Shown one piece after another: positions 1 through 64,000 of a stretch of DNA of 64,000 nucleotides. Numbering within the stretch: the first letter of the stretch is position 1; the number at the start of each line of letters is the position of its first letter. The notes beneath the pieces are model-generated. The model made no database searches. It was not told the DNA's origin and was given only the letters and a program-made list of their open reading frames with translations. The stretch is from a virus: the IMG/VR virus record IMGVR_UViG_3300036780_000414, positions 18,796 through 82,795 of that record; one strand, 5' to 3'. The translations under genes were made by a program, and so were the position numbers.

Positions 1-618
1 TGGTACACGCTGCCCCAGCCGGTCAGCGGCGTATCCGCCGTGTTCCTCGGCACCTACACGTTCTACCTGATCGCGTCGTCGCTGAACGGGTCCGGTACGC
101 GGACGGTCACCCTCACGGTGCGGCAGACAGAGTACAGCGGGGGGCCGACGTACAGCATCGCGACGGTGCCGGTGACGTTCTCCCCGGCGCAGCTGACGAA
201 CGGGCTGCTGTGCGCGGGGGTGCTGACGCTGCCGGTGAAGAAAGTCCCGCCGGACAACACGCAGGCGTCATGGGCGGTGTCAGTGACTGACACGAACACG
301 GCAGACCGCTGGTATGACTGCATCGCGCTGGACACTCAGGGGCAGACGGCGATCATCAATGAGCCGAGCACCGGATTCCAGACGTACTTCCTCGACGCAC
401 CGGACCCGAACAAGAACCTGGGAAACGTGCTCGGCACCCAGACGGACAGGTCCGCTGCGGTGTCGGTGATGGGTGAGATGACCGCGTACACGGGCGGGCC
501 GATGGTGGTCGAGCCGACTGACGGGGAGAACATGCTGTTCGCTTACTGCCCTGGGGCTCTGGCCCCGGCGGTCGGCGTCACGTACTTCGACACGTACTAC
601 TTCGACCGCATCGACTGA
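1..618 (+). CDS. Minor tail protein, 5' partial (frame open from position 1)
   Basis: Thr/Gly/aromatic-rich beta protein immediately upstream of other tail-like genes and the lysin; no stop codon between base 1 and the tracked start at 40. Confidence 0.6.
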   Translation, partial: WYTLPQPVSGVSAVFLGTYTFYLIASSLNGSGTRTVTLTVRQTEYSGGPTYSIATVPVTFSPAQLTNGLLCAGVLTLPVKKVPPDNTQASWAVSVTDTNTADRWYDCIALDTQGQTAIINEPSTGFQTYFLDAPDPNKNLGNVLGTQTDRSAAVSVMGEMTAYTGGPMVVEPTDGENMLFAYCPGALAPAVGVTYFDTYYFDRID

Positions 619-628
619 GGGGCTGACC

Positions 629-1324
629 ATGGGCAAGTTCGGGATACTCGCGTCGGTCGCGGCGGCTGAGCTGGCAGGGCACTGGCTCGGCCTCGGGTAC
701 GGGTTCCTGGTGATGCTGGCCGCGTTCACGTTCGTAGCGCTGCGGATGAGCGCCACGATGGCCACGGGCAGCAACGCGCTGGTCAAGGCGCAGGCAGCGC
801 ACCAGCGGCTGGACCTGCTGGTGCCGAAGGTCGGCACGATCGAGACGACAGCGAACGGCGCGCAGACCACGGCGAACAACGCCCTGCCTAAGAGCGGCGG
901 CACGGTCACCGGCAACCTGACGGTGAACGGTGACCACACCATCGCCGGCAACCTGCTCGGCAGCGGCGGCACCCTGACCACGGGCAGCAACTTCCACGTC
1001 AGCGGCGGCGGCGCCACCGTCGACCTCGGGCTGACGGTGCACGGCAACCACAGCGTGGACGGCAACGCGGCGATCGGCGGGACCCTGAGCGGAGCCAGCG
1101 GCGGCACGGTGGAGTCAACCGCGATCCACGCGGGCGGCACGATCCTCGCTGACGGCCAGGTGAACGCCGTAGGGAACATGAGCGCAGGCAACTTCGGCGG
1201 GCCGTACCAGGGCGGCCAGGGCGCGGTGACACCGGTACCCACCACCGGCTTCACCCTCGCGGAGACCGCCACGGCGGTTAACGGGGTCATCAACCGGCTA
1301 GACTCGTCCGGGCTGATCAGCTAG
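629..1324 (+). CDS. Fibre-like virion protein with hydrophobic N-terminus
   Basis: ALPKSGGTVTGNLTV fibre motif, Gly/Thr/Val/Asn beta repeats, C-terminal helix (VNGVINRLDSSGLI); tail-module context. Confidence 0.55.
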   Translation: MGKFGILASVAAAELAGHWLGLGYGFLVMLAAFTFVALRMSATMATGSNALVKAQAAHQRLDLLVPKVGTIETTANGAQTTANNALPKSGGTVTGNLTVNGDHTIAGNLLGSGGTLTTGSNFHVSGGGATVDLGLTVHGNHSVDGNAAIGGTLSGASGGTVESTAIHAGGTILADGQVNAVGNMSAGNFGGPYQGGQGAVTPVPTTGFTLAETATAVNGVINRLDSSGLIS

Positions 1325-1332
1325 GAGGGCTC

Positions 1333-2460
1333 GTGGTTGACTACCCGGATGCGGGGCTGTCACAGGTCGCGGTGATCCCGCAGGGCACCTCGCAGATGAC
1401 CTGGCTGGGCAATGAGGGGCACGTCACGCCGCCGAAGTACAGCTTCACCTACTCAGGCGGCTGCGAGAAGATGAGCTGCACGCTGCCCGCCCCGGCAACG
1501 TACCGGGCTGAGTGGATGCTGGCCGGATCGGCGGTGAGCATCTTCCGCGGCGGCCACCAGGTGTGGGCCGGGCAGCTGGACGAGCCGGACCCCGGTGACG
1601 GCGGCTGGTCGATCACCGGGGCGGGAGTCGGCGTGCAGGGCGCTGACTTTGAGGCTGTGTTTACTGACACGTGGCCGACCGGTGAGCCGGACGAGTTCGT
1701 GAATAACGCGATAAGCAGGGGACTCCCCTGGGTTAACCCTGGGATCGGGACACCCAGCGGGATCTGGCTGGGGCAGCCGCCGGATTCTGGTGCCCAGTAC
1801 GTGGACGCAGTGCTGAACACCTGCTGCACGAAAGGCGGCCTCGGCTGGTACGTGAACAGTCAGCCGGGCGGGGTGATCGGGAACAGCCTGGCGCTGGGGC
1901 CGCTGCCGACGACGGTGAACCGGATACTCGTCGCGGTCAACCCGGTCGCGCGGACGCTCGGCGGTGACGTGCGGGCGATCTTCATCCGCTACCAGGCCAC
2001 CACGGACAGCACCGACACGTCGACCGCCGCGACGTACGCGCTGACCAGCGTGACGAACACCGGGCACAGCGGGCGCGAGTACTACCTGGACTTGTCTAAC
2101 GCCGGGGTGATGACGCAGGCGGCGGCGCAGGGGGTCGCGTCGGCGCTGCTGAAGATCTACCAGAACGCGAGCTTCGCCGGGTCGTTCACCGTGATGCCCG
2201 GTCAGCTGCTCACCACGGGCGGGGTGCCGGTGGACCTGGGCTGCGAGCAGGCCGGGACGGTCGTCAAGCTGATCCTGGCGGACTTCGCGTACGGCGGGGG
2301 GCTGCTGCCCGCGCAGCCGGCGCAGTTCATCACCGGGGCGTACGAGTGGGATGATGCCGCCTGCCAGGCGACGATGACGCCGTTCCAGGCGGTGGACCAG
2401 TCGCTGGCGTCGCTGCTGTCGGCGACCTCCCAGACGATGGTCCCCGTGACGAGCTCCTAG
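1333..2460 (+). CDS. Minor tail / baseplate-hub-like protein
   Basis: GGAGG RBS; VSIFRGGHQVWAGQLDEP resembles siphovirus hub proteins; last gene before the lysin. Confidence 0.6.
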   Translation: MVDYPDAGLSQVAVIPQGTSQMTWLGNEGHVTPPKYSFTYSGGCEKMSCTLPAPATYRAEWMLAGSAVSIFRGGHQVWAGQLDEPDPGDGGWSITGAGVGVQGADFEAVFTDTWPTGEPDEFVNNAISRGLPWVNPGIGTPSGIWLGQPPDSGAQYVDAVLNTCCTKGGLGWYVNSQPGGVIGNSLALGPLPTTVNRILVAVNPVARTLGGDVRAIFIRYQATTDSTDTSTAATYALTSVTNTGHSGREYYLDLSNAGVMTQAAAQGVASALLKIYQNASFAGSFTVMPGQLLTTGGVPVDLGCEQAGTVVKLILADFAYGGGLLPAQPAQFITGAYEWDDAACQATMTPFQAVDQSLASLLSATSQTMVPVTSS

Positions 2461-2611
2461 CCGGCCGTACGGGGACCGGCGCACATGTGCGGGGGTGTTA
2501 GCAACCTGTTGCCTAAGAGGCGGTTAAGCAGCTGCTGGGACTCCCCCGGATGGAGTACCTTTTCAGCGGACACGGACGCGCCCGCGAGACCGCACCACTG
2601 ACCCGCAGGAG

Positions 2612-3670
2612 ATGCCCGTGACGATCTACTTCCCGGACATCAGCTCTTTCCAGGGCGGTATCAGCCTGTCCGGGGCGCTGGCTGTGGCGGTCAAGCTCTG
2701 TGAGGGCACCGGCTACGTCAACCCTTACTACGCGTCGCAGGCGCTGGAGGCGCAGCGGCGGAAGTCGTTCCAGCTGGGTTACCACTTCCTCCACCAGGGG
2801 AACGGCGCCGCTCAGGGTGACTTCGCGCACGCGCACGCGGGAGCGGTGCCGATGATGGTGGACGCTGAGCCGCTGACCGGGCTGGACGGGACACCGAACC
2901 CCCGTTCGGCGCTGGTCAGCGACCCGGAGATGATGCGCGGCGTCAAGCTGTCGTCCGCGCCGTCGATCGCGGACATCTGCGCATTCACCGATGAGTACCG
3001 GGCTAAGGGCGGGGTGCTGCACTGGGTGTACCTGCCGCGCTGGTACTGGCTGGAGATGGGCTCACCGTCGCTGGCCCCGCTCGCTGAGCGGGGGCTGCTG
3101 CTGTGGTCGAGCCAGTACACCAGCTACACCGACGCGGGCAGCGGCGCCGGCTGGCAGCCGTACGGGGGGATGACCCCGCAGTGCTGGCAGTACACGGCGT
3201 CGCTCAGCTTCGGCGGCATCGCCAACGTGGACTTCAGCGCGTTCCGCGGATCGAGGTACGCGGGCAAGCAGGACAGTGCGAGCGTTAAGGCGGCGCTCGC
3301 TGAGTTTGAGGCGCTGTCCCGCACCGGCAAGGTGGCCCCGCCTGCGGCTGTGCTGCCGCCTGTGCGGGACCTGCGGGTCGTCGCTGTCGGTAAGACGACG
3401 GTGAAGCTGCAATGGCAGTCCCCTACCGGGCAGTCACCGTTTGGGGTGAGCTGGTACGAGATCGGCGCGCAGTACGCCGAGGGTCCGAAGAAAGGGCAGG
3501 ACGTGTGGCCGGGCCGGTGGGTGAACAAGAACCTCAGCAGCAGCCTGGAAGTCCACCAGTTCGGGTCCATCCCGCACGGGGTGAAAGTCAACATGATCGT
3601 CCGCGCCGCCGACCGGGACCGCCTGCACGGCTCCGAGTGGGCGACCGTGCAGATCGAGATCACCACCTGA
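2612..3670 (+). CDS. Endolysin: GH25 muramidase plus C-terminal fibronectin type III-like domain
   Basis: PDISSFQG, KLCEGTGYVNP, GYHF, VDAE, WQYT and VDFSAF are GH25 motifs; the C-terminus (PPVRDLRVVAVGKTTVKLQWQSP...VRA) is FN3-like. Confidence 0.88.
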   Translation: MPVTIYFPDISSFQGGISLSGALAVAVKLCEGTGYVNPYYASQALEAQRRKSFQLGYHFLHQGNGAAQGDFAHAHAGAVPMMVDAEPLTGLDGTPNPRSALVSDPEMMRGVKLSSAPSIADICAFTDEYRAKGGVLHWVYLPRWYWLEMGSPSLAPLAERGLLLWSSQYTSYTDAGSGAGWQPYGGMTPQCWQYTASLSFGGIANVDFSAFRGSRYAGKQDSASVKAALAEFEALSRTGKVAPPAAVLPPVRDLRVVAVGKTTVKLQWQSPTGQSPFGVSWYEIGAQYAEGPKKGQDVWPGRWVNKNLSSSLEVHQFGSIPHGVKVNMIVRAADRDRLHGSEWATVQIEITT

Positions 3671-3856
3671 TCAGCTAGGAGCTGGCTTGGCGCCGAACGA
3701 CGCGCCCGCCCCTGAGATCACCGCAGCCTGGTTGCTGACACTCAACTGCGGTCATATCACCCGTATTGAGGGCGGGCCGGTACAACCCTTGGTACATTGC
3801 GCCTCATGCGGGCAGGACAGCATGGTTTCGCTGGCCGTCCGGCAGTAGGAGGAACG

Positions 3857-4165
3857 ATGAGTGACCTGGTTGTCTCGTGGATCCGAACCGGCTGCGCGGT
3901 GCTCGCCGGGGCGCTTATCACCTGGGCGGTCCGGCAGGGCCTGATCGCGGATGCTTCCGTGCAGGGGCCGCTGACGGAAGTGCTGGTGGTCGGCATCACG
4001 GCAGCCTGGTACTTCATCGTCCGGGTGCTCGAAAAGGTCAACCCGGCGTTCGGGTTCTTCCTCGGCGTCCCGAAGGCACCCACCTACACGCCGCCCCCCA
4101 CCGCTGTCACGCAGCCCAGCCGCGTGCGTGGCAGCGGGGCGCAGCCGCCGACTGAGCGGTTCTGA
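3857..4165 (+). CDS. Holin
   Basis: AGGAGG RBS before ATG 3857; two hydrophobic helices; SWIRT...LE...FG.FLG.PK.PTY pattern typical of actinophage holins; follows the lysin. Confidence 0.8.
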   Translation: MSDLVVSWIRTGCAVLAGALITWAVRQGLIADASVQGPLTEVLVVGITAAWYFIVRVLEKVNPAFGFFLGVPKAPTYTPPPTAVTQPSRVRGSGAQPPTERF

Positions 4166-4197
4166 CCGCTGCCGGGTTGAACCGGGTACCCGGCAAC

Positions 4198-4247
4198 GCG
4201 AACGCCCGCCCTGGACGGCCTGTGGCCGCGCCGGGGCGGGCGTTCCG
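4198..4247. terminator. Hairpin between convergent transcription units
   Basis: AACGCCCGCCCTGG ... CCGGGGCGGGCGTT inverted repeat between the holin (+) and the leftward arm (-). Confidence 0.6.
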
Positions 4248-4254
4248 CTTGCTG

Positions 4255-4425
4255 CTACTTCTTGCCCCTGCCGTCTTTGCCTGCGTTCTTGGCGTCCTTC
4301 GCGGCACGCGCGTTGTGCGCGGCCATCTGCCGGTTCAGCTTGGTCGCAGCCGCGCCGTTCGCCCGGAGGCGGCTGACCCATTCCTCTTCTGACTCGCCCG
4401 GCCGGCGGTCGCCTGGCTGTGCCAT
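4255..4425 (-). CDS. Small basic hypothetical protein
   Basis: GAGAGAGG RBS upstream of ATG 4425. Confidence 0.55.
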   Translation of the reverse strand: MAQPGDRRPGESEEEWVSRLRANGAAATKLNRQMAAHNARAAKDAKNAGKDGRGKK

Positions 4426-4533
4426 GGTGTTTCCTCTCTCATGGTGACGATCCCGCAGGGTAGCAGCATAGCGCACGTGTGAGCGGTACCCTGGGTGACG
4501 GGCACCCTGCGCGAACTGGGCGCGCTCCCCCGC

Positions 4534-4734
4534 CTACAGCCAGTCGATGTCACCGATGGTGCCGAGCGGCTGCGCGTAGCGGAACGTCTCCTCTGCCGTG
4601 ACCGTGCGCGGGCAGCCCTCACCGTCGAAGCCGAGGCACTCCCAGGTGTCCATCGCGAAGTTCAGGTGCATCTGCCCGTGCACGGGGCACTCGGGTTGCG
4701 GGACGGTGAATACCTCACCAGTGTCAGCTGGCAT
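4534..4734 (-). CDS. Small Cys/His protein, paralog of 59579..59827
   Basis: PECPVHG and ECLGFDGEGC shared with the ORF at 59579. Confidence 0.65.
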   Translation of the reverse strand: MPADTGEVFTVPQPECPVHGQMHLNFAMDTWECLGFDGEGCPRTVTAEETFRYAQPLGTIGDIDWL

Positions 4735-4803
4735 GCTGGCCAGGGTACGCGCGAAAGCCCGCCGCAGGCATTCTACGGCGGGCCTTCGTCGTTGCTCTGG
4801 GGC

Positions 4804-4944
4804 CTACTTGCCCTCGCCCTTCGGGAGGTCCCTGACGTCCAGCTTGTCCAGGTCGTCGCGGCTGATCCGGCCGACGAACGTCAGGCCAGGGCCAACCTTG
4901 TCGCCGGGCTCTGCGTCTTCGAGGTTCCCGCTGTCCTTCGGCAT
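4804..4944 (-). CDS. Small hypothetical protein
   Basis: GAGAGAGGGG RBS upstream of ATG 4944. Confidence 0.5.
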   Translation of the reverse strand: MPKDSGNLEDAEPGDKVGPGLTFVGRISRDDLDKLDVRDLPKGEGK

Positions 4945-5145
4945 CTGATGTGCCCCTCTCTCGCTGCTCACCTGCGATGGTGACTGCACACATGTTATGT
5001 GGGCAGGTGCGGCCTCACAACCCCCGAACTTTTATGTAACGTTGTGCTACTAGCGCCACGGGGGGCGGCACCACCACTCCCGGTACCAGGCCGGGCACCA
5101 GCCGAGGCACGCGAGGAAGCACAGCAGGTCATCCACGGCGGCAGC

Positions 5146-5784
5146 TTAGATCAGCAGGTGCTCCATGGCCAGCGCTACGGGCCACTCACCGTCCGGGCCT
5201 GGGATCCACAGCCGGCCGCGCGTGCACCCGTTGCCGGGGGGAAGCTCCTCACGGCGCACACCGGGGGCCAGGGCGCGGCCGAGCGGAACCCCGGCGTCCA
5301 GCAGCAGCTCAGCTGACGGGGGCATCCGCTGCGGCAGGTACACCGACACGATCTCAGCGACGGGCCGTTCCGACAGGGTGACCAGTGTGCCCTCCCGCCG
5401 CCAGGCGACCCCGGCGCCGGGCAGGCCCGGCATCAGGTCCGGGTAGATGCGGGCGCTGACCTGTACGCATGAGATGATGCGGGCATTCACGTCCTCGCCT
5501 GCTACCCGTGCGGCGTAGTCGGTGAACAGGGCGGGTGAGTGTGTCCCGGCAGAGCCAGCCGTCTCACCCGCCCTGCCTTCCCCGGGGGCAGGGAAGCCCG
5601 GTGGCGGCGCGTGCTCGTCCAGCAGCCGCTCGATCGCTATCAGCTTGGCGTCGTTTTGCAGGTCCGGGTGGATGAGGATGCGGCGGCCCTCGCGGATCAG
5701 GGCGCAGAAGTTCGCGGCGAGTTCGTCGCGGGTCTGGCTGTTGATGCGGGCGTAGGAAAACACCATCACAGCGTAACGGGGCAA
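5146..5784 (-). CDS. Chorismate-lyase/UTRA-fold-like protein (start uncertain)
   Basis: RREGTL...VAEIVSVY...LLDAGVPLGRAL...RRE...PVALAMEHL resembles the UbiC/UTRA pattern. Confidence 0.45.
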   Translation of the reverse strand: MPRYAVMVFSYARINSQTRDELAANFCALIREGRRILIHPDLQNDAKLIAIERLLDEHAPPPGFPAPGEGRAGETAGSAGTHSPALFTDYAARVAGEDVNARIISCVQVSARIYPDLMPGLPGAGVAWRREGTLVTLSERPVAEIVSVYLPQRMPPSAELLLDAGVPLGRALAPGVRREELPPGNGCTRGRLWIPGPDGEWPVALAMEHLLI

Positions 5785-6104
5785 CTACTGAACGTCTATG
5801 ACATACCTGTGTCTTTCCGGTCATCTCCGCCCAGCGGCTTCCGCCCCCACGCCGCCCGGACCTCATTCACCGACTCGTCAGTCGCCCGGTCACGGGTACT
5901 CGATGCCGTAGACCCTGGCCAGGTGCCGGGCCATCTCGTCCTGAGCTTCGCGCCACTGGTCACGCGCCGCGCACCAGCGGGCCGCCGCGTCGTCGGGGAC
6001 CTGGACCATCCGGGCGCGCTTGTAGCCACCCAGGCCGGCGTCATCCTCGAAGTCGACCGTGACCTCCGGGTACAGCTCAACGTCGGTGTCGATGTAGGCC
6101 AGTG

Positions 6105-6704
6105 TCACGGGTGCGCCCCTTCCCACGCTGGCAGCAGCGCCCCGATGTCAGACGGCATCACGTCACCTGGCCACCGGTCATCCGAGTACAGGTGCACGCC
6201 GCCGTCCAGCTTGCAACGGTCAGCGAAGTACGCACACTGCATGTGATGCGTTGTCTCAATGTAGCTGCGCAGGCCCGGCACCGGCACATGAGCGTGGTGC
6301 GCTGCTATCGCCCCGTAGTCGAGGAACGAGTACGGCACCCCGTGGTTACCCCACGGCCCCGGCCGCGTATACCGCACGGCGGCAGCAGCGACCACCTGGC
6401 TTGTGGGCAGCACCCCCGTCGACCAGACGTGCGGCACGTTCCCGTACGACCACGGCACCTCCACCGCGCCGCCCGGTTGCGCCTCCGCAACCCAGATCAC
6501 CGGGGAGTCCGCGGACAGCCCCCGGCCGGACGGCATCCGCTTCGGGTAGTCAATGCGGGTGCACACCACCACGTGGTTCCACTGGCTGAAGCTCGGGCTG
6601 GCCAGCCGCTCCATCAGCTCCACGATCGCGCTGACCGTGGTCAGCGTGTTGACTACCGCCAGGTCACCCGGCTCAGGCAGGACATCAGTCACGTGCCCCA
6701 CCAT
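6105..6704 (-). CDS. Permuted papain-like NlpC/P60 amidase (YaeF/YiiX-like)
   Basis: PGDL, WNHV (His), VAEA, GVPYSF and C-terminal MQCAYF (Cys) in permuted order. Confidence 0.75.
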   Translation of the reverse strand: MVGHVTDVLPEPGDLAVVNTLTTVSAIVELMERLASPSFSQWNHVVVCTRIDYPKRMPSGRGLSADSPVIWVAEAQPGGAVEVPWSYGNVPHVWSTGVLPTSQVVAAAAVRYTRPGPWGNHGVPYSFLDYGAIAAHHAHVPVPGLRSYIETTHHMQCAYFADRCKLDGGVHLYSDDRWPGDVMPSDIGALLPAWEGAHP

Positions 6705-6709
6705 GGCAC

Positions 6710-6751
6710 AAAAGGAACCGCGCCGCCCAGGTTGCCCTGGGGCGGCGCGGT
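6710..6751 (-). terminator. Intrinsic terminator
   Basis: Minus strand ACCGCGCCGCCCCAGG-GCAA-CCTGGGCGGCGCGGT followed by TCCTTTT. Confidence 0.75.
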
Positions 6752-6770
6752 CGCAGCGCGCTGCCTCGCG

Positions 6771-6941
6771 CTACTTGCCGTGCTTGTTGGCCTCACCGCG
6801 CAGTTCTGCGAGGATTCCGCGGCCCCTGATGACCGCTTTGGTGTCATCTCGGTTACCGTTGTTCTCATGGGCCAGGGCCCTGCGTTCCCTGGGGGTCAGG
6901 TCAGAATCGTCTCTTTCCGGGTGGCTGTCGAAGCCGAACAT
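6771..6941 (-). CDS. 56-aa protein (below ORF-track cutoff), paralog of 7026..7196
   Basis: Manual translation MFGFDSHPERDDSDLTPRERRALAHENNGN...HGK; purine-rich RBS. Confidence 0.7.
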   Translation of the reverse strand: MFGFDSHPERDDSDLTPRERRALAHENNGNRDDTKAVIRGRGILAELRGEANKHGK

Positions 6942-7025
6942 TGTTGACCCCTTTTCTGTAAGGTTGGGTTTCCCTGGGGAAACGAGCCGCGCAAGACCCG
7001 GCTTGTGCGGTGCTCCCGCCGTTTT

Positions 7026-7196
7026 CTACAACTTCCACCACGCTTCGAGGCAGCGTTCCTCGATGGCTGCTTTCACGCCCTTGCCGGTGCCCGTCTTGTC
7101 GTTCTCGTCGAACAGGGCCTTGCGCTCCCTGGGGGTCAGGTCGTCGTCTCCCCGGTCAGGGTTCGGGTCGAACCAGCCGCCCGTTAGTATGCCCAC
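7026..7196 (-). CDS. 56-aa protein (below ORF-track cutoff), paralog of 6771..6941
   Basis: Manual translation MGILTGGWFDPNPDRGDDDLTPRERKALFDEND...WWKL; GAGAGGAG RBS. Confidence 0.7.
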   Translation of the reverse strand: MGILTGGWFDPNPDRGDDDLTPRERKALFDENDKTGTGKGVKAAIEERCLEAWWKL

Positions 7197-7243
7197 TGCC
7201 TGCTCCTCTCCCGGTTTCCCTCTTGTGGCGGGGGCCGCGCCGG

Positions 7244-9829
7244 CTACTTGCCCGGCGGGGGGATCAGGACCGGCAGGACGTCCTCGTCCTTGTCGTCTTC
7301 CCGGCGAAGGGCGGCCTCGTCGCAGCGCATGAGGATCGTGCCTGCCGGGTCGATGTACTCCAGGGTCAGCGCGACGCGCTCCCGTGTGGTGAGCAGCGTG
7401 TTACGCGGGTCACGCGGCGGGAGCTGGATGTGCCGGACGGCGAGTGACATGCGTGCGCTGACCACAGCTGCGCGCTGCTCCCTGGTGCCGATGTTCTCAT
7501 CACCTGTTGCCATGGTGATCAGGGTCGCTGTGTCGAAGTCCTCGACGGTTCCGTTCACTTGACCCTCCCCTCTCTCTGTGTAACGGCATCATACACGTGG
7601 GGAGTAAGGATGTGGCAAACGTCAAGGCCACCGCATATAGCAGGACCCCCGGCCCGTGGAACACCAGCCGGGGGTCCTGTGCCATGCCCCTCATCAGCCA
7701 GCGTACAGCAGCCGCACCCACGTTGCCGCGTACCGGCCCATCGGCTCATCATGCTGCGCGTGCCAGCCCCGGAGGAACTCCGTGATGACGCGGGCGTCCG
7801 GGGCGAGCCCGGCTTCCTCCAGGTCCCCGTACGCGCGGGCGCGCATCGCCGCAGGGAACTCCAGGTCCGCCCGTCCGGGGCCATCAGGCGGGAAGACGGC
7901 GGCCCGCCAGGCCCGCGCAGCGGTCAGCGTCGCCGCGTACACCTCCAAGTCCGGGGCGTCAGCGGTGTGCCTGCGGTTCCGCTCAGCCTTGTCCTTGACG
8001 GAGATGACCAGCTCCACCGCGCTTTCCGCAGCCTCCACCAGGAGGTACGGGTTGAGCTGCCACTGGCGGACGATCCGCGCTTCTGCCCGGTCCATCAGCG
8101 TTCCCTTTCCGGTACCAGCGGTATCAGCTCACCGCCGACCTCGCTGGCGGCGGCCAGCGACACGGCCGGGTACTGGCTGAGGACTGCGCGCAGCAGCTGA
8201 CCGCTTAGCGGCATGTAGGTGTCCGGCCCGACCCTAATCCACTTGTAGCCGTCCACGTCCTCGAACACGGGAAGCCCGGCCGCGAGCGCTTCAGGCTGGA
8301 CTAGCAGCGTGTCGGGCAGCATCCCGTCCGCCCGGTTCATGTGCCGCCCTCCCCGCCTGCCGGGTACCAGCGCTGCCCCTTCGGGTCGGGTACCGCGCGC
8401 ACCTTACCGTCCTTGGCCAGCTCACCGAGGAGCGCCAGCATGAGCGTCATCGGGACTGGCCGGTGCAGCTCACCGATCGGCGGTTCCGGCATCGGCAGGC
8501 CGGGGCTCAGCTGGTAAGCGGTGCGGCCCGGCTGCCCGGTGACGGCGGCCAGGACGAACGCCAGCTGTTCGGAGTGCCGTTCGCGGGGCAGCACGGTTGT
8601 CATGGTGCTACCTCTACTGCGACGACGAACCGCCCGCAGGTTGCGCAGCTGACTCGGATCTTCCCGGCGTAGTAGGTTGCCGTGACCGGCTTGCCGGGGT
8701 GGCACCTGCCGGTCACGGTGAGCGGTGAGTCGTGGGTGGTGTGGTCGCAGAACATGTTGGAGCAGCCCAGCGCGTCCAGGTACTCGCAGCTGACTACTGC
8801 GCCGGCCGGCAGCTGCTCCGGCAGCTGCTGCGGCGTGGGGGTTACGGCCAGCACTTCCCATCCGTCCACGGTGAACAGCTCGCTGCTGCGCATCGCGTCC
8901 GCCGTGGCGTCCGCTACGTCGGTGTCGCTGGTGGCGTCGGAGACTTTGACGGCCCCCGTGACCCTGATCGTCTTCACGGTGCCTCCTGCGGCTGGCCGGT
9001 GCCGGAAAGCTCCGCGTACGCGGTTTTGAGTGCGGTGAGCTGCGGCGTGTCGTGGAAGGTGAGGTACTGGCTGGCGCCCATGCGGATCAGCATGGCCTCT
9101 GCGATCCGCTGCGCGTGCGCCCAGCCCATGTTGGCGAGCGCGTCTTGCAGGTTGACCAGCTGACCGCTGGCCAGCGACGACGCGAGGCGCAGGAACCGCT
9201 TCTCATGGCCTTCCGGGTACAGCTTCGGGTCGCGCACCAGGTTCTGCCATGACTTGATCCACGCGCCGGGCAAGCTCGCATGGTCGGCCATCGAGTAGTG
9301 GGTGTCCAGTACCACGTGCCGGGCGAATGCCCTGGTGCCGGGCAGGTGGGTGAACGTCACCAGGTGCATCGCCGCCTGGCTGGCCGTCACGCCGTCGATC
9401 CGCGCGCCTTCGGCCAGCAGCGCGCACAGCTCCTCACGGGTGCAGCCCTCAACGGGGTCAGTCATCGGACTTGGCTCCTTCCTGGTCGTGCCAGTCTTGC
9501 CATACCTTGCGGGCTTCGCTGGTCGCCCAGCAGCTCCGCGTCTCGATCTCCGCGCCGCACGTGCAGCCGAGCAGCAGGTCACGGTGCTTCCCGGCTGTGG
9601 CCAGGGTCAGCTGGTGCTCCCCCGGCGTTTCTTCGAGCGGCGGCCAGTGCGGCAGGGTCAGCCCGTCCTGCGTCGGCCCTTTCGCCCGTGCCGCGACCAG
9701 CATGGGGTCCGGCAGTGTCCCAGGCTGCCCGTGGCGGAGGAAGCCGAGCCCCTGGGTCAGCAGGTGCAGCATTACCTGCTTCCGCGCCAGTGCGCTCGTG
9801 TCAACTCGCGTCCACGTCACCCGGCTCAC
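7244..9829 (-). other. Run of coupled small hypothetical ORFs (7244-7558, 7694-8095, 8095-8340, 8337-8603 wHTH-like, 8600-8977, 8974-9465, 9458-9829)
   Basis: Mostly abutting or overlapping start/stop codons on the minus strand. Confidence 0.65.
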
Positions 9830-10010
9830 CCCCGAGCGGCGGGAGGATCAGGCCCTTGTCGATCGCGGCGAGCGTCGCGTAACCGTGGCTGATGCGGAGA
9901 AGCGCCGCCGTTTTCTCACCCTTGGTGTACGTGCTGGCCATGGTCAGCTCATGCGCTTCATGCAGCGCCCGTGCCGCGTCAGCGAGGTAGCCGCTGCCGT
10001 CGTAGCTCAC
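9801..10010 (-). CDS. Small helical protein, paralog of 10662..10844
   Basis: GTG overlaps the stop of the upstream gene; YATLAAIDK motif. Confidence 0.65.
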   Translation of the reverse strand: MSYDGSGYLADAARALHEAHELTMASTYTKGEKTAALLRISHGYATLAAIDKGLILPPLGGEPGDVDAS

Positions 10011-10612
10011 TGGGTCACCCCGCGCACGTGCTCGATAACCCAGCCGCCCGCCTGGTGGCCCATGCCGAGCACGTCGACGCGGGCTTGCGGGAACAGCAGG
10101 CTGCGCTCCTTGCACCACGCGGCTGCCAGCAGCAGCACTTCCATGAACGTCTTCTCGCCCAGTTCGTTCAGTGAAGAGAGGTACCGGCCGTCTGCCGCGA
10201 ACTTCAGGTATACGGCCACCAGTTGGTCCCGTTCCTGCGCGACGATGCTGAGGCCGCCGTCGTCGCAGCACCAGCCCCGGTCATGCACGATCAGGCCCGC
10301 CCCGACCAGGTACTCAGCGGCGGCGTCCACCGCGCTGGTAATCCCCGACGCCGGGAACTGCGTCACCTGCACACCGCCGGCGCCGGGCCGCCGTTCTATC
10401 ACCGCGCAGGCCAGCGCCAGGATGTCAGCCTCACTGACCCACAAGCCGGTGACCGGCTTGCCCCTGGCGTTGCGGATGACAACCGGCCACGGTTCCCCGT
10501 TGTCCGGCACCGTGACGCGCAGCGACTGAAGCGGCCGCACCGCGACGCCTGGTGGCGGTGACTCGGCCAGGATGAATACTTCCTGGCCGTGCTCGTTACT
10601 CAGGTTCTCCAT
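10007..10612 (-). CDS. Protein with C-terminal degenerate YraN-like domain
   Basis: AAEYL..AGL.VHDRGW...IVA...LVAV...RVDVLG...IEHVRG; catalytic D and ExK positions substituted. Confidence 0.6.
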   Translation of the reverse strand: MENLSNEHGQEVFILAESPPPGVAVRPLQSLRVTVPDNGEPWPVVIRNARGKPVTGLWVSEADILALACAVIERRPGAGGVQVTQFPASGITSAVDAAAEYLVGAGLIVHDRGWCCDDGGLSIVAQERDQLVAVYLKFAADGRYLSSLNELGEKTFMEVLLLAAAWCKERSLLFPQARVDVLGMGHQAGGWVIEHVRGVTQ

Positions 10613-10661
10613 CGTTCGTTCTCCCTCTCTCAGGGTCACCGGGCGGAGGTGCCCGGTGATG

Positions 10662-10844
10662 TCATAACGGTGACTTCGGGGTAAGCAGCGTTCCGGGTGG
10701 CAGGCGCTTGTCGATCGCGGCGAGGACCGCGTAGACGCGGGCGATGTCGATGTGCGCCTGAGCTGCGCTCCCCGGCGGCAACCCGGCCGCCGCCCGGCTG
10801 GCCTCAGTCAGCGCCTGCTCGGCCATGGCCTCGTACCTGGCCAT
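10662..10844 (-). CDS. Small helical protein, paralog of 9801..10010
   Basis: YAVLAAIDK motif; translationally coupled to the upstream YraN-like gene. Confidence 0.65.
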   Translation of the reverse strand: MARYEAMAEQALTEASRAAAGLPPGSAAQAHIDIARVYAVLAAIDKRLPPGTLLTPKSPL

Positions 10845-11305
10845 CAGCCCACCGCCCGAACGTGCTCGATCGTGCCGTCACCGAGGACGCCGATCACGTC
10901 CACCCGGATCCGGTCGGCCCGCCGGCCGTGCTGCTGCATCCACAGGGTGAGGAGCCGCCGCATGACCTGCTTCCTGACGTTGCTCATCCGGTCCAGCCGG
11001 CTCCCGTGGCGTTCCTTGTTGACCCGCAGGTCGACCGCGACCAGCACCCCGTGATCATCAGCGACCAGCGGCAGGCGGTAATCACCTTCTGACCAGTTGC
11101 GGTCCAGCACCGTGAACCCGCACTCGCCCAGATGCCTGACGGCCCGTGCCATCGCCGTGTCCGCGTCCCGGTGCCAGGTGACGTGCTTGATCTGGTCTGC
11201 CTGAGCCGGGTGGCAGTCGGTGCGCAGCTCACCTCGGTAACCGCACCTGGTGCACACGGCCCGGTGGAGGGTCTCCACGCTGACGGCGGTGTCCTGAATG
11301 GTCAC
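10844..11305 (-). CDS. CxxC/His motif plus degenerate YraN (UPF0102)-like domain
   Basis: HL...GFTVLDRNW, LVA...LVAVD, IRVDVIGV, IEHVRA are YraN hallmarks; EID and EVK replaced by RLP and DLR. Confidence 0.7.
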   Translation of the reverse strand: MTIQDTAVSVETLHRAVCTRCGYRGELRTDCHPAQADQIKHVTWHRDADTAMARAVRHLGECGFTVLDRNWSEGDYRLPLVADDHGVLVAVDLRVNKERHGSRLDRMSNVRKQVMRRLLTLWMQQHGRRADRIRVDVIGVLGDGTIEHVRAVG

Positions 11306-12489
11306 CGCAGGCGCTCCGTGGTGATCTTCGCAGTCTGGTTGAGGCGGCGGGTCACGGCAGCGCGCACCCGCTCGTCATCCGGGTAGACGCCGAGGTCCGC
11401 GAGGATGTAGCGGACTGTGTCCGCCAGCCGTTCCGCGCTGCGCTCCGCGGCCTCGGGCGTGTCAGGGCCTGCCCGCTCGATCACCCACTGGTCACCGGCC
11501 TCGACCACATGGGGGGCCTGCGCCATGGTGACCAGCGTGCGGGCCAGCCACCCCTGGTCGAAACGCTGCACGTACCTGCCGCCTTCGCGGGTGCGGAGGG
11601 TGACGGTGAACTCGCCGGGATCGGCCGGGTCGGTGATGCTGTCGAGGAACGCCGCGACGCCTGCCATGAACGCGGTCTCCTCGGCTGCTGCCCGCGCCGC
11701 CTCAGCCTCCTGCTCCTCGCCGGTTAGCTCAGCCGGCGGCGGGTTCAGCGCGGCCCACTGCTCGTAAGCCAGCCGGGGGTTCCAGCTGACCGTGGCCTGC
11801 CGGTGCGGCGTGCTGTGCTGCACTGTGTACGGGGCACCCTGCTCGATCACCAGGTGGACCCCGCTGTGGGTGGTGCCGCCTACCAGTGACATGACGCTGA
11901 GGGGAACGTCGCCTTGCGGCACCTCCCCTTCCGGCATCTTCACTGTCACGATCGCAGGGTGGCCAGTCTCGAACCGCACCACCTTCCCGTCTGCGAGTAC
12001 GGCGGTGAGCCGCACCTGGAGCGCCTTGGCCAGCAGGCCACCGTCCGGGTACGCGGTCAAATCAGGCATCTTGCTTGTCCCTCTCTCTTTCCGGTTCGCA
12101 TGCGCACCAGCCCATAGTGTGGGCGAGTGACCGCAGGTGCTGCTCCCGCCACCGCTCGTCGCGGTACCGCTCCCACACCGTCCAGTCCCACAGCCCGGCG
12201 CTGAGCACGGTGCGGGTCACCTGGTACGGGCGCCTGTGGGAGTAGGGCCACTCGGCTGAGGCCCGTGCCGCCTCTGCGGTGCAGTGCTCGCAGGTCATCG
12301 TCGTGCCGACCCGGCGCAGGCACGCAGGGTCACCCATCGACGCGGGCATCTGCGGGTGAAGCATCACGACGTGCTTGCAGTCGAGGACCGCCATCCAGTC
12401 CAGCAGCTCCTCACCGAGCATGTTGAGCACCATCAGCCCTCTCCCTCTCTCGGGGTTACCAGGCTCTTTCAGCGGGGTCTCACAACCCC

Positions 12490-12508
12490 AGTATACCGCA
12501 CACATGTT
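12490..12508 (-). promoter_or_regulatory. Repeated phage promoter/operator copy
   Basis: AACATGTG-TGCGG-TATACT, with CCCTAC 4 bp upstream. Confidence 0.75.
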
Positions 12509-13582
12509 AGGTGTAGGGGGGCAACAGGTTAGCGGGTATCGCTGCCGCCGCGTACCCGGCCACGGCGAGGCGCGCGTGCACCCACGCCAGGTCGTTGAGG
12601 GTCACCGCAGACTCGTAGCAGCTGTCCAGAATCCGGTCCAGCGTCCGGTAGTACGTGAAGGTACCCAGGTAGTCATCCGGCGGGATGGCATCGGCGGGCA
12701 CGTTCCCCAGCAGCAGGACACGGTTCGGGCTGCCCTGCTGCTGCGCGTACACGTCCCCGGTGTCCTGCACGTAGGAGACCCGCCACTCAGGCCAGTGATG
12801 GTCTCGGAGCCGCCAGTGGACACCGTAAGCAGCTTCCGGGCTGAACATCCGGCGGATGTCGTCCATCCAGAAGTCATCCAGGTTCTCGAACAGCACCCGG
12901 TGCGGCCCCGGCCGGTCCAGCTCAGCGGTCATCGTCTTCACCGGGCCTGCGGAGGCGCGGGACCGGCTTGAACGGCTCATTCGCCATGAGGTGGTCGATG
13001 GCCTCGTTCCTGGTTCGTGAGTCATCGCCGGGCAGCACAGCTACGGTGATCTTGTCCCGTGGCAGGCCGGTCACCTGCATCGCGTAGGTGATGGTCGCTG
13101 CCGCCTGCTCCGGGGCGGGCGGCCACGTGCTCGCGTCGACATAGACGGTGGCCTCGACCAGCTGGAGCGTCCGGCTGCGGGATTGCCGGCGGTACAGCGG
13201 CTGTATCCCCTCCACGTGCAGCAGGCCAAGGGTGATCTGTTCCACGACAGGATGTCCGATCGCCTGGGTGACGGGGTAGTCGGTCATAGCTTTTCCTCTC
13301 TCGGTGCCGCGCAGCTGCGCGGCTATTCCCTGATGGCCTGGTCCACGGGCACCAGGCCCGCCAGCCGCACGATGTCCGCGGACACCTTGCCGCCGGACAG
13401 CGCGTAGTACGCCTCCACGAATGAGCTGAACGCCGCCGGGTCATGCGGCTGGGCGTCACGGAACCGCTGCGGCAGCTCCCCGCCGCACGCGGTCACCAGG
13501 CGGTTGTAGCTGTCTACCAGCTGCCGCTGCCATTCACTGGCCAGCTTGATCACGATCATGTGCTGTTCCGGGTCGGCGCTCA

Positions 13583-14015
13583 TCCGGCTGGCTCCCATCC
13601 GCCGTCCCAGCCTGGCGTCATCGCGGGCTCAGTCGGCACGACGTACCCGGATGACATGATGCCGGCGGCGTCGATGCTGATAATCCGGGTGTCGCTGTCA
13701 TAGAGCACCAGCACGTCATCGTCGCCGGCGCTGCCCTCGAACACGTGGCAGGGGCCGGGTGAGTCAACGATCTCGTCGTCCTCCACCCGTGACCTGATGT
13801 CGTCCACGGCTGCCTGCTGCTGCGGTGTCATCCCTGTTCCTCCTTCGGCTCATGCAGCACTACCGATGCGGTCGCGGTCGGCATCGGCACGTTCCTGCAC
13901 GCGTAGCTGTTGTCGTCGTCCACCCACTCGTCCCCGTGCGGGCCTGGGCGCCAGTGCAGTCCCGCGCCGCAGTGCACGCAGGTACGGCCGTTCCGGCTGG
14001 CTCCCATCCGCCGTC
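13583..14015. repeat. 24-bp exact direct repeat (13583-13606 and 13992-14015)
   Basis: TCCGGCTGGCTCCCATCCGCCGTC occurs twice, 409 bp apart. Confidence 0.85.
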
Positions 14016-14396
14016 TGGCGTCTTCAGCCCGCCGCGCTGCGCACCACAGGCAGTCGGGCTCAGTACCGAAGTGCTCCTCCCCGTGGGTGAACTCGTCCCG
14101 GCCGAACTCGCGCCCGTGTTCCCACACCTCCGCGTAGATCTCCGCGAACGTCATGCCGTCCTTATTAGCCAGCGCCTCAGTGACCGCGTGCTGCCGGGCT
14201 GCGGCCTCGATGCTCAGCTCACTGCCGCCGCTGTCACCTGCCGCATGGCTGTGGTCCTGGTCGCCGGGGAACCTCTCGTGCTTCGCGTCGTGCGCCCACA
14301 CCAGGTCCTCAGCAGGCCGCCCGTCCGGGTGCGCGATGCTGGTCAGCCTGACGCCGGGGTGCCTCGCGGCCAGGTGCGCGCGCAGCTCGCCCTCGT

Positions 14397-15686
14397 TCAC
14401 GATCCTGTTCCCTCACTGGTCGCAGCCGCTGCGACGGGAGGCGTCGCGATGGTCGCAGGTGCGACGCTGCCGGTCTCAGCCTGCGTATCCGTGCGACTCT
14501 TAGCGTCGCGGGCGCGTATGTCGTGGATACGCTGCGGCTTCAGGGCTGGGTAGCCGTGGTCGCGGAGGTGTCGCAGTGCGACCAGGTTTGAGTCCGCTGC
14601 GTCGGGGACGTTCGCGAGTACCCAGCGGATTGCGTCGGACTGAGACATCTGCGTAAGGTCCGGCGGCGCGGGTGCGTCATCCCGGTCCTCGTCGTGCGTC
14701 TCCTCGTCCTCATCCTGGTCGCGGTCAGTGTCGCGGCGGGTCGCACTGCCGCCGCCGTGTGCGTCACTATCGGTCGCAGCGGGTGCAAGCTGAGACGCGG
14801 CGAGTGCCTTCGCGAGTCGCAGCTTGATCGCCTCACGCCACGCGTCGAACGCTTCCCCTGGCTGGCCGAGGCCCGGCACGAACACCAGCAGCCCCAGCCG
14901 GGGCAGCGGCTCAACCCGCTCACGGCTCTTGATCCCGTGCTGCGCGCGGCGTGCCTCTCTGCGGGCGGCAGAGAGCACCAGGTGAACGATTGTGTACGCG
15001 GCAAGGCTCATGACGGGGAAGAACACTTCGGCCGTCACGTTGCCGCTCTGGAGCGCGTAGCGCCAGTTAATCCAGGCGCCTGTTGCCACCAGGCCAGCGG
15101 ACACCACCCGGAAGCCGAAACCGGACTCGCCCTTGTCGATCTGCATCAGGGCAAGGAGGGTGCAGGCCAGGGCGGCAACATCGAGTGCGACCGGCACCAT
15201 CAGGGCGCGGACCCACAGCCAGTGCAGGTCATTCAGTGCCCACTCGTACTCGCCGGTCCAGCTCATGTACCCGACGCAGAACAGTACGGCAGCTAGCGCC
15301 GCGTATGCGGCGATGCGGCGGCCGGTAGTCGCAAACCCGACGCGCTCATAATGGCGGCCGGTCGCATGCGACACCAGCTCGCGTGCCCGCTTACGCAGTG
15401 CGTCCCTGGCTGAGTCACGCTGGTCGCGGCGGGCGGCCTTGCGTGCGTCACGTGAGACCCTGGGCTGCGTCGCCTTGCGACCGTGGGGCGTCGCAGGTGT
15501 CGCGGGCTGAGTTGCCGGTGACTCGGGTTGCGTAGCCGGTGCGACCGGCTGCGTCTCCTCTTGAGTACCCGGTGCGCCGGTTGCGTCAGCTGGTGGTGTC
15601 GCACCTGGGGCCGGATGGTCGCTGTCTTCCTCACGGTGTCGCAGCTGCGTCCACGGTGGTCGCAGCTCCGTCGGCTTGAGTCGCAT
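14397..15686 (-). CDS. DUF2637/SpdA-like multi-pass membrane protein
   Basis: About four TM helices with VPVALD and IN motifs, low-complexity flanks and a C-terminal helical domain. Confidence 0.65.
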   Translation of the reverse strand: MRLKPTELRPPWTQLRHREEDSDHPAPGATPPADATGAPGTQEETQPVAPATQPESPATQPATPATPHGRKATQPRVSRDARKAARRDQRDSARDALRKRARELVSHATGRHYERVGFATTGRRIAAYAALAAVLFCVGYMSWTGEYEWALNDLHWLWVRALMVPVALDVAALACTLLALMQIDKGESGFGFRVVSAGLVATGAWINWRYALQSGNVTAEVFFPVMSLAAYTIVHLVLSAARREARRAQHGIKSRERVEPLPRLGLLVFVPGLGQPGEAFDAWREAIKLRLAKALAASQLAPAATDSDAHGGGSATRRDTDRDQDEDEETHDEDRDDAPAPPDLTQMSQSDAIRWVLANVPDAADSNLVALRHLRDHGYPALKPQRIHDIRARDAKSRTDTQAETGSVAPATIATPPVAAAATSEGTGS

Positions 15687-15692
15687 GACTAC

Positions 15693-18320
15693 TCACCCCT
15701 CCCAGGCCACAGGCTCAGCGGTGATCGTCGTCCCCGGCCCGCGCACCCAGCGGGCCGCCGGCTTAACCTGGCGGCCGTCGATGCTCACCACGACACCGCC
15801 GGACTGGTACGCCTCGTACGCCCACAGGCCCGGCTCCTCGAACGTCACCAGGCGGGCGGTGACGAGTGCCTTGACCGGCAGGCTGTGCGGTGGGACCGCC
15901 ATCCGCAGGTCACGGACGACGCTGTAGTGCGCGCCTGCCTTCTGGAGCATCGCGTCAAGGTGGTTCTTCGTCTGGGCGACCGCGACCAGGTACGCCTGGC
16001 CGATGGTCCTGTCGCGGGTCAGCCACTCGTGCGGGACGATCGTCATGCCGCGTGAGACGTACAGCTTCATCGGTGCCCTCTCTCCCTGGGTAGTCATCGG
16101 TTGGCGTCTCCTGTCTCTCGGTTACTCACTGGTTTCGGTCAGCTTGACCTGGAAGGCGCGGGTAGTCCCGTTGGTGAGCTGCACGCGGATCACGGTCACC
16201 GTGGCGCTGACGGCCTCACCGGTGACCTCACTGACCTCGTCCGGCTGGCCGGTCAGCTCCGGGCGGGCCTGGCCGGTGACGAGTGCGTGCTGCACGGCGG
16301 CGGCGATCATCCGCTTCACGTCGTCGTCCAGCTCGTCCAGCTGCGGCAGGTGATTGAACCGCTTATCCGGGTTAGCCCTGTACGGTCGCGCCATCCGGTC
16401 CCCCCTCTTCTGCGGCCTGCGGGCTCTCGGGGAGCAGCTCAGCGCGGATCTTGCTGGTGCGCGTGAAGTAGCCGGCGGTGTCCTCGGGCGGCATGTCGGC
16501 TACCGCTGCCTCCCACTCGGAGCGCACTTGGTCAAGGTCACGCTGGAGCTGGAGGGTGCTGCGGTACAGCTCGACGGCCCTGGCCCCCTTCGCGCTCCAC
16601 GTGTGCCTGGCGACGCCCCTCAGCGGGCGACCCTCAGCAGGTGCGGTTTCCTCCTGGGTTGGGGTGTCCTCGGTGCCTGTCATGCGGTGATCCTCCTAGT
16701 TGGCCCGCCGGATCTTCATCCGGTAGTCAGCGACGATGGCGTCCACCGTCTCGGTGGTGGTGCCATACTCGATCCCGGTCCGCGCCGGGGTCCACCCGTG
16801 CATCAGCACGGCCTCAGCGACCGCTGTCAGGTAGGTGGCGGTGTGGTTCTCCCAGCCGGGGTCTACCTTGGCGGCGACCGTGCGCAGCGGCATGCGGCGC
16901 ATCCAGTCGGTGAGCTTGTTCGCGTCGTAGCCGGTGCCGTCGCCGTCGAGCACGTCACCCAGGGTGGTTAGCATCCGGTCGGCGCTGGCGGTGGCACCGC
17001 GCTCAGGCAGCTGATGCTGGGCGGCCAGTGCGCGTACCCGGCTTACCTGCTCAGCTGTCGGCCTGGTGCTGGCGTCGTAGTGGCGGGTGATCGACCCCCG
17101 CGCGCTGCGGCGCGGCACTACCGGTCACCCTCACGGGTTATCGCCATCATGTTCGGTTCCCTCTCTCGCCCGTTACGCTACCACGCACACGTGGGTTTTA
17201 GCGGGCTTACTCACTGTGCGGCCAGCAGGTCGTTGCTCTCGTCATGCGGCTGACATCCGCATGACAGCCGCACCCAGTAGCAGGAACCGCCTGCGAAGCC
17301 GGTGTAGCTGCCCCAGTCCATGACGTTGACCTGCCCGTGCTTCGGGCACTCGTCCTCGTCCTCGTTGTCGTCGGTCCAGTCGTGCCAGTCGGCGGCGTCC
17401 AGGCCGAGCGCGGCGGGGCTGATCACCTGGTAACCCTGGCAGCCGATCACGACTGCGCCGTTGGCGACGACGTGCCGCCTGGTGCCGGTGACCACGACGA
17501 CGTAGCTATCGGTCACCGGGCTGCCGTCAGCGCGCACCAGCTCCTCGCACTCGGGGCAGGTGCTGGTGCGCCACCGGCCGATCACGGTCAGGTCTGCGCT
17601 GAGCGCGGCGTTCAGGTAGGCGGCCTGGTCGGTGGTCTTGTAAGGCTTCATGGGCTGGTTTCCTCTCTCGGGCGGGGTCAGTTGACGCGGGGGACGTACC
17701 GGATGGGCTGGCCGTCCTGGTGGCGGGCGCCGGCGCTGGCCCAGCGGTTGTTCCGCTCGGCCGACTGGCGGGCCAGGGTCAGTTCCTGCTGCTCGGGGCT
17801 CAGCACGTCGTGGAATACGCAGTCCAGGTAAGCCTCTTCCAGGTCTGCTACCGTGCCGCGCATCCAGTAGTTCGCTTCCACGGTCACGCGGGGGAGGTGC
17901 AGCGATATCGCGCTTAGCAGCTCGCGCTTGGTCATCCCCATGGTGGGCTTCCTGCGTACTCGCCCTCTGGTGTCTCGCATGCTGCTCGTCTCCTCTGCTG
18001 CCCGGTTACCGGGCTTGGTGGTCCGCCGCCGCCAGGCAGCGCTTGCAGGTGACCGGCTTGGCGGTCTCCCGGTAGGTGGTGCGCTTGCGGCCTGTGGTCC
18101 CGAGGCCGGTGCTGTGACCGGGCTGGCACAGGGGCCGCTTGCCGCTTGGCATCGGTGCGTGCACGGCTCCCCCGGTGACTGCGGTCAGGTTCGTCACGGG
18201 GTCACCTCCCTTGGCGTCGCGTCGCAGGCTGGCCTGGTCTCGGCAGTCCGCGCAGTAGGCCAGGAAGTGCAGCTCGCACTGCTCACCGCTGGTCCAGGCG
18301 GTCACGGTCATTGCGGTCAC
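15693..18320 (-). other. Run of small hypothetical ORFs (15693-16097, 16122-16394, 16372-16683, 16696-17118, 17211-17651, 17678-17980, 18006-~18320)
   Basis: Minus-strand ORFs with RBS; several carry CxxC motifs. Confidence 0.6.
17175..17193 (-). promoter_or_regulatory. Repeated phage promoter/operator copy (variant)
   Basis: CACGTGTG-CGTGG-TAGCGT followed by GAGAGAGGG RBS. Confidence 0.65.
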
Positions 18321-18346
18321 TGGGGGCCTCTCTCTCTTACAACCCC

Positions 18347-18365
18347 AGTATACCACCCACATGTG
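18347..18365 (-). promoter_or_regulatory. Repeated phage promoter/operator copy
   Basis: CCCTAC-like TCCTAC-TCCT-CACATGTG-GGTGG-TATACT; 18345-18374 is identical to 39125-39154. Confidence 0.8.
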
Positions 18366-18497
18366 AGGAGTAGGAGGGGGCGGGGAGGTAAGTTACGGCA
18401 GCTCACACGTTGGCCCTGCTAGGATCTGCATCACCACGCACGTGAGGGAAAGGAAGCGCCCGCCCTGTCCCCCGCGCACAGAGAGAGGAAGCACCAG

Positions 18498-19268
18498 ATG
18501 CCTAACAGGCGTGCCGTCATCGCACTCGCGTCAGCGGGTGCCCTCGCAGCCGCGATCCCGCTCACGCTCACCGCGTCCAGCGCCAGCGCCGTCACCGTCC
18601 AGTGCCAGAACACGCCCCGGCCCGTATCCGGTCCCGTAGGGTGCGGGACGTTCTTCCTCCCGCAGGTCGGCTACCCGCACGCCACCAGCGCCCTCGCGCT
18701 CAGCGCCGCCGGGTCCAGCTTCGGCAGCCGCGCCGAGGTCGAGCCGATGAACGGCAGCCCGATGCAGGACTGGACCGCCTACCAGGTCTGCACCGGCCTC
18801 ACCCAGGACCGTTCCGCGGCCGCCCCGTGCGGCTCAGGCGGGAAGGTCGTCGCCGGGGAACTCGTGCTGCGGCTGTCTCCCGGCGGCACGCAGCCCGCCG
18901 GGGGTGTCAACAGCTTCCACTCGCTGTGCCTGGTAGACGACAACGGCCGGGTGGGGCTCGGCTGGTGCCAGTCCGGGGCGGCGTTCTACGACGAAGGGTT
19001 CCCCAACCCGCCGGACAGCAACGGGGTCCCGCCGGTTGTCAGCCGTCCGAACCCGTCCGAGACGTGGAAGCTCGTCAAGGCGGGCAAGGCCGTCATCATG
19101 GTCAACGTGTACTCCGGTCGCGCGCTCGACGACGCGGCGAACGGCGGCCCGTCGCACAAGCTGATCACGTACGAGCGGAACGGCCTGGCAGACCAGGACT
19201 GGGAGACGGCCGGCTGCACGGCACCGTACACTAGCGAGCCCGGCGCGTACGGCTGCATCACCGGGTAG
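18498..19268 (+). CDS. Secreted ricin-B (beta-trefoil) lectin-like protein
   Basis: Signal peptide with NRRAVI and SASA cleavage site; QDW motifs, VNVYSGRALD; GAGAGAGG RBS; opposite strand to its neighbours. Confidence 0.7.
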   Translation: MPNRRAVIALASAGALAAAIPLTLTASSASAVTVQCQNTPRPVSGPVGCGTFFLPQVGYPHATSALALSAAGSSFGSRAEVEPMNGSPMQDWTAYQVCTGLTQDRSAAAPCGSGGKVVAGELVLRLSPGGTQPAGGVNSFHSLCLVDDNGRVGLGWCQSGAAFYDEGFPNPPDSNGVPPVVSRPNPSETWKLVKAGKAVIMVNVYSGRALDDAANGGPSHKLITYERNGLADQDWETAGCTAPYTSEPGAYGCITG

Positions 19269-19317
19269 GACCAGGGACGTGCGCGGATCACGGGAGGCTG
19301 GTGCCGGCGCCCGTGGG

Positions 19318-19508
19318 AGTACCAGGTACGCAGCAGAAGCACCCGGCGCGGGTGAGGTGGCCACCGGCCCCGCGCCTAGCCTGGGGTTGTAAAGCCTCGT
19401 GAGCCCCCGCCAACGCGCTGGTCTCCTACGGGAGGGTAAAAGGGGCGGCAGATGACCGGGGCAAGTGGCGAGGAAGGGTGACGGGCGCTCCTGCTGCGGC
19501 CTGGTGCT
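19318..19508. ncRNA. Putative structured non-coding RNA
   Basis: ORF-poor interval; 19318-19345 can pair with 19482-19508 (~27-bp imperfect stem), enclosing internal hairpins; strand unresolved. Confidence 0.4.
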
Positions 19509-19511
19509 GAC

Positions 19512-19560
19512 AAAAGACGCGAGACGCCCCCTGCTTTCCGCTCAGGGGGCGTCTCGTTTT
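19512..19560. terminator. Bidirectional intrinsic terminator
   Basis: AAAAGACG-CGAGACGCCCCCTG-loop-CAGGGGGCGTCTCG-TTTT. Confidence 0.8.
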
Positions 19561-19620
19561 ACCGGCTAAGACCAGCTCCCGTGCTGGGAGCGGCAGATCG
19601 AGCCTGGCTGGCCGCCGGGC

Positions 19621-22600
19621 CTACAGGTAGTCAGGGGACGGGGTGACCATCTCCTCGCGCCGCAGGGACGGTGCCGCCTCGGCTTTGCGGGTGCCGGCCA
19701 GCCGCCACGCCGCCGGGAGCGGGAAGCCGGCGGACAGCCAGTCGTCTAGCAGGTCCACGCACTGCACCAGGTCCGCGGACTCCGCTTCGGTCAGGCCGCC
19801 GTTCTCAACGTATGCGTGCAGCAGGTCACGGATCTGATCGTGCAGCATGTCCGGGTCAGGCTGGTCATCGCCGCCTTCCCAGTCGAACAGCGGCTCAGGG
19901 CCTGCGTACTGGTCACCGGGGTCAGTCATCCGGCTACTTCCCTGATGACGGCGATCTCAGCGACCCGGTAGCCGGTCGGGGTAGAGGTGAGGTGCCATTT
20001 CCGGCAGCCGGGGCAACGGTAACTCCAGCGCTTGACACGCTTCTGCTCCCACAGGCTGGCGACGGCCTGGAGCGCGGACCTCTCGGTGGGGTAGGTGCCC
20101 TTGGCCTGCTTGTTGCAGACGCGGGCCCAGCCGCGCCTGCGGTGCTTGTAGCGGAGCCGGCCGCAGCGCTCGGAGCAGTACAGCTTCTGGCCGCCGCCGA
20201 GTACCGTCGTGTCAGCGTCGTCCCAGCAGAACACGCCCCCGCAGTACAGGCAGACCATGGCTAGGCGTGCTCATGCGGGATGCCGAGCAGGTCCAGTGCC
20301 TGCTCAAGCACCAGGGCGGTGTGCATCTCGAACAGTTCCTCTGCTGAGTCGTTGTCGTCGTCCTGGTAGGCGCTGATGGTGTCGTTGTCCAGCACCAGTA
20401 CCGGCAGCGGGCGGCCGAAGTCCCTGGCCCGGTCGCATTCCGCCTTGAGTTCGGCCAGCGTCTGGTAGATCACGGTCGCTTGTACCTCCGGTCATAGAAC
20501 AGGGTGTCGCCTTCGAGGCGCGGCAGCGGGCCGGCGGCCGGGTCGGACAGCTCCCAGCCTGACTCGGTGAGCCGGGGGTAGCCGGGCGGGCACTTATTAC
20601 CGTCGTCGCAGACATGGCCTGCGTAGTCGAACCCGCCGGGGCACGTCCTGCGGCTGGACTCGTCGGTGTCACGCATCGGTGGCTGCCTCCCTGTTGGTTT
20701 CGGCCGGGACTGCGGCCCGCCTGTCGAGTGCGATCTTCGTGAACAGGCCGACCGAACCGCCCATCGTGCGGAAGTCGGTGAGCGCCACCCACTCGTCGTC
20801 GGACAGCGGCCGGGGGTTGGGTGCCTCGCAGCGGACGCATACCGGGGTGCGCAGGCCAGGTGCACCGTAGACACTGAACCAATGCCGCCGGCCGTACTTG
20901 CAGCCGCTCATGACTGCGGCCCGGTGTGCTCGCACGGGCACAGCGCGTCGGCCAGTGAGTTTCCGGGGAACAGCCTCGCTGAGCACCCGTGCTCTTTGTG
21001 CAGCGACCAGAGGTGCCAGCACGCCTCGCAGTTCGTAGCGCTAGGCTGGCTGGCCCTCTCGTCAGCGCGGATCATCGGCTCGATCGCCTCGACGATCGCA
21101 CGGGCGATCGCCATGCGCTCGCTCAGCGGCACGAACCACTCATCGCCGGACATCATCTCGCTGAGCTTGTTGAAAGCGACCGCGTTGACGCGGTACCCGA
21201 TGCTGGCCGGGTCGACGGTGCCGCTCACGGGTCCCACCCATGTCCTTGCTCGATCTTGATCCGGGCGAGGAGCCCGGCATCCAGCGCCTGGCCCCAGTAC
21301 AGGCGGACACCCGCCTGCACGATGGTCCGGCCGGGTTGCCGGCAAGCGTCGTGGACCTCGTAAGCCCAGCGGCATGCCCCGTCCTTGTAGACCTTCAGCC
21401 GGAACCTGCACCAGGTGCCGCCGAATGCGATCCGCACATTCGGGTCACCCGCTCGCAGCGGCACGCGCACGTTCACGGTGAACGGCATGTCCGGCAGCAG
21501 GTGCGCCAGCGGGTCGTCAGCCATTGGTGGCCTCCGGGGTGCCGCTGAGCGTCTTGAGGTAGCCGCCCATTGTGGTCACCGCCTTGATGTCCTGGTCGCC
21601 TGGTACGCCGGACTCGCGGGCGGCTTGCACCCATTCGGCCACGTCGTCCAGCTTCAGCCGCTGGTGCGCGTAGTCAGGAGCTGGCACCATCGTGACCGGC
21701 TCAGGCTTCGGCTTCTTGATCGGCATCAGGGGGTCATCCCGTCTACTTCGGTCTTGATGCAGGCCGGGCAGTCCACCTTGCCGGTGCCGGGCAGCCCGTT
21801 GATCGGGTGGCCGCACCAGGTGACCGGCGGGATGACCGCGCCTTTCGCCGGGGTGACCAGCCGGTGCACCTGTCCGCCTGCCTGCCCGGTCGGGTGGTCG
21901 GTGTACGGCACCGACATGACATGGCCGTCGTACTTGCGCCACATCTGGGTGGTCTTCTCCCACAGGCTCGACCCGCGCGGCCCTGAGCACTGGAGGAACG
22001 CGGTGAACGCTTTCAGGTGGCCCTGCTCATTGTCCGGTACGGGGATGTCAGCCATGCCCTCTACGATCGACGGGCGCAGCGGCGTATTGATGTCATCCAG
22101 GCCCAGCCAGTGCTTGATCTCAGCCTCAGTCACCGCTTCGCGCTCCTGCCTCGGGCGGCTCCACGGCTTCTACTGTGATGTGCAGGCTGCCGGTCTGCCG
22201 GTAGGTTTCGTACTCGGCGGCGGTCATGTAGATGCGGCCGCGCACGTCAACCGCCGTCATGCCCTCATATGGCCCCATGTCGCAGTAGAAAGCTGAGCTG
22301 TAGTCCAGCTTCGCGTTCATGATCTTTCCCTCTCTCAGTTAGCCGGCGGGGGCTTCCAGGTACGCGGTGAACTTGACCTGAGCGCCGGCCCGGTACTCGT
22401 CAAGCTGCGCGGGGGTTAGAAGCGCGACTACCAGCGCTGCCACGCCGTAGCTGCCGTCCTCGTAGAGGGCGGCAGGGTCAGCGGCCTCATAGCGTGCCGG
22501 CAGTTCCGTGCGCTCCCCCGGCCCGGCTGGCTGCACGGTGACGGTCAGGCCGCCGTTCCGGGTGGCGTCGGCGTGCTCGTCGGTGGTCATGTACGCGGTG

Positions 22601-23436
22601 CCCCGGAACTGGCGTGCCAGCTGCCCCTGGTGCTGTCCGGCGTCGCAGAAGTACGGCTCCGGCATGAACTCAAAGCTGGTATCCACGTGCTCTCCTCTCT
22701 CAAGAGCCGACGGGTTCGATCTCAGCTAGGACCGACCCGTACGGCGGGGTTCCGTCCAGGCGGCCCCCCTCTTCGTCTTCTTCTCCGGGCTTGCTGGCGA
22801 TGTAGTCCAGGTACAGGCGGTCGCCCGGCTGGCCGGGGACGTGCCGGTTCAGCCATTCCGCCTGCTGTACCTCGCCCTTGAACCGCTTGACCGCTGTCTC
22901 GATCACGGCGGCGGCGGACTTGAACTGAGCCGGGCCGTCGCCCTCGAAGCTGCTGGCCGCGTACCTGTTGAACCGTTCCCTGGTCCAGTCGGCGTCCACG
23001 TTCCATTCTGCCTGCGGGGGGATCTCGTGCCCTTCGTCGCACGTCAGCTTGCCGCGCGCCGACGGGGCGTTGTAGTGGGTGCCGCCGTGGCACGATCGCG
23101 GGTGCGGTCCTTCCACGCGGCCCTGGTAGTGGGTGGCGCCGGGCACTACCGCGCCGTAGTGCATGATCTTCAGCACGTAGTCGGTCACAGCAGAACCTGG
23201 TACGTGTAGTGCTCCACGGCGTTCTCGTCCCGCCAGGTCAGCTTGTCGGTGGACACGGCAATCACCGCGTAGTCGATCGGCCCGACGCCGCTGGGCAGCT
23301 TCACCCAGTTCCCGGCCTTGACCTTCCGGCGCTGCTGCTCGGTGCTGCTGCGCGTGCCCTCCATTGACAGGGTGCGGCTGAACGGCAGGCCGGACACCCT
23401 GATCGTCCCGCCGCTCGGCGTCATCATCTCGATCAT
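19621..23436 (-). other. Run of small hypothetical ORFs, several Cys-rich (19621-19929, 19926-20258, 20261-20473, 21225-21524, 21726-22133, 22126-22320, 22339-22686, 22700-~23188, 23185-~23436 and others)
   Basis: Coupled minus-strand ORFs. Confidence 0.6.
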
Positions 23437-23469
23437 TGCTGCTTCTTTCCTGTCGTCTCTCACACCACC

Positions 23470-23488
23470 ATTGTACCGCATACATGTG
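23470..23488 (-). promoter_or_regulatory. Repeated phage promoter/operator copy
   Basis: CACATGTA-TGCGG-TACAAT. Confidence 0.75.
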
Positions 23489-23964
23489 TGGAGTACGGTG
23501 GGCTTCGGTGCCTGGCTCACCGGATGTCGTGGCGCTCGCGAACGTCAGCGGTACCGTGCTTGTAGAAGCGGTCCATGACGTCGAACAGCAGGTCGTAGAC
23601 CTCACCGCCGGGCAGGGTCATCTCCACGGTGCCCTGCTCGCGGATGCGCGGGTCGGTGCCGTTGTCGACCAGCCAGCGCTTGAGGCGGGCGTCGTTGCTG
23701 TTCCCGGCCGGGTAGTCGCGGTCGTCTTCGGGTGCTGGCGCGTTCATCCGCCGCCCCCGTTGAATACCTGCTCCTTGGGGTGGGTGCACGCCGGGTCGAG
23801 GCAGCAGTACCGGCCCGGTGCGGGCAGCGGCATGCCGGGGTAAGCAGCCCACATCATCTCCCCGTGCCGCTCAGCGCACGCCGCCCCGTCGACGCAGCGG
23901 AACACACCCGGCCGGATCTCCTTGACCTCGCGGATGGTGTTGCACCAATAGCACCTCACCGGGT

Positions 23965-24984
23965 CTACCTCGCCAGCTTGAATACGGTCTTGTCGGATGC
24001 GCGCAGCGGCAGCCCGTCCGGTCCCTTGAGGTACGCGCGGACCCAGGTGAGTTCCTGGGCGCACGCGGTGCAGTGCTTGCCCGTGCCGGATGCGATGGCA
24101 TGGTGCCCGTCTGCGGGGCGTTCCTGGTGCCGGTAGTGGCCCTGGACCGGCCAGCGGCAGGAGTAGAACCTGGTGGAGGACTGCCCGTCGCCCGGCTCGG
24201 TGACCCCCGTGATGCGGCGCAGCAGCACCACGCGGACTTCCGCGTGCCTGATCGACTTCTGCGCCCGCTTCCTGGTGCCGACAGGTATACCGCGCTTCTC
24301 GCTGCTGGTGATCTCCATCCCCAGGTATATCCACAGCAGGTGGATAAGCCCGAGGAACGACGCCGTGGACTCATGATCGGCGGGGTTGCGCGGCTTCGAG
24401 AACCGCAGGCCGAACGGCATCAGGGTGGTATGCGTCAGCACCAGCGGGCCTAGCTGGCTGGTGGCCCGCTCACCAGCGGTGGTGTCGGTGTCGTGCCGCC
24501 ACAGTGACATCCGCGCGCACGGCAGCAGGTGCTCGCCGCCGTCGTTGCTCCACGTTTCGGTGAATTCCCATGACAGGGCGCGGGCCAGGAACCCGCCGTC
24601 GCTGGTGCCGATCCGCCACGGGTCGTCCAGCCACGCGAACCCCGCCGGGGAGGGGATCTCCCGCTCGTCGATGTGGTCGATGTCCCTCATGGCGTTGTCG
24701 TAGGTGGCCCGCATGTCAGCGACCATGCCGGCGGTCACCTGGTACGTCACCGCCTTGGCCAGGCCCCGGCCGAGCAGCCTCGCCAGCTGGCCCCCGTGCT
24801 CAACGGTGGGGATCACGTCGGGGCCTTGCGGGATGACCGGGTAGAACGACATTGTGTAGCCGTGGTCGGACAGGTTCCGCTGCATGTGGTAGCGGATGAA
24901 GTCAGCCAGGTCCGCGGACGGGCACTGCATCCGGCTGGCCAGCTGCGCGTGGACGTTCAGCACGCCGACCGGGTTCAGGTTCAC
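23965..24984 (-). CDS. Conserved-type phage hypothetical protein with C-terminal VxGH[WY]R...WV..Y.KGP motif
   Basis: RWPVQGHYRHQ and TWVRAYLKGPDGLPL, with a Cys/His-containing insert between them. Confidence 0.6.
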   Translation of the reverse strand: MNLNPVGVLNVHAQLASRMQCPSADLADFIRYHMQRNLSDHGYTMSFYPVIPQGPDVIPTVEHGGQLARLLGRGLAKAVTYQVTAGMVADMRATYDNAMRDIDHIDEREIPSPAGFAWLDDPWRIGTSDGGFLARALSWEFTETWSNDGGEHLLPCARMSLWRHDTDTTAGERATSQLGPLVLTHTTLMPFGLRFSKPRNPADHESTASFLGLIHLLWIYLGMEITSSEKRGIPVGTRKRAQKSIRHAEVRVVLLRRITGVTEPGDGQSSTRFYSCRWPVQGHYRHQERPADGHHAIASGTGKHCTACAQELTWVRAYLKGPDGLPLRASDKTVFKLAR

Positions 24985-25973
24985 AGGATCTGCCTCAGGT
25001 TGAGTACCAGCGCCCAGATGGCTTCCGGCGGGTACCGGAGGCTGATCCAGTACTCCCTGACTTTCCGCTTGTACTCGGGGGCCTGCTTGCGGTAGCCGGT
25101 GACCTTGACTTCGATCACGTCACCGCGATGGCCGCTGTCCTCGGACAGGATCACCGTCAGGCCGGTCGCGACGACGGTTGTCACCGGCCCGCTGTAGTAC
25201 TCGATCTGCTCCGTGTCGTCCAGCTCAGCGGTGACTTTCCGGTAGCGGTGCACGCTGGTCTTCACCGCTCAGCCCTCCCGGCTGGTGTGCCAGCTGAGCC
25301 CGTGCGGGTGCTGCGGCTCACGGCACCCGCACAGCTGCACCTCACCGATCGCGAGGCTGGCGGGGACGCTGAACAGCGGCTGAAGCCGGTACCTTCGGGT
25401 GATCTCCCCGCCCTTGTCGGCCGGGTAGATGTCGCACCAGTTGCCGGCACCGAAGATCTCGATCACCCTGGCGCGGGCCTGCGCGGCGGTGTCCGCGAGG
25501 ATCACCGCGCAGAACTTCCCGAGTGGCAGGCCACCCAGCTCGGGGGCGGCCAGCTGCACGCGCCCGCTGCGGAGCACGTGGTCACCGCCGAACGTGACAA
25601 TCCACTGCGTCTCCGGCAGCTCGGGTTTCGCTGGCCCGCGATCGGGGCTCGGGTAGTAAGCGACCATCGTGTTCTCCCTCTCTCCAGGGTCTACTGCGGG
25701 CCAGGGAGCCCGGCGGCGAAGCACAGCGCCATGATGACCTGCTGCCGGCTCGGTACGGTCCCCGCCGGGAAGCGAGTCAGGGTGACAGCCTCCGTGCACT
25801 GCCACAGTGTCTGCCCGATCGCGCTCATCTGCGGGGCCACCACGATCGACCGGGCGTCCTCCCAGGTGACCGGATCCGGGTTGCGGATGCACGCCGTCAG
25901 GCGTTTCTTGATGCCCGTCCCCAGCTCCCGGCCGGTCTCACGCTCGAACTGGGGCCAGGTGAACGGCAGCCCG

Positions 25974-26405
25974 TCAGACATCGGCGTCTTCCTCTCTCTC
26001 ATCGGCCGCCCGACGCCGGGCGATGATCTTCATCAGGTACCGCGCTCTCGCGCGGGCGTCTGGGCCAGGGTCTCCCAGGTCCCGCCTGCCGTGCTCAGCT
26101 GCCTCAGCCCCGCTGGCGAACAGCGGCACCGGGGACTGGTAGTCGAATACGGCCGGGTCAATGTCACGCCCGTGCAGCCGCATCGCGAGGTTGTTATCCA
26201 TGTCGTGGGTGCCGACCCATCCGGCGCACAGCAGGTCAGGGGTCGAATGGCAGTGGAACAAGCTGAATGCGCCGACGGTTGCCTGCTCGCCCGTCTCCCC
26301 GTCGTACTGGGGTAGCTTGTCGTATTCGCTGGCCGCCCAGATGCCCGATGGCACATCCTTCCGGTACGGGCAGGACGGGCACGGGCGGGGGCGCACGGTG
26401 GTCAT
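25974..26405 (-). CDS. DUF6283-like Cys/His protein
   Basis: PCPSCPYRKDVPSGIW...YDKL..YD...FHCH...LCAGW pattern. Confidence 0.7.
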   Translation of the reverse strand: MTTVRPRPCPSCPYRKDVPSGIWAASEYDKLPQYDGETGEQATVGAFSLFHCHSTPDLLCAGWVGTHDMDNNLAMRLHGRDIDPAVFDYQSPVPLFASGAEAAEHGRRDLGDPGPDARARARYLMKIIARRRAADEREEDADV

Positions 26406-26409
26406 CGTG

Positions 26410-28295
26410 TCACCATCCGGCTGACCGTGAGATGCGGCGGATGACGTGCGCGGTGAACGCGTCCCGGTCAGCGCCGTTGCGCAGCTTCTTGGCGAGCTCC
26501 ACCAGCGGGTCCAGCAGCTCGTCCAGCGGGTCGGTGCCCTTAGCTTTCCGCTCGGCGGCTTTACGGGCGAGGTAGGTCTCGGCTGCGATCTCCTCAGCCC
26601 GCCATGCTTGCAGCAGCTCAGGGTCGGTCTCCCGGCCGGTGTAGGACTGCGGGCCGTAGATCCCGCTGAGCGTACCGTCAGTGTGCTCGATCTTGAACTC
26701 GTACTTGCCGCCGATCGGGTGGCTGCTACGGCCGATTAGGTAGGTGAGGGTGCCTTCGCTGTCCATCCACCCGACGACGCGCTTACCGCTGCTGCCGACC
26801 CGCGCGCCGACGCACGTCCACGTCTCAGTGACCGGCTCAGGCGTGGTCACGGCCACTGGCTCCCCGCCTCGAACGCGGTACGCCGCCCGGCATCCTCATC
26901 GGGCAGGCTCTGCACCGCCCACTGGCCGACCCGCTGGCCGTTGTCGTCCATGATCCCGCTGCTTAGCAGCGTGCCTCTGAGCATCGGCTCCTCCACGTCC
27001 TGGCCTGCGGGCGGCGCGACGGTGACCATGCCCAGCTCATCGCGGACACCTTGGAACAAGGCGGTCAGCTCTGCGTCCTCGGCTGCCTCCGGGTGCCGTT
27101 CGATCAGCTTGGCCCGGAGTGCTTCGAGCCGCCCGATCGCCCAGGCGGGGTTCCAGTCAGCATTGGGGACCGCTGTGGTAGCTGGCTGCGGGTCAGCGCT
27201 CATCGTCGTTGTCCTCTCCCAGGTAGGGGTCTGCGCAGACCTGGTACTGGCCGAACACCAGCGTCTCGCCGCTGCGGCAGGTGGTGTCAGCGTCGAACGT
27301 GACGACCCGGCCGAACTTGTCGAGCCAGAAGCGGTCATACTTGGCGTCGTTTGCGGTGAACAGCGCCTCGGGTACCAGGCCGATCAGCCCGGAGTCGACC
27401 AGGTACTCACCGCCGTGCTGATCGGTGCCGTTGTCAGAGCCGAACGCGTTGAACGCGAGCACCTGCACGCTGCGGGCTACGCCGACCGGCTTGGCGTCGA
27501 ACATGCCCGCGTCCTCGATCAGCAGCGGCCACTCGGATTCGGGTACCGCGTAGCAGGGGTCACCGAGGAAGTAGGTGCCGGGCGGTACCCGCACCTCCCA
27601 GTCGGTGGGCTTGTACGTCATCGGGGCGGGCAGCGCGAGCACGCCGAGCCCGGCGTTCCAGCCGCGCTGGTAGTCGTTCTCCGGGTGGCTGTAGGGGTTG
27701 GGCCGGGAGTGGCTGGCGTAGTCTCTGGCCTGCTTGACACCCGTGTCGTAGTCGTTCACTACGCTGTCCCTCTCTCGGTGTCGAGCTGCTGGCCGGTGCG
27801 TGACTCGGGGCACTGGTAGCAGCGGTAGGTGGCGTCCGGGTGGTGGCCGCCGCTGCTGACCAGCTCCCAGCGGTGCGGTTCGGCGCTGGTGCCGTGGGCG
27901 GGTGTCCAGGTGCAGGTGGCGTACCGGGTCCAGTGGACGAAATGGCTGCTGGCCCCGGTGTTGTGCGCGTGCTGCATCGCGTACGGGAGGACATGATGGT
28001 GGGTGGTCATGTGGTCGAGCCACAGCGGCTCATCCCACGCTGCGGTCAGGTCGCATGCGGCCTCAGCGTCGTCGTGGTCAACCTCGATCGCGCTGTACCC
28101 CTGGCTGCGCAGGTGCGCGGTCAGCTGCCCGGCGGTGCCGGTGAACGTCTCATCGGGGCCGGCTCCCGCGTGGTTGGCGTGGCTCTCGGTGCTGACGCAG
28201 GCCAGCCCCTCGACGCCGTGCGTGACGTGCGTGTCGTAGTACCAGGTGCGCGTGCCTGCTGGCACCTGGTGCTTGAACTTGAACTGCTCGCTCAT
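26410..28295 (-). other. Run of hypothetical ORFs (26410-26856, 26847-~27203, 27193-~27759, 27759-28295)
   Basis: Coupled minus-strand ORFs downstream of the promoter at 28319. Confidence 0.55.
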
Positions 28296-30124
28296 CGCCT
28301 CACCCTCTCTCTAACATCAGTGTACCACACACATGTAAGCAGTAGCGGGTGGCCGGGCGGTTCCTTTGAGCACCTGGTCACCCTGCACGGCGCCGCCCGG
28401 TAGCTGAACGCCTGCCCGTGGCCCGGTAACGACCTGACGGCAGGTGCCGCCTGACTCGCGAGGAAGAACACGTCAGCGGCCCGTATCCCCGTGCCGTCCT
28501 CGGTCACCAGGTTGTTGCTCCGCAAGGTTGACAGGTAAGAGCCGAAGGTGCTGCCCACCGGGTTGATGCCGGCGAGGGTCGCCAGGTCGGAACGGGAAAC
28601 TGGTTCCGGGTAGCGTTCCAGCAGGCAATCGAGCATCCCCCGCGCCCCGGCCTTGAGGACGCTGCGCCAGCGGGCGCGGATCTCCTCGGGCCTCGGCGGC
28701 GCGGCGTCCGCTGCGGCACCTGCGGCCGCCAGCCCGTCAGCCGTGATCACCACGAACACGCCGTCCTGGACGACCAAGCCGTTCATCCGCAGCGCCGAGA
28801 GATAGGAGCCGAAGGTGCTGCCGGACCCCTTGATGCCGGCAAGGGCGGCGAGCTGGCCACGGGTCATCTTCAGCGGGTGATGCCGTGCAAGCTGTTCGAG
28901 CATGTCCCGCGCGCCTGCCTTCAGCGCCCTCGAACCGCCGGCCGGCACCGGCCGGGCCACTTCACCATGCGACGGCTCCACAGCCTGGCGCTGCGGCTGC
29001 ACGGTTACCGGCGGCTTGGCGGCCCGGCTGAGCGCCAGTTCGACGCTCCCCGCAATATCCCGCAGGCCAGTGATGGCCTGCTCAAGCGCAGCGATGTCAC
29101 CGGCTGTCAGGACGGGCACCTCAACGCGCTCCGGTTCGCGGTGGCTAGCCTGGGCCAGCTGCGCGCGCAGCGTAGCGACTTCCCGGCGGAGGCTAGCAGC
29201 CGGGTCGTCGGGGACGCCGCCCTGTTGCAGCAGCACCGCCATCCGCTCAAGGTCTGCGGGGTTCACCGGCGCGAACCGGCGCGGCGTGACAGCCTGCTCG
29301 CCGACCTTCGGCGTAGCTGAGGAGTCGAACGTGCTGCGAGGGCGGACCTGGATCTTCCGCATGACTTCCAGCCAGCCCGGCGACCACACCCACGCTGTTC
29401 CTACGGGCAGCGACGGCAGGGAGTCCTTCAGCTCCCTCGCGTCCTCGTCGCTGGCGTGCAGCCGGATCCACTCGTCTATCGCGGCGACGTCGAGCTTGCC
29501 GAGCAGCCGCATCGCGATCAGTACCTCCACCTGCGAGCGGATCGCGGAGTGCAGCTGAGCAGGGCGCAGGGTGATGCTCGTTGAGCCGATGCCGGGCTTG
29601 CGGCCGCGCAGCACGATGTCCTCATAGGCGCCGAGCAGCCGGGGGTCACGCTCACCGGCCTGGCTGGCGAAGCGGTCTGCCTCGTCTATGACCAGGTGCA
29701 GCGGTTCCCGGTTCGCGCGGAACAGGCGCTCCATGAAATCGGTGGCGAACTTCCGCTGCTGCGTCTTCGACATCAGGAACATGTCCAGGACGACAGGTAG
29801 CCGCTCAGATGCCACCAGGTCCGCGACGGCTGTTCCCGACCTCGGGTCAAGTGGCAAGTCGGCGTGCTCACCGCCGAGGATCGTCACCGGCAGCCCTGGC
29901 CCCTGCCCGTCAGCGGAGGACCGCAGGCCCCACCAGGAGCCCATCGGGTCAAGCACGCACGCGGGCAGGCCCGCGCCGATCAGCTCCTCAACCAGGACTG
30001 ACGCAGTAGCGGTCTTCCCGCTGCCGCGCTTGCCGAAGATCAGGAACGTCTCGGTTACCGCGTCGATCGGCAATGCGAGGTCGCCTGCGATCCGCAGGTC
30101 ACTAGCTGCGGGCGCGGCTGGCAT
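28292..30124 (-). CDS. HerA/FtsK-superfamily (DUF87-like) ATPase with two tandem C-terminal winged-helix-like repeats
   Basis: Walker A GKRGSGKT, Walker B LVIDEA, RGRK motif; LKAGAR.ML..L...STFGSYLS.LR repeated twice; GAGGAGG RBS at ATG 30124. Confidence 0.8.
   Translation of the reverse strand: MPAAPAASDLRIAGDLALPIDAVTETFLIFGKRGSGKTATASVLVEELIGAGLPACVLDPMGSWWGLRSSADGQGPGLPVTILGGEHADLPLDPRSGTAVADLVASERLPVVLDMFLMSKTQQRKFATDFMERLFRANREPLHLVIDEADRFASQAGERDPRLLGAYEDIVLRGRKPGIGSTSITLRPAQLHSAIRSQVEVLIAMRLLGKLDVAAIDEWIRLHASDEDARELKDSLPSLPVGTAWVWSPGWLEVMRKIQVRPRSTFDSSATPKVGEQAVTPRRFAPVNPADLERMAVLLQQGGVPDDPAASLRREVATLRAQLAQASHREPERVEVPVLTAGDIAALEQAITGLRDIAGSVELALSRAAKPPVTVQPQRQAVEPSHGEVARPVPAGGSRALKAGARDMLEQLARHHPLKMTRGQLAALAGIKGSGSTFGSYLSALRMNGLVVQDGVFVVITADGLAAAGAAADAAPPRPEEIRARWRSVLKAGARGMLDCLLERYPEPVSRSDLATLAGINPVGSTFGSYLSTLRSNNLVTEDGTGIRAADVFFLASQAAPAVRSLPGHGQAFSYRAAPCRVTRCSKEPPGHPLLLTCVWYTDVRERVRR
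28319..28337 (-). promoter_or_regulatory. Repeated phage promoter/operator copy inside the 3' end of the ATPase ORF
   Basis: TACATGTG-TGTGG-TACACT, then GAGAGAGGG RBS for 27759..28295. Confidence 0.7.
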
Positions 30125-30296
30125 CTGCTTCCTCCTCAACAGCCCTGGCAACGGCCTCCTGCTCGTTGCAGTACACGGTCACCAGGTCAACGGCGACTTC
30201 ACTCATGCTCTTGCCGTTCCTCGCGGTGGCGGCCTTGAACCGCCTGCGCAGGTCGTCTGGGAAGCTACTGATCTCCAGCTTGTTCGGCCTGTCCAT
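30102..30296 (-). CDS. Ribbon-helix-helix DNA-binding protein
   Basis: KLEISSFPDDLRRRFKAATARNGKSMSEV follows the Arc/FitA-like beta-alpha-alpha pattern. Confidence 0.7.
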   Translation of the reverse strand: MDRPNKLEISSFPDDLRRRFKAATARNGKSMSEVAVDLVTVYCNEQEAVARAVEEEADASRARS

Positions 30297-30657
30297 CTGC
30301 CCTCTCCTCTCCCGTGATCCGGTAGTCCGCCGTCAGCAGCACCATCCCGAGCCGCCAGTGCCGCACGGGGATCTCCTCCGGGGGGCGCTTGTCGTACTTG
30401 CTGATGATCCAGCCGTTCTCGCGGGCGGTGCCGCTGCGCTGGTGCACGAAACCGTGGCACCACTCGTTGCCGTCAGCGTCGTGCAGGTTGTTGCCGAAGC
30501 CGCATAGCGTGATCCGGTTCGGGCACGCGTTGGTGCCGTGGCCGCCGCCGAGCCGGTGGTGGCAGTTGCTCGGCACGCCGCTGGTGATGACCCGGCCGCA
30601 GCGGAAGCACCTGCCCTCGTCACGCACCAGCACCAGCTGCCCGATGCTGCTCACCAC
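30265..30657 (-). CDS. HNH endonuclease-like protein
   Basis: RD.GRCFRCG, CHHR, N.ITLCG, CHGFVH. Confidence 0.75.
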   Translation of the reverse strand: MVSSIGQLVLVRDEGRCFRCGRVITSGVPSNCHHRLGGGHGTNACPNRITLCGFGNNLHDADGNEWCHGFVHQRSGTARENGWIISKYDKRPPEEIPVRHWRLGMVLLTADYRITGEERADGQAEQAGDQ

Positions 30658-30951
30658 GTGTACCGCTGCGGTGCGGGCGGCGTCACGGCTTCACCGTCGC
30701 CCGGTCAGCTAGCGCGCCCCGGCCGTCCGGGGTCAGCTCCCACAGCCACGCGCTGGAATGACCGGGGCGTGAGGACTGGCACAGGCCGGCGAACGCGGCG
30801 TCGGTGAGCAGCCGGTAGACGAACCTGTTGTCCAGCGTGACCGTGGCCTGGCTGAGCCCGGCCGTGATCACCCTTGCGGAGAAGCGGTGCGGCGGTGTCG
30901 CGGCGATGTAGCGCAGCACCGGCCACGTGTAGTCGCTCAGCGTCTCCAGGC

Positions 30952-31449
30952 TCACAGTCTCCATCCCTCCTGATAGCCCGGATGGTCGTCCCAGATCGCG
31001 GCGATCCAGTGATAGAGCGTGGAAGAGGTCACCGGCCTGATTTCCCCTGCCTCCTCCATCCGGCCGATCACCTCCACCTGCATCAGCAGGGCCTCAGCCA
31101 CGCGGACCATGCGGTCAGGGTCATTGAGCAGGATGTGCCGGGCGTCTTCCGGGCGCACCGGCTCAACCGTGTCGATAACCAGGTGGGGCATCAGCGCGGT
31201 GGCGGTGGGGTATTCCTCGATGCTGCGCAGGCTTGTCCGCCAGTCATCGCAGTGGAACAGCATCCGCCCGCCAGCACCGCCGTAAACGTCCGTGTCCAGG
31301 TTGAGCGCCACGTCATCGGCGGTGCACTCCCACCGCCAGTGCTCGGGCTTGACCGTGGCCTGGTCACCGTCGCCGCTGGCCGCCATCGCCGCCTGCTTAA
31401 TCTCCGCTAGGCGCGCCCTGATGAACTCGCTGACGGTCGTCACGGGCAC
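30952..31449 (-). CDS. DUF6221-like protein
   Basis: EFIRARLAE...HI..NDP.R...DHPGYQEGWR pattern. Confidence 0.65.
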   Translation of the reverse strand: MPVTTVSEFIRARLAEIKQAAMAASGDGDQATVKPEHWRWECTADDVALNLDTDVYGGAGGRMLFHCDDWRTSLRSIEEYPTATALMPHLVIDTVEPVRPEDARHILLNDPDRMVRVAEALLMQVEVIGRMEEAGEIRPVTSSTLYHWIAAIWDDHPGYQEGWRL

Positions 31450-32052
31450 TCCTGAACTGGGAGTACAGGAACGGCGCCAACCCAGGTGGCCGGGTCACCG
31501 ATACCTGTGGGTACCCAGTTCGGGCACCAGCCCCCATGCCCGCCGTTGCCGCTCGCACCGCAGTACCCGCACGTCAGGTCACCGCTGCCCAGGCCGCCGG
31601 CACCGCCGGCGCCGAAGGTGATCCCGACAGCCGCCAGGAGCGCCAGCTGCCGCCCGGTGGGGATGCCGTCTGCGGCGGCCTCCTCGCACCAGGTGCGGAT
31701 CAGAGTCTTCATCTCAGCTGCGTGATGGCCGTTCGCGGCCCAGTCGGCCACCAGTGCGGCCAGGTCACGGGTCGTCATGGGATGTCCTCGAATTCCACGC
31801 TGTACGCGGTCAGGGGCCGGTTCGGTTTCCCGTCGCCGCGCAGCGGCCGGGTCGCGGATACCTTCCGCCAGGTCTCGTACGCGGCGATCATCGACGGGAA
31901 GCGGATCGCCTCCGCCCGGCTGGCCACCCAGCGGGCCATGCCGACACCGCCGGCGTACTCCAGGTTGAACTCAGCGAGGTACCGGCCAACCGGGGACCGG
32001 CCGTCCCCGCGCATGACGTTCGGGCCGGCCCCCGCGCACTTCATGACGACGC

Positions 32053-32991
32053 TCACCGCTGCCCGCTGTCCTCTCCCGGCTGCCCGCTCGGCTCGGGTAC
32101 GGCGCGGATCACCGGGGCTGTGTCGTCGTCTTCAGCAGCCCCGATCGCGGCGGCCCCGCTGCCCACGGGGATCGGGTCGGCCTGCGCGGTGGCCAGCGCG
32201 TGAGCCATCTCGTACTGGTACTCAGTCGAGTGCGGGACCTGCCCGTACAGGCGGCGGATGGAGGTCTTCCGCCACATCATGTGGGTGTCCTTGCCTTCCT
32301 GTGGCCAGTTCGGACCCCAGAACTCGAACGTCTTCGCCCTGGCCCGGTAGGACAGCACGTCGTCTACGCCCAGGACGGCCGGCTGACTGTGGCCGCCGCC
32401 GGCCATCGCGGCGAACGACCAGACGCCGGTCAGGAACTCGCGTTCCTTCGCGCCGCCCAGGCCGACTTGCCCGTACTCGTTGGCCGGGACGACGTGCTTC
32501 GGTAGGTCCTCACCGGGTGCCCAGTTGAACTTGTCGCCCCTGCGGACCACATAGCAGCTCACGGCGGTGACCTGCCCGGTGCGGTACACCATGTCGAGCA
32601 TGCCCTTGTAGCCGACGATTCCGCTGATCGAGTAGGTGCCCTTGTCCGGGTTCGGCTGCCCGCCGACCTTGTCCCGGCCGTCCTTGAACGGGACGAAGTA
32701 GAAGTGCTCGGTGCCCGGCACCAGGCCGAGGCGGGCGCACTCGCTGAGCTGGTCGAAGAACGTCTCCGGGTGCTGCCACAGCGCCATCTGAAGGTTGACG
32801 CTGCCGCGCCGGATCGCCGCGATGCCCAGCTCAACGAACCGCTCGGCGTCGACGTGGCTCGGGGCCACCTTGGCGAACCAGCCGCCGTGCTTGCGGATCT
32901 TCGCCTCGGTCAGCTCCATGGCCTTGGCCAGTTCGCCCTCACGGTGAGTCTGACGGTGAGTGGCGACTTGTCCGCGGATTGTCGGTGGCAT
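32053..32991 (-). CDS. recT: RecT-family single-strand annealing protein
   Basis: CARLGLVPG...YFVPF, GYKGMLDMVYRTG, MWRKTSIRRL...P.S.E. Confidence 0.9.
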   Translation of the reverse strand: MPPTIRGQVATHRQTHREGELAKAMELTEAKIRKHGGWFAKVAPSHVDAERFVELGIAAIRRGSVNLQMALWQHPETFFDQLSECARLGLVPGTEHFYFVPFKDGRDKVGGQPNPDKGTYSISGIVGYKGMLDMVYRTGQVTAVSCYVVRRGDKFNWAPGEDLPKHVVPANEYGQVGLGGAKEREFLTGVWSFAAMAGGGHSQPAVLGVDDVLSYRARAKTFEFWGPNWPQEGKDTHMMWRKTSIRRLYGQVPHSTEYQYEMAHALATAQADPIPVGSGAAAIGAAEDDDTAPVIRAVPEPSGQPGEDSGQR

Positions 32992-33223
32992 TAGCTTTCC
33001 TCCTTGTCACCCGCGCCGCTTGCCGGCGCGGGTTGCTGCTGCGCGCGCCACGTCTTCATGCGCGCGGTGTGCGGGTGGTGGGGGACGAACGGCAGGTTGT
33101 TGTACCTGCTGCGTCCCCGGCACCACACGCCGGGGTGGGCACCGCAGTACAGGCAGCGCACCGTCCGGGTGGCTGCCTCCTCGTCGTCGCGGCGCTGCTG
33201 CTGGCCTGGTGTCCGCTGCGGGG

Positions 33224-33451
33224 TCACAGTGCCGGCGTCCCGTCTTCCACGGGTACCAGCACGATGCCGTCAGCCATGAGCTTGACGGGGCTGCTCAGCA
33301 GGTACGTGGTCATCAGCGTCTGCTCCTCGCGGCTGGCCATCGCCAGTGCCACGCCCAGTTCCTTGAGGGCCAGGTCCAGCACCGCCACCTTCTGGCTTAT
33401 GGTCAGGTCATGCTCGTGCTCCAGGTCACCGAGCCGCACCATGCGGATCAC
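33224..33451 (-). CDS. Small hypothetical protein, paralog of 33426..33695
   Basis: R.VRL...LT..Q...L.LA..LG...DG.V.VPV.DG shared; GAGGAGG RBS. Confidence 0.65.
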   Translation of the reverse strand: MIRMVRLGDLEHEHDLTISQKVAVLDLALKELGVALAMASREEQTLMTTYLLSSPVKLMADGIVLVPVEDGTPAL

Positions 33452-33695
33452 TCGTGCTCGCCTCCTCGGCCTTGTCGGGCTCGTCACCGTCCGGCACGGG
33501 CACCATGACGTTGCCGTCGTGGTCGAACCGGACCATGCCGCCGTGGTCGGCGTACACGCGCGGGGCGCGGCTGCCGTGGATGACCTGGAGGCCCATCATG
33601 ATGCCCAGGTCGTTGATCGCCAGGGTGAGTGCGCTGAGCATCTGGTCGGTGGTCAGCCCTTCCTCGCGCATCTTGTCGAGCCGCACGTACCTCAT
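33426..33695 (-). CDS. Small hypothetical protein, paralog of 33224..33451
   Basis: Same shared pattern as 33224..33451. Confidence 0.65.
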   Translation of the reverse strand: MRYVRLDKMREEGLTTDQMLSALTLAINDLGIMMGLQVIHGSRAPRVYADHGGMVRFDHDGNVMVPVPDGDEPDKAEEASTSDPHGAAR

Positions 33696-34316
33696 GCCAG
33701 CCCCTCAATCGGGTGCTGGTGGTAGAAGCTGACCTTCAGCCCGCACACGTCGCAGCCGCCGCCGTAAGACACCGTGATAAGGCCGGTGTCCGCACCCCGG
33801 ATCTCGTAGTCCTCGCGGAACGTCAGCGCGCCAGGGTGCTGTGCGGCGGCCTGCCTGGATTTCTCCAGCAGGGCCAGGTACTCAGCCTGCGACACCCGGC
33901 CGTAAGCCTCAGCGGCTTCGTCCGTCGCGGCGTCTGCCTTGGCCGTGGCCAGCGCCGCGCAGCGGGGGCACTTCGCCCAGTTATTCGCGCTCATCACCAC
34001 TCCTGCACGTGGGGGATCGTCATGGACGGCAGCGCGTGCGCGTACACGCTGAAGTGCCGCTTCGCGTCCTGCTGCGGCATGCCGAGCCCGACCTTGACGC
34101 TGGTGATCCCGCCGCCGGTCTTCCACGCCACGTAGCGGGCCGCGAGTACCCGAGCGTCATCGAAGCGTGCCTCGTGCGCGCCCCCGTACCAAGACGCCTT
34201 CGCCACGCGGCGCAGGAACTCGCGCAGGTCAGCTTCCGGGTCCGACTCGTGGAACAGGTGCACCACCGCGCACTCAAGCCCGGAGGCGTCATGGAACGCG
34301 ACTGTGGCGTCCGGTG

Positions 34317-35456
34317 TCATGACCGGCCCAGGTTCATCCACCGGCGGCCGGGGGTCCACTTGTCCACCGGGGTCTTCCGCTCCAGTGACCGCGCCAGCGC
34401 CGGCTTCGTCTTGCGCAGCTGCTCCACGTCGATCGTGGACATGTCGTAGGTGCTGCGGGACATGACGGTCACGTCCTGGCCCTCACGCTCAGGGTCAGGG
34501 AAGGTGATCTTCTGCGCGCCGGCGGCCTTCGCGCCCAGCATGTTCTGGAGCTTCCCGTAGCGCTCCTCGGCGGCTTTCATCCGCAGGTACGCGGAGCGCA
34601 GGCGGGTGGCGTCGGTCTTGGTGGCCCGGTAGGTGCGGCCTTCTTCCAGCGGGTGCAGGGTGCGCAGTGCGCGGCCGGTCTCCGGGGTCCAGTCCAGGTC
34701 CGGCGGGTCATCGTTGTCGAGGCGCTCCAGGAACAGCGCGGCCTCCTTGACCATGAACTGGATGTCGGCCTCGGCGTCGTCGGTGCGGCTGACCACGTAC
34801 AGCTCGGTCTTGTCCTGGCCCATGAACGTGACCGGCACGTGCACCATGTCGCCGCCCCAGATGGCCATCTGCCAGTACGCCTGGCACTTGTAGTGGTCGG
34901 GGATCTCGTCGGTGTACGGCTCACCCCAGACCTGCTCGCCGGTCGCGGGGTCGCTGTGGCTGAGCGCGGTCTTCACCTCGGCGGGCGTCATGCGGGCGCG
35001 CAGGCCGGCGATGTCATCCGCCTGCCCGTCTCCGGCCAGCGCCTTGAGGTAATCCTCCTTGTGCGGCCCGGCGACCTCGCGGCTGACGGTGAAGCGGTCG
35101 TAGGTGGCGGTCATCCACGGGCAGTGCTCATCGCGGTACAGGCCGCCGGGTAGCACCAGCAGGTCAGGGCGGAGGTCCGCGAGGTCTTCGGCTACCAGGT
35201 CTTCCCACCGCCTGCCGCGCCGCATGTGCCGGTTCTCGCCTTCGAGCCGCAGCCCGGTCTTCTTCTGGACGAACAGGCTGAACGGGTTGCCGTGGCTCTT
35301 GGGTGCGAGGCCGAGCAGCACGGCGATCTCCGACGCGCCGATGCTGGACTCCCGGTACTCGTGCCACTCGTCCGGGTTGCGGGTGATCTCGTCTGCTGTC
35401 ATGAGCAGCTTGGCTGGCATGTGCGCCCCTCTCTCGGGTGGGGTCATGGTTTGCAT
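34317..35456 (-). CDS. YqaJ-like viral recombinase exonuclease (RecE-like); alternative start at 35420
   Basis: W..YR...IGASEIA.LLG, G...E, ATYDR, EVKT, IPDHYKCQ..WQM. Confidence 0.88.
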   Translation of the reverse strand: MQTMTPPERGAHMPAKLLMTADEITRNPDEWHEYRESSIGASEIAVLLGLAPKSHGNPFSLFVQKKTGLRLEGENRHMRRGRRWEDLVAEDLADLRPDLLVLPGGLYRDEHCPWMTATYDRFTVSREVAGPHKEDYLKALAGDGQADDIAGLRARMTPAEVKTALSHSDPATGEQVWGEPYTDEIPDHYKCQAYWQMAIWGGDMVHVPVTFMGQDKTELYVVSRTDDAEADIQFMVKEAALFLERLDNDDPPDLDWTPETGRALRTLHPLEEGRTYRATKTDATRLRSAYLRMKAAEERYGKLQNMLGAKAAGAQKITFPDPEREGQDVTVMSRSTYDMSTIDVEQLRKTKPALARSLERKTPVDKWTPGRRWMNLGRS

Positions 35457-35465
35457 GTAACCAGT

Positions 35466-35487
35466 ACTTTACATGGAACCACTGACA
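35466..35487 (-). promoter_or_regulatory. RecA-NDp/PafBC-type DNA-damage promoter
   Basis: Minus strand TGTCAGTG-GTTCCATG(8 nt)-TAAAGT directly upstream of the exonuclease gene. Confidence 0.65.
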
Positions 35488-35624
35488 TTCGTGGTTTCCG
35501 TGGCTGGTGTGTTGCGGGGGCTGCGGGTGGCACCTGGCAGCAGGTGCGGTTATGCTTGGCGGCAGGGTTCTGCACTGGTGGTCTCGTTGCGGCGGGCATG
35601 GTGCTTCTCCCTCTCTCAAGCGGA

Positions 35625-35658
35625 AGCCCCGCCAGGGTTCACACGCCTGGCGGGGCTG
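35625..35658 (-). terminator. Hairpin downstream of 35674..36168
   Basis: AGCCCCGCCAGG-N9-CCTGGCGGGGCT. Confidence 0.55.
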
Positions 35659-35673
35659 ATGCCGTTCCGGGGG

Positions 35674-36168
35674 CTACCCGGCTGACTTGATCTGGATCAT
35701 CCACGACCCTACGGCCTGCACGTTCAGCCGGTCGGTACCGTCAGCGCCGGTCACCTCAGTGCTGCCGCTGCCGCTGCCTGCGATGTCATTCGGCAGGCCC
35801 AGGCCGATCCCGTCGCCAGCCTCGGTGATCGCGAAGTTCGACGGCTGCGAGTCGCCGAAGCTGTCATCGATGTTCCCGCTGTACGACCAGGTGACGATGT
35901 AGTCGCCGTCGTCTGGCACGTTGAACGCGGGGGTGACCTGGTTGCCCTTGTTGGTGAACGTCTTCAGGACGGTGCCCTGCTCGGGTGGCGGCGGGGCGAC
36001 CGTCGTGGTGTCACCCGGCTCGGTGACGGTGACGGTGGGGCCGGGGACGGCCTGCCCGGTGACGGTGACAGCCGGGTTGCTGCTGCCTGCGCTGCCGATC
36101 GCCGCGCCGATCCCGATAAGGGCGGCGGCGCTGACTGTGCCGGTGATGATCTTGACGGTCCTGTGCAT
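35674..36168 (-). CDS. Membrane-anchored/secreted protein with Thr/Pro linker and beta-sandwich domain
   Basis: Basic N-terminus plus hydrophobic helix, PTVTVTEP linker, beta-rich C-terminal domain. Confidence 0.65.
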   Translation of the reverse strand: MHRTVKIITGTVSAAALIGIGAAIGSAGSSNPAVTVTGQAVPGPTVTVTEPGDTTTVAPPPPEQGTVLKTFTNKGNQVTPAFNVPDDGDYIVTWSYSGNIDDSFGDSQPSNFAITEAGDGIGLGLPNDIAGSGSGSTEVTGADGTDRLNVQAVGSWMIQIKSAG

Positions 36169-37738
36169 GGTCCTGCTTCTCTCTCTCACGCGGTAACTAG
36201 TTAGCTGCTGCTCGCGCGGCCTTGCGGGGCCGCTGGCGTATACGGGGCTATAAACCGCTAGGCGGGCACCACCTCCAGCACGGGCATCGCCTGCCCTGGG
36301 AACCAGTGCAGCGTCTCGTCACCCTCGGGCTGATCGTCAAACCGGACCACCGGCCCTTCGCTGTCGCACAGCACCTCGTACGCGCCGTCCTTCAGCACGG
36401 GGTACAGCTCGCGGAACATGCGGTCGGCCTCGGTGCCGCGTCCCCAGCAGACGACCGACCCGGCCCGCCCTGGGTCCACGGCGCTGTCTTCGCGCACGTG
36501 CACCCGCGCGCCGGTTGCATACGGTGCCCACACGCCGGCCGCGTCGATGTCTGCCTCGTCCATCCGGATCCATTCCATTACTTCTCCCCTCTCTCGCCCG
36601 CACATGTGCGCGGTACGTTTTACGGTAGCGTCCGCGGCCAGCGGCTGACCCCCCGGCGGGCAGCTGGTGCGCGACGCTCAGGCTTCCACGTAGTACAGGT
36701 CACCGGGGTCGGCTTCCTGGGTGTAGGTGCGGCCACGGTGCTCCACCGTGATGACCAGCCGCTCACCGTCGCTGGCGTCCTCCTTGCCTGTGACCTTCCC
36801 CCGGTCGGGCAGGCCGTCTTTCCTGACGCCCGCCGTGCGCAGCACGGCCCCCGGCTGGAGCTCGTCGGCGCTGCGCAGTTCCATCAGTGCACCTCGCGCA
36901 GGCCGCGCATGTCCGGGTTGTGGGTGAAGTAACCGGGGCCGGGTGTCACGCGGGTGACCTTCGCCCCGGCCCCCGCTATGCCGGTCAGCTCCATGGCCTT
37001 GTCGTAGGCGGCGGGGCCGCTGTGGGCGCGGACGGTGATCGCGACGCGCAGGCCCCCTTCGGCGTCGGGCATGTAGACGGTGAACATCGGTCTCCTCTCT
37101 CAGGGCGTGTCGGTCAGGTGCTCGACTCGCACTGACCACGGGTACTGCGGCTGGTCCGGCCGGCAGACGACCGCGTACCTGTCCCCCGGCCTGACCGGGT
37201 AGACCAGCTCGGTATCCGCCTGGTTGTAGCTCACGGTCACGCGCGCCCCTGCGGGACGGGCGTCGGCTTCGGTTGCGGGCACTGGTGCGGCCACAGGGGT
37301 TACTCCTTTGGCTCGTAGGTGGCCACGCCGTCGTCGTCGTAGGTGACGGTGCAGTTGGCTTCCAGCCACCGCTGCCGTTCCCTCGCCTCCCACAGGCGCT
37401 GGTCGGCTTCGGCGTCGGCGTTGTCGCGGGCTACCTGCTGCTCGTACATTTCCTGGTCGTGCTGCTCGGGTGTCATCGTCAGTGGCCGGCTTCCCACTCA
37501 GCAAGCCGCGTCTCGGCTTGCTCGATCGCCTCAGCTGCGGACTCTCCCCAGCTTTCTCGCTGCGCACCGTTGGGAAGTTGGAAACGGCACACCCAGCTTG
37601 CACGGAACATCGGGCTGGGTTCATAGGTGGTCGTGAGGTCCACGGCCCGCTCCCCTGGGTCGTTCGCGGTGGTCTTGGTGTCATTCCCGGTCCAGATCCT
37701 GCCGGCCATCTTGCGTCCCCTCTCATGCTTACAACCCC

Positions 37739-37757
37739 ATTGTACCACCCACATGTG
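37739..37757 (-). promoter_or_regulatory. Repeated phage promoter/operator copy
   Basis: CACATGTG-GGTGG-TACAAT. Confidence 0.8.
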
Positions 37758-38025
37758 GGTGGTGGGGGATGTACGGCGAGGAGACTCAGGCATCACCCGC
37801 TGCTGCTTCGTCACGGCGGAAGCACCCGCACGCGCAGGTCACTGATGTGGCGGTACAGGCGGAACCGCTTGTACGCGACGACGCATGAGCCGTCCGCGCT
37901 GACCTCGCGCAGCTCACCGACGACGTACCGGGTGCCGTTCAGCTGCATCCACACCAGTTCGGTCAGGTAGCGCTTGTACTCCTCCGGGGTCATCCGGTAC
38001 AGGTAGTTCGGCATGGTGCCCTCTC

Positions 38026-38517
38026 TCAGTTGGTGGTGCTGAACAGCAGGTCCGCCCCGGCGGGGTTGCTCGCGAGGCTCGGCCCCCACGCCATCTCCAG
38101 CGAGTGCCCCGACAGCTGGCACAGGCCGGGACCGCGCGGCCAGTCGTCGAACGTCACGCCGACGTACCGGCTGCCCGGTTCCCGCCAGGTCCGCTCGATC
38201 ACCAGCCCGTATGCGTTGACCACCCACGCGTGGTGGACCCACAGGCCCAGCGGCGACAGCGCGAACCCTTCCGCGTAAGCGCACCCTTCCGGGTCGAACG
38301 CGGTCACGCCGAGCACCGTGCGGGCGGCGTTGGTGAAGCACATGCGCGGTGTCATCAGCGGGCCGCCCCGGTACGGCCGGCCGTCCGGGTAGCGGGCCAC
38401 CTCCCACTCGTGGCCGCGCTCAGCGATCACGTCCCAGGCCCTGTACTCCGGCATCCGGCCGCGTGTGGCGTCTGCGCACCGCTGCGCGAACTCGCGGGCC
38501 TCCCTGGTGCTGGTCAT
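38026..38517 (-). CDS. Transglutaminase/papain-fold-like putative cysteine enzyme
   Basis: CFTNA ... YAEGFA ... HHAW ... IERTW ... YVGV (Cys-His-acid arrangement); GAGAGAGGG RBS. Confidence 0.5.
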   Translation of the reverse strand: MTSTREAREFAQRCADATRGRMPEYRAWDVIAERGHEWEVARYPDGRPYRGGPLMTPRMCFTNAARTVLGVTAFDPEGCAYAEGFALSPLGLWVHHAWVVNAYGLVIERTWREPGSRYVGVTFDDWPRGPGLCQLSGHSLEMAWGPSLASNPAGADLLFSTTN

Positions 38518-39126
38518 GCTGCCCTCTCTCAGGTTCCGGTGCTCGCGCGTGGCTCGGTAAAGTCGGTGACCGCGACGCTGACCCAGGCGTTCAGGGTGGC
38601 GTAACCGCGCAGCTCGCGGCGCTTTCCCAGTGCCGGGGTGTAGGTGCCGCCGCCGTACCTGGTGGTCTTGCGGTGCCCGCCCTGGCCGTCCCAGGTCATG
38701 AAGCCGAAGTTGTAGCGCCCGTCGAACCACCGCCGGGCGGCGGTGACCCATACCCAGGTGCGCCCGTCGAGCATGACGCCGTCGCCGTTCGGGTAGTGCT
38801 CGGCGTCGTGGTGCTCGACGGTGACCTCAACCGTCCAGCCGGCCGCGCGCAGCTTGTCCGCGTACTTGCCGGCACGGGCCTCAGCCTGGGTGGTCACTGC
38901 TCGTCCTTCCGGGTGACGCTGGTGACGGTGTACGCGCCGCCCATGCCGTCTGCCCGCTTGCCTGCGGTGAACGGCGGCGGCAGGGTCGCGTCGGCGGACA
39001 CCTGCTCGGTGACCTCGATCCCCTCCAGCACGCCGTGCAGCTGCTTGACGACCATGTAAGTGACCAGTGCAGTGGTGATCATCGCGGCCTCCTTCCCGAC
39101 CCGGCCCTACCGGGTCTCACAGCACC

Positions 39127-39145
39127 AGTATACCACCCACATGTG
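39127..39145 (-). promoter_or_regulatory. Repeated phage promoter/operator copy
   Basis: CCCTAC-TCCT-CACATGTG-GGTGG-TATACT. Confidence 0.8.
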
Positions 39146-40086
39146 AGGAGTAGGGGATTCGCGGTCCGTCAGCAGGGCCTGCCGTGGATGTCGTAGCCGC
39201 GCGCGGTCTCCTCACGGCTCAGCTCGCGCGGCTGGCCGTGCATCCTCGCGTGCTCCTCCAGGCCCAGCTGCCAGGTGACCGGGGAGACCTGGCCGGGGCG
39301 TTCGAGGGTAAACCCGTCGTAGAAGCCGGCTTCCTCCCGTTCGGCCCCGGTCATCGTGTCGAACTCCGGGTACAGCGGGGCGGGCGGGGTCGCGTGGTAG
39401 CGGTCACGCTGCGCGTCGCGGTAGCGGTCGCGTGCGTAGCTGTCGCGCCACTCGTCCATCTGCCGGGCCAGCTCGCCCGGCTGCGGGAACCAGGTGAACA
39501 TCAGGGTGCCTCCTTGCCGCTGACGTAGCTTGTCACCGCGTCGCGGGCCTCGGCGGGGACCGGCACCGGCTTGCCGCCGAAGGTCTCGGCGCGCAGGAAG
39601 CCGTCCTCGCTGCGGTGCACGTACATGATCCCGTGGACGGGCACGTTCACCACCCGGTACAGCACGCCCGCGCCGACCTGCTGGTACTCGGCCACGTACG
39701 CGGGCTGCGCCTCGGCGTTGGCCGCGTCGGTCCGGTCGTGGCAGTAGCAGCGCAGGCCGCCGTGCCACGACAGCCGGTAGACATGCCCTGGGACGGTCAT
39801 GAGGTCAGCTCCCTTTCCAGTGCGGCCACGGCCTGCCCGGCGGTGGGGTAGGTCTGCGGCTCCGTGCTGCTGGCAGACTGCCAGTCCCACACGTCTTCCG
39901 GTTGCCAGCTCACGATGTCACCGAGCCAGGCGGCCTGGAGGGCTTCCGGGCTGCTCGCGTCAACGTCGGTGCCGGCCCGGTAGACCTCCCAGCGCGTCGC
40001 GCCGTTGCGGCCTCCGGCGACCCTGCGGGCCACGACCCCATCAGGCAGGGGCACCTTGAATGCTGTCACGCTGCTCAGCCTCTCTT

Positions 40087-40350
40087 TCATGCCATCGCCG
40101 GCGCGAACGCCCAGCTCACCTTGTTTGACCGGGCCAGGTTGCAGCGCCGGCACGCCGGCTGGACGTTGTCGCGCCGGTACGACCCGCCGGGGACGATCCG
40201 GTCGGCCTCGACGGTGGCGAAGGTCAGCGGGCACCCGCAGTGGACGCACGGGCAGCTGGCGCCGTTGCCCCAGGTTGCCAGCATCCACGTCTTGCGGGCT
40301 CGCCGGTCTGCTGCGTTTCCGCGTTTCTCGCCGCCTGGCCTCGCGCTCAC
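40087..40350 (-). CDS. HNH endonuclease-like protein
   Basis: CVHCG, DRIVPGGSY..DNVQPACRRCN; RBS before GTG 40350. Confidence 0.8.
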   Translation of the reverse strand: MSARPGGEKRGNAADRRARKTWMLATWGNGASCPCVHCGCPLTFATVEADRIVPGGSYRRDNVQPACRRCNLARSNKVSWAFAPAMA

Positions 40351-40381
40351 GGGTGCCTCGCCCTCTCGCTGCTCACACCTT

Positions 40382-40400
40382 ATTGTACCACACACATGTG
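40382..40400 (-). promoter_or_regulatory. Repeated phage promoter/operator copy
   Basis: CCCTAC-TACC-CACATGTG-TGTGG-TACAAT. Confidence 0.8.
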
Positions 40401-40821
40401 GGTAGTAGGGGGTGGTCAGGCGGTCAGGTTCTGCCGCCGCCGCAGCTCACGCTGCCTGCACGCGAGCGCGGTGTCTTCCCTGGTGTGCCGGTGCGGGCAC
40501 TGCCAGCCGGGCAGCGTCGCCGCCCACGCCGGCCGCCGCCTGCGTGACCGCCATATCGTGTCGCTGAGCGTGAGCGGCCCCCAGCCCAGGTGCCAGCCGA
40601 GTCTCATGCCGGCTCCCCGGTGGCCGTGACCAGCAGGGTCCGGGTGGTGCCGGCGCTGGTTACCTCGCGGGTGTAGGTGACCGCGTACGTGCGGGCGGCG
40701 TGGGTACCGTGGCTGACGGCCCTGTCGACGGCGCGCTTGGCGGTGCCGACGCTGACGCCGAAGGTGTCGCGTATGTGGCTGACGGCGGCGTTCTCCTCGC
40801 GTACCGCGTCGAATGCCCTGC

Positions 40822-41190
40822 TCATGACTGCCCACCCTCTGACCTCACGGTGACGACCACGCTGCCGCCTGCGATGTGCCCGGCGGTCTTCCAGGTGTTG
40901 ATCTCGGCGACGCGCTTCGCGTACCGCTTGATCAGGGTCTGGCCGGTTATCCTCTCGGCGCTGGCGGCGTTCATGCTGACCGCTATGTCGTTCCAGGTGT
41001 AGCCCTTGGCCCGCAGGGCGGCCATGACGCGCACCGCTGCCTGCTCCATCTCGGCGGCGAGGTCGAACATGTCGGTCATCATCCACGGGTCCTCTTCGAC
41101 GGCCCGCTTCTCGGCCGACTTGACTTGCCGGCGCAGGCCGCTGACGACCTCTTCGGGTGTCTTGGGGGCTCGCTCGCGGGTGGTGGCCAT
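40822..41190 (-). CDS. Small HTH-like protein, first gene of the leftward arm
   Basis: LRAKGYTWNDIAVSM pattern; AAGGAG RBS. Confidence 0.6.
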   Translation of the reverse strand: MATTRERAPKTPEEVVSGLRRQVKSAEKRAVEEDPWMMTDMFDLAAEMEQAAVRVMAALRAKGYTWNDIAVSMNAASAERITGQTLIKRYAKRVAEINTWKTAGHIAGGSVVVTVRSEGGQS

Positions 41191-41241
41191 GATCCTCGCT
41201 CCTTGGGGTCTTACTACCAACCTGTACGCTCTAAGTGTACC

Positions 41242-41260
41242 AGGATACCACCCACATGTG
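41242..41260 (-). promoter_or_regulatory. Repeated phage promoter/operator copy heading the leftward arm
   Basis: ACCTAC-CCCA-CACATGTG-GGTGG-TATCCT. Confidence 0.8.
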
Positions 41261-41717
41261 TGGGGTAGGTAGTAAATATTTAGCACCGGGAAAGCCCAGG
41301 GAGAACTCCGCGGAAAGGAGGCGGAAATCGACGTGGCCGGACGAAAACGCGCCAGGGGGTAAACGGTACCCGGAAGGGCTCACGGAAGGGCTCAGGCGGC
41401 CCTGGGAGACACCACGCCGGCCGGTCCCGAATACAGGGTCAAACCCGTTAGCCGGCGGTAAGGTAACCCCACAAAGTCAAAGGGCCGCGCCCGCGCCCGA
41501 AGGCGAGTGCGCGGCCCCTGTGAACCCTTAGCAGCGGACCAACGCTACTTCGGACCCTACGACCACATATGGATCCGGGTGCTCGACTACCCGGTTCCCC
41601 TACTACCAGCCACCAGAAGGCAGGCAACATGTCCAATGTAGCAGCCCGCGCTCACATTCAGGCGTGCGACACGACCGCAGCCGGTTACATGATGCGTCAG
41701 GGGCCGGTGAGCGCAGC

Positions 41718-41999
41718 ATGACGACTCTGCGCGTGCACCCGGACTACGCGGACCCTGACTACAGCCTGGAGCTTGACCGGAACCCGGGGCTTCCCCGGCA
41801 GCTGGTCTCAGACCGGGCGCTGACCCTCACCGAGTACCGGCTGGCCTACTACGTCTTCTCGCACCAGGCGACCCCGCCGCTGCCGACAGCCGCGCAGATC
41901 GCCGCGCGCTGGTGGGTGAGCGTCACCGAGGCCGAGGCGCAGGCGGCACTCGACAAGCTGGCAGCGCGCGGCTACCTGGTCGCAGGTGAGCAGCGGTGA
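41718..41999 (+). CDS. Winged-helix protein
   Basis: DRALTLTEYRL...TAAQIA...ALDKLAARGYL. Confidence 0.6.
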   Translation: MTTLRVHPDYADPDYSLELDRNPGLPRQLVSDRALTLTEYRLAYYVFSHQATPPLPTAAQIAARWWVSVTEAEAQAALDKLAARGYLVAGEQR

Positions 42000-42886
42000 G
42001 CGGCGACGGGGCCACCTACACGCGCAAGCGGTACCACCACGGCGGCGGTTTCGTGCACGCCACCAATGACTTCGCCCGCAACGTCCCCAGCACCGACGCC
42101 GTTGCCATCTGGCTACGGCTGTACTCCCACCAGGACGGCTGGGAGTTCACCGTCAAGAGCATCGCTGCCGAGTGGAACATCAGCTTCAAGCGCGCCGAGA
42201 CGGCGATCAGGCTGCTGCGCGACCTGGGCTACTGCCACTTCTGCCGCGTCAGCCTGGGGCGCGGCAAGTTCGAGAGCTGGTACGACCTGACCGACGTGCC
42301 GGTCATGGCCTGCGGCGAGCAGCAGTGCGTGGACTGCGCGGCCCGGAGTTCATCGGTATCGGGTAGTCAAAAACAACCACCCGATACGACCTGCGACGAT
42401 ACCCCTGTTTCCGCAGGTCGTATCGGGTGGTCGGATTACGGGGTCCGTAAAACAACCACCCAAGTAGAAGAACATCTACTAGAAGACCAAGAAGACAAAG
42501 ACCTTAAAACCTTTGCGCAAGCAGGCTCGCGCGAGCCTGAGTCTGATGCCCTGTTCCTGGTGCCTGAGCAGCCCAAGCCAGCAGCTGGCCGAGCCCGCAA
42601 GCCCGGTGACCTGACTGCGTTCGATGAGTTCTGGCGGGCGTACCCGCGCAAGAAAGGCGGGAAGGCGGGCGCCCAGAGGAAGTTCCTCGCCGCGCTGAGG
42701 CAGGCCAGCGCCGAGACGATCATCGCGGCGGCGGCGGCGTTCGCTGACCGGTGCGAGCGGGCGAGGACCGAGGAGCAGTTCATCCCGTACCCGTCAACCT
42801 GGCTGCACCAGGGGCGGTGGACGGACGAGCACGCGGAGGAGGAACCGGAGGCAGCCGCCGCCGCATTTACGTCGTTCGATATCTGA
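41996..42886 (+). CDS. Phage replication initiator (lambda O-like organisation)
   Basis: N-terminal wHTH; C-terminal FDEFWRAYPRK...FIPYPSTWLHQGRW; directly upstream of the helicase. Confidence 0.8.
   Translation: MSGDGATYTRKRYHHGGGFVHATNDFARNVPSTDAVAIWLRLYSHQDGWEFTVKSIAAEWNISFKRAETAIRLLRDLGYCHFCRVSLGRGKFESWYDLTDVPVMACGEQQCVDCAARSSSVSGSQKQPPDTTCDDTPVSAGRIGWSDYGVRKTTTQVEEHLLEDQEDKDLKTFAQAGSREPESDALFLVPEQPKPAAGRARKPGDLTAFDEFWRAYPRKKGGKAGAQRKFLAALRQASAETIIAAAAAFADRCERARTEEQFIPYPSTWLHQGRWTDEHAEEEPEAAAAAFTSFDI
42370..42515. other. Putative replication origin inside the initiator gene
   Basis: Perfect 20-bp inverted repeat 42376-42395/42412-42431; 13-bp direct repeat AAAACAACCACCC at 42370 and 42449; adjacent A-rich tract. 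Confidence 0.65.
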
Positions 42887-42902
42887 GAGAGGGAGAAAGA
42901 CG

Positions 42903-44234
42903 ATGCAGGACGATTACGAGCTACCCAGCGACATCGACGCGGAACGGTACCTGCTGGCATCGATGATGCAGAGCAGGGAAGCGATAGCCGCAGCAGCGGA
43001 GTACCTGGACCCCGGTGACTTCTACCGGGCGGCGCACCAGGTGATGTTCCGGGCGATGGTGTTCATGTTCGCGGCCGACGAGCGAACCGACCCGGTGACG
43101 CTGCGCGCGTGGATCACTGGCGACGGCGACATGAAGGTGTTCGGCCAGCAGGGCGCGGTCTACATCGCGGAGCTGTACGGGCTCCCGGCCAACCCCATCT
43201 CGGCGGTGCACTACGCGCGGCTGGTGCGCGCCGCAGCGCTGCGCCGCCGTGGCATCGAGCAGGCGCTGAAGTTCCGGCAGGCGCTGATGATCGAGTCCAA
43301 CGACCCGGATGAGATCCTGTCCCGCTATGACGCGCAGCTGGAGGCCGCCCGGCAGATCGCCGCGCCGCAGCAGCTCGCCGTGCTCGACTACGCCGCCGTC
43401 ACCGAGCGCGTCCACAAGGAGCACGCCCCCGTCGTGCCCGGCCTGATCGGCGAGCAGGACCGCGTAGTCGTCGTGGCTGAGGAAGGCGTCGGCAAGACAA
43501 CCCTCGCGCACCAGGTCGCGTTCTGCGCCGCCGCCGGCATTCACCCGTTCCAGTGGGGCACCCGGACCATCCCGAAGCGCGTGCTGATAGCCGACTTCGA
43601 GAATCCCGCGCTGGAGCTCGGCTCGCGGTTCTCGAAGCTGGGCGAGGCGGCGGCCCGCTACCCCGGCTGGGATGAGGGGAATGTCCGGTTCTACCTGCGG
43701 ATGGGCGGCATCAACCTGCTGCGCGCGCAGGACGCGTTCGAGTTCATGGACGCCATCCGCCGGTTCGAGCCGCACCTGGTGGTCGCCGGGCCGATCTACA
43801 AGATGATCACCGGGATCAAGCAGAGCGACGACGGGCTCCGCGCCCATGCGGCCGTCGCCGCGTTCTTCGACAAGGTGCGGGAACGGTACGGGTCGGCCGT
43901 CTGGCTGGAAGCGCACGCACCGTACGGGTCAGGCGGCCACCAGCGGGAGCTGCGGCCGGAAGGCTGGAACGGGTGGGCGAAGTGGCCTGAGTTCGGCCTG
44001 GCGCTCCACAAGGCGACGAAGGCGCACGGCGGCGACCAGGGCGCGGTGGAAGTCAGGCGGTTCCGCGGGGACCGGATCGCGTCCCGCCCGTGGCCGTCGT
44101 GGATGACCCGCAACCTGATGTTCCCGAGCAGCGGGTTCCCGTGGACCGGCTGCTGGGCGAAAGGCGTACTCGATACCCCGCTGGACCTGCGTGCCGAGGA
44201 CAACGGGTACGAGGACAAGCGCTATGGCGACTGA
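42903..44234 (+). CDS. DnaB-like replicative helicase (DnaB N-terminal domain plus RecA-like ATPase)
   Basis: P.D.DAE..LL, DFYRAAHQ, DPVTL; Walker A AEEGVGKT. Confidence 0.85.
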   Translation: MQDDYELPSDIDAERYLLASMMQSREAIAAAAEYLDPGDFYRAAHQVMFRAMVFMFAADERTDPVTLRAWITGDGDMKVFGQQGAVYIAELYGLPANPISAVHYARLVRAAALRRRGIEQALKFRQALMIESNDPDEILSRYDAQLEAARQIAAPQQLAVLDYAAVTERVHKEHAPVVPGLIGEQDRVVVVAEEGVGKTTLAHQVAFCAAAGIHPFQWGTRTIPKRVLIADFENPALELGSRFSKLGEAAARYPGWDEGNVRFYLRMGGINLLRAQDAFEFMDAIRRFEPHLVVAGPIYKMITGIKQSDDGLRAHAAVAAFFDKVRERYGSAVWLEAHAPYGSGGHQRELRPEGWNGWAKWPEFGLALHKATKAHGGDQGAVEVRRFRGDRIASRPWPSWMTRNLMFPSSGFPWTGCWAKGVLDTPLDLRAEDNGYEDKRYGD

Positions 44235-44832
44235 CCTGTTGCGGGTGCTGGGCTTCGACCAGTCGCTCACGTCGTTCGGCGTCGCCGCGATCTACGGCGC
44301 GGAAGCGGAGGCGTGGCGGCTGCGGTACCCGCCCAGGAAGCCAGCGTACGACGTGCGCGCCTACCAGCATGAGCGCCTGGCGTACCTGGAAGACGGCGTG
44401 CGCAGCGCGGCCAGCGGCGCTCACGTCGCCGCGCTGGAGGACGTGACGTACGCGGCTAAGGGTGACGCGCTGACCGACCTGGCGGGCCTGTTCTGGATGG
44501 TGCGCCACGTCCTGTGGGAGATGCACGTCCCGTACGCCGTGGTCAACAGCAGCCACCGCCGCAAGTGGATCACCGGCCGTGGCGACGCGCCCAAGGACGA
44601 GGTGCTGGCGGCGGTGATCAAGCGGTTCCCTCGCGTCAACGTGTGCGGCAACGACGAGGCTGACGCGCTGGTGCTGGCCGCCATGACCGCCGACCGCTAC
44701 GGCTGCCCGATCGTGCAGATGCCCGCCGACCGGGCGGCCATCCTGAACGGCGTGCACACGACCAAGCCGAAGCGCGGCCAGCCGCTGATCGACTGGCCAC
44801 AGCTGCGGGAGACGGTAAGACGGACACCATGA
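44224..44832 (+). CDS. RuvC-like Holliday junction resolvase
   Basis: VLGFDQSLTSFG, ALED, KWITGRG.A.K, NDEADA. Confidence 0.85.
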   Translation: MATDLLRVLGFDQSLTSFGVAAIYGAEAEAWRLRYPPRKPAYDVRAYQHERLAYLEDGVRSAASGAHVAALEDVTYAAKGDALTDLAGLFWMVRHVLWEMHVPYAVVNSSHRRKWITGRGDAPKDEVLAAVIKRFPRVNVCGNDEADALVLAAMTADRYGCPIVQMPADRAAILNGVHTTKPKRGQPLIDWPQLRETVRRTP

Positions 44833-45443
44833 GTAGTCTGTTTCCCGAGCCCGTCGCGGAGCCTGGCGCCGGCCAGGCGCCCAGCAGGTTCAGTAACAGG
44901 CTGCGGTACCGCCGGGAAGATCACCCGAACCAGTGCCAGATCACCCCGGAGTACGTACTGATCCCCGTCCGGGCGGCGCTCGGCGGGATCATCGGCCTCG
45001 ACCCGTGCACCACGCCAGACAACCCCGTGGGGGCTGAGCGGTTCTTCTGCCCGCCCGCTGACGGTGCCGCTCTCCCCTGGGACTCGGGCAGCATCTTCGT
45101 TAATCCGCCGTACGGCAAGGCCCGCGAGCGGTGGGTTAGGAAGTGCCTTACGGCGGGGTTCGCCGGCAGCACGGTCATCTTGCTGATCCCCGCCGCGACG
45201 GACACGGGTGTATTCCAGCAGGCACTAGGCAGCGCGCAATCGGTCGTGTTCATTCAGGGCCGTGTCAAGTTCGGCGTGACGCGGCCGAACCAACGGCAGG
45301 CAGCTGCGAGCCACCCGTCTGCGCTGATCGGATGGAATACGGACCTGGCGGCGTGCGCATACCTGGGCACGGCCGCTACGCCTGTCGTCACCCGGCCCGT
45401 GCTGGAGGCGGCCAGGCCGCAGATCGAGAGGGAGCCGGCATGA
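44829..45443 (+). CDS. DNA N6-adenine methyltransferase (phage Dam-like)
   Basis: TPE, LDPC, DG...W, FVNPPYG, LLIPA.TDT, GRVKF. Confidence 0.85.
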   Translation: MSSLFPEPVAEPGAGQAPSRFSNRLRYRREDHPNQCQITPEYVLIPVRAALGGIIGLDPCTTPDNPVGAERFFCPPADGAALPWDSGSIFVNPPYGKARERWVRKCLTAGFAGSTVILLIPAATDTGVFQQALGSAQSVVFIQGRVKFGVTRPNQRQAAASHPSALIGWNTDLAACAYLGTAATPVVTRPVLEAARPQIEREPA

Positions 45444-45695
45444 CGGTTGTCATGAGCGAGCATCGCCGACGACACGGGCGGCCAGCCATTGGGAGGAGTG
45501 CAGCATGACCGCTAAGCGCCGCTGCTGGTGGTGCGGCCAGGAGGCCGAGGTGGACACGAGCCTGCCGGAATCGGCCGGGCTGGTCCGCGACGACAGCACG
45601 ACGGACGGGTCTGAAAGCTGGATCTGCGCCGACAACCAGGCGTGCAACGAGCGCGCCAAAGCATCACGTTTCAAGACCGAGAGGGGAACTACCTG

Positions 45696-46040
45696 ATGCC
45701 CGGACCCCTGAAGCTGCGCGCGCAGCTTCCCGATGACCGCCACAACGGGCTGGTCGACCCGGCTAAGGTGACGGACTTCCTGTCGCAGCCGCGTAACGCC
45801 GTGCTGGTGGTCGGCGTGCTGTACTGCCCGACGACGGAGGTGAACAACGAGACCGGCGCCAGCGTCCCGGTGGTGCGGTTCAAGCACATTGAGGTGGTGT
45901 CGCCCGGCCATGACGCCTACGGGCTGGTCGCGGAAATCCTCCATCAGGAGCACCAGGGGCGCACTGGTGAGATGATGCTCCCGTTCCCGCCTGGGGAGGA
46001 CATCCGCATTTCCGGGGAAACCGACAGCAACGAGGAGTAA
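45696..46040 (+). CDS. Hypothetical phage protein
   Basis: GAGAGGGG RBS; ATG overlaps the upstream stop. Confidence 0.55.
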   Translation: MPGPLKLRAQLPDDRHNGLVDPAKVTDFLSQPRNAVLVVGVLYCPTTEVNNETGASVPVVRFKHIEVVSPGHDAYGLVAEILHQEHQGRTGEMMLPFPPGEDIRISGETDSNEE

Positions 46041-46047
46041 ACACCGC

Positions 46048-46962
46048 ATGACCGAAACGCAGCAGTTGCCGTCCGGCCTGTCGTGGTCCGTCACCCGCCG
46101 CCGCATCCCGTGGCACGCGGCGGAAGGCCCGCGTGCGCTGCCGCTGGGCCGGCACGTGAACCACGACAGCCGCAACCTGTGGTACCCGTACCGGCGGACA
46201 GCGCCGACGCTGGTCCGTGTCGTGCACGCCCGGAACATCCCGATCCTCGACCAGGGCGACGTGGGCAGCTGCACGGGCAACGGTGAAGTCGGCGTGCTCG
46301 GCTGCGACCCGAACTACGCGGCGCTGCCCGCAGGGCACCCGGCGCTGAACGAGGCTGAGGCGCTGAAGATCTACAGCGGCGCGGAGGTCATCGACGGCGA
46401 CGGGCCGTACCCGCCGAACGACGACGGCAGCAGCGGCCCGAGCGCGGCGAAGGCGGCGATGCAGCTGGGCCTGATCTCCGGGTACACGCACTGCCTGTCA
46501 CTCGAAGACGTGCTCGACGCCTTGCAGACGCAGGCGGTCAGCATCGGGATCAACTGGTACACGTCGTTCGACAACCCGCCGTCGTCCGGGCTGCTGACGA
46601 TCAGCAAGGGCGCGACGGTGCGCGGCGGTCACGAGCCGATGCTGCGCGGCATCGACGTGGACGCGCAGACGGTCCTCGGGGACAACTCCTGGGGCGAGTC
46701 CTGGGGTGTTCAGGGTAGCTTCAGCATGGGCTGGGCGACGCTGGAGCGGCTGCTGGGCGAGCAGGGCGACGGCACGGTGTCGGTGCCGCTCGGCTCCCCC
46801 GCCCCGGTCCCGGTGCCGCCGTCGCCCGTCCCGGTCGCGGACGCGGCAGATACCACGCTGTGGGCGGCCACCGAGGGCTGGTCAGCTGAGACGCACGTCG
46901 AGGGCAACCGCAAGGCCGCGCAGGCCGTGCGGACCTGGGCGGCGGCCAAGGGACTTTCCTAG
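46048..46962 (+). CDS. C1 papain-family cysteine peptidase
   Basis: DQGDVGSCTG (Gln/Cys), GGHE (His), NSWGESWG (Asn). Confidence 0.85.
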   Translation: MTETQQLPSGLSWSVTRRRIPWHAAEGPRALPLGRHVNHDSRNLWYPYRRTAPTLVRVVHARNIPILDQGDVGSCTGNGEVGVLGCDPNYAALPAGHPALNEAEALKIYSGAEVIDGDGPYPPNDDGSSGPSAAKAAMQLGLISGYTHCLSLEDVLDALQTQAVSIGINWYTSFDNPPSSGLLTISKGATVRGGHEPMLRGIDVDAQTVLGDNSWGESWGVQGSFSMGWATLERLLGEQGDGTVSVPLGSPAPVPVPPSPVPVADAADTTLWAATEGWSAETHVEGNRKAAQAVRTWAAAKGLS

Positions 46963-46983
46963 CGACGCGATCACCCCATTACC

Positions 46984-47002
46984 CACATGTGTGTGGTACT
47001 CT
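46984..47002 (+). promoter_or_regulatory. Repeated phage promoter/operator copy, rightward
   Basis: CCCCAT-TACC-CACATGTG-TGTGG-TACTCT upstream of a GAGAGAGGG RBS. Confidence 0.75.
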
Positions 47003-47057
47003 GTGGGTAGTGGGGCGGTGAGCCCCGCCGACACCCCAGAGAGAGGGCGAAGCACCC

Positions 47058-48368
47058 ATGACGACCCCAGTGACCGACCTCAACGCGGCGTTCGCCGCTG
47101 AGCGCACCGAGCAGATCGGCAAGATCCTGGCGTTCAACGAGGGCATCCCCGGCCGCGCCGAGGCCGCCCGCGAGGCAGCCGAGGGCTACCGGGCCGACTT
47201 CGCGCAACGCGTCGGTGACGGCAAGGTCCGCGACAACGGCGACGGCACGTTCACGGTGACCGACCCCGGCAGCTACGACGACGGCGAGACGCTGCGGATG
47301 CGGCAGCCGCGCGGTTTCGAGCAGGAGCAGCCGATGCCGATGCCGGTCAGCAACCTGGACGAGAGCCGGGGAACCGCCGCCCTCTACACCAGGGTCCCCG
47401 AGTGGCACACCCTCGGCACGGTGATCCGCGCCGGCGTCAGCGACCTGGATGAGGTGCTGCGGCTCGCGCAGATCGACTTCGAGGTCATCAAGCGCTCAGT
47501 CCGCTACTCCGTCGACGACGACGAGATCGCCGCTGAGCTGGCCCGCCCGCTGACGAAGGTGTTCGACGGCCAGTTCGTCACGCTGCGCGCCGACACGATG
47601 GCACCGCTCGGCACGGTCGGCAGCATCTACACCCCCATCCAGAACGGCGACGCGGGCAGGTTCCTCCAGGAAGTCATCGCGACCAACAAGATGGTCTTCG
47701 AGAGCGCCGGCGCGACGTACGGCGGCAAGCACGTGTTCATCGGGATGCGGCTGCCGGAAGACGTGGTGCTCGACCTCGGTGACGGCGTGACCGACGTGAT
47801 CAAGCCGTACCTGTACTGGCTGAACGGCCACGACGGGCGGACCAGCGCGACGGTCGCCGTCACCCCGTGGCGGGCCGCGTGCGGGAATACCGAGCGGTTC
47901 GCGCTGCGTGACGCGGTGGCCCGGTGGCGCACCCGGCACACCACGAACGTGATGGGCGAGGAGCAGGTCAAGGAAGCCCGCCGGACGCTGAACCTGACGG
48001 TCAAGTATTACGAGTCGTTCAAGCGCGAAGGCGAGCTGCTGGCCCGAACCGAGGTCACGAACGCGGACTTCGATGAGCTGATCAAGTCGGTGTACGAGCT
48101 GAAGGACGACGACACCGACCGCAAGAAGGAGTCGTGGAACGCGCGGGCCGGGGTGCTGCAAGAGATGTACCGGGGCGAGTCGGAGAAGCTGGGCCGCACC
48201 GGGTACGCGGCCGAGCGCGCATTCACCGACTACTTCGACCACGTGGCCCCCCGCAAGGGCACCGCTGACGGGATGGCCGCAGCCCGCGCCACCGCCCTGA
48301 TCGAGGGCAGCGACGACCAGGCCAAGACCACCGTTCACAAGAAGCTGCTGACGCTGACGACCCGCTAG
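47058..48368 (+). CDS. DUF932-family phage/plasmid protein
   Basis: WH.LG, LGTVG..Y.PIQN, ESAG...GG.HVF, NGHDG, TP.R..C.NT, RHT motifs. Confidence 0.8.
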   Translation: MTTPVTDLNAAFAAERTEQIGKILAFNEGIPGRAEAAREAAEGYRADFAQRVGDGKVRDNGDGTFTVTDPGSYDDGETLRMRQPRGFEQEQPMPMPVSNLDESRGTAALYTRVPEWHTLGTVIRAGVSDLDEVLRLAQIDFEVIKRSVRYSVDDDEIAAELARPLTKVFDGQFVTLRADTMAPLGTVGSIYTPIQNGDAGRFLQEVIATNKMVFESAGATYGGKHVFIGMRLPEDVVLDLGDGVTDVIKPYLYWLNGHDGRTSATVAVTPWRAACGNTERFALRDAVARWRTRHTTNVMGEEQVKEARRTLNLTVKYYESFKREGELLARTEVTNADFDELIKSVYELKDDDTDRKKESWNARAGVLQEMYRGESEKLGRTGYAAERAFTDYFDHVAPRKGTADGMAAARATALIEGSDDQAKTTVHKKLLTLTTR

Positions 48369-48380
48369 CAGCCCAGGACG

Positions 48381-48457
48381 TGCCCGCCCCCGCTGCGCAC
48401 CAGCGGGGGCGGGCACCAGCTCAGCGGGGCGGCTGCGTACCGGTTAGCCGCCCCGCT
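48381..48457 (+). terminator. Two GC-rich hairpins downstream of DUF932
   Basis: TGCCCGCCCCCGCTG/CAGCGGGGGCGGGCA and CAGCGGGGCGGCT/AGCCGCCCCGCTG. Confidence 0.55.
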
Positions 48458-48502
48458 GCTGTATGTACTGGGTAGAGATCCTGTTGGAGGAGGAGAGGGC
48501 CG

Positions 48503-48835
48503 ATGAGGGAAGTCAGGGCAGGTGAGCCGTTGTTCACCGAGGGTGACGAGCCGGAACGCCTGCTGTTCACTGAGGAGTTCGCGACGCTGCTGGGCGTGAC
48601 CCCGGCGACGCTGCGCGGTTACCATGCGGACGCGCGACGGGCGAGGCGGCTGCGGAAGCCGGCGCACTTCCCGCCGCCGGACGAGGTGGTGCGCCGTACC
48701 AGCATCAAGGCGAACCGGCAGCCGGTCGTGGCGCAGACACCGGTATGGCGGGAGAGCAAGGCGAAGCACTACGCGGACAACCGGCTGGGTCCGGGTGGCC
48801 GCCCCCGCGCGCAGCTCGGCCAGGAAGCCGGCTGA
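48503..48835 (+). CDS. AlpA/MerR-like HTH DNA-binding protein
   Basis: EEFATLLGVTPATLRGY...FPPPD...PVW...R.GPG. Confidence 0.65.
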   Translation: MREVRAGEPLFTEGDEPERLLFTEEFATLLGVTPATLRGYHADARRARRLRKPAHFPPPDEVVRRTSIKANRQPVVAQTPVWRESKAKHYADNRLGPGGRPRAQLGQEAG

Positions 48836-49114
48836 TGGCCAAGGCCGGGAAACGCGCCCGGCACGTGCCGCCCGCCAGCGAGGTCAGGCTAGGTGTGCGC
48901 GCGTACCTGACCGACTGCCTGGCCTACCGGCTGGTACCGAACGCTGAGACAGCGAAGCGGGTGGTCTGGTGCGGCGGCGGCGACCAGGAAGAGAACCGGG
49001 CCGGCTACGCGCTAGTCCAGCGGCTGTACGAGCAGGAGCTGCCAGCGGTGCGGGCGGCCTGGCAGGAACTGCGCGCACTGGACGACAGGAAACGGCGGAA
49101 AGAGGGGGCACACG

Positions 49115-49369
49115 ATGGCACTGGACTGGCAGCCGGCGGCGGGGGCCGGGGTGGAAGTAGCGTTCACGGACCCGCCGGTAAGCGTGCTCGTGTGGCGCAC
49201 CGCGAAGCCTAACGTGATCCTCACGTTCACCCCCGATGAGTGGACCGCGTTTACCGGCGGGGTGCTGAACGGCGAGTTCGACCACTTCGGCGCACAGGAC
49301 GGCGGGCCTGACAGCCCGCAGTTAGAACGGCGGCAAGCTGGCCCCGGTCAGCTTGCCGTTTCCCACTGA
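49115..49369 (+). CDS. DUF397-like protein
   Basis: VEVAF...LTFTPDEWTAF..GV.NGEFD. Confidence 0.65.
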   Translation: MALDWQPAAGAGVEVAFTDPPVSVLVWRTAKPNVILTFTPDEWTAFTGGVLNGEFDHFGAQDGGPDSPQLERRQAGPGQLAVSH

Positions 49370-49939
49370 GAGAGGGAAAACACCGATGACACCGTACGAG
49401 CGGTTGCAGCTGATCCAGCTGACCGAACTCCCGGCGGCGGAACGGCGGGTACGCGAGACCTGCGAGGCGTACACGTGGGCGAAGGCGTTCAAGGACGGCC
49501 TGCGTGACGAGCTGCGCGAGCTGTCCCAGATCCTGCACGACGACGAGACGGGGGCACCCAGTGCCGCTTAACCATAAGGGCATGCAGGCCATCAGGGCGC
49601 GTCACCAGCAGCACACCTGCGCGAGCCACTGCGAACCGGGGATCTGCGTGCACTGCCAGGACAAGTGGCCGTGCGACGCGGTGAAGCTCCTCGACGTGGC
49701 TGCTGCGGCGGCGTACTTCGCTGAGACGTGGGCTGAGCTGATAACGCTGATGCCCGACGAGTACGACTGCACGATGCAGTGCGGCGAGGCTGAGGCGGCA
49801 GCTGGCCTGTACCGGGCACTTGGCGACGGTAAAACAGCCGAAGAGGTCCTTGACGCGCACGCGGCGCACGACACTGAGGAGGACAGCCACTACGAGCGGG
49901 GCGCAGCCGTCATCCGGGCCGCCCGTGAGGAGCAGCAGC

Positions 49940-50572
49940 GTGACCGAGCAGCAGGACGAGGCAGTCCCGTTCCGGGTAGCTGACCAGGAGTACGACCCGG
50001 CGATACCCGTCGACTCAGTCAGCGAGCACCCTAAGAACTACGTGATGGGGGACATCGGGGCCATCAGCGAGTCGATCGACGCGCACGGGTTCTTCGGCGC
50101 GGTCATCGTGCAGCGCAGCAGCCGCCGCATCGTCGCCGGCAACCACCGTCACCGCACCGCGAAAATGAAGGGCGCGAGCACGGTCCCCGGCTTCTGGCTG
50201 GACTGCGACGACGACGAGGCTGAGCGGATCCTGGCGGTAGACAACCGCACCGCCCGCCTGGCAACATTCGACGACGCCGCACTGCTGGACCTGCTGGTCG
50301 GCATCGCGACCAGCAGCGGCGACCTGAAAGGTACCGGGTACGACGGTGACGACCTGGACGACCTGCGGCAGATGCTGACCCCGCCGGACCTGGAAAAGCT
50401 CGGCGGCGGCGGCGGCCCGAAAGACAATGACCTGTGGCCGGTGCTGCGGTTCAAGGTCCCCCCGGCGGTACGCGACCGCTTCTACCAGGCCACCGACCCG
50501 GCCGAGGACCAGACCGACGAGGGCCGGTTCTTCTGGATGCTGCACCAGGTAGACCACCTTGACCCCCGCTGA
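49940..50572 (+). CDS. ParB/Srx N-terminal domain protein
   Basis: HPKN..GDIGAISESI..HGF, IVAGNHR, LAVDNRT; GTG 49940 with GAGGAG RBS. Confidence 0.85.
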   Translation: MTEQQDEAVPFRVADQEYDPAIPVDSVSEHPKNYVMGDIGAISESIDAHGFFGAVIVQRSSRRIVAGNHRHRTAKMKGASTVPGFWLDCDDDEAERILAVDNRTARLATFDDAALLDLLVGIATSSGDLKGTGYDGDDLDDLRQMLTPPDLEKLGGGGGPKDNDLWPVLRFKVPPAVRDRFYQATDPAEDQTDEGRFFWMLHQVDHLDPR

Positions 50573-51128
50573 GCTGGCCGCCACGGCGGTACGCGACCAT
50601 CACGCCATCCAGCAGCCCGAGGAGCTGACCCGGCTGATCAGCCGGCTGCGCCGCCTCCGCCCGCTCCGCACGGTGATCGAGATCGGCTGCGACGCCGGCG
50701 GGACACTGTGGGCATGGCGGCAGGTATGCCCCGTGGTGTACGGCATCACCCTGCCGGTGTCCCCGCCGGGTGAGGGCCTGTTCCCGCAGGGCAGGCACCC
50801 GCTGGAAACGCACGGCGCACTCGTGCACCTGGGAGACAGCCACGATGCCGGGTCGGTTTTCTGGCTGGGCGCACAGCTGGGCTTCGGCAAGCAGGCTGAC
50901 TTCCTGTTCATCGACGGTGACCACAGCCCCGAGGGTGTCCTGGCCGACTTCGAGGACTACCGGCACCTTGTCCGCCCCGGCGGGCTCATTGCCCTGGACG
51001 ACGTACTCAACCCGGACCTGGACGTGCGGAAGGCGTGGACGCACATCACCAGCCTGCCGCTGCACACGGAAGTGATCAGCGCGGGGAAGATGCCAGCGGG
51101 GATCGGCCTGGTGCATGCACCAGCCTGA
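50559..51128 (+). CDS. Class I SAM-dependent methyltransferase (Methyltransf_24-like)
   Basis: VIEIGCDAGGT, GDS, DFLFIDGDHS...DF...LVRPGGLIALDD. Confidence 0.85.
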   Translation: MTPAELAATAVRDHHAIQQPEELTRLISRLRRLRPLRTVIEIGCDAGGTLWAWRQVCPVVYGITLPVSPPGEGLFPQGRHPLETHGALVHLGDSHDAGSVFWLGAQLGFGKQADFLFIDGDHSPEGVLADFEDYRHLVRPGGLIALDDVLNPDLDVRKAWTHITSLPLHTEVISAGKMPAGIGLVHAPA

Positions 51129-52053
51129 CCCGGTAGCCCGCATGCTGGTCAGCTACTACTACCGGGGAAAGTGTGACCTGGGCCAGATAGTCGACATGGA
51201 AGCTGCGCTGGGCAGGGCAGGCGGCCGGCTGGAGCTGTTCGCGGACTCCGGGGCGTTTTCGGCGTTCACCCAGCGGCGCGGCGGTGCGAGCATCAAACGG
51301 GAAGAGTACGCCGCCTGGCTGACGGAGTGGCAGGACCAGCTGAAGATCATGGTCAACCTGGACGTGATCGGTGACGCGAAGGCCAGCGCCCGCAACCAGC
51401 TGTGGCTTGAGGACCGGGGCCTCCCGGTCTTGCCGGTCTACCACATGCAGTCACCGCTGAGTGAGCTGGAGGCGCTGTGCCGCGACTACGACTACATCTG
51501 CATCGGCGGCACCGCATCGCTGACGGGGACAAAGAAGCTCGCCGCGACCGCCCGCGCGATGCTGATCGCCCGTGAGCACGGCACCCGCGTGCACGGGCTC
51601 GGCAGGTCCGCGTCGGAGGAGCTGGCTTCCCTGCCGTTCTACTCTGCCGACTCGACCACGTGGACATACGGGGCTCGCTTCGGCTCACTCCAGGTGTTCA
51701 CCGGCAGCCGGGTCGCTTCCCTGCCCGTGCAGGAAGCAGTCAGGCACCCTGTCCTGATCCGCTCGCACGGGGCCGACCCGCAGCGGATGGCTGTCCCGGC
51801 GTACGGCAACCGCGGAAAGAGCCTGGGGATCATGAAAGACCAGGGTGACTACCGGCGGGAAGTGGACGAGTCGGTGTTCGTGGCCGCTGTCGCGTGGAAG
51901 CGGCTCGAAGCGCACCTCCGCGCACGGCACCGTGTTCCCCCGCCGCCAGGGCAGGAGTCAACGGGGACGAACCTGTGGCTGGCGGACAACGCCATCCGGC
52001 ACTTCGCGGTTCTGGTCCGCGCGGTCAGCTGGCTAGCTGAGACCAGCACATGA
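51115..52053 (+). CDS. dpdA: DpdA/TGT-like 7-deazaguanine DNA transglycosylase, copy 1
   Basis: FADSGAFS, NLDVIGD, PVYH, IGG, VHGLG, SADSTTW TGT-fold motifs; sits in a Que operon. Confidence 0.75.
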   Translation: MHQPDPVARMLVSYYYRGKCDLGQIVDMEAALGRAGGRLELFADSGAFSAFTQRRGGASIKREEYAAWLTEWQDQLKIMVNLDVIGDAKASARNQLWLEDRGLPVLPVYHMQSPLSELEALCRDYDYICIGGTASLTGTKKLAATARAMLIAREHGTRVHGLGRSASEELASLPFYSADSTTWTYGARFGSLQVFTGSRVASLPVQEAVRHPVLIRSHGADPQRMAVPAYGNRGKSLGIMKDQGDYRREVDESVFVAAVAWKRLEAHLRARHRVPPPPGQESTGTNLWLADNAIRHFAVLVRAVSWLAETST

Positions 52054-53024
52054 CACCGCACCCGGATCCCGTGGCCCGGATGCTGGTCAGCTACTACTAC
52101 TGGCGCAAGCGGGACCTTTCGCAGCTCGACAAGATGGCCGCCCCGCTCACCGCTGTGGGTGGTCACCTGGAGCTGTTCGCTGACTCGGGGGCATTCAGCG
52201 CGTACACGCAGCGGGGCGGCGGCGCGGCGATCCGGCGGGAAGAGTACGCGGCGTGGCTGACGGAATGGCAACCGCGCCTGCGGGTCATGGTCAACCTGGA
52301 CGTGATCGGCGATGCCGCCGGCAGCGCCCGCAACCAGCTGTGGCTTGAGAACCGGGGACTGAACGTGACGCCGGTCTACCACATGCAGTCCCCCGTGGCG
52401 GAGCTGGAGGCGCTGTGCCGCGATTACAGGTACATCTGCGTCGGCGGGACCGCCAGCCTGACCGGCGCACAGAAAACCGCTGCGACCGCACGGGCGATGA
52501 TCGTCGCCCGTGAGCACGGGACCGCCGTCCACGGCCTCGGCCGCTCCTCAGCTGACGAGCTGTCCGCGATCGGCTTCTACTCCGTTGACTCAACCACGTG
52601 GATGCAGGCCGCCCGTTACGGGGACATTCACCTGTTCGACGGCCGGACGCTGCGCCGCCTGCCGATCCGCAAGGCGGTCAGCGAACCCGCGCTGATCCGC
52701 CGGCACGGCGGCGACCCGCAGCGGATGTGCCGCCCCGACTACGCGAACCTCCAGTACCGCAACCGCAAGGACCCCGCCCAGTACGCCTCTTACCGCAGGG
52801 AGAACGATGAGGTCGTTTTCATCGCCGGGGTCGCGTGGAAGCGGTTCGAAGCGCACCTGCGCCGCCGTCACCAGGTGCCTCCTCCCCCAGGTCACGAGAC
52901 AAACGGCACAAATGTGTGGTTCGCTGACGACAACATGCTGCACCAGCAGCAGATGATCGCGGCCGTCGCGTGGCTCGCGTCATCACCGTTACGGCCCGGC
53001 GCTAACTGGGAGGGAAAGCGATGA
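52050..53024 (+). CDS. dpdA: DpdA/TGT-like 7-deazaguanine DNA transglycosylase, copy 2
   Basis: Same motifs intact (FADSGAFS, NLDVIGD, VHGLG, SVDSTTW); full-length paralog of copy 1. Confidence 0.75.
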   Translation: MTPHPDPVARMLVSYYYWRKRDLSQLDKMAAPLTAVGGHLELFADSGAFSAYTQRGGGAAIRREEYAAWLTEWQPRLRVMVNLDVIGDAAGSARNQLWLENRGLNVTPVYHMQSPVAELEALCRDYRYICVGGTASLTGAQKTAATARAMIVAREHGTAVHGLGRSSADELSAIGFYSVDSTTWMQAARYGDIHLFDGRTLRRLPIRKAVSEPALIRRHGGDPQRMCRPDYANLQYRNRKDPAQYASYRRENDEVVFIAGVAWKRFEAHLRRRHQVPPPPGHETNGTNVWFADDNMLHQQQMIAAVAWLASSPLRPGANWEGKR

Positions 53025-54007
53025 AGCCGTCAGAGCATTTCCGGTTCACCGTGCAGGAGCACGACCTGCTGACAGGGGCACTCGCGGTACTGCCGGACAT
53101 CGGCGTGCTGATGCAGAAGACACCGAGCACCACGCTCAAGCGGTGGGGGGCAGTCCTCCACCATGACGACCGGACACTCCGGGCGCTGCGCGGCGTACCC
53201 GGCCTGGGCGCGGCGTGGGCAGCCCACATGGCCCAGGACGAGATCAGCCACCCACCGGGTACCTACGGGCTACCTGAAGCGGCAGGCGTCCCCCAGGACC
53301 CGGTGATCGCGTACTCAGGCGGACCTGACTCGTTCATCGCCTGGCGGCTCCTCGGCCACCCGGAAGCGGTCTACCTGGACTTCGGCAACCAGGCCGGCCA
53401 GGTGGAGAAGTACCGGGTGCAGCTGGCCAGCGACAAGTTCGCTGACCCGGACCGGCCGGTTACCTTCATGCCCAGCTACAGCATGCGGGAACTGTCGACC
53501 GGCTGGATCCCGTACCGGAACCTCCGCATCATCCTCGCGTGCGCTGAGGTCGCCCCCGATGTCGTCCTCGCCCGGATCGCCGAATGGGGGCCGGATAAGA
53601 ACCCCGGCTTCTTCCGCCGCACCGAACGGCTGCTCGCCAGCTCACGCGGCGGCCACTTCCAGGCTGCCGCGAACCTCCCGAGGGTCCGCATCCACACACC
53701 GTTCGGTCACCTCACCAAGACGCAGCTGGTCCGCCGCTACCTCCAGGTGTTCGGCCCGGACGCCGCCGACGACCTGGTCCAGTACACCTGGTCCTGCTAC
53801 GGCCCAGGCCCGCTGTTCTGCGGCCAGTGCGGCGGCTGCTGGTGCCGGTGGGTGGCGTTCCACCAGAACGGCATCCTCGAAGAGGACCGCTACGCGCAGC
53901 ACCCGGAACGCGCCGCCTACTACCGGCGGCTGGACTGGCGGGACTTCCGCCCCGGCATGGCCGGGATGTACCTCAAGCGGGCGTGGGAAATGCGGGGGCT
54001 GGGCTGA
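53021..54007 (+). CDS. queC: QueC-like 7-cyano-7-deazaguanine synthase with ~90-aa N-terminal extension
   Basis: PP-loop YSGGPDS, IPYRN, TPF..LTK, TWSCY...CGQCGGC. Confidence 0.85.
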   Translation: MKPSEHFRFTVQEHDLLTGALAVLPDIGVLMQKTPSTTLKRWGAVLHHDDRTLRALRGVPGLGAAWAAHMAQDEISHPPGTYGLPEAAGVPQDPVIAYSGGPDSFIAWRLLGHPEAVYLDFGNQAGQVEKYRVQLASDKFADPDRPVTFMPSYSMRELSTGWIPYRNLRIILACAEVAPDVVLARIAEWGPDKNPGFFRRTERLLASSRGGHFQAAANLPRVRIHTPFGHLTKTQLVRRYLQVFGPDAADDLVQYTWSCYGPGPLFCGQCGGCWCRWVAFHQNGILEEDRYAQHPERAAYYRRLDWRDFRPGMAGMYLKRAWEMRGLG

Positions 54008-54411
54008 TGCCCGAGATCACGAAGACGTTCAGGTTCGCCGCGTCGCACCGGCTCGACGGCCTGCCGCCGGACCACAAGTGCATGCGGCTGCACGGCCACA
54101 ACTACATGGTGATCGTGTCGCTGCGCTCACCGAGCCTGGACAGCGCGGGCATGGTGATGGACTACGGGCAGCTGGCGCCGTTCGCTGACTGGCTGGAAGG
54201 CACCCTCGACCACCGGCACCTGGGCGGCGGCGACGTGTTCGACGCGGACGGGAAGCTCACCGACCCCGCCGTCCTGCCGTTCATCCCGACAGCGGAGAAC
54301 CTGGCCGGGCACCTGCTGGGCATCGCCAGGGAGATGTTCGGCCACTTCGTCACGGCGGTGGAGGTACGCGAGACCGACAACGTGACCGCGACCGCGAGGG
54401 CCGCCCGGTGA
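54007..54411 (+). CDS. queD: 6-carboxytetrahydropterin synthase
   Basis: FAASHRL, KCMRLHGHNY, GMVMDY, LDHRHL, PTAEN, VRET. Confidence 0.93.
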   Translation: MPEITKTFRFAASHRLDGLPPDHKCMRLHGHNYMVIVSLRSPSLDSAGMVMDYGQLAPFADWLEGTLDHRHLGGGDVFDADGKLTDPAVLPFIPTAENLAGHLLGIAREMFGHFVTAVEVRETDNVTATARAAR

Positions 54412-55178
54412 ACGCCACGGCGGGCACTGAGCCCACCGTCCGTGACCTGCTGGTGTCGGAGGAGTTCACCGCGCCGCAAGGTGAGGGCCCGCACATGGGC
54501 CGCCCGATGTACTGGGTCCGCCTCGGCGGCTGCGGCCTGGAGTGCACCTGGTGCGATGAGCCGCAGACGTGGGTGTTCGACGAACGGCACAGGAAGATGC
54601 ACGAGGGCGGAAAAGCGTACGACCCGAAGGCGGAGCTGTCCCGCGTGACGGTGGAGAACCTGGCCAGCCGCATCGCCGTGACGAACTACACGACGGTGGC
54701 GGTGACCGGCGGGGAGCCGCTTCTCCAGCAGGAAGCCGTGGGAGCGCTGATCGACCATCCCCTCATGGGAGGGATGTCGTTCGAGTTCGAGACGGCGGGG
54801 GTGATCACCCCGTGGCGGCTGGCTGGCTACGGCAACGTGCGGTTCAACGTCAGCCCGAAGCTGGCCTCCTCGGGCAACCCCGTGGCGAAACGGCGCAACG
54901 ACGCCGCCATCGCCGCGCTGCGCGCACTGGACTCGGTGTTCAAGTTCGTCTTGGACACCAGGCAGAACGGCATGTGGCAGGCAGACCTGACCGAAGTTGA
55001 GTACCTGACCCGCCAGTGGGACATCCCGCCCGGCCGCGTCTGGGTGATGCCGTGCGGGACCACGCCAGGCGAGGTCACGGAGGGGATGCTGCTGCTGGAG
55101 CCGGTCGCGCTGGCCCGCCAGTGGAACCTGAGCAGCCGCCTCCAGGTGTTCATGCACGGCGACGCCAGGGGCTTCTGA
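54408..55178 (+). CDS. queE: 7-carboxy-7-deazaguanine synthase (radical SAM)
   Basis: QGEG..G, VRLGGCGLECTWCD, TGGEPLLQ, ET.G, VSPKL. Confidence 0.93.
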   Translation: MNATAGTEPTVRDLLVSEEFTAPQGEGPHMGRPMYWVRLGGCGLECTWCDEPQTWVFDERHRKMHEGGKAYDPKAELSRVTVENLASRIAVTNYTTVAVTGGEPLLQQEAVGALIDHPLMGGMSFEFETAGVITPWRLAGYGNVRFNVSPKLASSGNPVAKRRNDAAIAALRALDSVFKFVLDTRQNGMWQADLTEVEYLTRQWDIPPGRVWVMPCGTTPGEVTEGMLLLEPVALARQWNLSSRLQVFMHGDARGF

Positions 55179-55181
55179 GCC

Positions 55182-55751
55182 GTGGACTACGCGCTAGCCG
55201 AAGATTCCGCGCGCTTCCTGCTGGGGCACCTGGGGATCAGGTGCGAAGGTGAGCTTGACCGGACGCCGATGCGCCTGGTGCACGCCCTCGCGGAACTGAC
55301 CGCCAGCCTCCGTGACGGCTTCAACCCGGCTGAGCTGCTGGCCCGCCAGTTCAGCCCGCCCGGTGACGTACCGCAGATGATCGTGGTGGAGAACATCGCG
55401 TTCACCTCGCTGTGCGAGCACCACGTCATGCCGTTCACCGGCCTGGCAACAGTCGCCTACCTGCCCTCACCGGGGGCCAGGATAGTCGGCGTGTCCAAGA
55501 TCCCCCGCCTGGTAGAGGGCTTCGCCCGCCGGCCTCAGATGCAGGAACGGCTCGGCTACCAGGTGACGGAGGCGATAGGCAAGTACCTGGACGTGCAGGG
55601 TGCCGGCTGCACGATCCGCGGCGAGCACACGTGCATGACGCTGCGCGGCGCCTGCGCAGCAGGCACGTCAATGCTCACCAACCACCTGACCGGATGTTTC
55701 TTCGACTCTCCCCCGGTCAGGGCCGAGTTCCTGGCATTGACCAGGCCGTGA
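55182..55751 (+). CDS. folE: GTP cyclohydrolase I
   Basis: TP.R, SLCEHH..PF.G, GVSKIPR, RRPQMQERL, HTCMTLRG. Confidence 0.93.
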   Translation: MDYALAEDSARFLLGHLGIRCEGELDRTPMRLVHALAELTASLRDGFNPAELLARQFSPPGDVPQMIVVENIAFTSLCEHHVMPFTGLATVAYLPSPGARIVGVSKIPRLVEGFARRPQMQERLGYQVTEAIGKYLDVQGAGCTIRGEHTCMTLRGACAAGTSMLTNHLTGCFFDSPPVRAEFLALTRP

Positions 55752-58700
55752 CGCTATCCTCACTTGTGAGAGAAGGAAGCAGCATGTCACCTGCTAACTA
55801 CGGGCCGATCCACGGGGAGCACGGTACAGCCGTCCCGCTCGTCGTCCCGCCGGCACCTGAACTGGCCACGCTCATGATGCACTGGCTGGTCACCGCCCCC
55901 GGCTTCAGCACCACCCGCAGCCAGTGGGTCATCGCCGTCAGCACCACAGCGGACCTGCCCGGCTTCAGGCCGTGCAAGCTCGACTTCGACGAGGCCACCC
56001 ACGAGATCGTCATCATGCCGCTCGACCCGGAAGGCGGCGAGTACTCCGGGCACATGCTGGTCCGCCTCCTGCTGGCCTGCGAGCTGCCGCTGGGCACCGC
56101 CGACGCCGTCCGCGTGCAGGTACGCGCAGCTGAGCATGAGGTGTCCGAGCTGGCCCCGGTCCTCGCCGCCGCGATCGTCCGGCACGGCTGGACTCCCGAG
56201 GTAACCGCTGACCCGGCGGGCGTCCGCCGGCAATGGCAGGAGTTCATCGAGGACAACCTGTCCGCGATCCGCAGCACCCGGCAGCACCCGCAGCAGCGTC
56301 CCGGCGTGAGCGTGCCGCCAGCCCCGGTGACCCTCGCGCCGCCCGGAAGCCGGGGGAAGCCATGACCGGCAAGCACACTCACGCGTGGGAGCCCGCCACG
56401 GTGCCCTGCGGCACGTGCGCGCCGCACCCGGCCGTCCGCTGCCAGGACCCCGCCTGCCCGCTGCACGCCCACCCGATCGACGTGACGAAGTACGGCGACC
56501 CGCGTGTCCTTGAGGTGAAGCTCACCGCGAAGCGGGGCGAGCTAGCCAGGGTGTCCGACCTGGCCCGCGCGGTTTACAGGGAATGGCAGGACCGCAGCCA
56601 GGCGCAAGACACCATCGGCCTTGAGCTGCGCGCACTGGAGCAGCACTACCGTCAGGTGGTGGCCGTCCATGAGTGACCGCAGGCGCGGCGGCCTTGAGCG
56701 GGAGCTGTACGCCGCCGCGCAGCAGGAGACGCTGGACGAGGCGTTCACCGCCCTGGCTAAGGTCGCGAAGGCGCTCGGCGTGTTCGACCTGACGCAGCGG
56801 GCCATCTCGATCGAAGAGGTCGGAGAGCTGATCTGCGCTGAGGCGGAACGGCTGCGGGCACTCCAGCCGGCCGTGATCATCGGCGGCAGGGAGGCAGTCC
56901 AGCTCGGGCAGCAGGGCCTCACCCCGGACACGGCGGCTGCGCTGGTGCTCGGCGCGGGACCGTGGACGGTGCGGTACCAGCTGGCCGACCGGAACGGCCG
57001 GGTCATCGCCGGCAGCGAGGTCGGCCCGCTGGTGAGCGCGGACGACAAGGTGCGCATTGAGTTCGGTGTCACGGACATCCGGGTGGCACTCGGGTGAGCG
57101 AGCCGGCAGAGGGCACGGTGACCACCCGGCGCGGGAAGCGGCCGACGCCGTGGCTGGCCGACCTGGTGGCCGCCGCGTACAGGGAAGATGACGAGGCGAT
57201 AGCGGCCGCCGCCGCCCACCTGGACGCCTCGGAGCGGCGCGACCTGGACCACGCGCTCATGGTGCTGGTCCGCGCGCTGCTCAACCAGCGGATGGGCGCG
57301 TCCGCGCGGCGGCGCATCACGCTGACCGTGGAACCGGAGGACGGATGATCATCGCGGGGATACTGCTGCTGCTCTGCTGCGCGGGCATGGGCGTGCTCGC
57401 AGTACGGAAAGGGATGCTGTGGGAGTGCGCGCACACTCTCGCGGCGCTGGGCGCGCTGGTCGGCGGCACGCGGGTCACGCTCGCGACCGGCTGGTGGGGC
57501 ATCGTGTTCTTCCCGCTGACCTTCCTGGTGACCGGGTGGACGCTGCTGCGCGGGGTGAGGGCTGATGGCTGAGGTATACCGCAGGAAGGCGCTGCGCACA
57601 GACGACAGCGTGACCGTCGCCCCGTACCGGCCGCCGATCGACCGGGCGGCGTTCGGGCTGCTGCGGGAGGTGGCCCGGCTGGCGGCACCGTCCGCGGAAG
57701 TCAGCGAGATCGTGTTCCCGTCCGGCAAGCGGGCACTGGCCGCGTACTGGGTCACCGAGGACGGCCCGGATTACACGACGGTCGAACCGGGTGAGTACCT
57801 GGGCTACTCAGGCGGCAACAGGATCCTGTTCAGCACCGATGACGGTGACCTGGCCCGCTGGTACGAGCACGTCCCGCAGGAGGAACCCGCTGATGGCTAA
57901 GCGGTGGCTTACCGCCTCGGTGGCGGCGCTGGTGCTGATGACGGTCACGGCGGCGGTCGCAGGCTCATGGGTGTGGGCGGTGTTCACCGTCGTGATCCTG
58001 GCGGGGTACGCGCTGCTGATCGCCGTAGCCGGGAAGCGCGGGCGTCCCGGTGGCTGAGCCGTTCGACCTGGAGGCGTTCCTGCTGCGCGTCACCCGCGAC
58101 CAGCAGCCAGGCCCGCGCATGTACCAGCTCCGTGTCCACCCCGGCCTGCTGGCGCAGATCACGGCGGGCGCTGATCCGGCCGTCGTCTCGTGGCCGCACG
58201 CGTACGGGACCGCGTACCTTGTCTCAGACCAGAGCCTCCCCTGGGGCGGCTGGCAGCTGATCGAGCAGGGCCGGATGGTAGCTCACGGTGAGCCGGGTGA
58301 GGACGCGGCGGGCAGGGCCGGCCAGCGCGAGCTGCCGCCGGCCGCTGACCTGGTGGCGCTGATCGAGCGGGCGCTAGCAGACGGGGACAGGGACGCCGGG
58401 ATGGGTGAGATGAGCGGCGGCTGCGAGACGACGCTGCGGCTCGGTTTCGCTGACCTGATGGGGGCTGCCGGTGACGAGCACTGAGTGCGGGTCGTGCCAC
58501 GCGGAAGTTGACTGGGCGCAGAAGTTCCCGCTGGAGCTCAACGACAAGGGCCTGCCGAAGGCCGTTCCGGTGAACCACGGCAGCGCCGGCGACCCGGCCG
58601 GGAAACTTGAGGTGTGGCGTGAGCCGGTCATCGGCACGGCGGACGGCAGGCAGGCCGCGACGGTGCTGTACTTCCGCTACCTGAAAAAAGACGAGACGCC

Positions 58701-59498
58701 GGCACCAGGTCATCATCGTGGCGTCTCGCACTTCGGCACCTGCCCGGACGCTGGCAGCTGGAGGCGGAAGTGAGCAAGAAGGCGTGCGAGCGCGAACAGC
58801 TGGCATGGCTCCTCTGGCACTATCGGCAGGGTTACAGTGACCCGCTGAGGATGGCTGACGAAATACTGGCCCTCCTCCACGTGGACCCGCCCGCAGGCGG
58901 GACAATGACGGGCGAAACCGAAACCCGCACAGAGGAGCAGCCCCGAATGTTCACCACAGGCACCAGCCCGCAGGCAGTCGTCAACCAGGTATCCGGTGTT
59001 CTCACGAACCTGCGGAACTCGCTCGCGGCGGCCAAGGAACTCCAGTTGTCGCTCGCGGGGGTGAGCATTCAGGACCTGATCGCGTTCGGGTTCGCCGTCG
59101 ACCCCAACGACGACACGCAGTCCCCGGACGCGCAGGCCATCAAGTCGGCGGTCGCAGACGCGGACGGCTTCGCGCAGCTGTTCGACACCGGCACCGACTC
59201 ACGTGACCCCGGCGCCGGGTACATCTACGGCCAGTCGATCCGCGCCGTGATCGGGACAAGGCAGACGTAATGCTCTCACGGTTCAGCCCGGTGCAGGAGA
59301 TCGCCAACGGGCGCGAGTACGACGTGACCGCCGCTGACGGTGAGGTCATCGGCACGCAGGTCCCGGCGTGGGTAGCGCGGGTGATCGCGGCCTGCGACGG
59401 GCCGGTGCTGGTACGCGCGTACCAGTGCGCGGGTGTCTCCCCGCCGGGGACGAAGACGGCTCCCCAGGCCAGGTGATCGCAGCCTGACCGGGCAGCCC

Positions 59499-59540
59499 GG
59501 CCGCCGGCAGCCCACCACCCAATAGGGCTGCCGGCGGCCC
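59499..59540 (+). terminator. GC-rich hairpin
   Basis: GGCCGCCGGCAGCCC ... GGGCTGCCGGCGGCC inverted repeat between ORFs. Confidence 0.5.
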
Positions 59541-59578
59541 GGACGTTACCAGGTGACCCTGGACGAGGAAGGACAGAG

Positions 59579-59827
59579 ATGGACGAGCGCCCCGACCCGC
59601 TGGAGGCACCGCCTGCACGGGCACTGGTGCAGGTTCACGCCCCCGAGTGCCCCGTGCACGGGAAGATGACATACCGGGGCAATGACTCCTGCCCGATGGT
59701 GCAGTTCGGCGCGGTGCTGACGTGCGCCTGCGAGCCGGAACGCTTCGAGTGCCTCGGCTTCGACGGTGAGGGCTGCGAGGTCACTCCCCCGGTCGGTTAC
59801 GCCGGCTGGCTGGCCGGGAGCCGGTGA
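59579..59827 (+). CDS. Small Cys/His protein, paralog of 4534..4734
   Basis: PECPVHG and ECLGFDGEGC shared. Confidence 0.65.
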   Translation: MDERPDPLEAPPARALVQVHAPECPVHGKMTYRGNDSCPMVQFGAVLTCACEPERFECLGFDGEGCEVTPPVGYAGWLAGSR

Positions 59828-60677
59828 CCCCGGTGGCACAGGCACGGTGCGACGGGAGCGACCCTAACCTGCTGCGGCAGGTACCCGAGGGTGACTTCGA
59901 CTCGGCGGTGATGAAGCTGGCCGGGCACTGGCAGGCGACCGCTGAGCCCGGCTGCGTGGTGATCCAGTGCCAGTGCGGGCTGCTATTCGACGACACCTAC
60001 CGGATGCGGTCGTACCCGCACGAGTTCTTCGGGCAGCTCCGCCTGCCCGGTGTCACCTGAAGTCCCGTGAGAGAGGGGACCGCATGATGCTGGCCTTTGC
60101 CGCGTTCGGCCTGCTGTGCTCGGCGGGCACCGGGTCTGTCCTGTGCGGCGCGTGGCTGCTGTGCCGTTACGCGCCGGTCTGGTGGTCTACCAGCGACGGG
60201 CAGCGGAGACCATCGTGGGAGGAGCGCCGGTGAGCGAGACGGCCGGGGGACTGCCTGGGGAGCGGGGAACTGCTAATCCCCCGGCCAATGACGACATTAG
60301 CCCGCACATGTGGGCGCGGCTAGTAGCCTGGCTGTCCTCAGTACGGCTGTTTGCGCTCACCCGCCACAGGCATGCGCTCGTGCCCGTCAAGGTCACCAAC
60401 CCGCCAGCGGGGATGAGCGCGCTGCTCGGCGGCACGCCCCCGCCGGTCGGGACGATCGTGCTGCTGCGCTGCGACTGCGGGCAAGGCACCGGCCACCTCG
60501 CGGAGATCATGCTGCGCGGCCGGTACACGCTGCCGCAGGTGCAGGGGCTCCCGTCGTGGGCTGAGGAGCCGGCCACGGAGGAACAGGCCGCTTAACCCGA
60601 TGCCCGTGGCGCGTGAGGCATAGCATTCAGCCTGACACGCGGCTGGCGGAAGGTACCGGGCTGATGGACGATAGCGG

Positions 60678-61001
60678 GTGAGTGACGCCGTTGTCGTGGC
60701 GGTGCTCGGTGCCATCGCCTCCGGGTTCGGCGGGGCTGGCTTCTGGGCCTGGCTCCAGGCCCGCCGCACCAGCAGCGGCCAGGTCATCACAACCCCTGCG
60801 GAGATACTGTGGCAGCAGATGCAGCAGCTCCTAACGTCTACCCAGGAGCGGGCCGACAAGGCCGAGGCGCAGCGCGACAAGCTAATCGAGCAGCGGGACA
60901 AGCTGCTGGAGGGCTACACGGAAACCTCCGCGACGCTGGCCTCTATCAACTTGTCGCTACAGAGATTGCTCGAACTGGCCCCGCCCCAGGGCCGTCCTTG
61001 A
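60678..61001 (+). CDS. Membrane protein (N-terminal TM plus coiled coil)
   Basis: VVVAVLGAIASGFGGAGFWAWL followed by a heptad-like segment. Confidence 0.65.
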   Translation: MSDAVVVAVLGAIASGFGGAGFWAWLQARRTSSGQVITTPAEILWQQMQQLLTSTQERADKAEAQRDKLIEQRDKLLEGYTETSATLASINLSLQRLLELAPPQGRP

Positions 61002-61196
61002 GCCTCAACCTCCTGCGCCGGCTGGTGGCACTGTTCAGCCCCGGCCCCGCACCACCCACCAGCAGTCCCGCCGCGCCCGGCGCTGACATCGACATCAGCG
61101 TGGACGAAGCCATCCAGCGCCTTCGGGTCATGTCCGGTGAGCTTGCCCGGACAGCGGACCTGTTCGAGGCGCGTGTGCGACAGCGGAGGAACACAG

Positions 61197-61649
61197 GTGA
61201 CCAGCCCGTCATCCCCGGAGAACCCGGACGCGGACCTGGCGAAGACAGCCAGGGACCTGACTGACTCCGTCCAGGCGACGAACGCCAAGCTGGACAACGT
61301 GATCAAGTGGCGGCGCCGGTTCGTGCTCGCGACGGTCACCGGGAGCCTGGTATTCGCGGGGGCGATCGCCGGCGTCGTGATCCTCCTCGGCTCCCTGCAC
61401 GGCACCCAGGGCCGCCTTGAGTCGGTGGTGGACTGCAACAACGACCGCTCCCGCCAGTTCGTCAACGCGGTCGCAGTGCGGTCGCAGATCAGCGCGGAGC
61501 AGAACACCGCCCTGGAGAAGCTGCTCGCCCAGGTGCTCCACGTCACCTCCGCGCCCGCGTTCACCGCAGACATCAACGCGTACATCGGCGCGGCGAACCG
61601 GCTTGCCCAGCACCCGGTACCCGCCTACCCTGCGAACGCATGCAAGTAA
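61197..61649 (+). CDS. Membrane protein (coiled coil, TM, extracytoplasmic helix with 2 Cys)
   Basis: KWRRR followed by a hydrophobic helix; ends YPANACK; GGAGG RBS. Confidence 0.6.
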   Translation: MTSPSSPENPDADLAKTARDLTDSVQATNAKLDNVIKWRRRFVLATVTGSLVFAGAIAGVVILLGSLHGTQGRLESVVDCNNDRSRQFVNAVAVRSQISAEQNTALEKLLAQVLHVTSAPAFTADINAYIGAANRLAQHPVPAYPANACK

Positions 61650-62729
61650 TCCAGGTGCCGGCGGACGCCCGCCTGGCGGTGCTGGTCACCGCCAGCGGGT
61701 TCCTCGGCGCGGGCCTCATCCTGCTGTGGGCCTATTTCAGCGGCACAGGCAGCCACAGGTCACCGCGAGCCCCCAGACTGCACCATCACGACCCTCCCGC
61801 GCCCCGGCGCGCCAGGCTCGAATCGGCGCTCCTCACCGGGGAGCTGCCACCGGGCGCTGACTACCCGACTCAGCCGCTGACGGCACACGACACCAGGGAG
61901 ATGAAGCGACCGTGATCCTCCCGCCCAGGCGCGGCGGCACCTACCTGTACTGCCCGGCCTGCCCCCGCTGGCGCACGCGGACCCTGCGCCAGTACGCCCG
62001 CCACTGGGAACGCCGGCACCACTTCCACCACGCAGCCCGGATCATCGCGGGGGCAGGCGAGGTCTACGTAGCCGCCTGCGGGACTCAGCTGCACCAGCCC
62101 GGCTGGGTGGAGCTCGGCTACACCCCCGGATACGGCATCAGCTTCCCGCCCCTCACGGCGCAGCGTGCGGGAGGATAAGACCCGGTGACCGATGACCAGG
62201 CTGCAACCGAGAAGCCCAGCAAGGTCAAGCTAGCCGAAGCCCTCGCGGAAGTACCGGGCATGCCACCGGCGATGCTCGCCCGCGCCGCCGGCGGCTACTA
62301 CCACGATTACGAGTCACCGCTGGCAATGCCCGAGGTCCAGCTGGTCCGCGACCTGCGCGACATGGCCGAGCTGCCGGCCACCGGCCCGAAAGCCAGGGCG
62401 GCCCTGCGCGCTATCGCGCACCGCGTCATGGAAGGCGACTTCGACGCCACTAAGGCAGAATCAGACGCGTGGGCGGCATCGGCGGAAGGGCAGGAAGTCA
62501 TGCGCGAGTTCATGAGCGGCATCGGCAAGAAGCGCCGCCGTGGCTGAGCCAGAGGCCGTGTCCTGGCCTGACGGTGAACCTGTCACCCCGTGGGCCGACC
62601 CGTGGCATGACGTGATGGGTGACATCCGGCGGGTAATGAGCGGGCCGATGACAGGTAACCCGCTGCTCGACGAGGCAGCCGGCCGTCAGCGCGAGTTCTG
62701 GCTGACTGACGCAGGCGGCGAAGAGGACG

Positions 62730-63647
62730 ATGGCTGACCTTGACCCTCCCGGCTACCTCAACGACCGGCAGCGCGCCCTCTGGGTCGCGACCGTGCAGCA
62801 GCTCCTGGCCGCCGGGTCCACCGCACGCGTCAACCCGGATGCGCTCCTCGCGTACGTGTCCGCAGTCGCCACCCATGAGCGGGCCACTGCGCTCCTCAAC
62901 CAGACCGACATCCTCGTTCAGCGGGACGGCAAGCCGGTCGCTAACCCGGCCCTCGAAGTGCAGCGCACCGCCGCAGCGACCATCGCCCGTTTCACCAGGC
63001 AGTTCGGCCTCAACCGGCCCGCCCCCATGCAACCGCCAACCCCCGTCCAGCGCGGACGCTGGTGCGAGGAGCACAAACGGTGGGAGTGCACCAAGAACCG
63101 CAAGCGCGGCGGCATCTGCCACTCCCCCGCCGTCCTCGGCTACGAAGCCTGCCGGATGCACGTCGGGAAGAACGTGGGCAGCGACCCGGTGCACATCCTC
63201 GCGATCGAGCAGCAGCGGAACCCGCTCGCTGGTGAGCCGCTGGACATCGGCCCGGCTGAGGCGCTGCTGTGGCGGGTCCGTGTCCTGGCGGGTGAGGTCT
63301 CCCGGCTGGACATGACGATCGCCGGGCTGGAGCAGGACGAGCTGGTGTTCGGCGTCACCCGTGAGGAGGTGTCGGAGACGGCGGACGGGCCGATGACGAA
63401 GGTGACCAGTGAGGCGCGGCTGAACATGTGGCTGGTCCTGCGGGCGCAGCGGGAACGCGCGTTGCAGGACGCGTGCGAGGCTGCTTTGCGGGCGAACATC
63501 GAGGAGCGGCTGGTGCGGCTGGCTGAGCAGCAGGGCGCGGCGATCCACCGTCTGCTGCTGACCGTCCTCGGTGACTTCGGCATCGCGCAGGACGACCCGC
63601 GCATCGCGCAGGTGATCCCGATGCGGCTGCGGGAGCTGACCGCGTGA
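62730..63647 (+). CDS. Terminase small subunit-like protein (P27-type N-domain fused to a Cys/His finger and a helical domain)
   Basis: PPGYL...W...LLAY...NPAL...FGL; then C...C...CRMHVG; position consistent with the start of the packaging module. Confidence 0.7.
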   Translation: MADLDPPGYLNDRQRALWVATVQQLLAAGSTARVNPDALLAYVSAVATHERATALLNQTDILVQRDGKPVANPALEVQRTAAATIARFTRQFGLNRPAPMQPPTPVQRGRWCEEHKRWECTKNRKRGGICHSPAVLGYEACRMHVGKNVGSDPVHILAIEQQRNPLAGEPLDIGPAEALLWRVRVLAGEVSRLDMTIAGLEQDELVFGVTREEVSETADGPMTKVTSEARLNMWLVLRAQRERALQDACEAALRANIEERLVRLAEQQGAAIHRLLLTVLGDFGIAQDDPRIAQVIPMRLRELTA

Positions 63648-63700
63648 GCAGCGCCGCGCCTACACCAGCGACATGAGCTGACCGCGCTACCCTGGCAGGC

Positions 63701-64000
63701 ATGGCGATCAGACCAGCCAAGAACCCCGTCCCGCGCCTCAGCGCCGGCCAGTCGTTCCCCCGCGTGGAGCTGCCGCCGTTCGAGCCGCTCCAGCGTGAAG
63801 ACGTGACGCTCGCCACCCCGGCCGTCATCCTGCAAGGTGAGCGGGACGCGGCCTACCGGGTGATCAACGCGCTGGTACGCAGGTACGCGGGCGGCTCAGC
63901 GTTCCTCGACGCAGGCGCCGCTGACGTGGAGCAGCCGGTGGTGACAGTGGAGCTCATGCGCGACGCGGACGGCTTCACGATCACTACCCGGCCGCTGTGA
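63701..64000 (+). CDS. Hypothetical protein
   Basis: Plus-strand ORF downstream of the terminase small subunit. Confidence 0.4.
   Translation: MAIRPAKNPVPRLSAGQSFPRVELPPFEPLQREDVTLATPAVILQGERDAAYRVINALVRRYAGGSAFLDAGAADVEQPVVTVELMRDADGFTITTRPL

Follow-up and report, generated by a model that had tools for sequence, protein, structure and literature searches.

A clade-specific methyltransferase between ParB and DpdA in a phage 7-deazaguanine cassette: a candidate tailoring enzyme

The window analysed here is a 64,000-nucleotide stretch (positions 18,796 to 82,795) of the IMG/VR record IMGVR_UViG_3300036780_000414, a provirus of 82,795 bp estimated to be 86% complete. It carries a cassette in which a methyltransferase ORF stands between a ParB-like gene and genes of 7-deazaguanine DNA modification (Table 1). 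The neighbours assigned in the initial annotation, namely ParB-like, two DpdA, QueC-like, QueD, QueE and FolE, were all found by PHROGs or Pfam. The first DpdA paralog is 28–36% identical to genes annotated as DpdA or queuine tRNA-ribosyltransferase in actinophages, and the QueE-like gene agrees in position and homology with QueE of Arthrobacter phage Sonali and Rhodococcus phage Finch. A ParB-like cluster was present at 40 of 80 IMG/VR DpdA loci; in the cassettes of actinophages, DpdA usually has such a protein as its partner on the upstream side. The methyltransferase ORF overlaps both of its neighbours, as already noted from the sequence: its start shares 14 nt with the end of the ParB-like ORF and its end shares 14 nt with the start of DpdA-1. 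The cassette genes downstream of it all overlap or abut. When positions 48300–57200 were scanned, no promoter-like site was detected and terminator-like sites were no more than expected by chance.

Table 1. Features of the cassette (coordinates of the window).
Feature	Coordinates	Strand	Assignment
ParB-like N-terminal-domain protein	49820..50572	+	phrog_723, 1.4e-30; Pfam ParB_N 1.9e-5, just under cut-off
Methyltransferase ORF	50559..51128	+	189 aa, TTG start; Methyltransf_24, class I SAM; presumed metal site; Dpd-associated clade
DpdA paralog 1, DNA guanine transglycosylase homolog	51115..52053	+	phrog_887, 4.8e-43
DpdA paralog 2	52050..53024	+	phrog_887, 3.5e-41; 64% identical to paralog 1 (alignment)
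Remodelled "long" QueC, 328 aa	53021..54007	+	Pfam QueC 1e-9, covering residues 156-283 only
QueD (6-pyruvoyl-tetrahydropterin synthase family)	54007..54411	+	Pfam PTPS 6.5e-27
QueE-like radical SAM enzyme	54408..55178	+	Pfam Fer4_12 3.2e-6; Radical_SAM 7.2e-6, under cut-off
FolE (GTP cyclohydrolase I)	55182..55751	+	Pfam GTP_cyclohydroI 2.4e-46

Aligned with QueC of Sonali and Finch, the long QueC is extended by about 95 aa at its N-terminus, is also extended at its C-terminus, and has internal deletions; it retains the PP-loop SGGxDS and a Cys cluster. The 18 clusters homologous to it measure 324–343 aa. No sequence match to it was found in the PDB, and its product is uncertain. No match to QueF (PF14489) was obtained in the whole 82,795-bp record, estimated at 86% complete, in a search whose positive control worked; nor did the record contain any DUF6884 protein (DpdC-like route). 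PMC10516641 gives the number of 7-deazaguanine bases known from phage DNA as eight.

The methyltransferase carries the motifs EIGCDAGG at residues 41–48 and FIDGDH at residues 117–122. A scan of its sequence for DNA-methylase motifs revealed neither (D/N/S)PP(Y/F/W) nor a PC dipeptide, in agreement with the initial annotation, which had read the same two motifs, in a protein with no DPPY/NPPY or PC, as marking something other than a classical DNA methyltransferase. Pfam Methyltransf_24 (PF13578) matched with an E-value of 3.4e-10 and 41.2 bits, above the gathering cut-off of 26.3, and PF13578 is also present in the precomputed annotation of the homologs. The protein had no match in NCBIfam and, among PHROGs, a weak partial match to phrog_2675 restricted to residues 110–158. 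An AlphaFold2 model computed with 35 homologs as input displayed a Rossmann-type fold with alternating strands and helices (mean pLDDT 93.7), less certain only at the loop around residues 61–80, and when compared to the PDB it gave at least 500 methyltransferase matches at E <= 0.001. The predicted fold together with the ExGxxxGG motif I, in which E41, G43, G47 and G48 are invariant, assigns the protein to the class I SAM methyltransferases. Because 578 homologs were detected at E <= 0.001, because the catalytic-motif columns are invariant in 35 aligned homologs and because the modelled fold is confident, the ORF is a real gene and not a chance ORF. We presume that the enzyme is active, and we infer its catalytic activity, metal use, substrate class and effect on DNA. 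The proteins of its clade, described below, are acidic (median pI 5.2, net charge -9), which may weakly favour a free small-molecule substrate over direct DNA binding.

Loci around methyltransferase homologs were fetched from IMG/VR, metagenomes and species genomes; a few of them represent one contig present in two collections, and the figures apply to the matches listed. Compared to the window protein, cluster P0002 is 74% identical, clusters P0003–P0009 are 58–68% identical, and the other full-length homologs reach at most 49%. Clustering of the neighbours and a scan of representatives showed that the partners of the wider family are mainly glycosyltransferases of the GT4 and GT2 types. Further methyltransferases, GDP-mannose dehydratase/epimerase, asparagine synthase and ABC transporters also occur nearby, and on viral contigs the typical order is portal, capsid-protease fusion, GT4 and methyltransferase. 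Among the matches listed, a glycosyltransferase lies at most six genes away at 48 of 68 genome loci, 40 of 71 metagenome loci and 50 of 105 viral loci, these counts covering only loci where the methyltransferase was called by a simple gene caller (locus L162 is among those left out). At the 291 loci listed whose homologs are at most 50% identical, no Dpd/Que gene (DpdA, QueC, QueD, QueE or FolE) was found in the flanks. Considering all 294 homolog sources among the matches listed (293 loci and the window), only the window and loci L004 and L162 carry such genes. The wider family is thus not a Dpd-system family.

The best PDB matches were Mycobacterium hassiacum MeT1, TrmR, MycE and bacterial COMT-like enzymes, with 13–22% identity and TM-scores of about 0.6. 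Given these relatives and the glycosyltransferase contexts, the earlier statement that the family usually O-methylates sugars or small molecules is sound. Cassettes combining O-methyltransferases and glycosyltransferases have been described for glycosylation of actinophage virions, on capsid and tail glycans (Freeman et al. 2023, as cited in PMC11600133 and PMC13313380). The sister clade of the window protein, found in IMG/VR phages with the order portal, capsid, GT4, methyltransferase, has the layout that these sources give for actinophage glycan modification. Kinship to the published enzymes of Che8 or Corndog is unsupported, as tblastn against 50,697 GenBank phage records gave no match for the window methyltransferase and none for a sister-clade protein. 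A megablast search of GenBank phages with the operon did not return any match either. In 401 genomes of the class of genome G001 no match was observed at E <= 1e-25, a threshold stricter than the 3.4e-25 of G001 itself, so that this search had no positive control.

In a tree of 84 family members, for which the root was not inferred, the window protein and P0002–P0009 are monophyletic (SH-aLRT 98, stem 0.44). These nine clusters, 58–75% identical, are sister to 21 viral rows and are nested in an all-viral clade of 41 rows from capsid/GT4 contexts. The window, L004 (P0005) and L162 (P0003) were seen directly and have the same order, ParB-methyltransferase-DpdA-QueC-QueD-QueE-FolE. In L162 the methyltransferase shares 14 nt with ParB and 14 nt with DpdA; the corresponding figures for L004 are 4 and 8 nt. 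Two further clusters were placed indirectly. The longest contig of P0004 (25,119 bp) has the same length as that of a 65%-identical DpdA, and the longest contig of P0002 (63,983 bp) has the same length as that of an 83%-identical long QueC. Five of the nine clusters could thus be placed (three directly, two by inference); all five go with a Dpd cassette, and none was found elsewhere among the matches listed. The property used to define a tailoring enzyme, namely lying with dpdA and the preQ0 synthesis genes in the same orientation, was found for the five placed clusters, which represent a single lineage. The proposed comparison of co-occurrence with Que genes versus glycosyltransferases therefore had a divided outcome. 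It went against a Dpd association for the wider family, in which none of the 291 loci listed has Dpd/Que genes and most have glycosyltransferases, and in favour of it for the close clade, every placed member of which lies in a cassette. Overall, the association with the Dpd cassette is genuine, and it is particular to a single clade. The observed and inferred cassettes belong to related phages and amount to one evolutionary event, not to independent recurrences.

In Sonali and Finch, ParB directly abuts DpdA, which is followed by QueC, QueD, QueE and FolE; the methyltransferase was sought in both records and is absent. Because ParB abuts DpdA without it in these phages, the methyltransferase is an insertion into a conserved cassette. 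It is missing from 79 of the 80 IMG/VR DpdA loci; the exception, L298, is the contig of L004 again. These 80 loci show no other recurrent methyltransferase family. Locus L299 has a cassette closely related to that of the window (ParB 69%, DpdA 58% and long QueC 65% identical), otherwise intact, from which the methyltransferase is absent. The nucleotide alignment of L004 with L299 runs at 77% to the end of ParB and resumes at the start of DpdA. Between these points, L004 has 565 nt with the methyltransferase, and the 148 nt of L299 encode a small CxxC-containing ORF. The break of homology at gene boundaries fits what an accessory slot with exchangeable content would show. A tree of concatenated cassette proteins gave ((window, L162) 100, (L004, L299) 80/77) with L346 outside. 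This topology would imply one gain and a subsequent loss or replacement in L299; should the weakly supported node be wrong, a single gain would suffice. For the more distant cassettes with a long QueC (contigs of 43,386 and 13,178 bp), no methyltransferase has a contig of matching length, which is weak evidence. The methyltransferase is accessory and dispensable to the cassette. Two other candidates were set aside: the extra ORFs between ParB and DpdA in L300 and L301, considered as tailoring genes, are further DpdA paralogs, and the 521-aa "FolE" of L299, considered as an alternative enzyme, is a FolE with an intein.

These comparisons bear on the possibility that the gene is an unrelated accessory gene (a moron), that is, a sugar or small-molecule O-methyltransferase, acting for example on a host envelope glycan or on one that host enzymes build, which sits in a permissive slot and has no role in DNA modification. 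We consider this explanation to be the main rival of the reading preferred below, if rather doubtful. A slot that is swappable, and that holds a different small ORF in L299, is what it would predict, and so is the lack of the gene from nearly all other Dpd cassettes. Contexts dominated by glycosyltransferases in the wider family, and closest solved structures that are MeT1, MycE, COMTs and CmcI, also fit with it. However, a glycosyltransferase partner could not be found. The initial annotation had seen neither QueF nor a glycosyltransferase in the window and had asked whether a partner lies elsewhere in the genome. No match to PF00534 or PF00535 was obtained in the whole 82,795-bp record (86% complete), although the positive controls worked, and tblastn of 235 glycosyltransferase proteins from homolog loci against this record gave noise only, with a best E-value of 0.002. 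Both absences noted for the window thus extend to the record at its estimated completeness. The record of L004, which is 66% complete, had no PF00534 or PF00535 match either, and the complete sister-clade phages L002 and L003 each showed a glycosyltransferase match. An adjacent or co-resident glycosyltransferase, as expected of a glycan cassette, was therefore found neither in the window's record nor in that of L004. The moron explanation is also weakened by the position of the gene, which is predicted to be translationally coupled within a DNA-metabolism operon instead of lying by the capsid gene or the attachment site, and by its retention while the flanking proteins diverged to about 58% identity.

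The residues of the 9 clade members were compared to those of 32 sister viral and 43 other family members. At position 147, Asp is found in 9 of 9 clade members whereas His is found in all 75 others. At eleven further positions the clade is distinct; its specific features include a three-residue loop insertion, Pro-Gln-Gly at residues 76–78, and changes at positions 15, 19, 68, 70, 154, 159 and 176. All the residues invariant throughout the family are kept (E41, G43, G47, G48, S94, H95, D119, D121, H122, D148 and W160). A profile of the clade aligned FIDGDH with FIDADK, and IALDDV with IA(I/V)DN, of CCoAOMT-like enzymes. In these alignments D119, D147 and D148 fall on the D...D-N positions of 3R3H, 3TR6 and 5LHM, with E-values of only 2.7e-5 to 0.02. 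We take the D...D-N positions of CCoAOMT/COMT-like enzymes to be metal ligands, which would put residue 147 at a metal-ligand position and make it a presumed ligand itself. Judged from these alignments, the active site of the clade seems to have been remodelled, and the change coincides with the relocation of the gene out of a glycan setting into the Dpd operon. An invariant His-to-Asp substitution accompanied by a loop insertion argues that substrate or chemistry changed upon relocation, contrary to the idea of a moron that merely landed in the slot. The idea that the protein is an inactive remnant or has a purely structural role would gain from one fact, that L299 does without the gene; it is very improbable in view of the complete set of family-wide invariant residues, the 58–75% identity across the clade and the high confidence of the predicted fold.

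The best match in both sequence-profile and Foldseek searches was MeT1 (6G7D/6G80), which we take to be the methylmannose-polysaccharide O-methyltransferase of M. hassiacum. The two proteins have the FIDGxH and hHDV motifs in common. However, identity is about 20%, the TM-score is about 0.63, and the Asp-Asp of the Dpd clade corresponds to His-Asp in MeT1. With the CCoAOMT/COMT-like enzymes 3R3H, 3TR6 and SafC (5LHM), the likeness lies in the alignment of residues 147–148 with their D-N pair. TrmR/YrrM (8K1F, 5ZW3) belongs to the same fold superfamily as the window protein. TrmR acts on a tRNA base, which shows that enzymes with this fold can take a nucleobase of a nucleic acid as their target. 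Unlike these CCoAOMT/COMT-like enzymes and TrmR, the window protein has 189 aa instead of about 220 and does without the usual N-terminal segment, and it is not known to have a substrate in common with them. As compared to the glycan cassettes, the window phage differs in three respects: no glycosyltransferase was found in it, the gene stands in a Dpd operon, and residue 147 is Asp and not His.

The versatility of the superfamily, which includes sugar, catechol and natural-product O-methyltransferases as well as TrmR, also leaves room for a role linked to the cassette but directed elsewhere than at a deazaguanine, such as another nucleotide or DNA position, the ParB or DpdA protein, or a host defence or signalling molecule. 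Predicted co-expression with the DNA-modification genes would be consistent with this, as would the existence of related cassettes that work in its absence. The protein is nevertheless acidic and carries neither DNA-methylase motifs nor an additional binding domain, nothing in the locus suggests another substrate, and we know of no Methyltransf_24-type family acting on proteins or DNA. Such a role is rather improbable.

Among the closest known systems is DpdM. The study PMC10516641 (2023) recognised its new tailoring enzymes DpdL, DpdM and DpdN by inspecting the genes on either side of dpdA, a precedent for the reading preferred below. The only known methylated form given there, mdPreQ1, needs preQ1 and DpdM, in line with the earlier remark that the known phage preQ1 methylation route needs preQ1. 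As described in the same text, DpdM is a DUF3109 protein whose fold is called unique and which has a two-metal motif, CxxxCxxCC; it needs preQ1, hence QueF. Like DpdM in this account, the window protein is a methyltransferase among phage 7-deazaguanine genes and was identified by its position; DpdM tailors the modified base. Unlike DpdM as portrayed there, it is a class I Rossmann SAM protein, with no DUF3109 match and no CxxxCxxCC motif, in a record with no QueF. On this description a DpdM-like function was rejected, the fold being unrelated and QueF being absent from the record. In the literature searched, no class I methyltransferase was found in Dpd clusters.

Our preferred reading, tentative and with rather less than an even chance of being right, is that a sugar O-methyltransferase has been recruited to methylate a 7-deazaguanine intermediate or base. 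Its ancestor would be found among the phage O-methyltransferases encoded next to a GT4 glycosyltransferase, downstream of the capsid gene. A copy would have entered the cassette between ParB and DpdA in a single soil actinophage lineage, where it would be translated together with them. During or after this move, His147 would have become Asp beside the invariant Asp148, Pro-Gln-Gly would have been gained, and residues of the N-terminal lid and of the loop following strand 5 would have been altered. The resulting SAM-using and probably divalent-metal-dependent enzyme may methylate free CDG, ADG, preQ0 or the product of the remodelled QueC, and DpdA would then put the methylated derivative into phage DNA. 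Methylation of the base after its insertion into DNA is a less likely variant. We know of no methylation of preQ0, CDG or ADG.

The initial annotation had suggested that the enzyme methylates CDG, ADG or preQ0-derived groups. That part of the suggestion which places it in the pathway is favoured by the clade-specific Dpd link, by the apparent remodelling of the active site and by the failure to find a glycosyltransferase partner; nothing points to CDG, ADG or preQ0 in particular. Several results count against recruitment to the pathway: the cassettes represent one event, the slot is swappable, 79 of 80 DpdA loci lack the gene, and none of the 291 wider-family loci listed has Dpd/Que genes. The solved relatives found, which are all sugar, catechol or natural-product O-methyltransferases, plus TrmR, count against it as well. 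The fuller proposal, that a lineage of soil actinophages makes an undescribed methylated base from CDG, ADG, preQ0 or the QueC product by means of a co-opted, COMT-like, metal-dependent methyltransferase of virion glycans, as a second route beside DpdM, is in our judgement unlikely.

If the enzyme does act on the pathway, it would be a new enzyme for it, because DpdM (DUF3109) is unrelated, and it would bring a new base or a new route into phage anti-restriction chemistry. It would also illustrate cleanly how one switch in the active site can turn an enzyme of glycan decoration to nucleobase chemistry, and L004 and L299 would form a natural pair, with and without the gene, for the benefit of an extra methyl group against host defences. 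If it is an unrelated accessory gene, the locus would instead serve as a warning that a place inside a Dpd operon does not prove function.

A weaker resemblance concerns CmcI (2BM8), a component of a cephalosporin 7-alpha-hydroxylase/methyltransferase. The protein shows weak RMNT_CmcI similarity, with a profile E-value of 1.3e-4. However, its score against Pfam RMNT_CmcI (PF04989) is 18.9 bits, under the cut-off of 23.2, which leaves it outside that family, and the gene has no beta-lactam context. CmcI is also the name borne by many of the homologs in the JGI annotation, where it is an automatic label.

The methyltransferase subfamily is common in IMG/VR, where the first 600 pattern matches included 497 that encoded a relative. 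In contrast, tblastn of the window methyltransferase and of one sister-clade protein against 50,697 GenBank phage records gave no match at E <= 0.001.

Within the cassette, QueC has an unusual architecture. It is 324-343 aa long in the window's lineage (18 protein clusters) and about 230 aa long in Sonali and Finch, an Arthrobacter and a Rhodococcus phage whose cassettes have no methyltransferase. The long form is extended at both termini, the N-terminal extension being conserved and about 95 aa long, and it has internal deletions. It retains its Cys cluster and SGGxDS motif. A PDB sequence search with long QueC returned no match. The product of long QueC may be something other than preQ0.

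In L299, the sister cassette lacking the methyltransferase, the position that this gene has in the related locus L004 is exactly occupied by a small ORF. A longer frame reading of this ORF gave a weak match to Phage_zn_bind_8 (Pfam, E 6.4e-4). The L299 FolE ORF is probably a FolE with an intein. In other lineages, a DUF6884 protein was observed directly after DpdA in seven IMG/VR loci (L302 and six others). It is a possible base-tailoring partner there; it was not found in the window's record.

Features of the cassettes and of neighbouring genes
Feature	Location	Size or copies	Remarks
QueC, long form	window 53021-54007		
QueC, long form	L004 11477-12472		
QueC, long form	L162 2203-3192		
QueC, long form	L299 7920-8924		
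FolE ORF	L299 10267-11832	521 aa	HINT and LAGLIDADG matches flanked by two GTP cyclohydrolase I stretches
Small ORF	L299 6854-7001		CxxC motif
DUF6884 protein	L302 7825-8238	138 aa	E 4.2e-17; weak YaaA-like match
Tandem DpdA	window 51115-53024	2	
Tandem DpdA	L300 5063-7909	3	
Tandem DpdA	L301 6096-7900	2	
Amino-methyltransferase-like gene, classical	window 44829-45443		NPPY motif (FVNPPYG)
DUF932 protein	window 47058-48368	436 aa	E 2.1e-44

The window phage also has an NPPY amino-methyltransferase-like gene, downstream of DnaB-like and RuvC-like genes. Therefore, this phage may combine ordinary DNA methylation with deazaguanine modification. The DUF932 protein is encoded shortly upstream of the cassette.

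Tandem DpdA paralogs were seen repeatedly in related cassettes, with phrog_887 matches at E 1e-47 to 6e-40. A single DpdA is present in L299 and in each of L004 and L162, the two loci that share the methyltransferase-containing cassette.

Follow-up and report, generated by a model that had tools for sequence, protein, structure and literature searches.

In the viral DNA analysed here, a stretch of 64,000 nucleotides that we call the window, two complete genes for DpdA-like transglycosylases stand in tandem within an operon for preQ0. Judged from their sequences and structure models, both products are phage DpdA-type DNA-guanine transglycosylases (9g/CAjan/Rosebush type, PHROG 887), and we give slightly less than an even chance to the reading that they are two active preQ0 insertases with differing DNA-context preferences. 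We infer the different contexts from a segment located at the position of the insertion Ins8 and from C-terminal halves that belong to distinct conserved clades. The system itself, the phage dPreQ0 operon, is known, and the two-DpdA arrangement is a variant of it; new here are the mosaic types of C-terminal module, the recurrence of tandem DpdA genes, and the finding that a second phage retains the pair. Among the papers listed in a literature search, judged by their titles or the opening of their abstracts, there was no study of DpdA duplication in phages or of two-DpdA phages, nor any on the annotated DpdA genes of the pair in Megan. Neither PMC10516641 nor PMC6884629 uses the terms "two DpdA" or "two copies" in its main text, and the supplements of Hutinet 2019 (Data 1) and Hutinet 2023 (Data S1), which list DpdA-encoding phages, may include two-copy genomes.

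All genes of the operon are on the plus strand, in the order ParB-like, methyltransferase, DpdA, DpdA, QueC, QueD, QueE and FolE. The first gene (49820..50572) encodes a ParB-like protein (PHROG 723 ParB-like, E 1.4e-30), for which the Pfam ParB_N score of 25 bits is slightly below the cut-off of 26.3, and a homologue is present immediately 5' of DpdA in nine of the ten loci compared and also in Rosebush. A SAM-dependent methyltransferase gene (Methyltransf_24; 50559..51128; Pfam PF13578, E 3.4e-10) overlaps both of its neighbours. DpdA copy 1 (51115..52053; 312 aa; PHROG 887, E 4.8e-43) has a common type of C-terminal half, which we call A1-type, and copy 2 (52050..53024; 324 aa; PHROG 887, E 3.5e-41) has a rare one, A2-type; the start of copy 2 overlaps the stop of copy 1 via ATGA. 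The gene for a QueC-like 7-cyano-7-deazaguanine synthase (53021..54007; Pfam QueC, E 1e-9, residues 156-283) has its ribosome-binding site, GGGAGGG, within the 3' end of copy 2, and its product has an N-terminal extension of approximately 95 residues, the full length being kept in the related loci L085, L005 and L006 (65-74%). QueD, of the 6-pyruvoyl-tetrahydropterin synthase family (54007..54411; Pfam PTPS, E 2.3e-26), is read from an internal ATG at 54007, which gives a 134-aa protein alignable from residue 1 in L005. QueE, a radical SAM protein (54408..55178; Pfam Fer4_12, E 3.2e-6; Radical_SAM, E 7.2e-6, below the cut-off), is homologous to Megan QueE, and FolE (55182..55751; Pfam PF01227, E 2.4e-46) is the GTP cyclohydrolase I of the first step of preQ0 synthesis. 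These four genes are all directly 3' of the DpdA pair, with ends overlapping or abutting.

The tandem pair is not an assembly artefact, because positions 50892-53390 of the window are found unbroken, with approximately 95% identity, in a contig of 63,983 bases from another soil study, and a second sequencing run bridges the junction of copy 1 and copy 2. The flanks of the pair are 80-88% identical to that contig, the pair being the best-conserved block between the two phages. Two DpdA copies were found in eight of the 80 related viral loci, as well as in the Microbacterium phages Megan and Nicole72, and all 18 copies examined from nine paired loci retain the three Asp, 17 of them also having H110. 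The closest syntenic relatives (L085, L005, L006, L087 and L007) have one DpdA each, and that they get by with a single enzyme speaks against differing contexts as the role of the pair. When viral contigs were scanned with each protein singly, copy 1 matched a single distant locus and copy 2 matched nothing; scanning of genome contigs gave one locus, in Actinomadura violacea (39%), and a megablast search of the pair against GenBank phages gave no match. The window is from a soil actinophage, and the three sequences that cover 50559-54007 are all soil-metagenome DNA contigs, none being RNA.

The first-pass annotation had described the two genes as twin, intact and DpdA-like, and this is borne out by two open reading frames on the same strand, both matching PHROG 887 and both giving confident models of the TGT fold. 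The AlphaFold2 model of copy 1 (pLDDT 95.9) aligns with human TGT (7nq4_A) over 241 residues with Z 16.5 and an rmsd of 2.9 A, and its fold matches QTRT1 with Z 15.9; the pLDDT of the copy 2 model is 93.9. In Foldseek searches the bacterial DpdA structure 7ui4 ranks fourth for copy 1 and first for copy 2 (E 7.2e-5), and the family profile reaches 7ui4 at E 0.0046, with D44 aligned with Asp95 and D179 with Asp256. Searches of phage records by tblastn gave 245 matches for copy 1 and 234 for copy 2, Rosebush included, and the PADLOC DpdA profile matched copy 2 (E 0.002) and not copy 1. Despite the shared fold, no Pfam family, TGT included, matched either copy at E up to 0.01, and the Zn motif CxCxxC is absent from both copies and from all 105 family members. 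Comparison of copy 1 alone with PDB gave only summed repeat matches to TAL effectors at residues 206-236, which were judged spurious.

Residues D44, G46, D83, H110, G131, H160 and D179 of copy 1 are invariant in 105 relatives, and the equivalents D45, D84, H111 and D180 of copy 2 are likewise invariant. Since both retain the Asp that serves as general acid/base, the Asp and His that bind the base, and the nucleophile Asp, the catalytic sets are complete and both copies are probably catalytically competent. The pocket residues reported for CAjan DpdA, namely Asp63, Ser64, Phe67, Asp105, His132, Gly153, Gly154, Phe189 and Asp206 (PMC7544227), align to D44, S45, F48, D83, H110, G131, G132, L162 and D179 of copy 1, and these nine positions are 9/9 identical between the copies (numbering of copy 2 is +1). 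The earlier proposal that acidic residues occupy the base-binding and catalytic positions of TGT agrees with this invariant Asp set, aligned to both CAjan and 7ui4 DpdA, and the similar base pocket claimed for the two copies agrees with the nine identical positions.

These results bear on two other explanations. We see very little probability that one copy is inactive or acts on tRNA and not on DNA: although databases name the family "queuine tRNA-ribosyltransferase" and phiSM DpdA1 was reported inactive in a heterologous assay (PMC10516641), both copies have full catalytic sets and confident fold models and are without the Pfam TGT match and the Zn motif, the experimentally studied members 9g, CAjan and Rosebush are reported to modify DNA (PMC6884629, PMC7544227), and the mycobacterial hosts of related phages are described as having no Q pathway (Hutinet 2019). 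It is also highly unlikely that the copies insert different bases, e.g., preQ0 and another 7-deazaguanine derivative tied to the adjacent methyltransferase. The base specificity of DpdA can shift or broaden, as VH7D DpdA2 is reported to insert preQ1, preQ0 and CDG (PMC10516641), and the SAM methyltransferase within the operon is unexplained. However, the nine mapped pocket positions are the same in both copies, and the methyltransferase also accompanies the single DpdA of L085 and L005, while it was not found in L006 and L087 and is unannotated in Rosebush. Furthermore, QueF, an amidotransferase and DpdC were not seen among the operon genes scanned, and the PADLOC profiles for DpdC-K gave no matches for the five operon proteins scanned.

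In the proposed function, each copy would remove guanine from double-stranded phage DNA via a covalent Asp-sugar intermediate and would then insert preQ0, which would be supplied by the co-transcribed FolE, QueD, QueE and QueC. Both would use the same base and would accept different guanines, because most of the differences between them fall within the basic segment that follows the nucleophile strand. The two copies together would raise the share and the variety of G sites protected against host restriction.

In a BLASTP alignment, the copies share 199 of 309 residues (64%) with one gap (E 7e-151), and every one of the eight identical blocks and the two divergent strings that the first-pass annotation had pointed out in its end-to-end alignment was recovered. 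Identity is 74% for residues 1-183 and 49% from residue 184 to the end; in the family alignment it is 75% for residues 9-183 (175 columns) and 50% for residues 184-310 (127 columns). The lowest values in 30-residue windows are at 166-195 (47%), 181-210 (40%) and 226-255 (37%), and identity is back up to 73% at residues 256-285. The claim that divergence lies mostly after DSTTW therefore stood as to its location (75% before versus 50% after), whereas the pattern is family-wide and not specific to this pair. An alignment of the copies with dN/dS by region, which had been suggested along with that claim, was run and revealed uneven divergence: dN/dS is 0.37 overall, 0.30 in the N-terminal half and 0.44 in the C-terminal half, and, of 19 windows, it is less than 1 in all 18 in which it has a defined value. 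Both copies are under purifying selection. In the N-terminal half, dN is 0.21 between the copies versus 0.23-0.25 to the single-copy homologue of another phage, and dS between the copies is 0.70; since dS is 0.5-1.3 in all pairs, which is near saturation, ages cannot be ranked. The best direct repeat between the copies is 300 nt with 75% identity. Recent gene conversion was considered as a source of the conserved N-terminal half and was rejected on the grounds that there is no long identical tract and that dS of this half is 0.70.

The variable segment of copy 1 consists of residues 184-250 (51664..51864, plus strand), which form a beta-hairpin, three short helices and a basic loop in the AlphaFold2 model, and that of copy 2 consists of residues 185-252 (52602..52805, plus strand). 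The latter is more basic, with a net charge of +8 (15 Lys+Arg) versus +5 (10 Lys+Arg) in copy 1. The segment sits where bacterial DpdA and TGT carry Ins8, which is reported to contact nucleic acid in both, sequence-specifically in TGT (PMC10164549). Across residues 184-250 the copies are 40% identical. For the N-half identity of 0.76, a family baseline built from single-copy homologues of other loci (202 pairs; match of at least 255 profile positions; 39 rows in total) predicts 0.44 for these residues against the observed 0.40 (z = -0.5). Excess divergence of residues 184-250 as a sign of neofunctionalisation was therefore rejected, and fast divergence after the nucleophile is a property of the whole family, not a peculiarity of this pair. 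Since the segment evolves fast family-wide, its divergence by itself proves little and may reflect low constraint, not new specificity. On the same baseline, L076 is the only other tandem pair with a clear excess (z -3.3); L008 deviates in the other direction (z +2.1), and the L072 pair was left out because of too few aligned columns.

The N- and C-half trees conflict and place the C-terminal halves of the two copies in different clades, indicating that the genes are mosaic. In the C-half tree, copy 2 belongs to a 99/99 clade with the metagenomic proteins P0004, P0006, P0007 and P0014. Residues 185-315 of copy 2 share 85% identity with P0006 and 82% with P0007, and its N-terminal half is only 70-72% identical to them. 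In AU tests, for which the groups were chosen after the trees had been seen, a sister relationship of the two copies was rejected for the C-terminal half (p 0.0014), the N-half grouping was rejected on the C-half data (p 0.0004), and the A2-type clade was rejected on the N-half data (p 0.018). The pair did not arise by local duplication in recent times. Its A2-type C-terminal module would be an old, separately conserved type that became joined to an N-terminal barrel nearer to copy 1 and its relatives. The contigs of P0004, P0006, P0007 and P0014 are 1414-3644 bases long, which is too short to show whether these proteins stand alone, and no second DpdA was matched in them.

A wider reading, which we put forward tentatively and regard as somewhat unlikely, is that residues approximately 184-310 may be a semi-autonomous DNA-recognition module of discrete types that is recombined between barrels, with types stacked in tandem to widen the protected contexts. 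Close relatives of the same type have 54-59% identity in the C-terminal half at 70-74% in the N-terminal half, and those of different types have 47-50% at 66-75%, an excess that is only modest. A strict search for type-specific residues gave five positions, all past residue 183, which are too few for a motif. If this is true, exchange of the module would resemble the way in which restriction-modification methyltransferases swap their target-recognition domains, and the reading of DNA sequence by DpdA could be learned from natural chimeras, which would include the window pair, single-copy relatives and the four A2-type proteins.

The same data can be set against a redundant pair, in which the second copy is kept for dosage, robustness or escape from host factors targeting one variant, and both copies read the same DNA context. 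Identical base pockets, a variable segment no more diverged than the family baseline, and the existence of single-copy relatives are all compatible with this, and we nevertheless consider it unlikely, since the copies are as distant from each other as from the homologue of another phage and yet are both under purifying selection. Duplicates kept simply for dosage tend to be young or to decay. The position of the pair as the best-conserved block between two phages also argues against redundancy, as does the 82-85% conservation of the A2-type module across phages whose N-terminal halves differ more.

Finally, the copies may associate, obligately or by preference, as a hetero-oligomer in which a single DNA-bound complex uses both, which we hold to be clearly unlikely. 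The TGT dimer interface is partly near the Zn subdomain, and the family is without the Zn motif of TGT and bacterial DpdA; all catalytic residues are present in both copies, unlike a pair of catalytic and non-catalytic partners, and close relatives work with one DpdA gene. The ATGA overlap means translational coupling of the copies, which favours equimolar synthesis, and the structure matches include PDB 7ovs and 7b2i of the eukaryotic TGT, which is a QTRT1/QTRT2 heterodimer (PMC10164549). Active forms of TGT are reported to be dimers (Hutinet 2019), whereas bacterial DpdA was monomeric by SEC and crystal-contact analysis (PMC10164549). A complex prediction for copy 1 with copy 2, made without controls, gave no answer (scores 0.00 and 0.00, mark 0.32) and says nothing on binding either way.

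With two putative preQ0 insertases of possibly differing context preference, the locus is a natural experiment on guanine choice by DpdA, as one phage has identical pockets and differences within approximately 70-130 residues, and single-copy and mosaic relatives add to it. If the motifs differ, domain swaps would directly locate the determinants of specificity. How large a share of G is shielded from restriction enzymes and Cas9 is reported to depend on motif frequency (PMC10484667). The window has a G+C content of 68%, and because GA accounts for only 16.7% of its G, a second specificity would matter for the arms race of phage and host and for deazaguanine tools. Should the copies prove redundant, they would represent an ordinary gene duplication within an operon that is already known.

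Among known systems, the closest is the dPreQ0 operon of the Mycobacterium phage Rosebush, which has the same gene order and strand with the ParB-like gene first, and the present operon is that operon plus two genes, i.e., the methyltransferase and the second DpdA. The Rosebush genome is likewise high in G+C, and its DNA is reported to have dPreQ0 on approximately 28% of G (PMC6884629). Rosebush DpdA is homologous to both copies, with 29.7% identity to copy 2 (tblastn) and 33% to copy 1 (alignment). Rosebush has no methyltransferase and only one DpdA, which is 385 aa long and has a longer C-terminal part, whereas the window has two DpdA and the N-terminal extension of QueC. The DpdA proteins of the Escherichia phage CAjan and the Pseudomonas phage iggy are of the same family as the window copies, with one DpdA per phage. 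That of CAjan is without approximately 30 residues of the post-nucleophile hairpin/helix segment present in the window copies. Both are reported to insert preQ0 nearly completely, that of CAjan at GA and GGC (PMC7544227) and that of iggy at GA only (PMC10484667). Since the single DpdA of CAjan serves two motifs, two enzymes are not required for two motifs.

A second tandem arrangement is that of Megan gp2/gp3 (also in Nicole72 and the IMG/VR locus L055), an overlapping DpdA pair immediately 5' of QueC, QueD, QueE and FolE, with the catalytic residues in both copies as in the window pair. The Megan copies group in a clade of their own (100*), with 49% identity between them and 28-36% to the window copies, and their sequences indicate an independent duplication. 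Megan QueC is 455 aa long, and no ParB-like gene was found upstream of the Megan pair. The bacterial DpdA of the Dpd system (Salmonella Montevideo, 7UI4) is a TIM-barrel enzyme that inserts preQ0 into DNA with the same three Asp and His. It is reported to partner the ParB-fold ATPase DpdB (DGQQR motif) and to have a structural Zn site, CXCX2CX22H, which pins Ins8 to the barrel (PMC10164549). The window copies are without this site and their sequence kinship is only remote. A ParB-like gene is adjacent here, and its product is possibly a counterpart of DpdB, although the PADLOC DpdB profile gave no match to it. Two paralogous TGT-fold proteins in one genome, as in the window, are also found in QTRT1/QTRT2. 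In that pair QTRT2 is the non-catalytic partner, whereas neither copy in the window has lost its catalytic residues.

The source record of the window is an 82,795-base IMG/VR provirus with an estimated completeness of 86%, and the G+C content of the window is about 68%. All words sampled from it occurred in just one run, a soil metagenome that may be its source. Two DpdA genes stand in tandem on its plus strand, copy 1 at 51115-52053 (312 aa) and copy 2 at 52050-53024 (324 aa), the start of copy 2 overlapping the stop of copy 1 (ATGA), and the QueC-like gene starts within the final codons of copy 2, preceded by a GGGAGGG site. The two proteins are identical at 199 of 309 residues (64%, one gap, E 7e-151) in pairwise alignment, in which all the long identical blocks quoted in the first-pass annotation were found. 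No Pfam match was obtained for either copy, and PHROG 887 ("queuine tRNA-ribosyltransferase") matched copies 1 and 2 at E 4.8e-43 and 3.5e-41, respectively. Homologues were found by tblastn in 245 (copy 1) and 234 (copy 2) GenBank phage records, every one below 60% identity, with the best matches in Mycobacterium, Arthrobacter and Microbacterium phages, Rosebush among them; the family comprises 4,741 cluster representatives (E <=0.001). AlphaFold2 models of the two copies are confident (pLDDT 95.9 and 93.9) and share one topology. The copy 1 model matches tRNA-guanine transglycosylases with Z 16.5 and rmsd 2.9 A over 241 residues (model residues 4-273), and in Foldseek searches 7ui4, the bacterial DNA preQ0 insertase DpdA, ranks fourth for copy 1 and first for copy 2; the family profile matches 7ui4 at E 0.0046.

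Seven columns are invariant in the alignment of 105 family sequences, namely D44, G46, D83, H110, G131, H160 and D179 in copy 1 numbering, and the same seven are obtained when copy 2 leads the alignment. In profile alignment to 7ui4, D44 and D179 correspond to Asp95 (tag offset removed) and Asp256, which are described as the general acid/base and the nucleophile of bacterial DpdA, with Asp130 and His181 binding the base (PMC10164549). The base pocket was mapped by aligning the DpdA sequences of CAjan and Rosebush with both copies. The predicted CAjan pocket (Asp63, Ser64, Phe67, Asp105, His132, Gly153, Gly154, Phe189 and Asp206; PMC7544227) has the copy 1 counterparts D44, S45, F48, D83, H110, G131, G132, L162 and D179, and all nine positions are identical between the copies. 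Since catalytic and pocket residues are kept and identical, both copies look catalytically competent with one common base pocket, which agrees, as a prediction from sequence, with the earlier proposal that both are active on a similar base. That the copies insert different bases is improbable.

The differences between the copies are concentrated after DSTTW, as the first-pass annotation had noticed: in the family alignment the copies agree at 75% of positions in residues 9-183 and at 50% in residues 184-310 (hereafter N-half and C-half). The lowest-identity windows fall in residues 166-255, and identity returns to 73% at residues 256-285. In the models, the divergent part consists of a hairpin (191-204), three short helices and a loop (226-242), all after the nucleophile strand; it is basic in both copies (net charge +5 in copy 1 and +8 in copy 2) and stands at the position of Ins8, which in bacterial DpdA is part of the DNA-binding crescent (PMC10164549). 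In the regional dN/dS analysis that the annotation had proposed, the N-half has a ratio of 0.30 and the C-half one of 0.44; of 19 windows, 18 have a defined ratio, which never reaches 1 and peaks at 0.84 in residues 211-240. Both DpdA-family genes of the window are intact and constrained, have identical pockets and, to judge from their position, are expressed together with a full set of preQ0 synthesis genes.

In the mechanism that we propose, each copy would act on replicated phage DNA and insert preQ0 through the double displacement by two Asp described for DpdA and TGT (PMC10164549, PMC7544227), and the segment following the nucleophile would set a different DNA-context preference in each copy. 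We tentatively regard such different preferences as the most likely reason for two copies. Phage DpdAs studied so far are described as modifying short motifs almost completely (PMC10484667, PMC7544227), so that coverage is bounded by motif frequency; GA accounts for 16.7% of the G in the window, and GA plus GGC for 27.6%. Several points stand against different contexts. First, the segment diverges about as much as is usual for the family: in a comparison of 202 pairs of single-copy homologues taken from loci elsewhere, an N-half identity of 0.76 predicts an identity of 0.44 for residues 184-250, and 0.40 was observed for the two copies (z -0.5), this segment being fast-evolving throughout the family. 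Among close relatives, C-half identity is 54-59% at N-half identity of 70-74% in same-type comparisons and 47-50% in cross-type comparisons, so the excess C-half divergence is only modest. Second, close kin have one DpdA, and third, the single DpdA of CAjan acts on two motifs (PMC7544227). Redundancy of the copies, or a second copy that lets the phage escape host factors, is unlikely, and it is rather unlikely that the copies form a hetero-oligomer.

The pair was also found outside the source record when contigs of three soil metagenome runs (X1, X2 and X3) were compared over 47000-58000 of the window. A 9,183-base contig of X1, the run from which the window may derive, has 0 differences to the window. 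In X2, from another study, a 63,983-base contig spans 50892-53390 (methyltransferase end, both DpdA genes and QueC start) unbroken, differing by 118 letters and 7 gaps at about 95% identity, and its neighbouring pieces are only about 80-88% identical to the window; X3 comes from that study too, and one of its contigs (332 bases) crosses the junction of the copies with 5 differences. The X2 and X3 contigs show that the pair is real and occurs in another phage, and no block of the region is better conserved. The contrast between the block at about 95% and its flanks at 80-88% suggests that the pair is under strong constraint or has recently been exchanged as one cassette. Another X3 contig, of low depth (3.7), joins copy 1 at about residue 232 (51811) to copy 2 at about residue 227 (52729) with 24 other letters between, which could represent either a hybrid DpdA present as a single copy in a relative or an artefact of assembly.

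The closest syntenic loci (L085, L005, L006, L087 and L007) have one DpdA each in the same slot. Gene order in L085 and L005 is ParB, methyltransferase, DpdA, QueC, QueD, QueE, FolE, and the methyltransferase is absent from L006 and L087, each with a single DpdA, and from Rosebush. The L085 DpdA shares 67.5% identity with copy 1 and 66.2% with copy 2. Its frame (1236-2765) continues for about 190 Arg/Ala/Gly-rich, low-complexity residues past the usual C-terminus, as does that of protein P0003 for about 70 similar residues; these extra residues overlap the QueC gene in another frame and probably reflect either loss of the stop codon or an error of gene calling in high-G+C DNA.

The tree of 63 relatives joins copy 2 to four metagenomic proteins, P0004, P0006, P0007 and P0014 (support 99), and copy 1 falls among the remainder. 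The two halves tell different histories, which explains this separate position. The C-half tree places copy 2 in a 99/99 clade with the same four proteins (A2-type; identities of 85%, 82%, 73% and 70%, with P0006 at 85% and P0007 at 82%), and the N-half tree groups it with copy 1, P0004, P0003, P0005 and L085 (84/99), its N-half being just 70-72% identical to P0006 and P0007. With N-half data, AU tests rejected the A2-type clade (p 0.018), and with C-half data both the N-half group (p 0.0004) and copies 1 and 2 as sisters (p 0.0014); these p-values are indicative only, because the groups were picked after the trees had been inspected. The A2-type C-half is rare, with 4 clusters at least 70% identical among 5.8 billion proteins besides that of the window. 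Since no long identical tract was found between the copies, any exchange must be old, and dS is near saturation in every comparison. We read the pair as two old C-terminal module types joined on related barrels rather than as a young local duplication.

The search returned 80 related viral loci, of which 8 (L008, L014, L015, L055, L065, L072, L076 and L077) have two DpdA ORFs; L014 and L015 look like one and the same sequence, and the count may be too low because some loci end at contig edges. Among the 245 matching GenBank phage records, three have two matching places, belonging to Microbacterium phages Megan (two records) and Nicole72. The tree of paired copies shows several origins: the copies are sisters within L008, L076 and L077, Megan and L055 share one older duplication, and those in L014, L065 and L072 are not sisters. 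Identity between paired copies ranges from 36% to 76%. At L008 (IMGVR_UViG_2863105245_000002, 5995-8377) the order is DpdA, ParB, DpdA, the two DpdA being 69% identical, unlike the window, where the ParB-like gene comes first and the DpdA genes are in tandem. It is very improbable that one copy is inactive or acts on tRNA; against inactivity, catalytic residues are kept almost throughout the 18 copies of nine paired loci (D44, D83 and D179 in 18, H110 in 17, the exception being the second copy of L014). This conservation favours two working enzymes over an enzyme with a dead partner.

The phage dPreQ0 pathway with DpdA is already known, and a tandem DpdA is already annotated in Megan, where gp2 and gp3, both named queuine tRNA-ribosyltransferase, lie just 5' of QueC, QueD, QueE and FolE. 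In the literature that could be searched, we found no paper on two DpdA genes in one phage; the main texts of PMC10516641 and PMC6884629 (Hutinet) contain no mention of two DpdA or two copies, and the supplementary tables of two Hutinet papers may list such genomes. The pair is a clean natural system in which to study the sequence specificity of DpdA.

The operon runs in the order ParB-like gene (49820-50572), Methyltransf_24 SAM methyltransferase (50559-51128, overlapping the ParB-like gene and copy 1), DpdA copies 1 and 2, QueC-like gene (53021-54007), QueD (54007-54411), QueE (54408-55178) and FolE (55182-55751). The methyltransferase, which accompanies a single DpdA in L085 and L005, may be a tailoring enzyme for the base or for DNA. 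In the QueC-like protein, the SGGxDS loop is preceded by an N-terminal extension of about 95 residues that Pfam does not match; it is kept at full length in L085, L005 and L006 (65-74% identity). In L006 (IMGVR_UViG_3300036829_000239, 9267-10832), folE is one 521-aa ORF interrupted in frame by about 330 residues between FTSLC and CEHH, an insert that ends in SHN and contains a LAGLIDADG-like block; judged from these motifs, it looks like an intein in a phage GTP cyclohydrolase I, at a conserved Cys. A ParB-like gene is present at L005, L006, L007, L008, L009, L016, L020, L085, L087 and L091, and lies directly 5' of DpdA in nine of the ten loci compared (the exception being Megan), and also in Rosebush (1-792). 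Since bacterial DpdA is reported to require the ParB-fold ATPase DpdB (PMC10164549), the ParB-like protein may be its phage counterpart; PADLOC gave no DpdB match for it. Both copies differ from bacterial DpdA and TGT, which have a CxCxxC Zn motif, in that this motif is absent from them and from all 105 relatives examined. Among the closest known systems is that of Rosebush, with ParB-like, DpdA, QueC, QueD, QueE and FolE genes in the same order and with dPreQ0 described as replacing about 28% of the G in its DNA (PMC6884629). Because QueF, an amidotransferase and DpdC were not seen among the operon genes scanned, dPreQ0 would by default be the expected product here as well, and the operon of the window corresponds to that of Rosebush with a methyltransferase and a second DpdA added.
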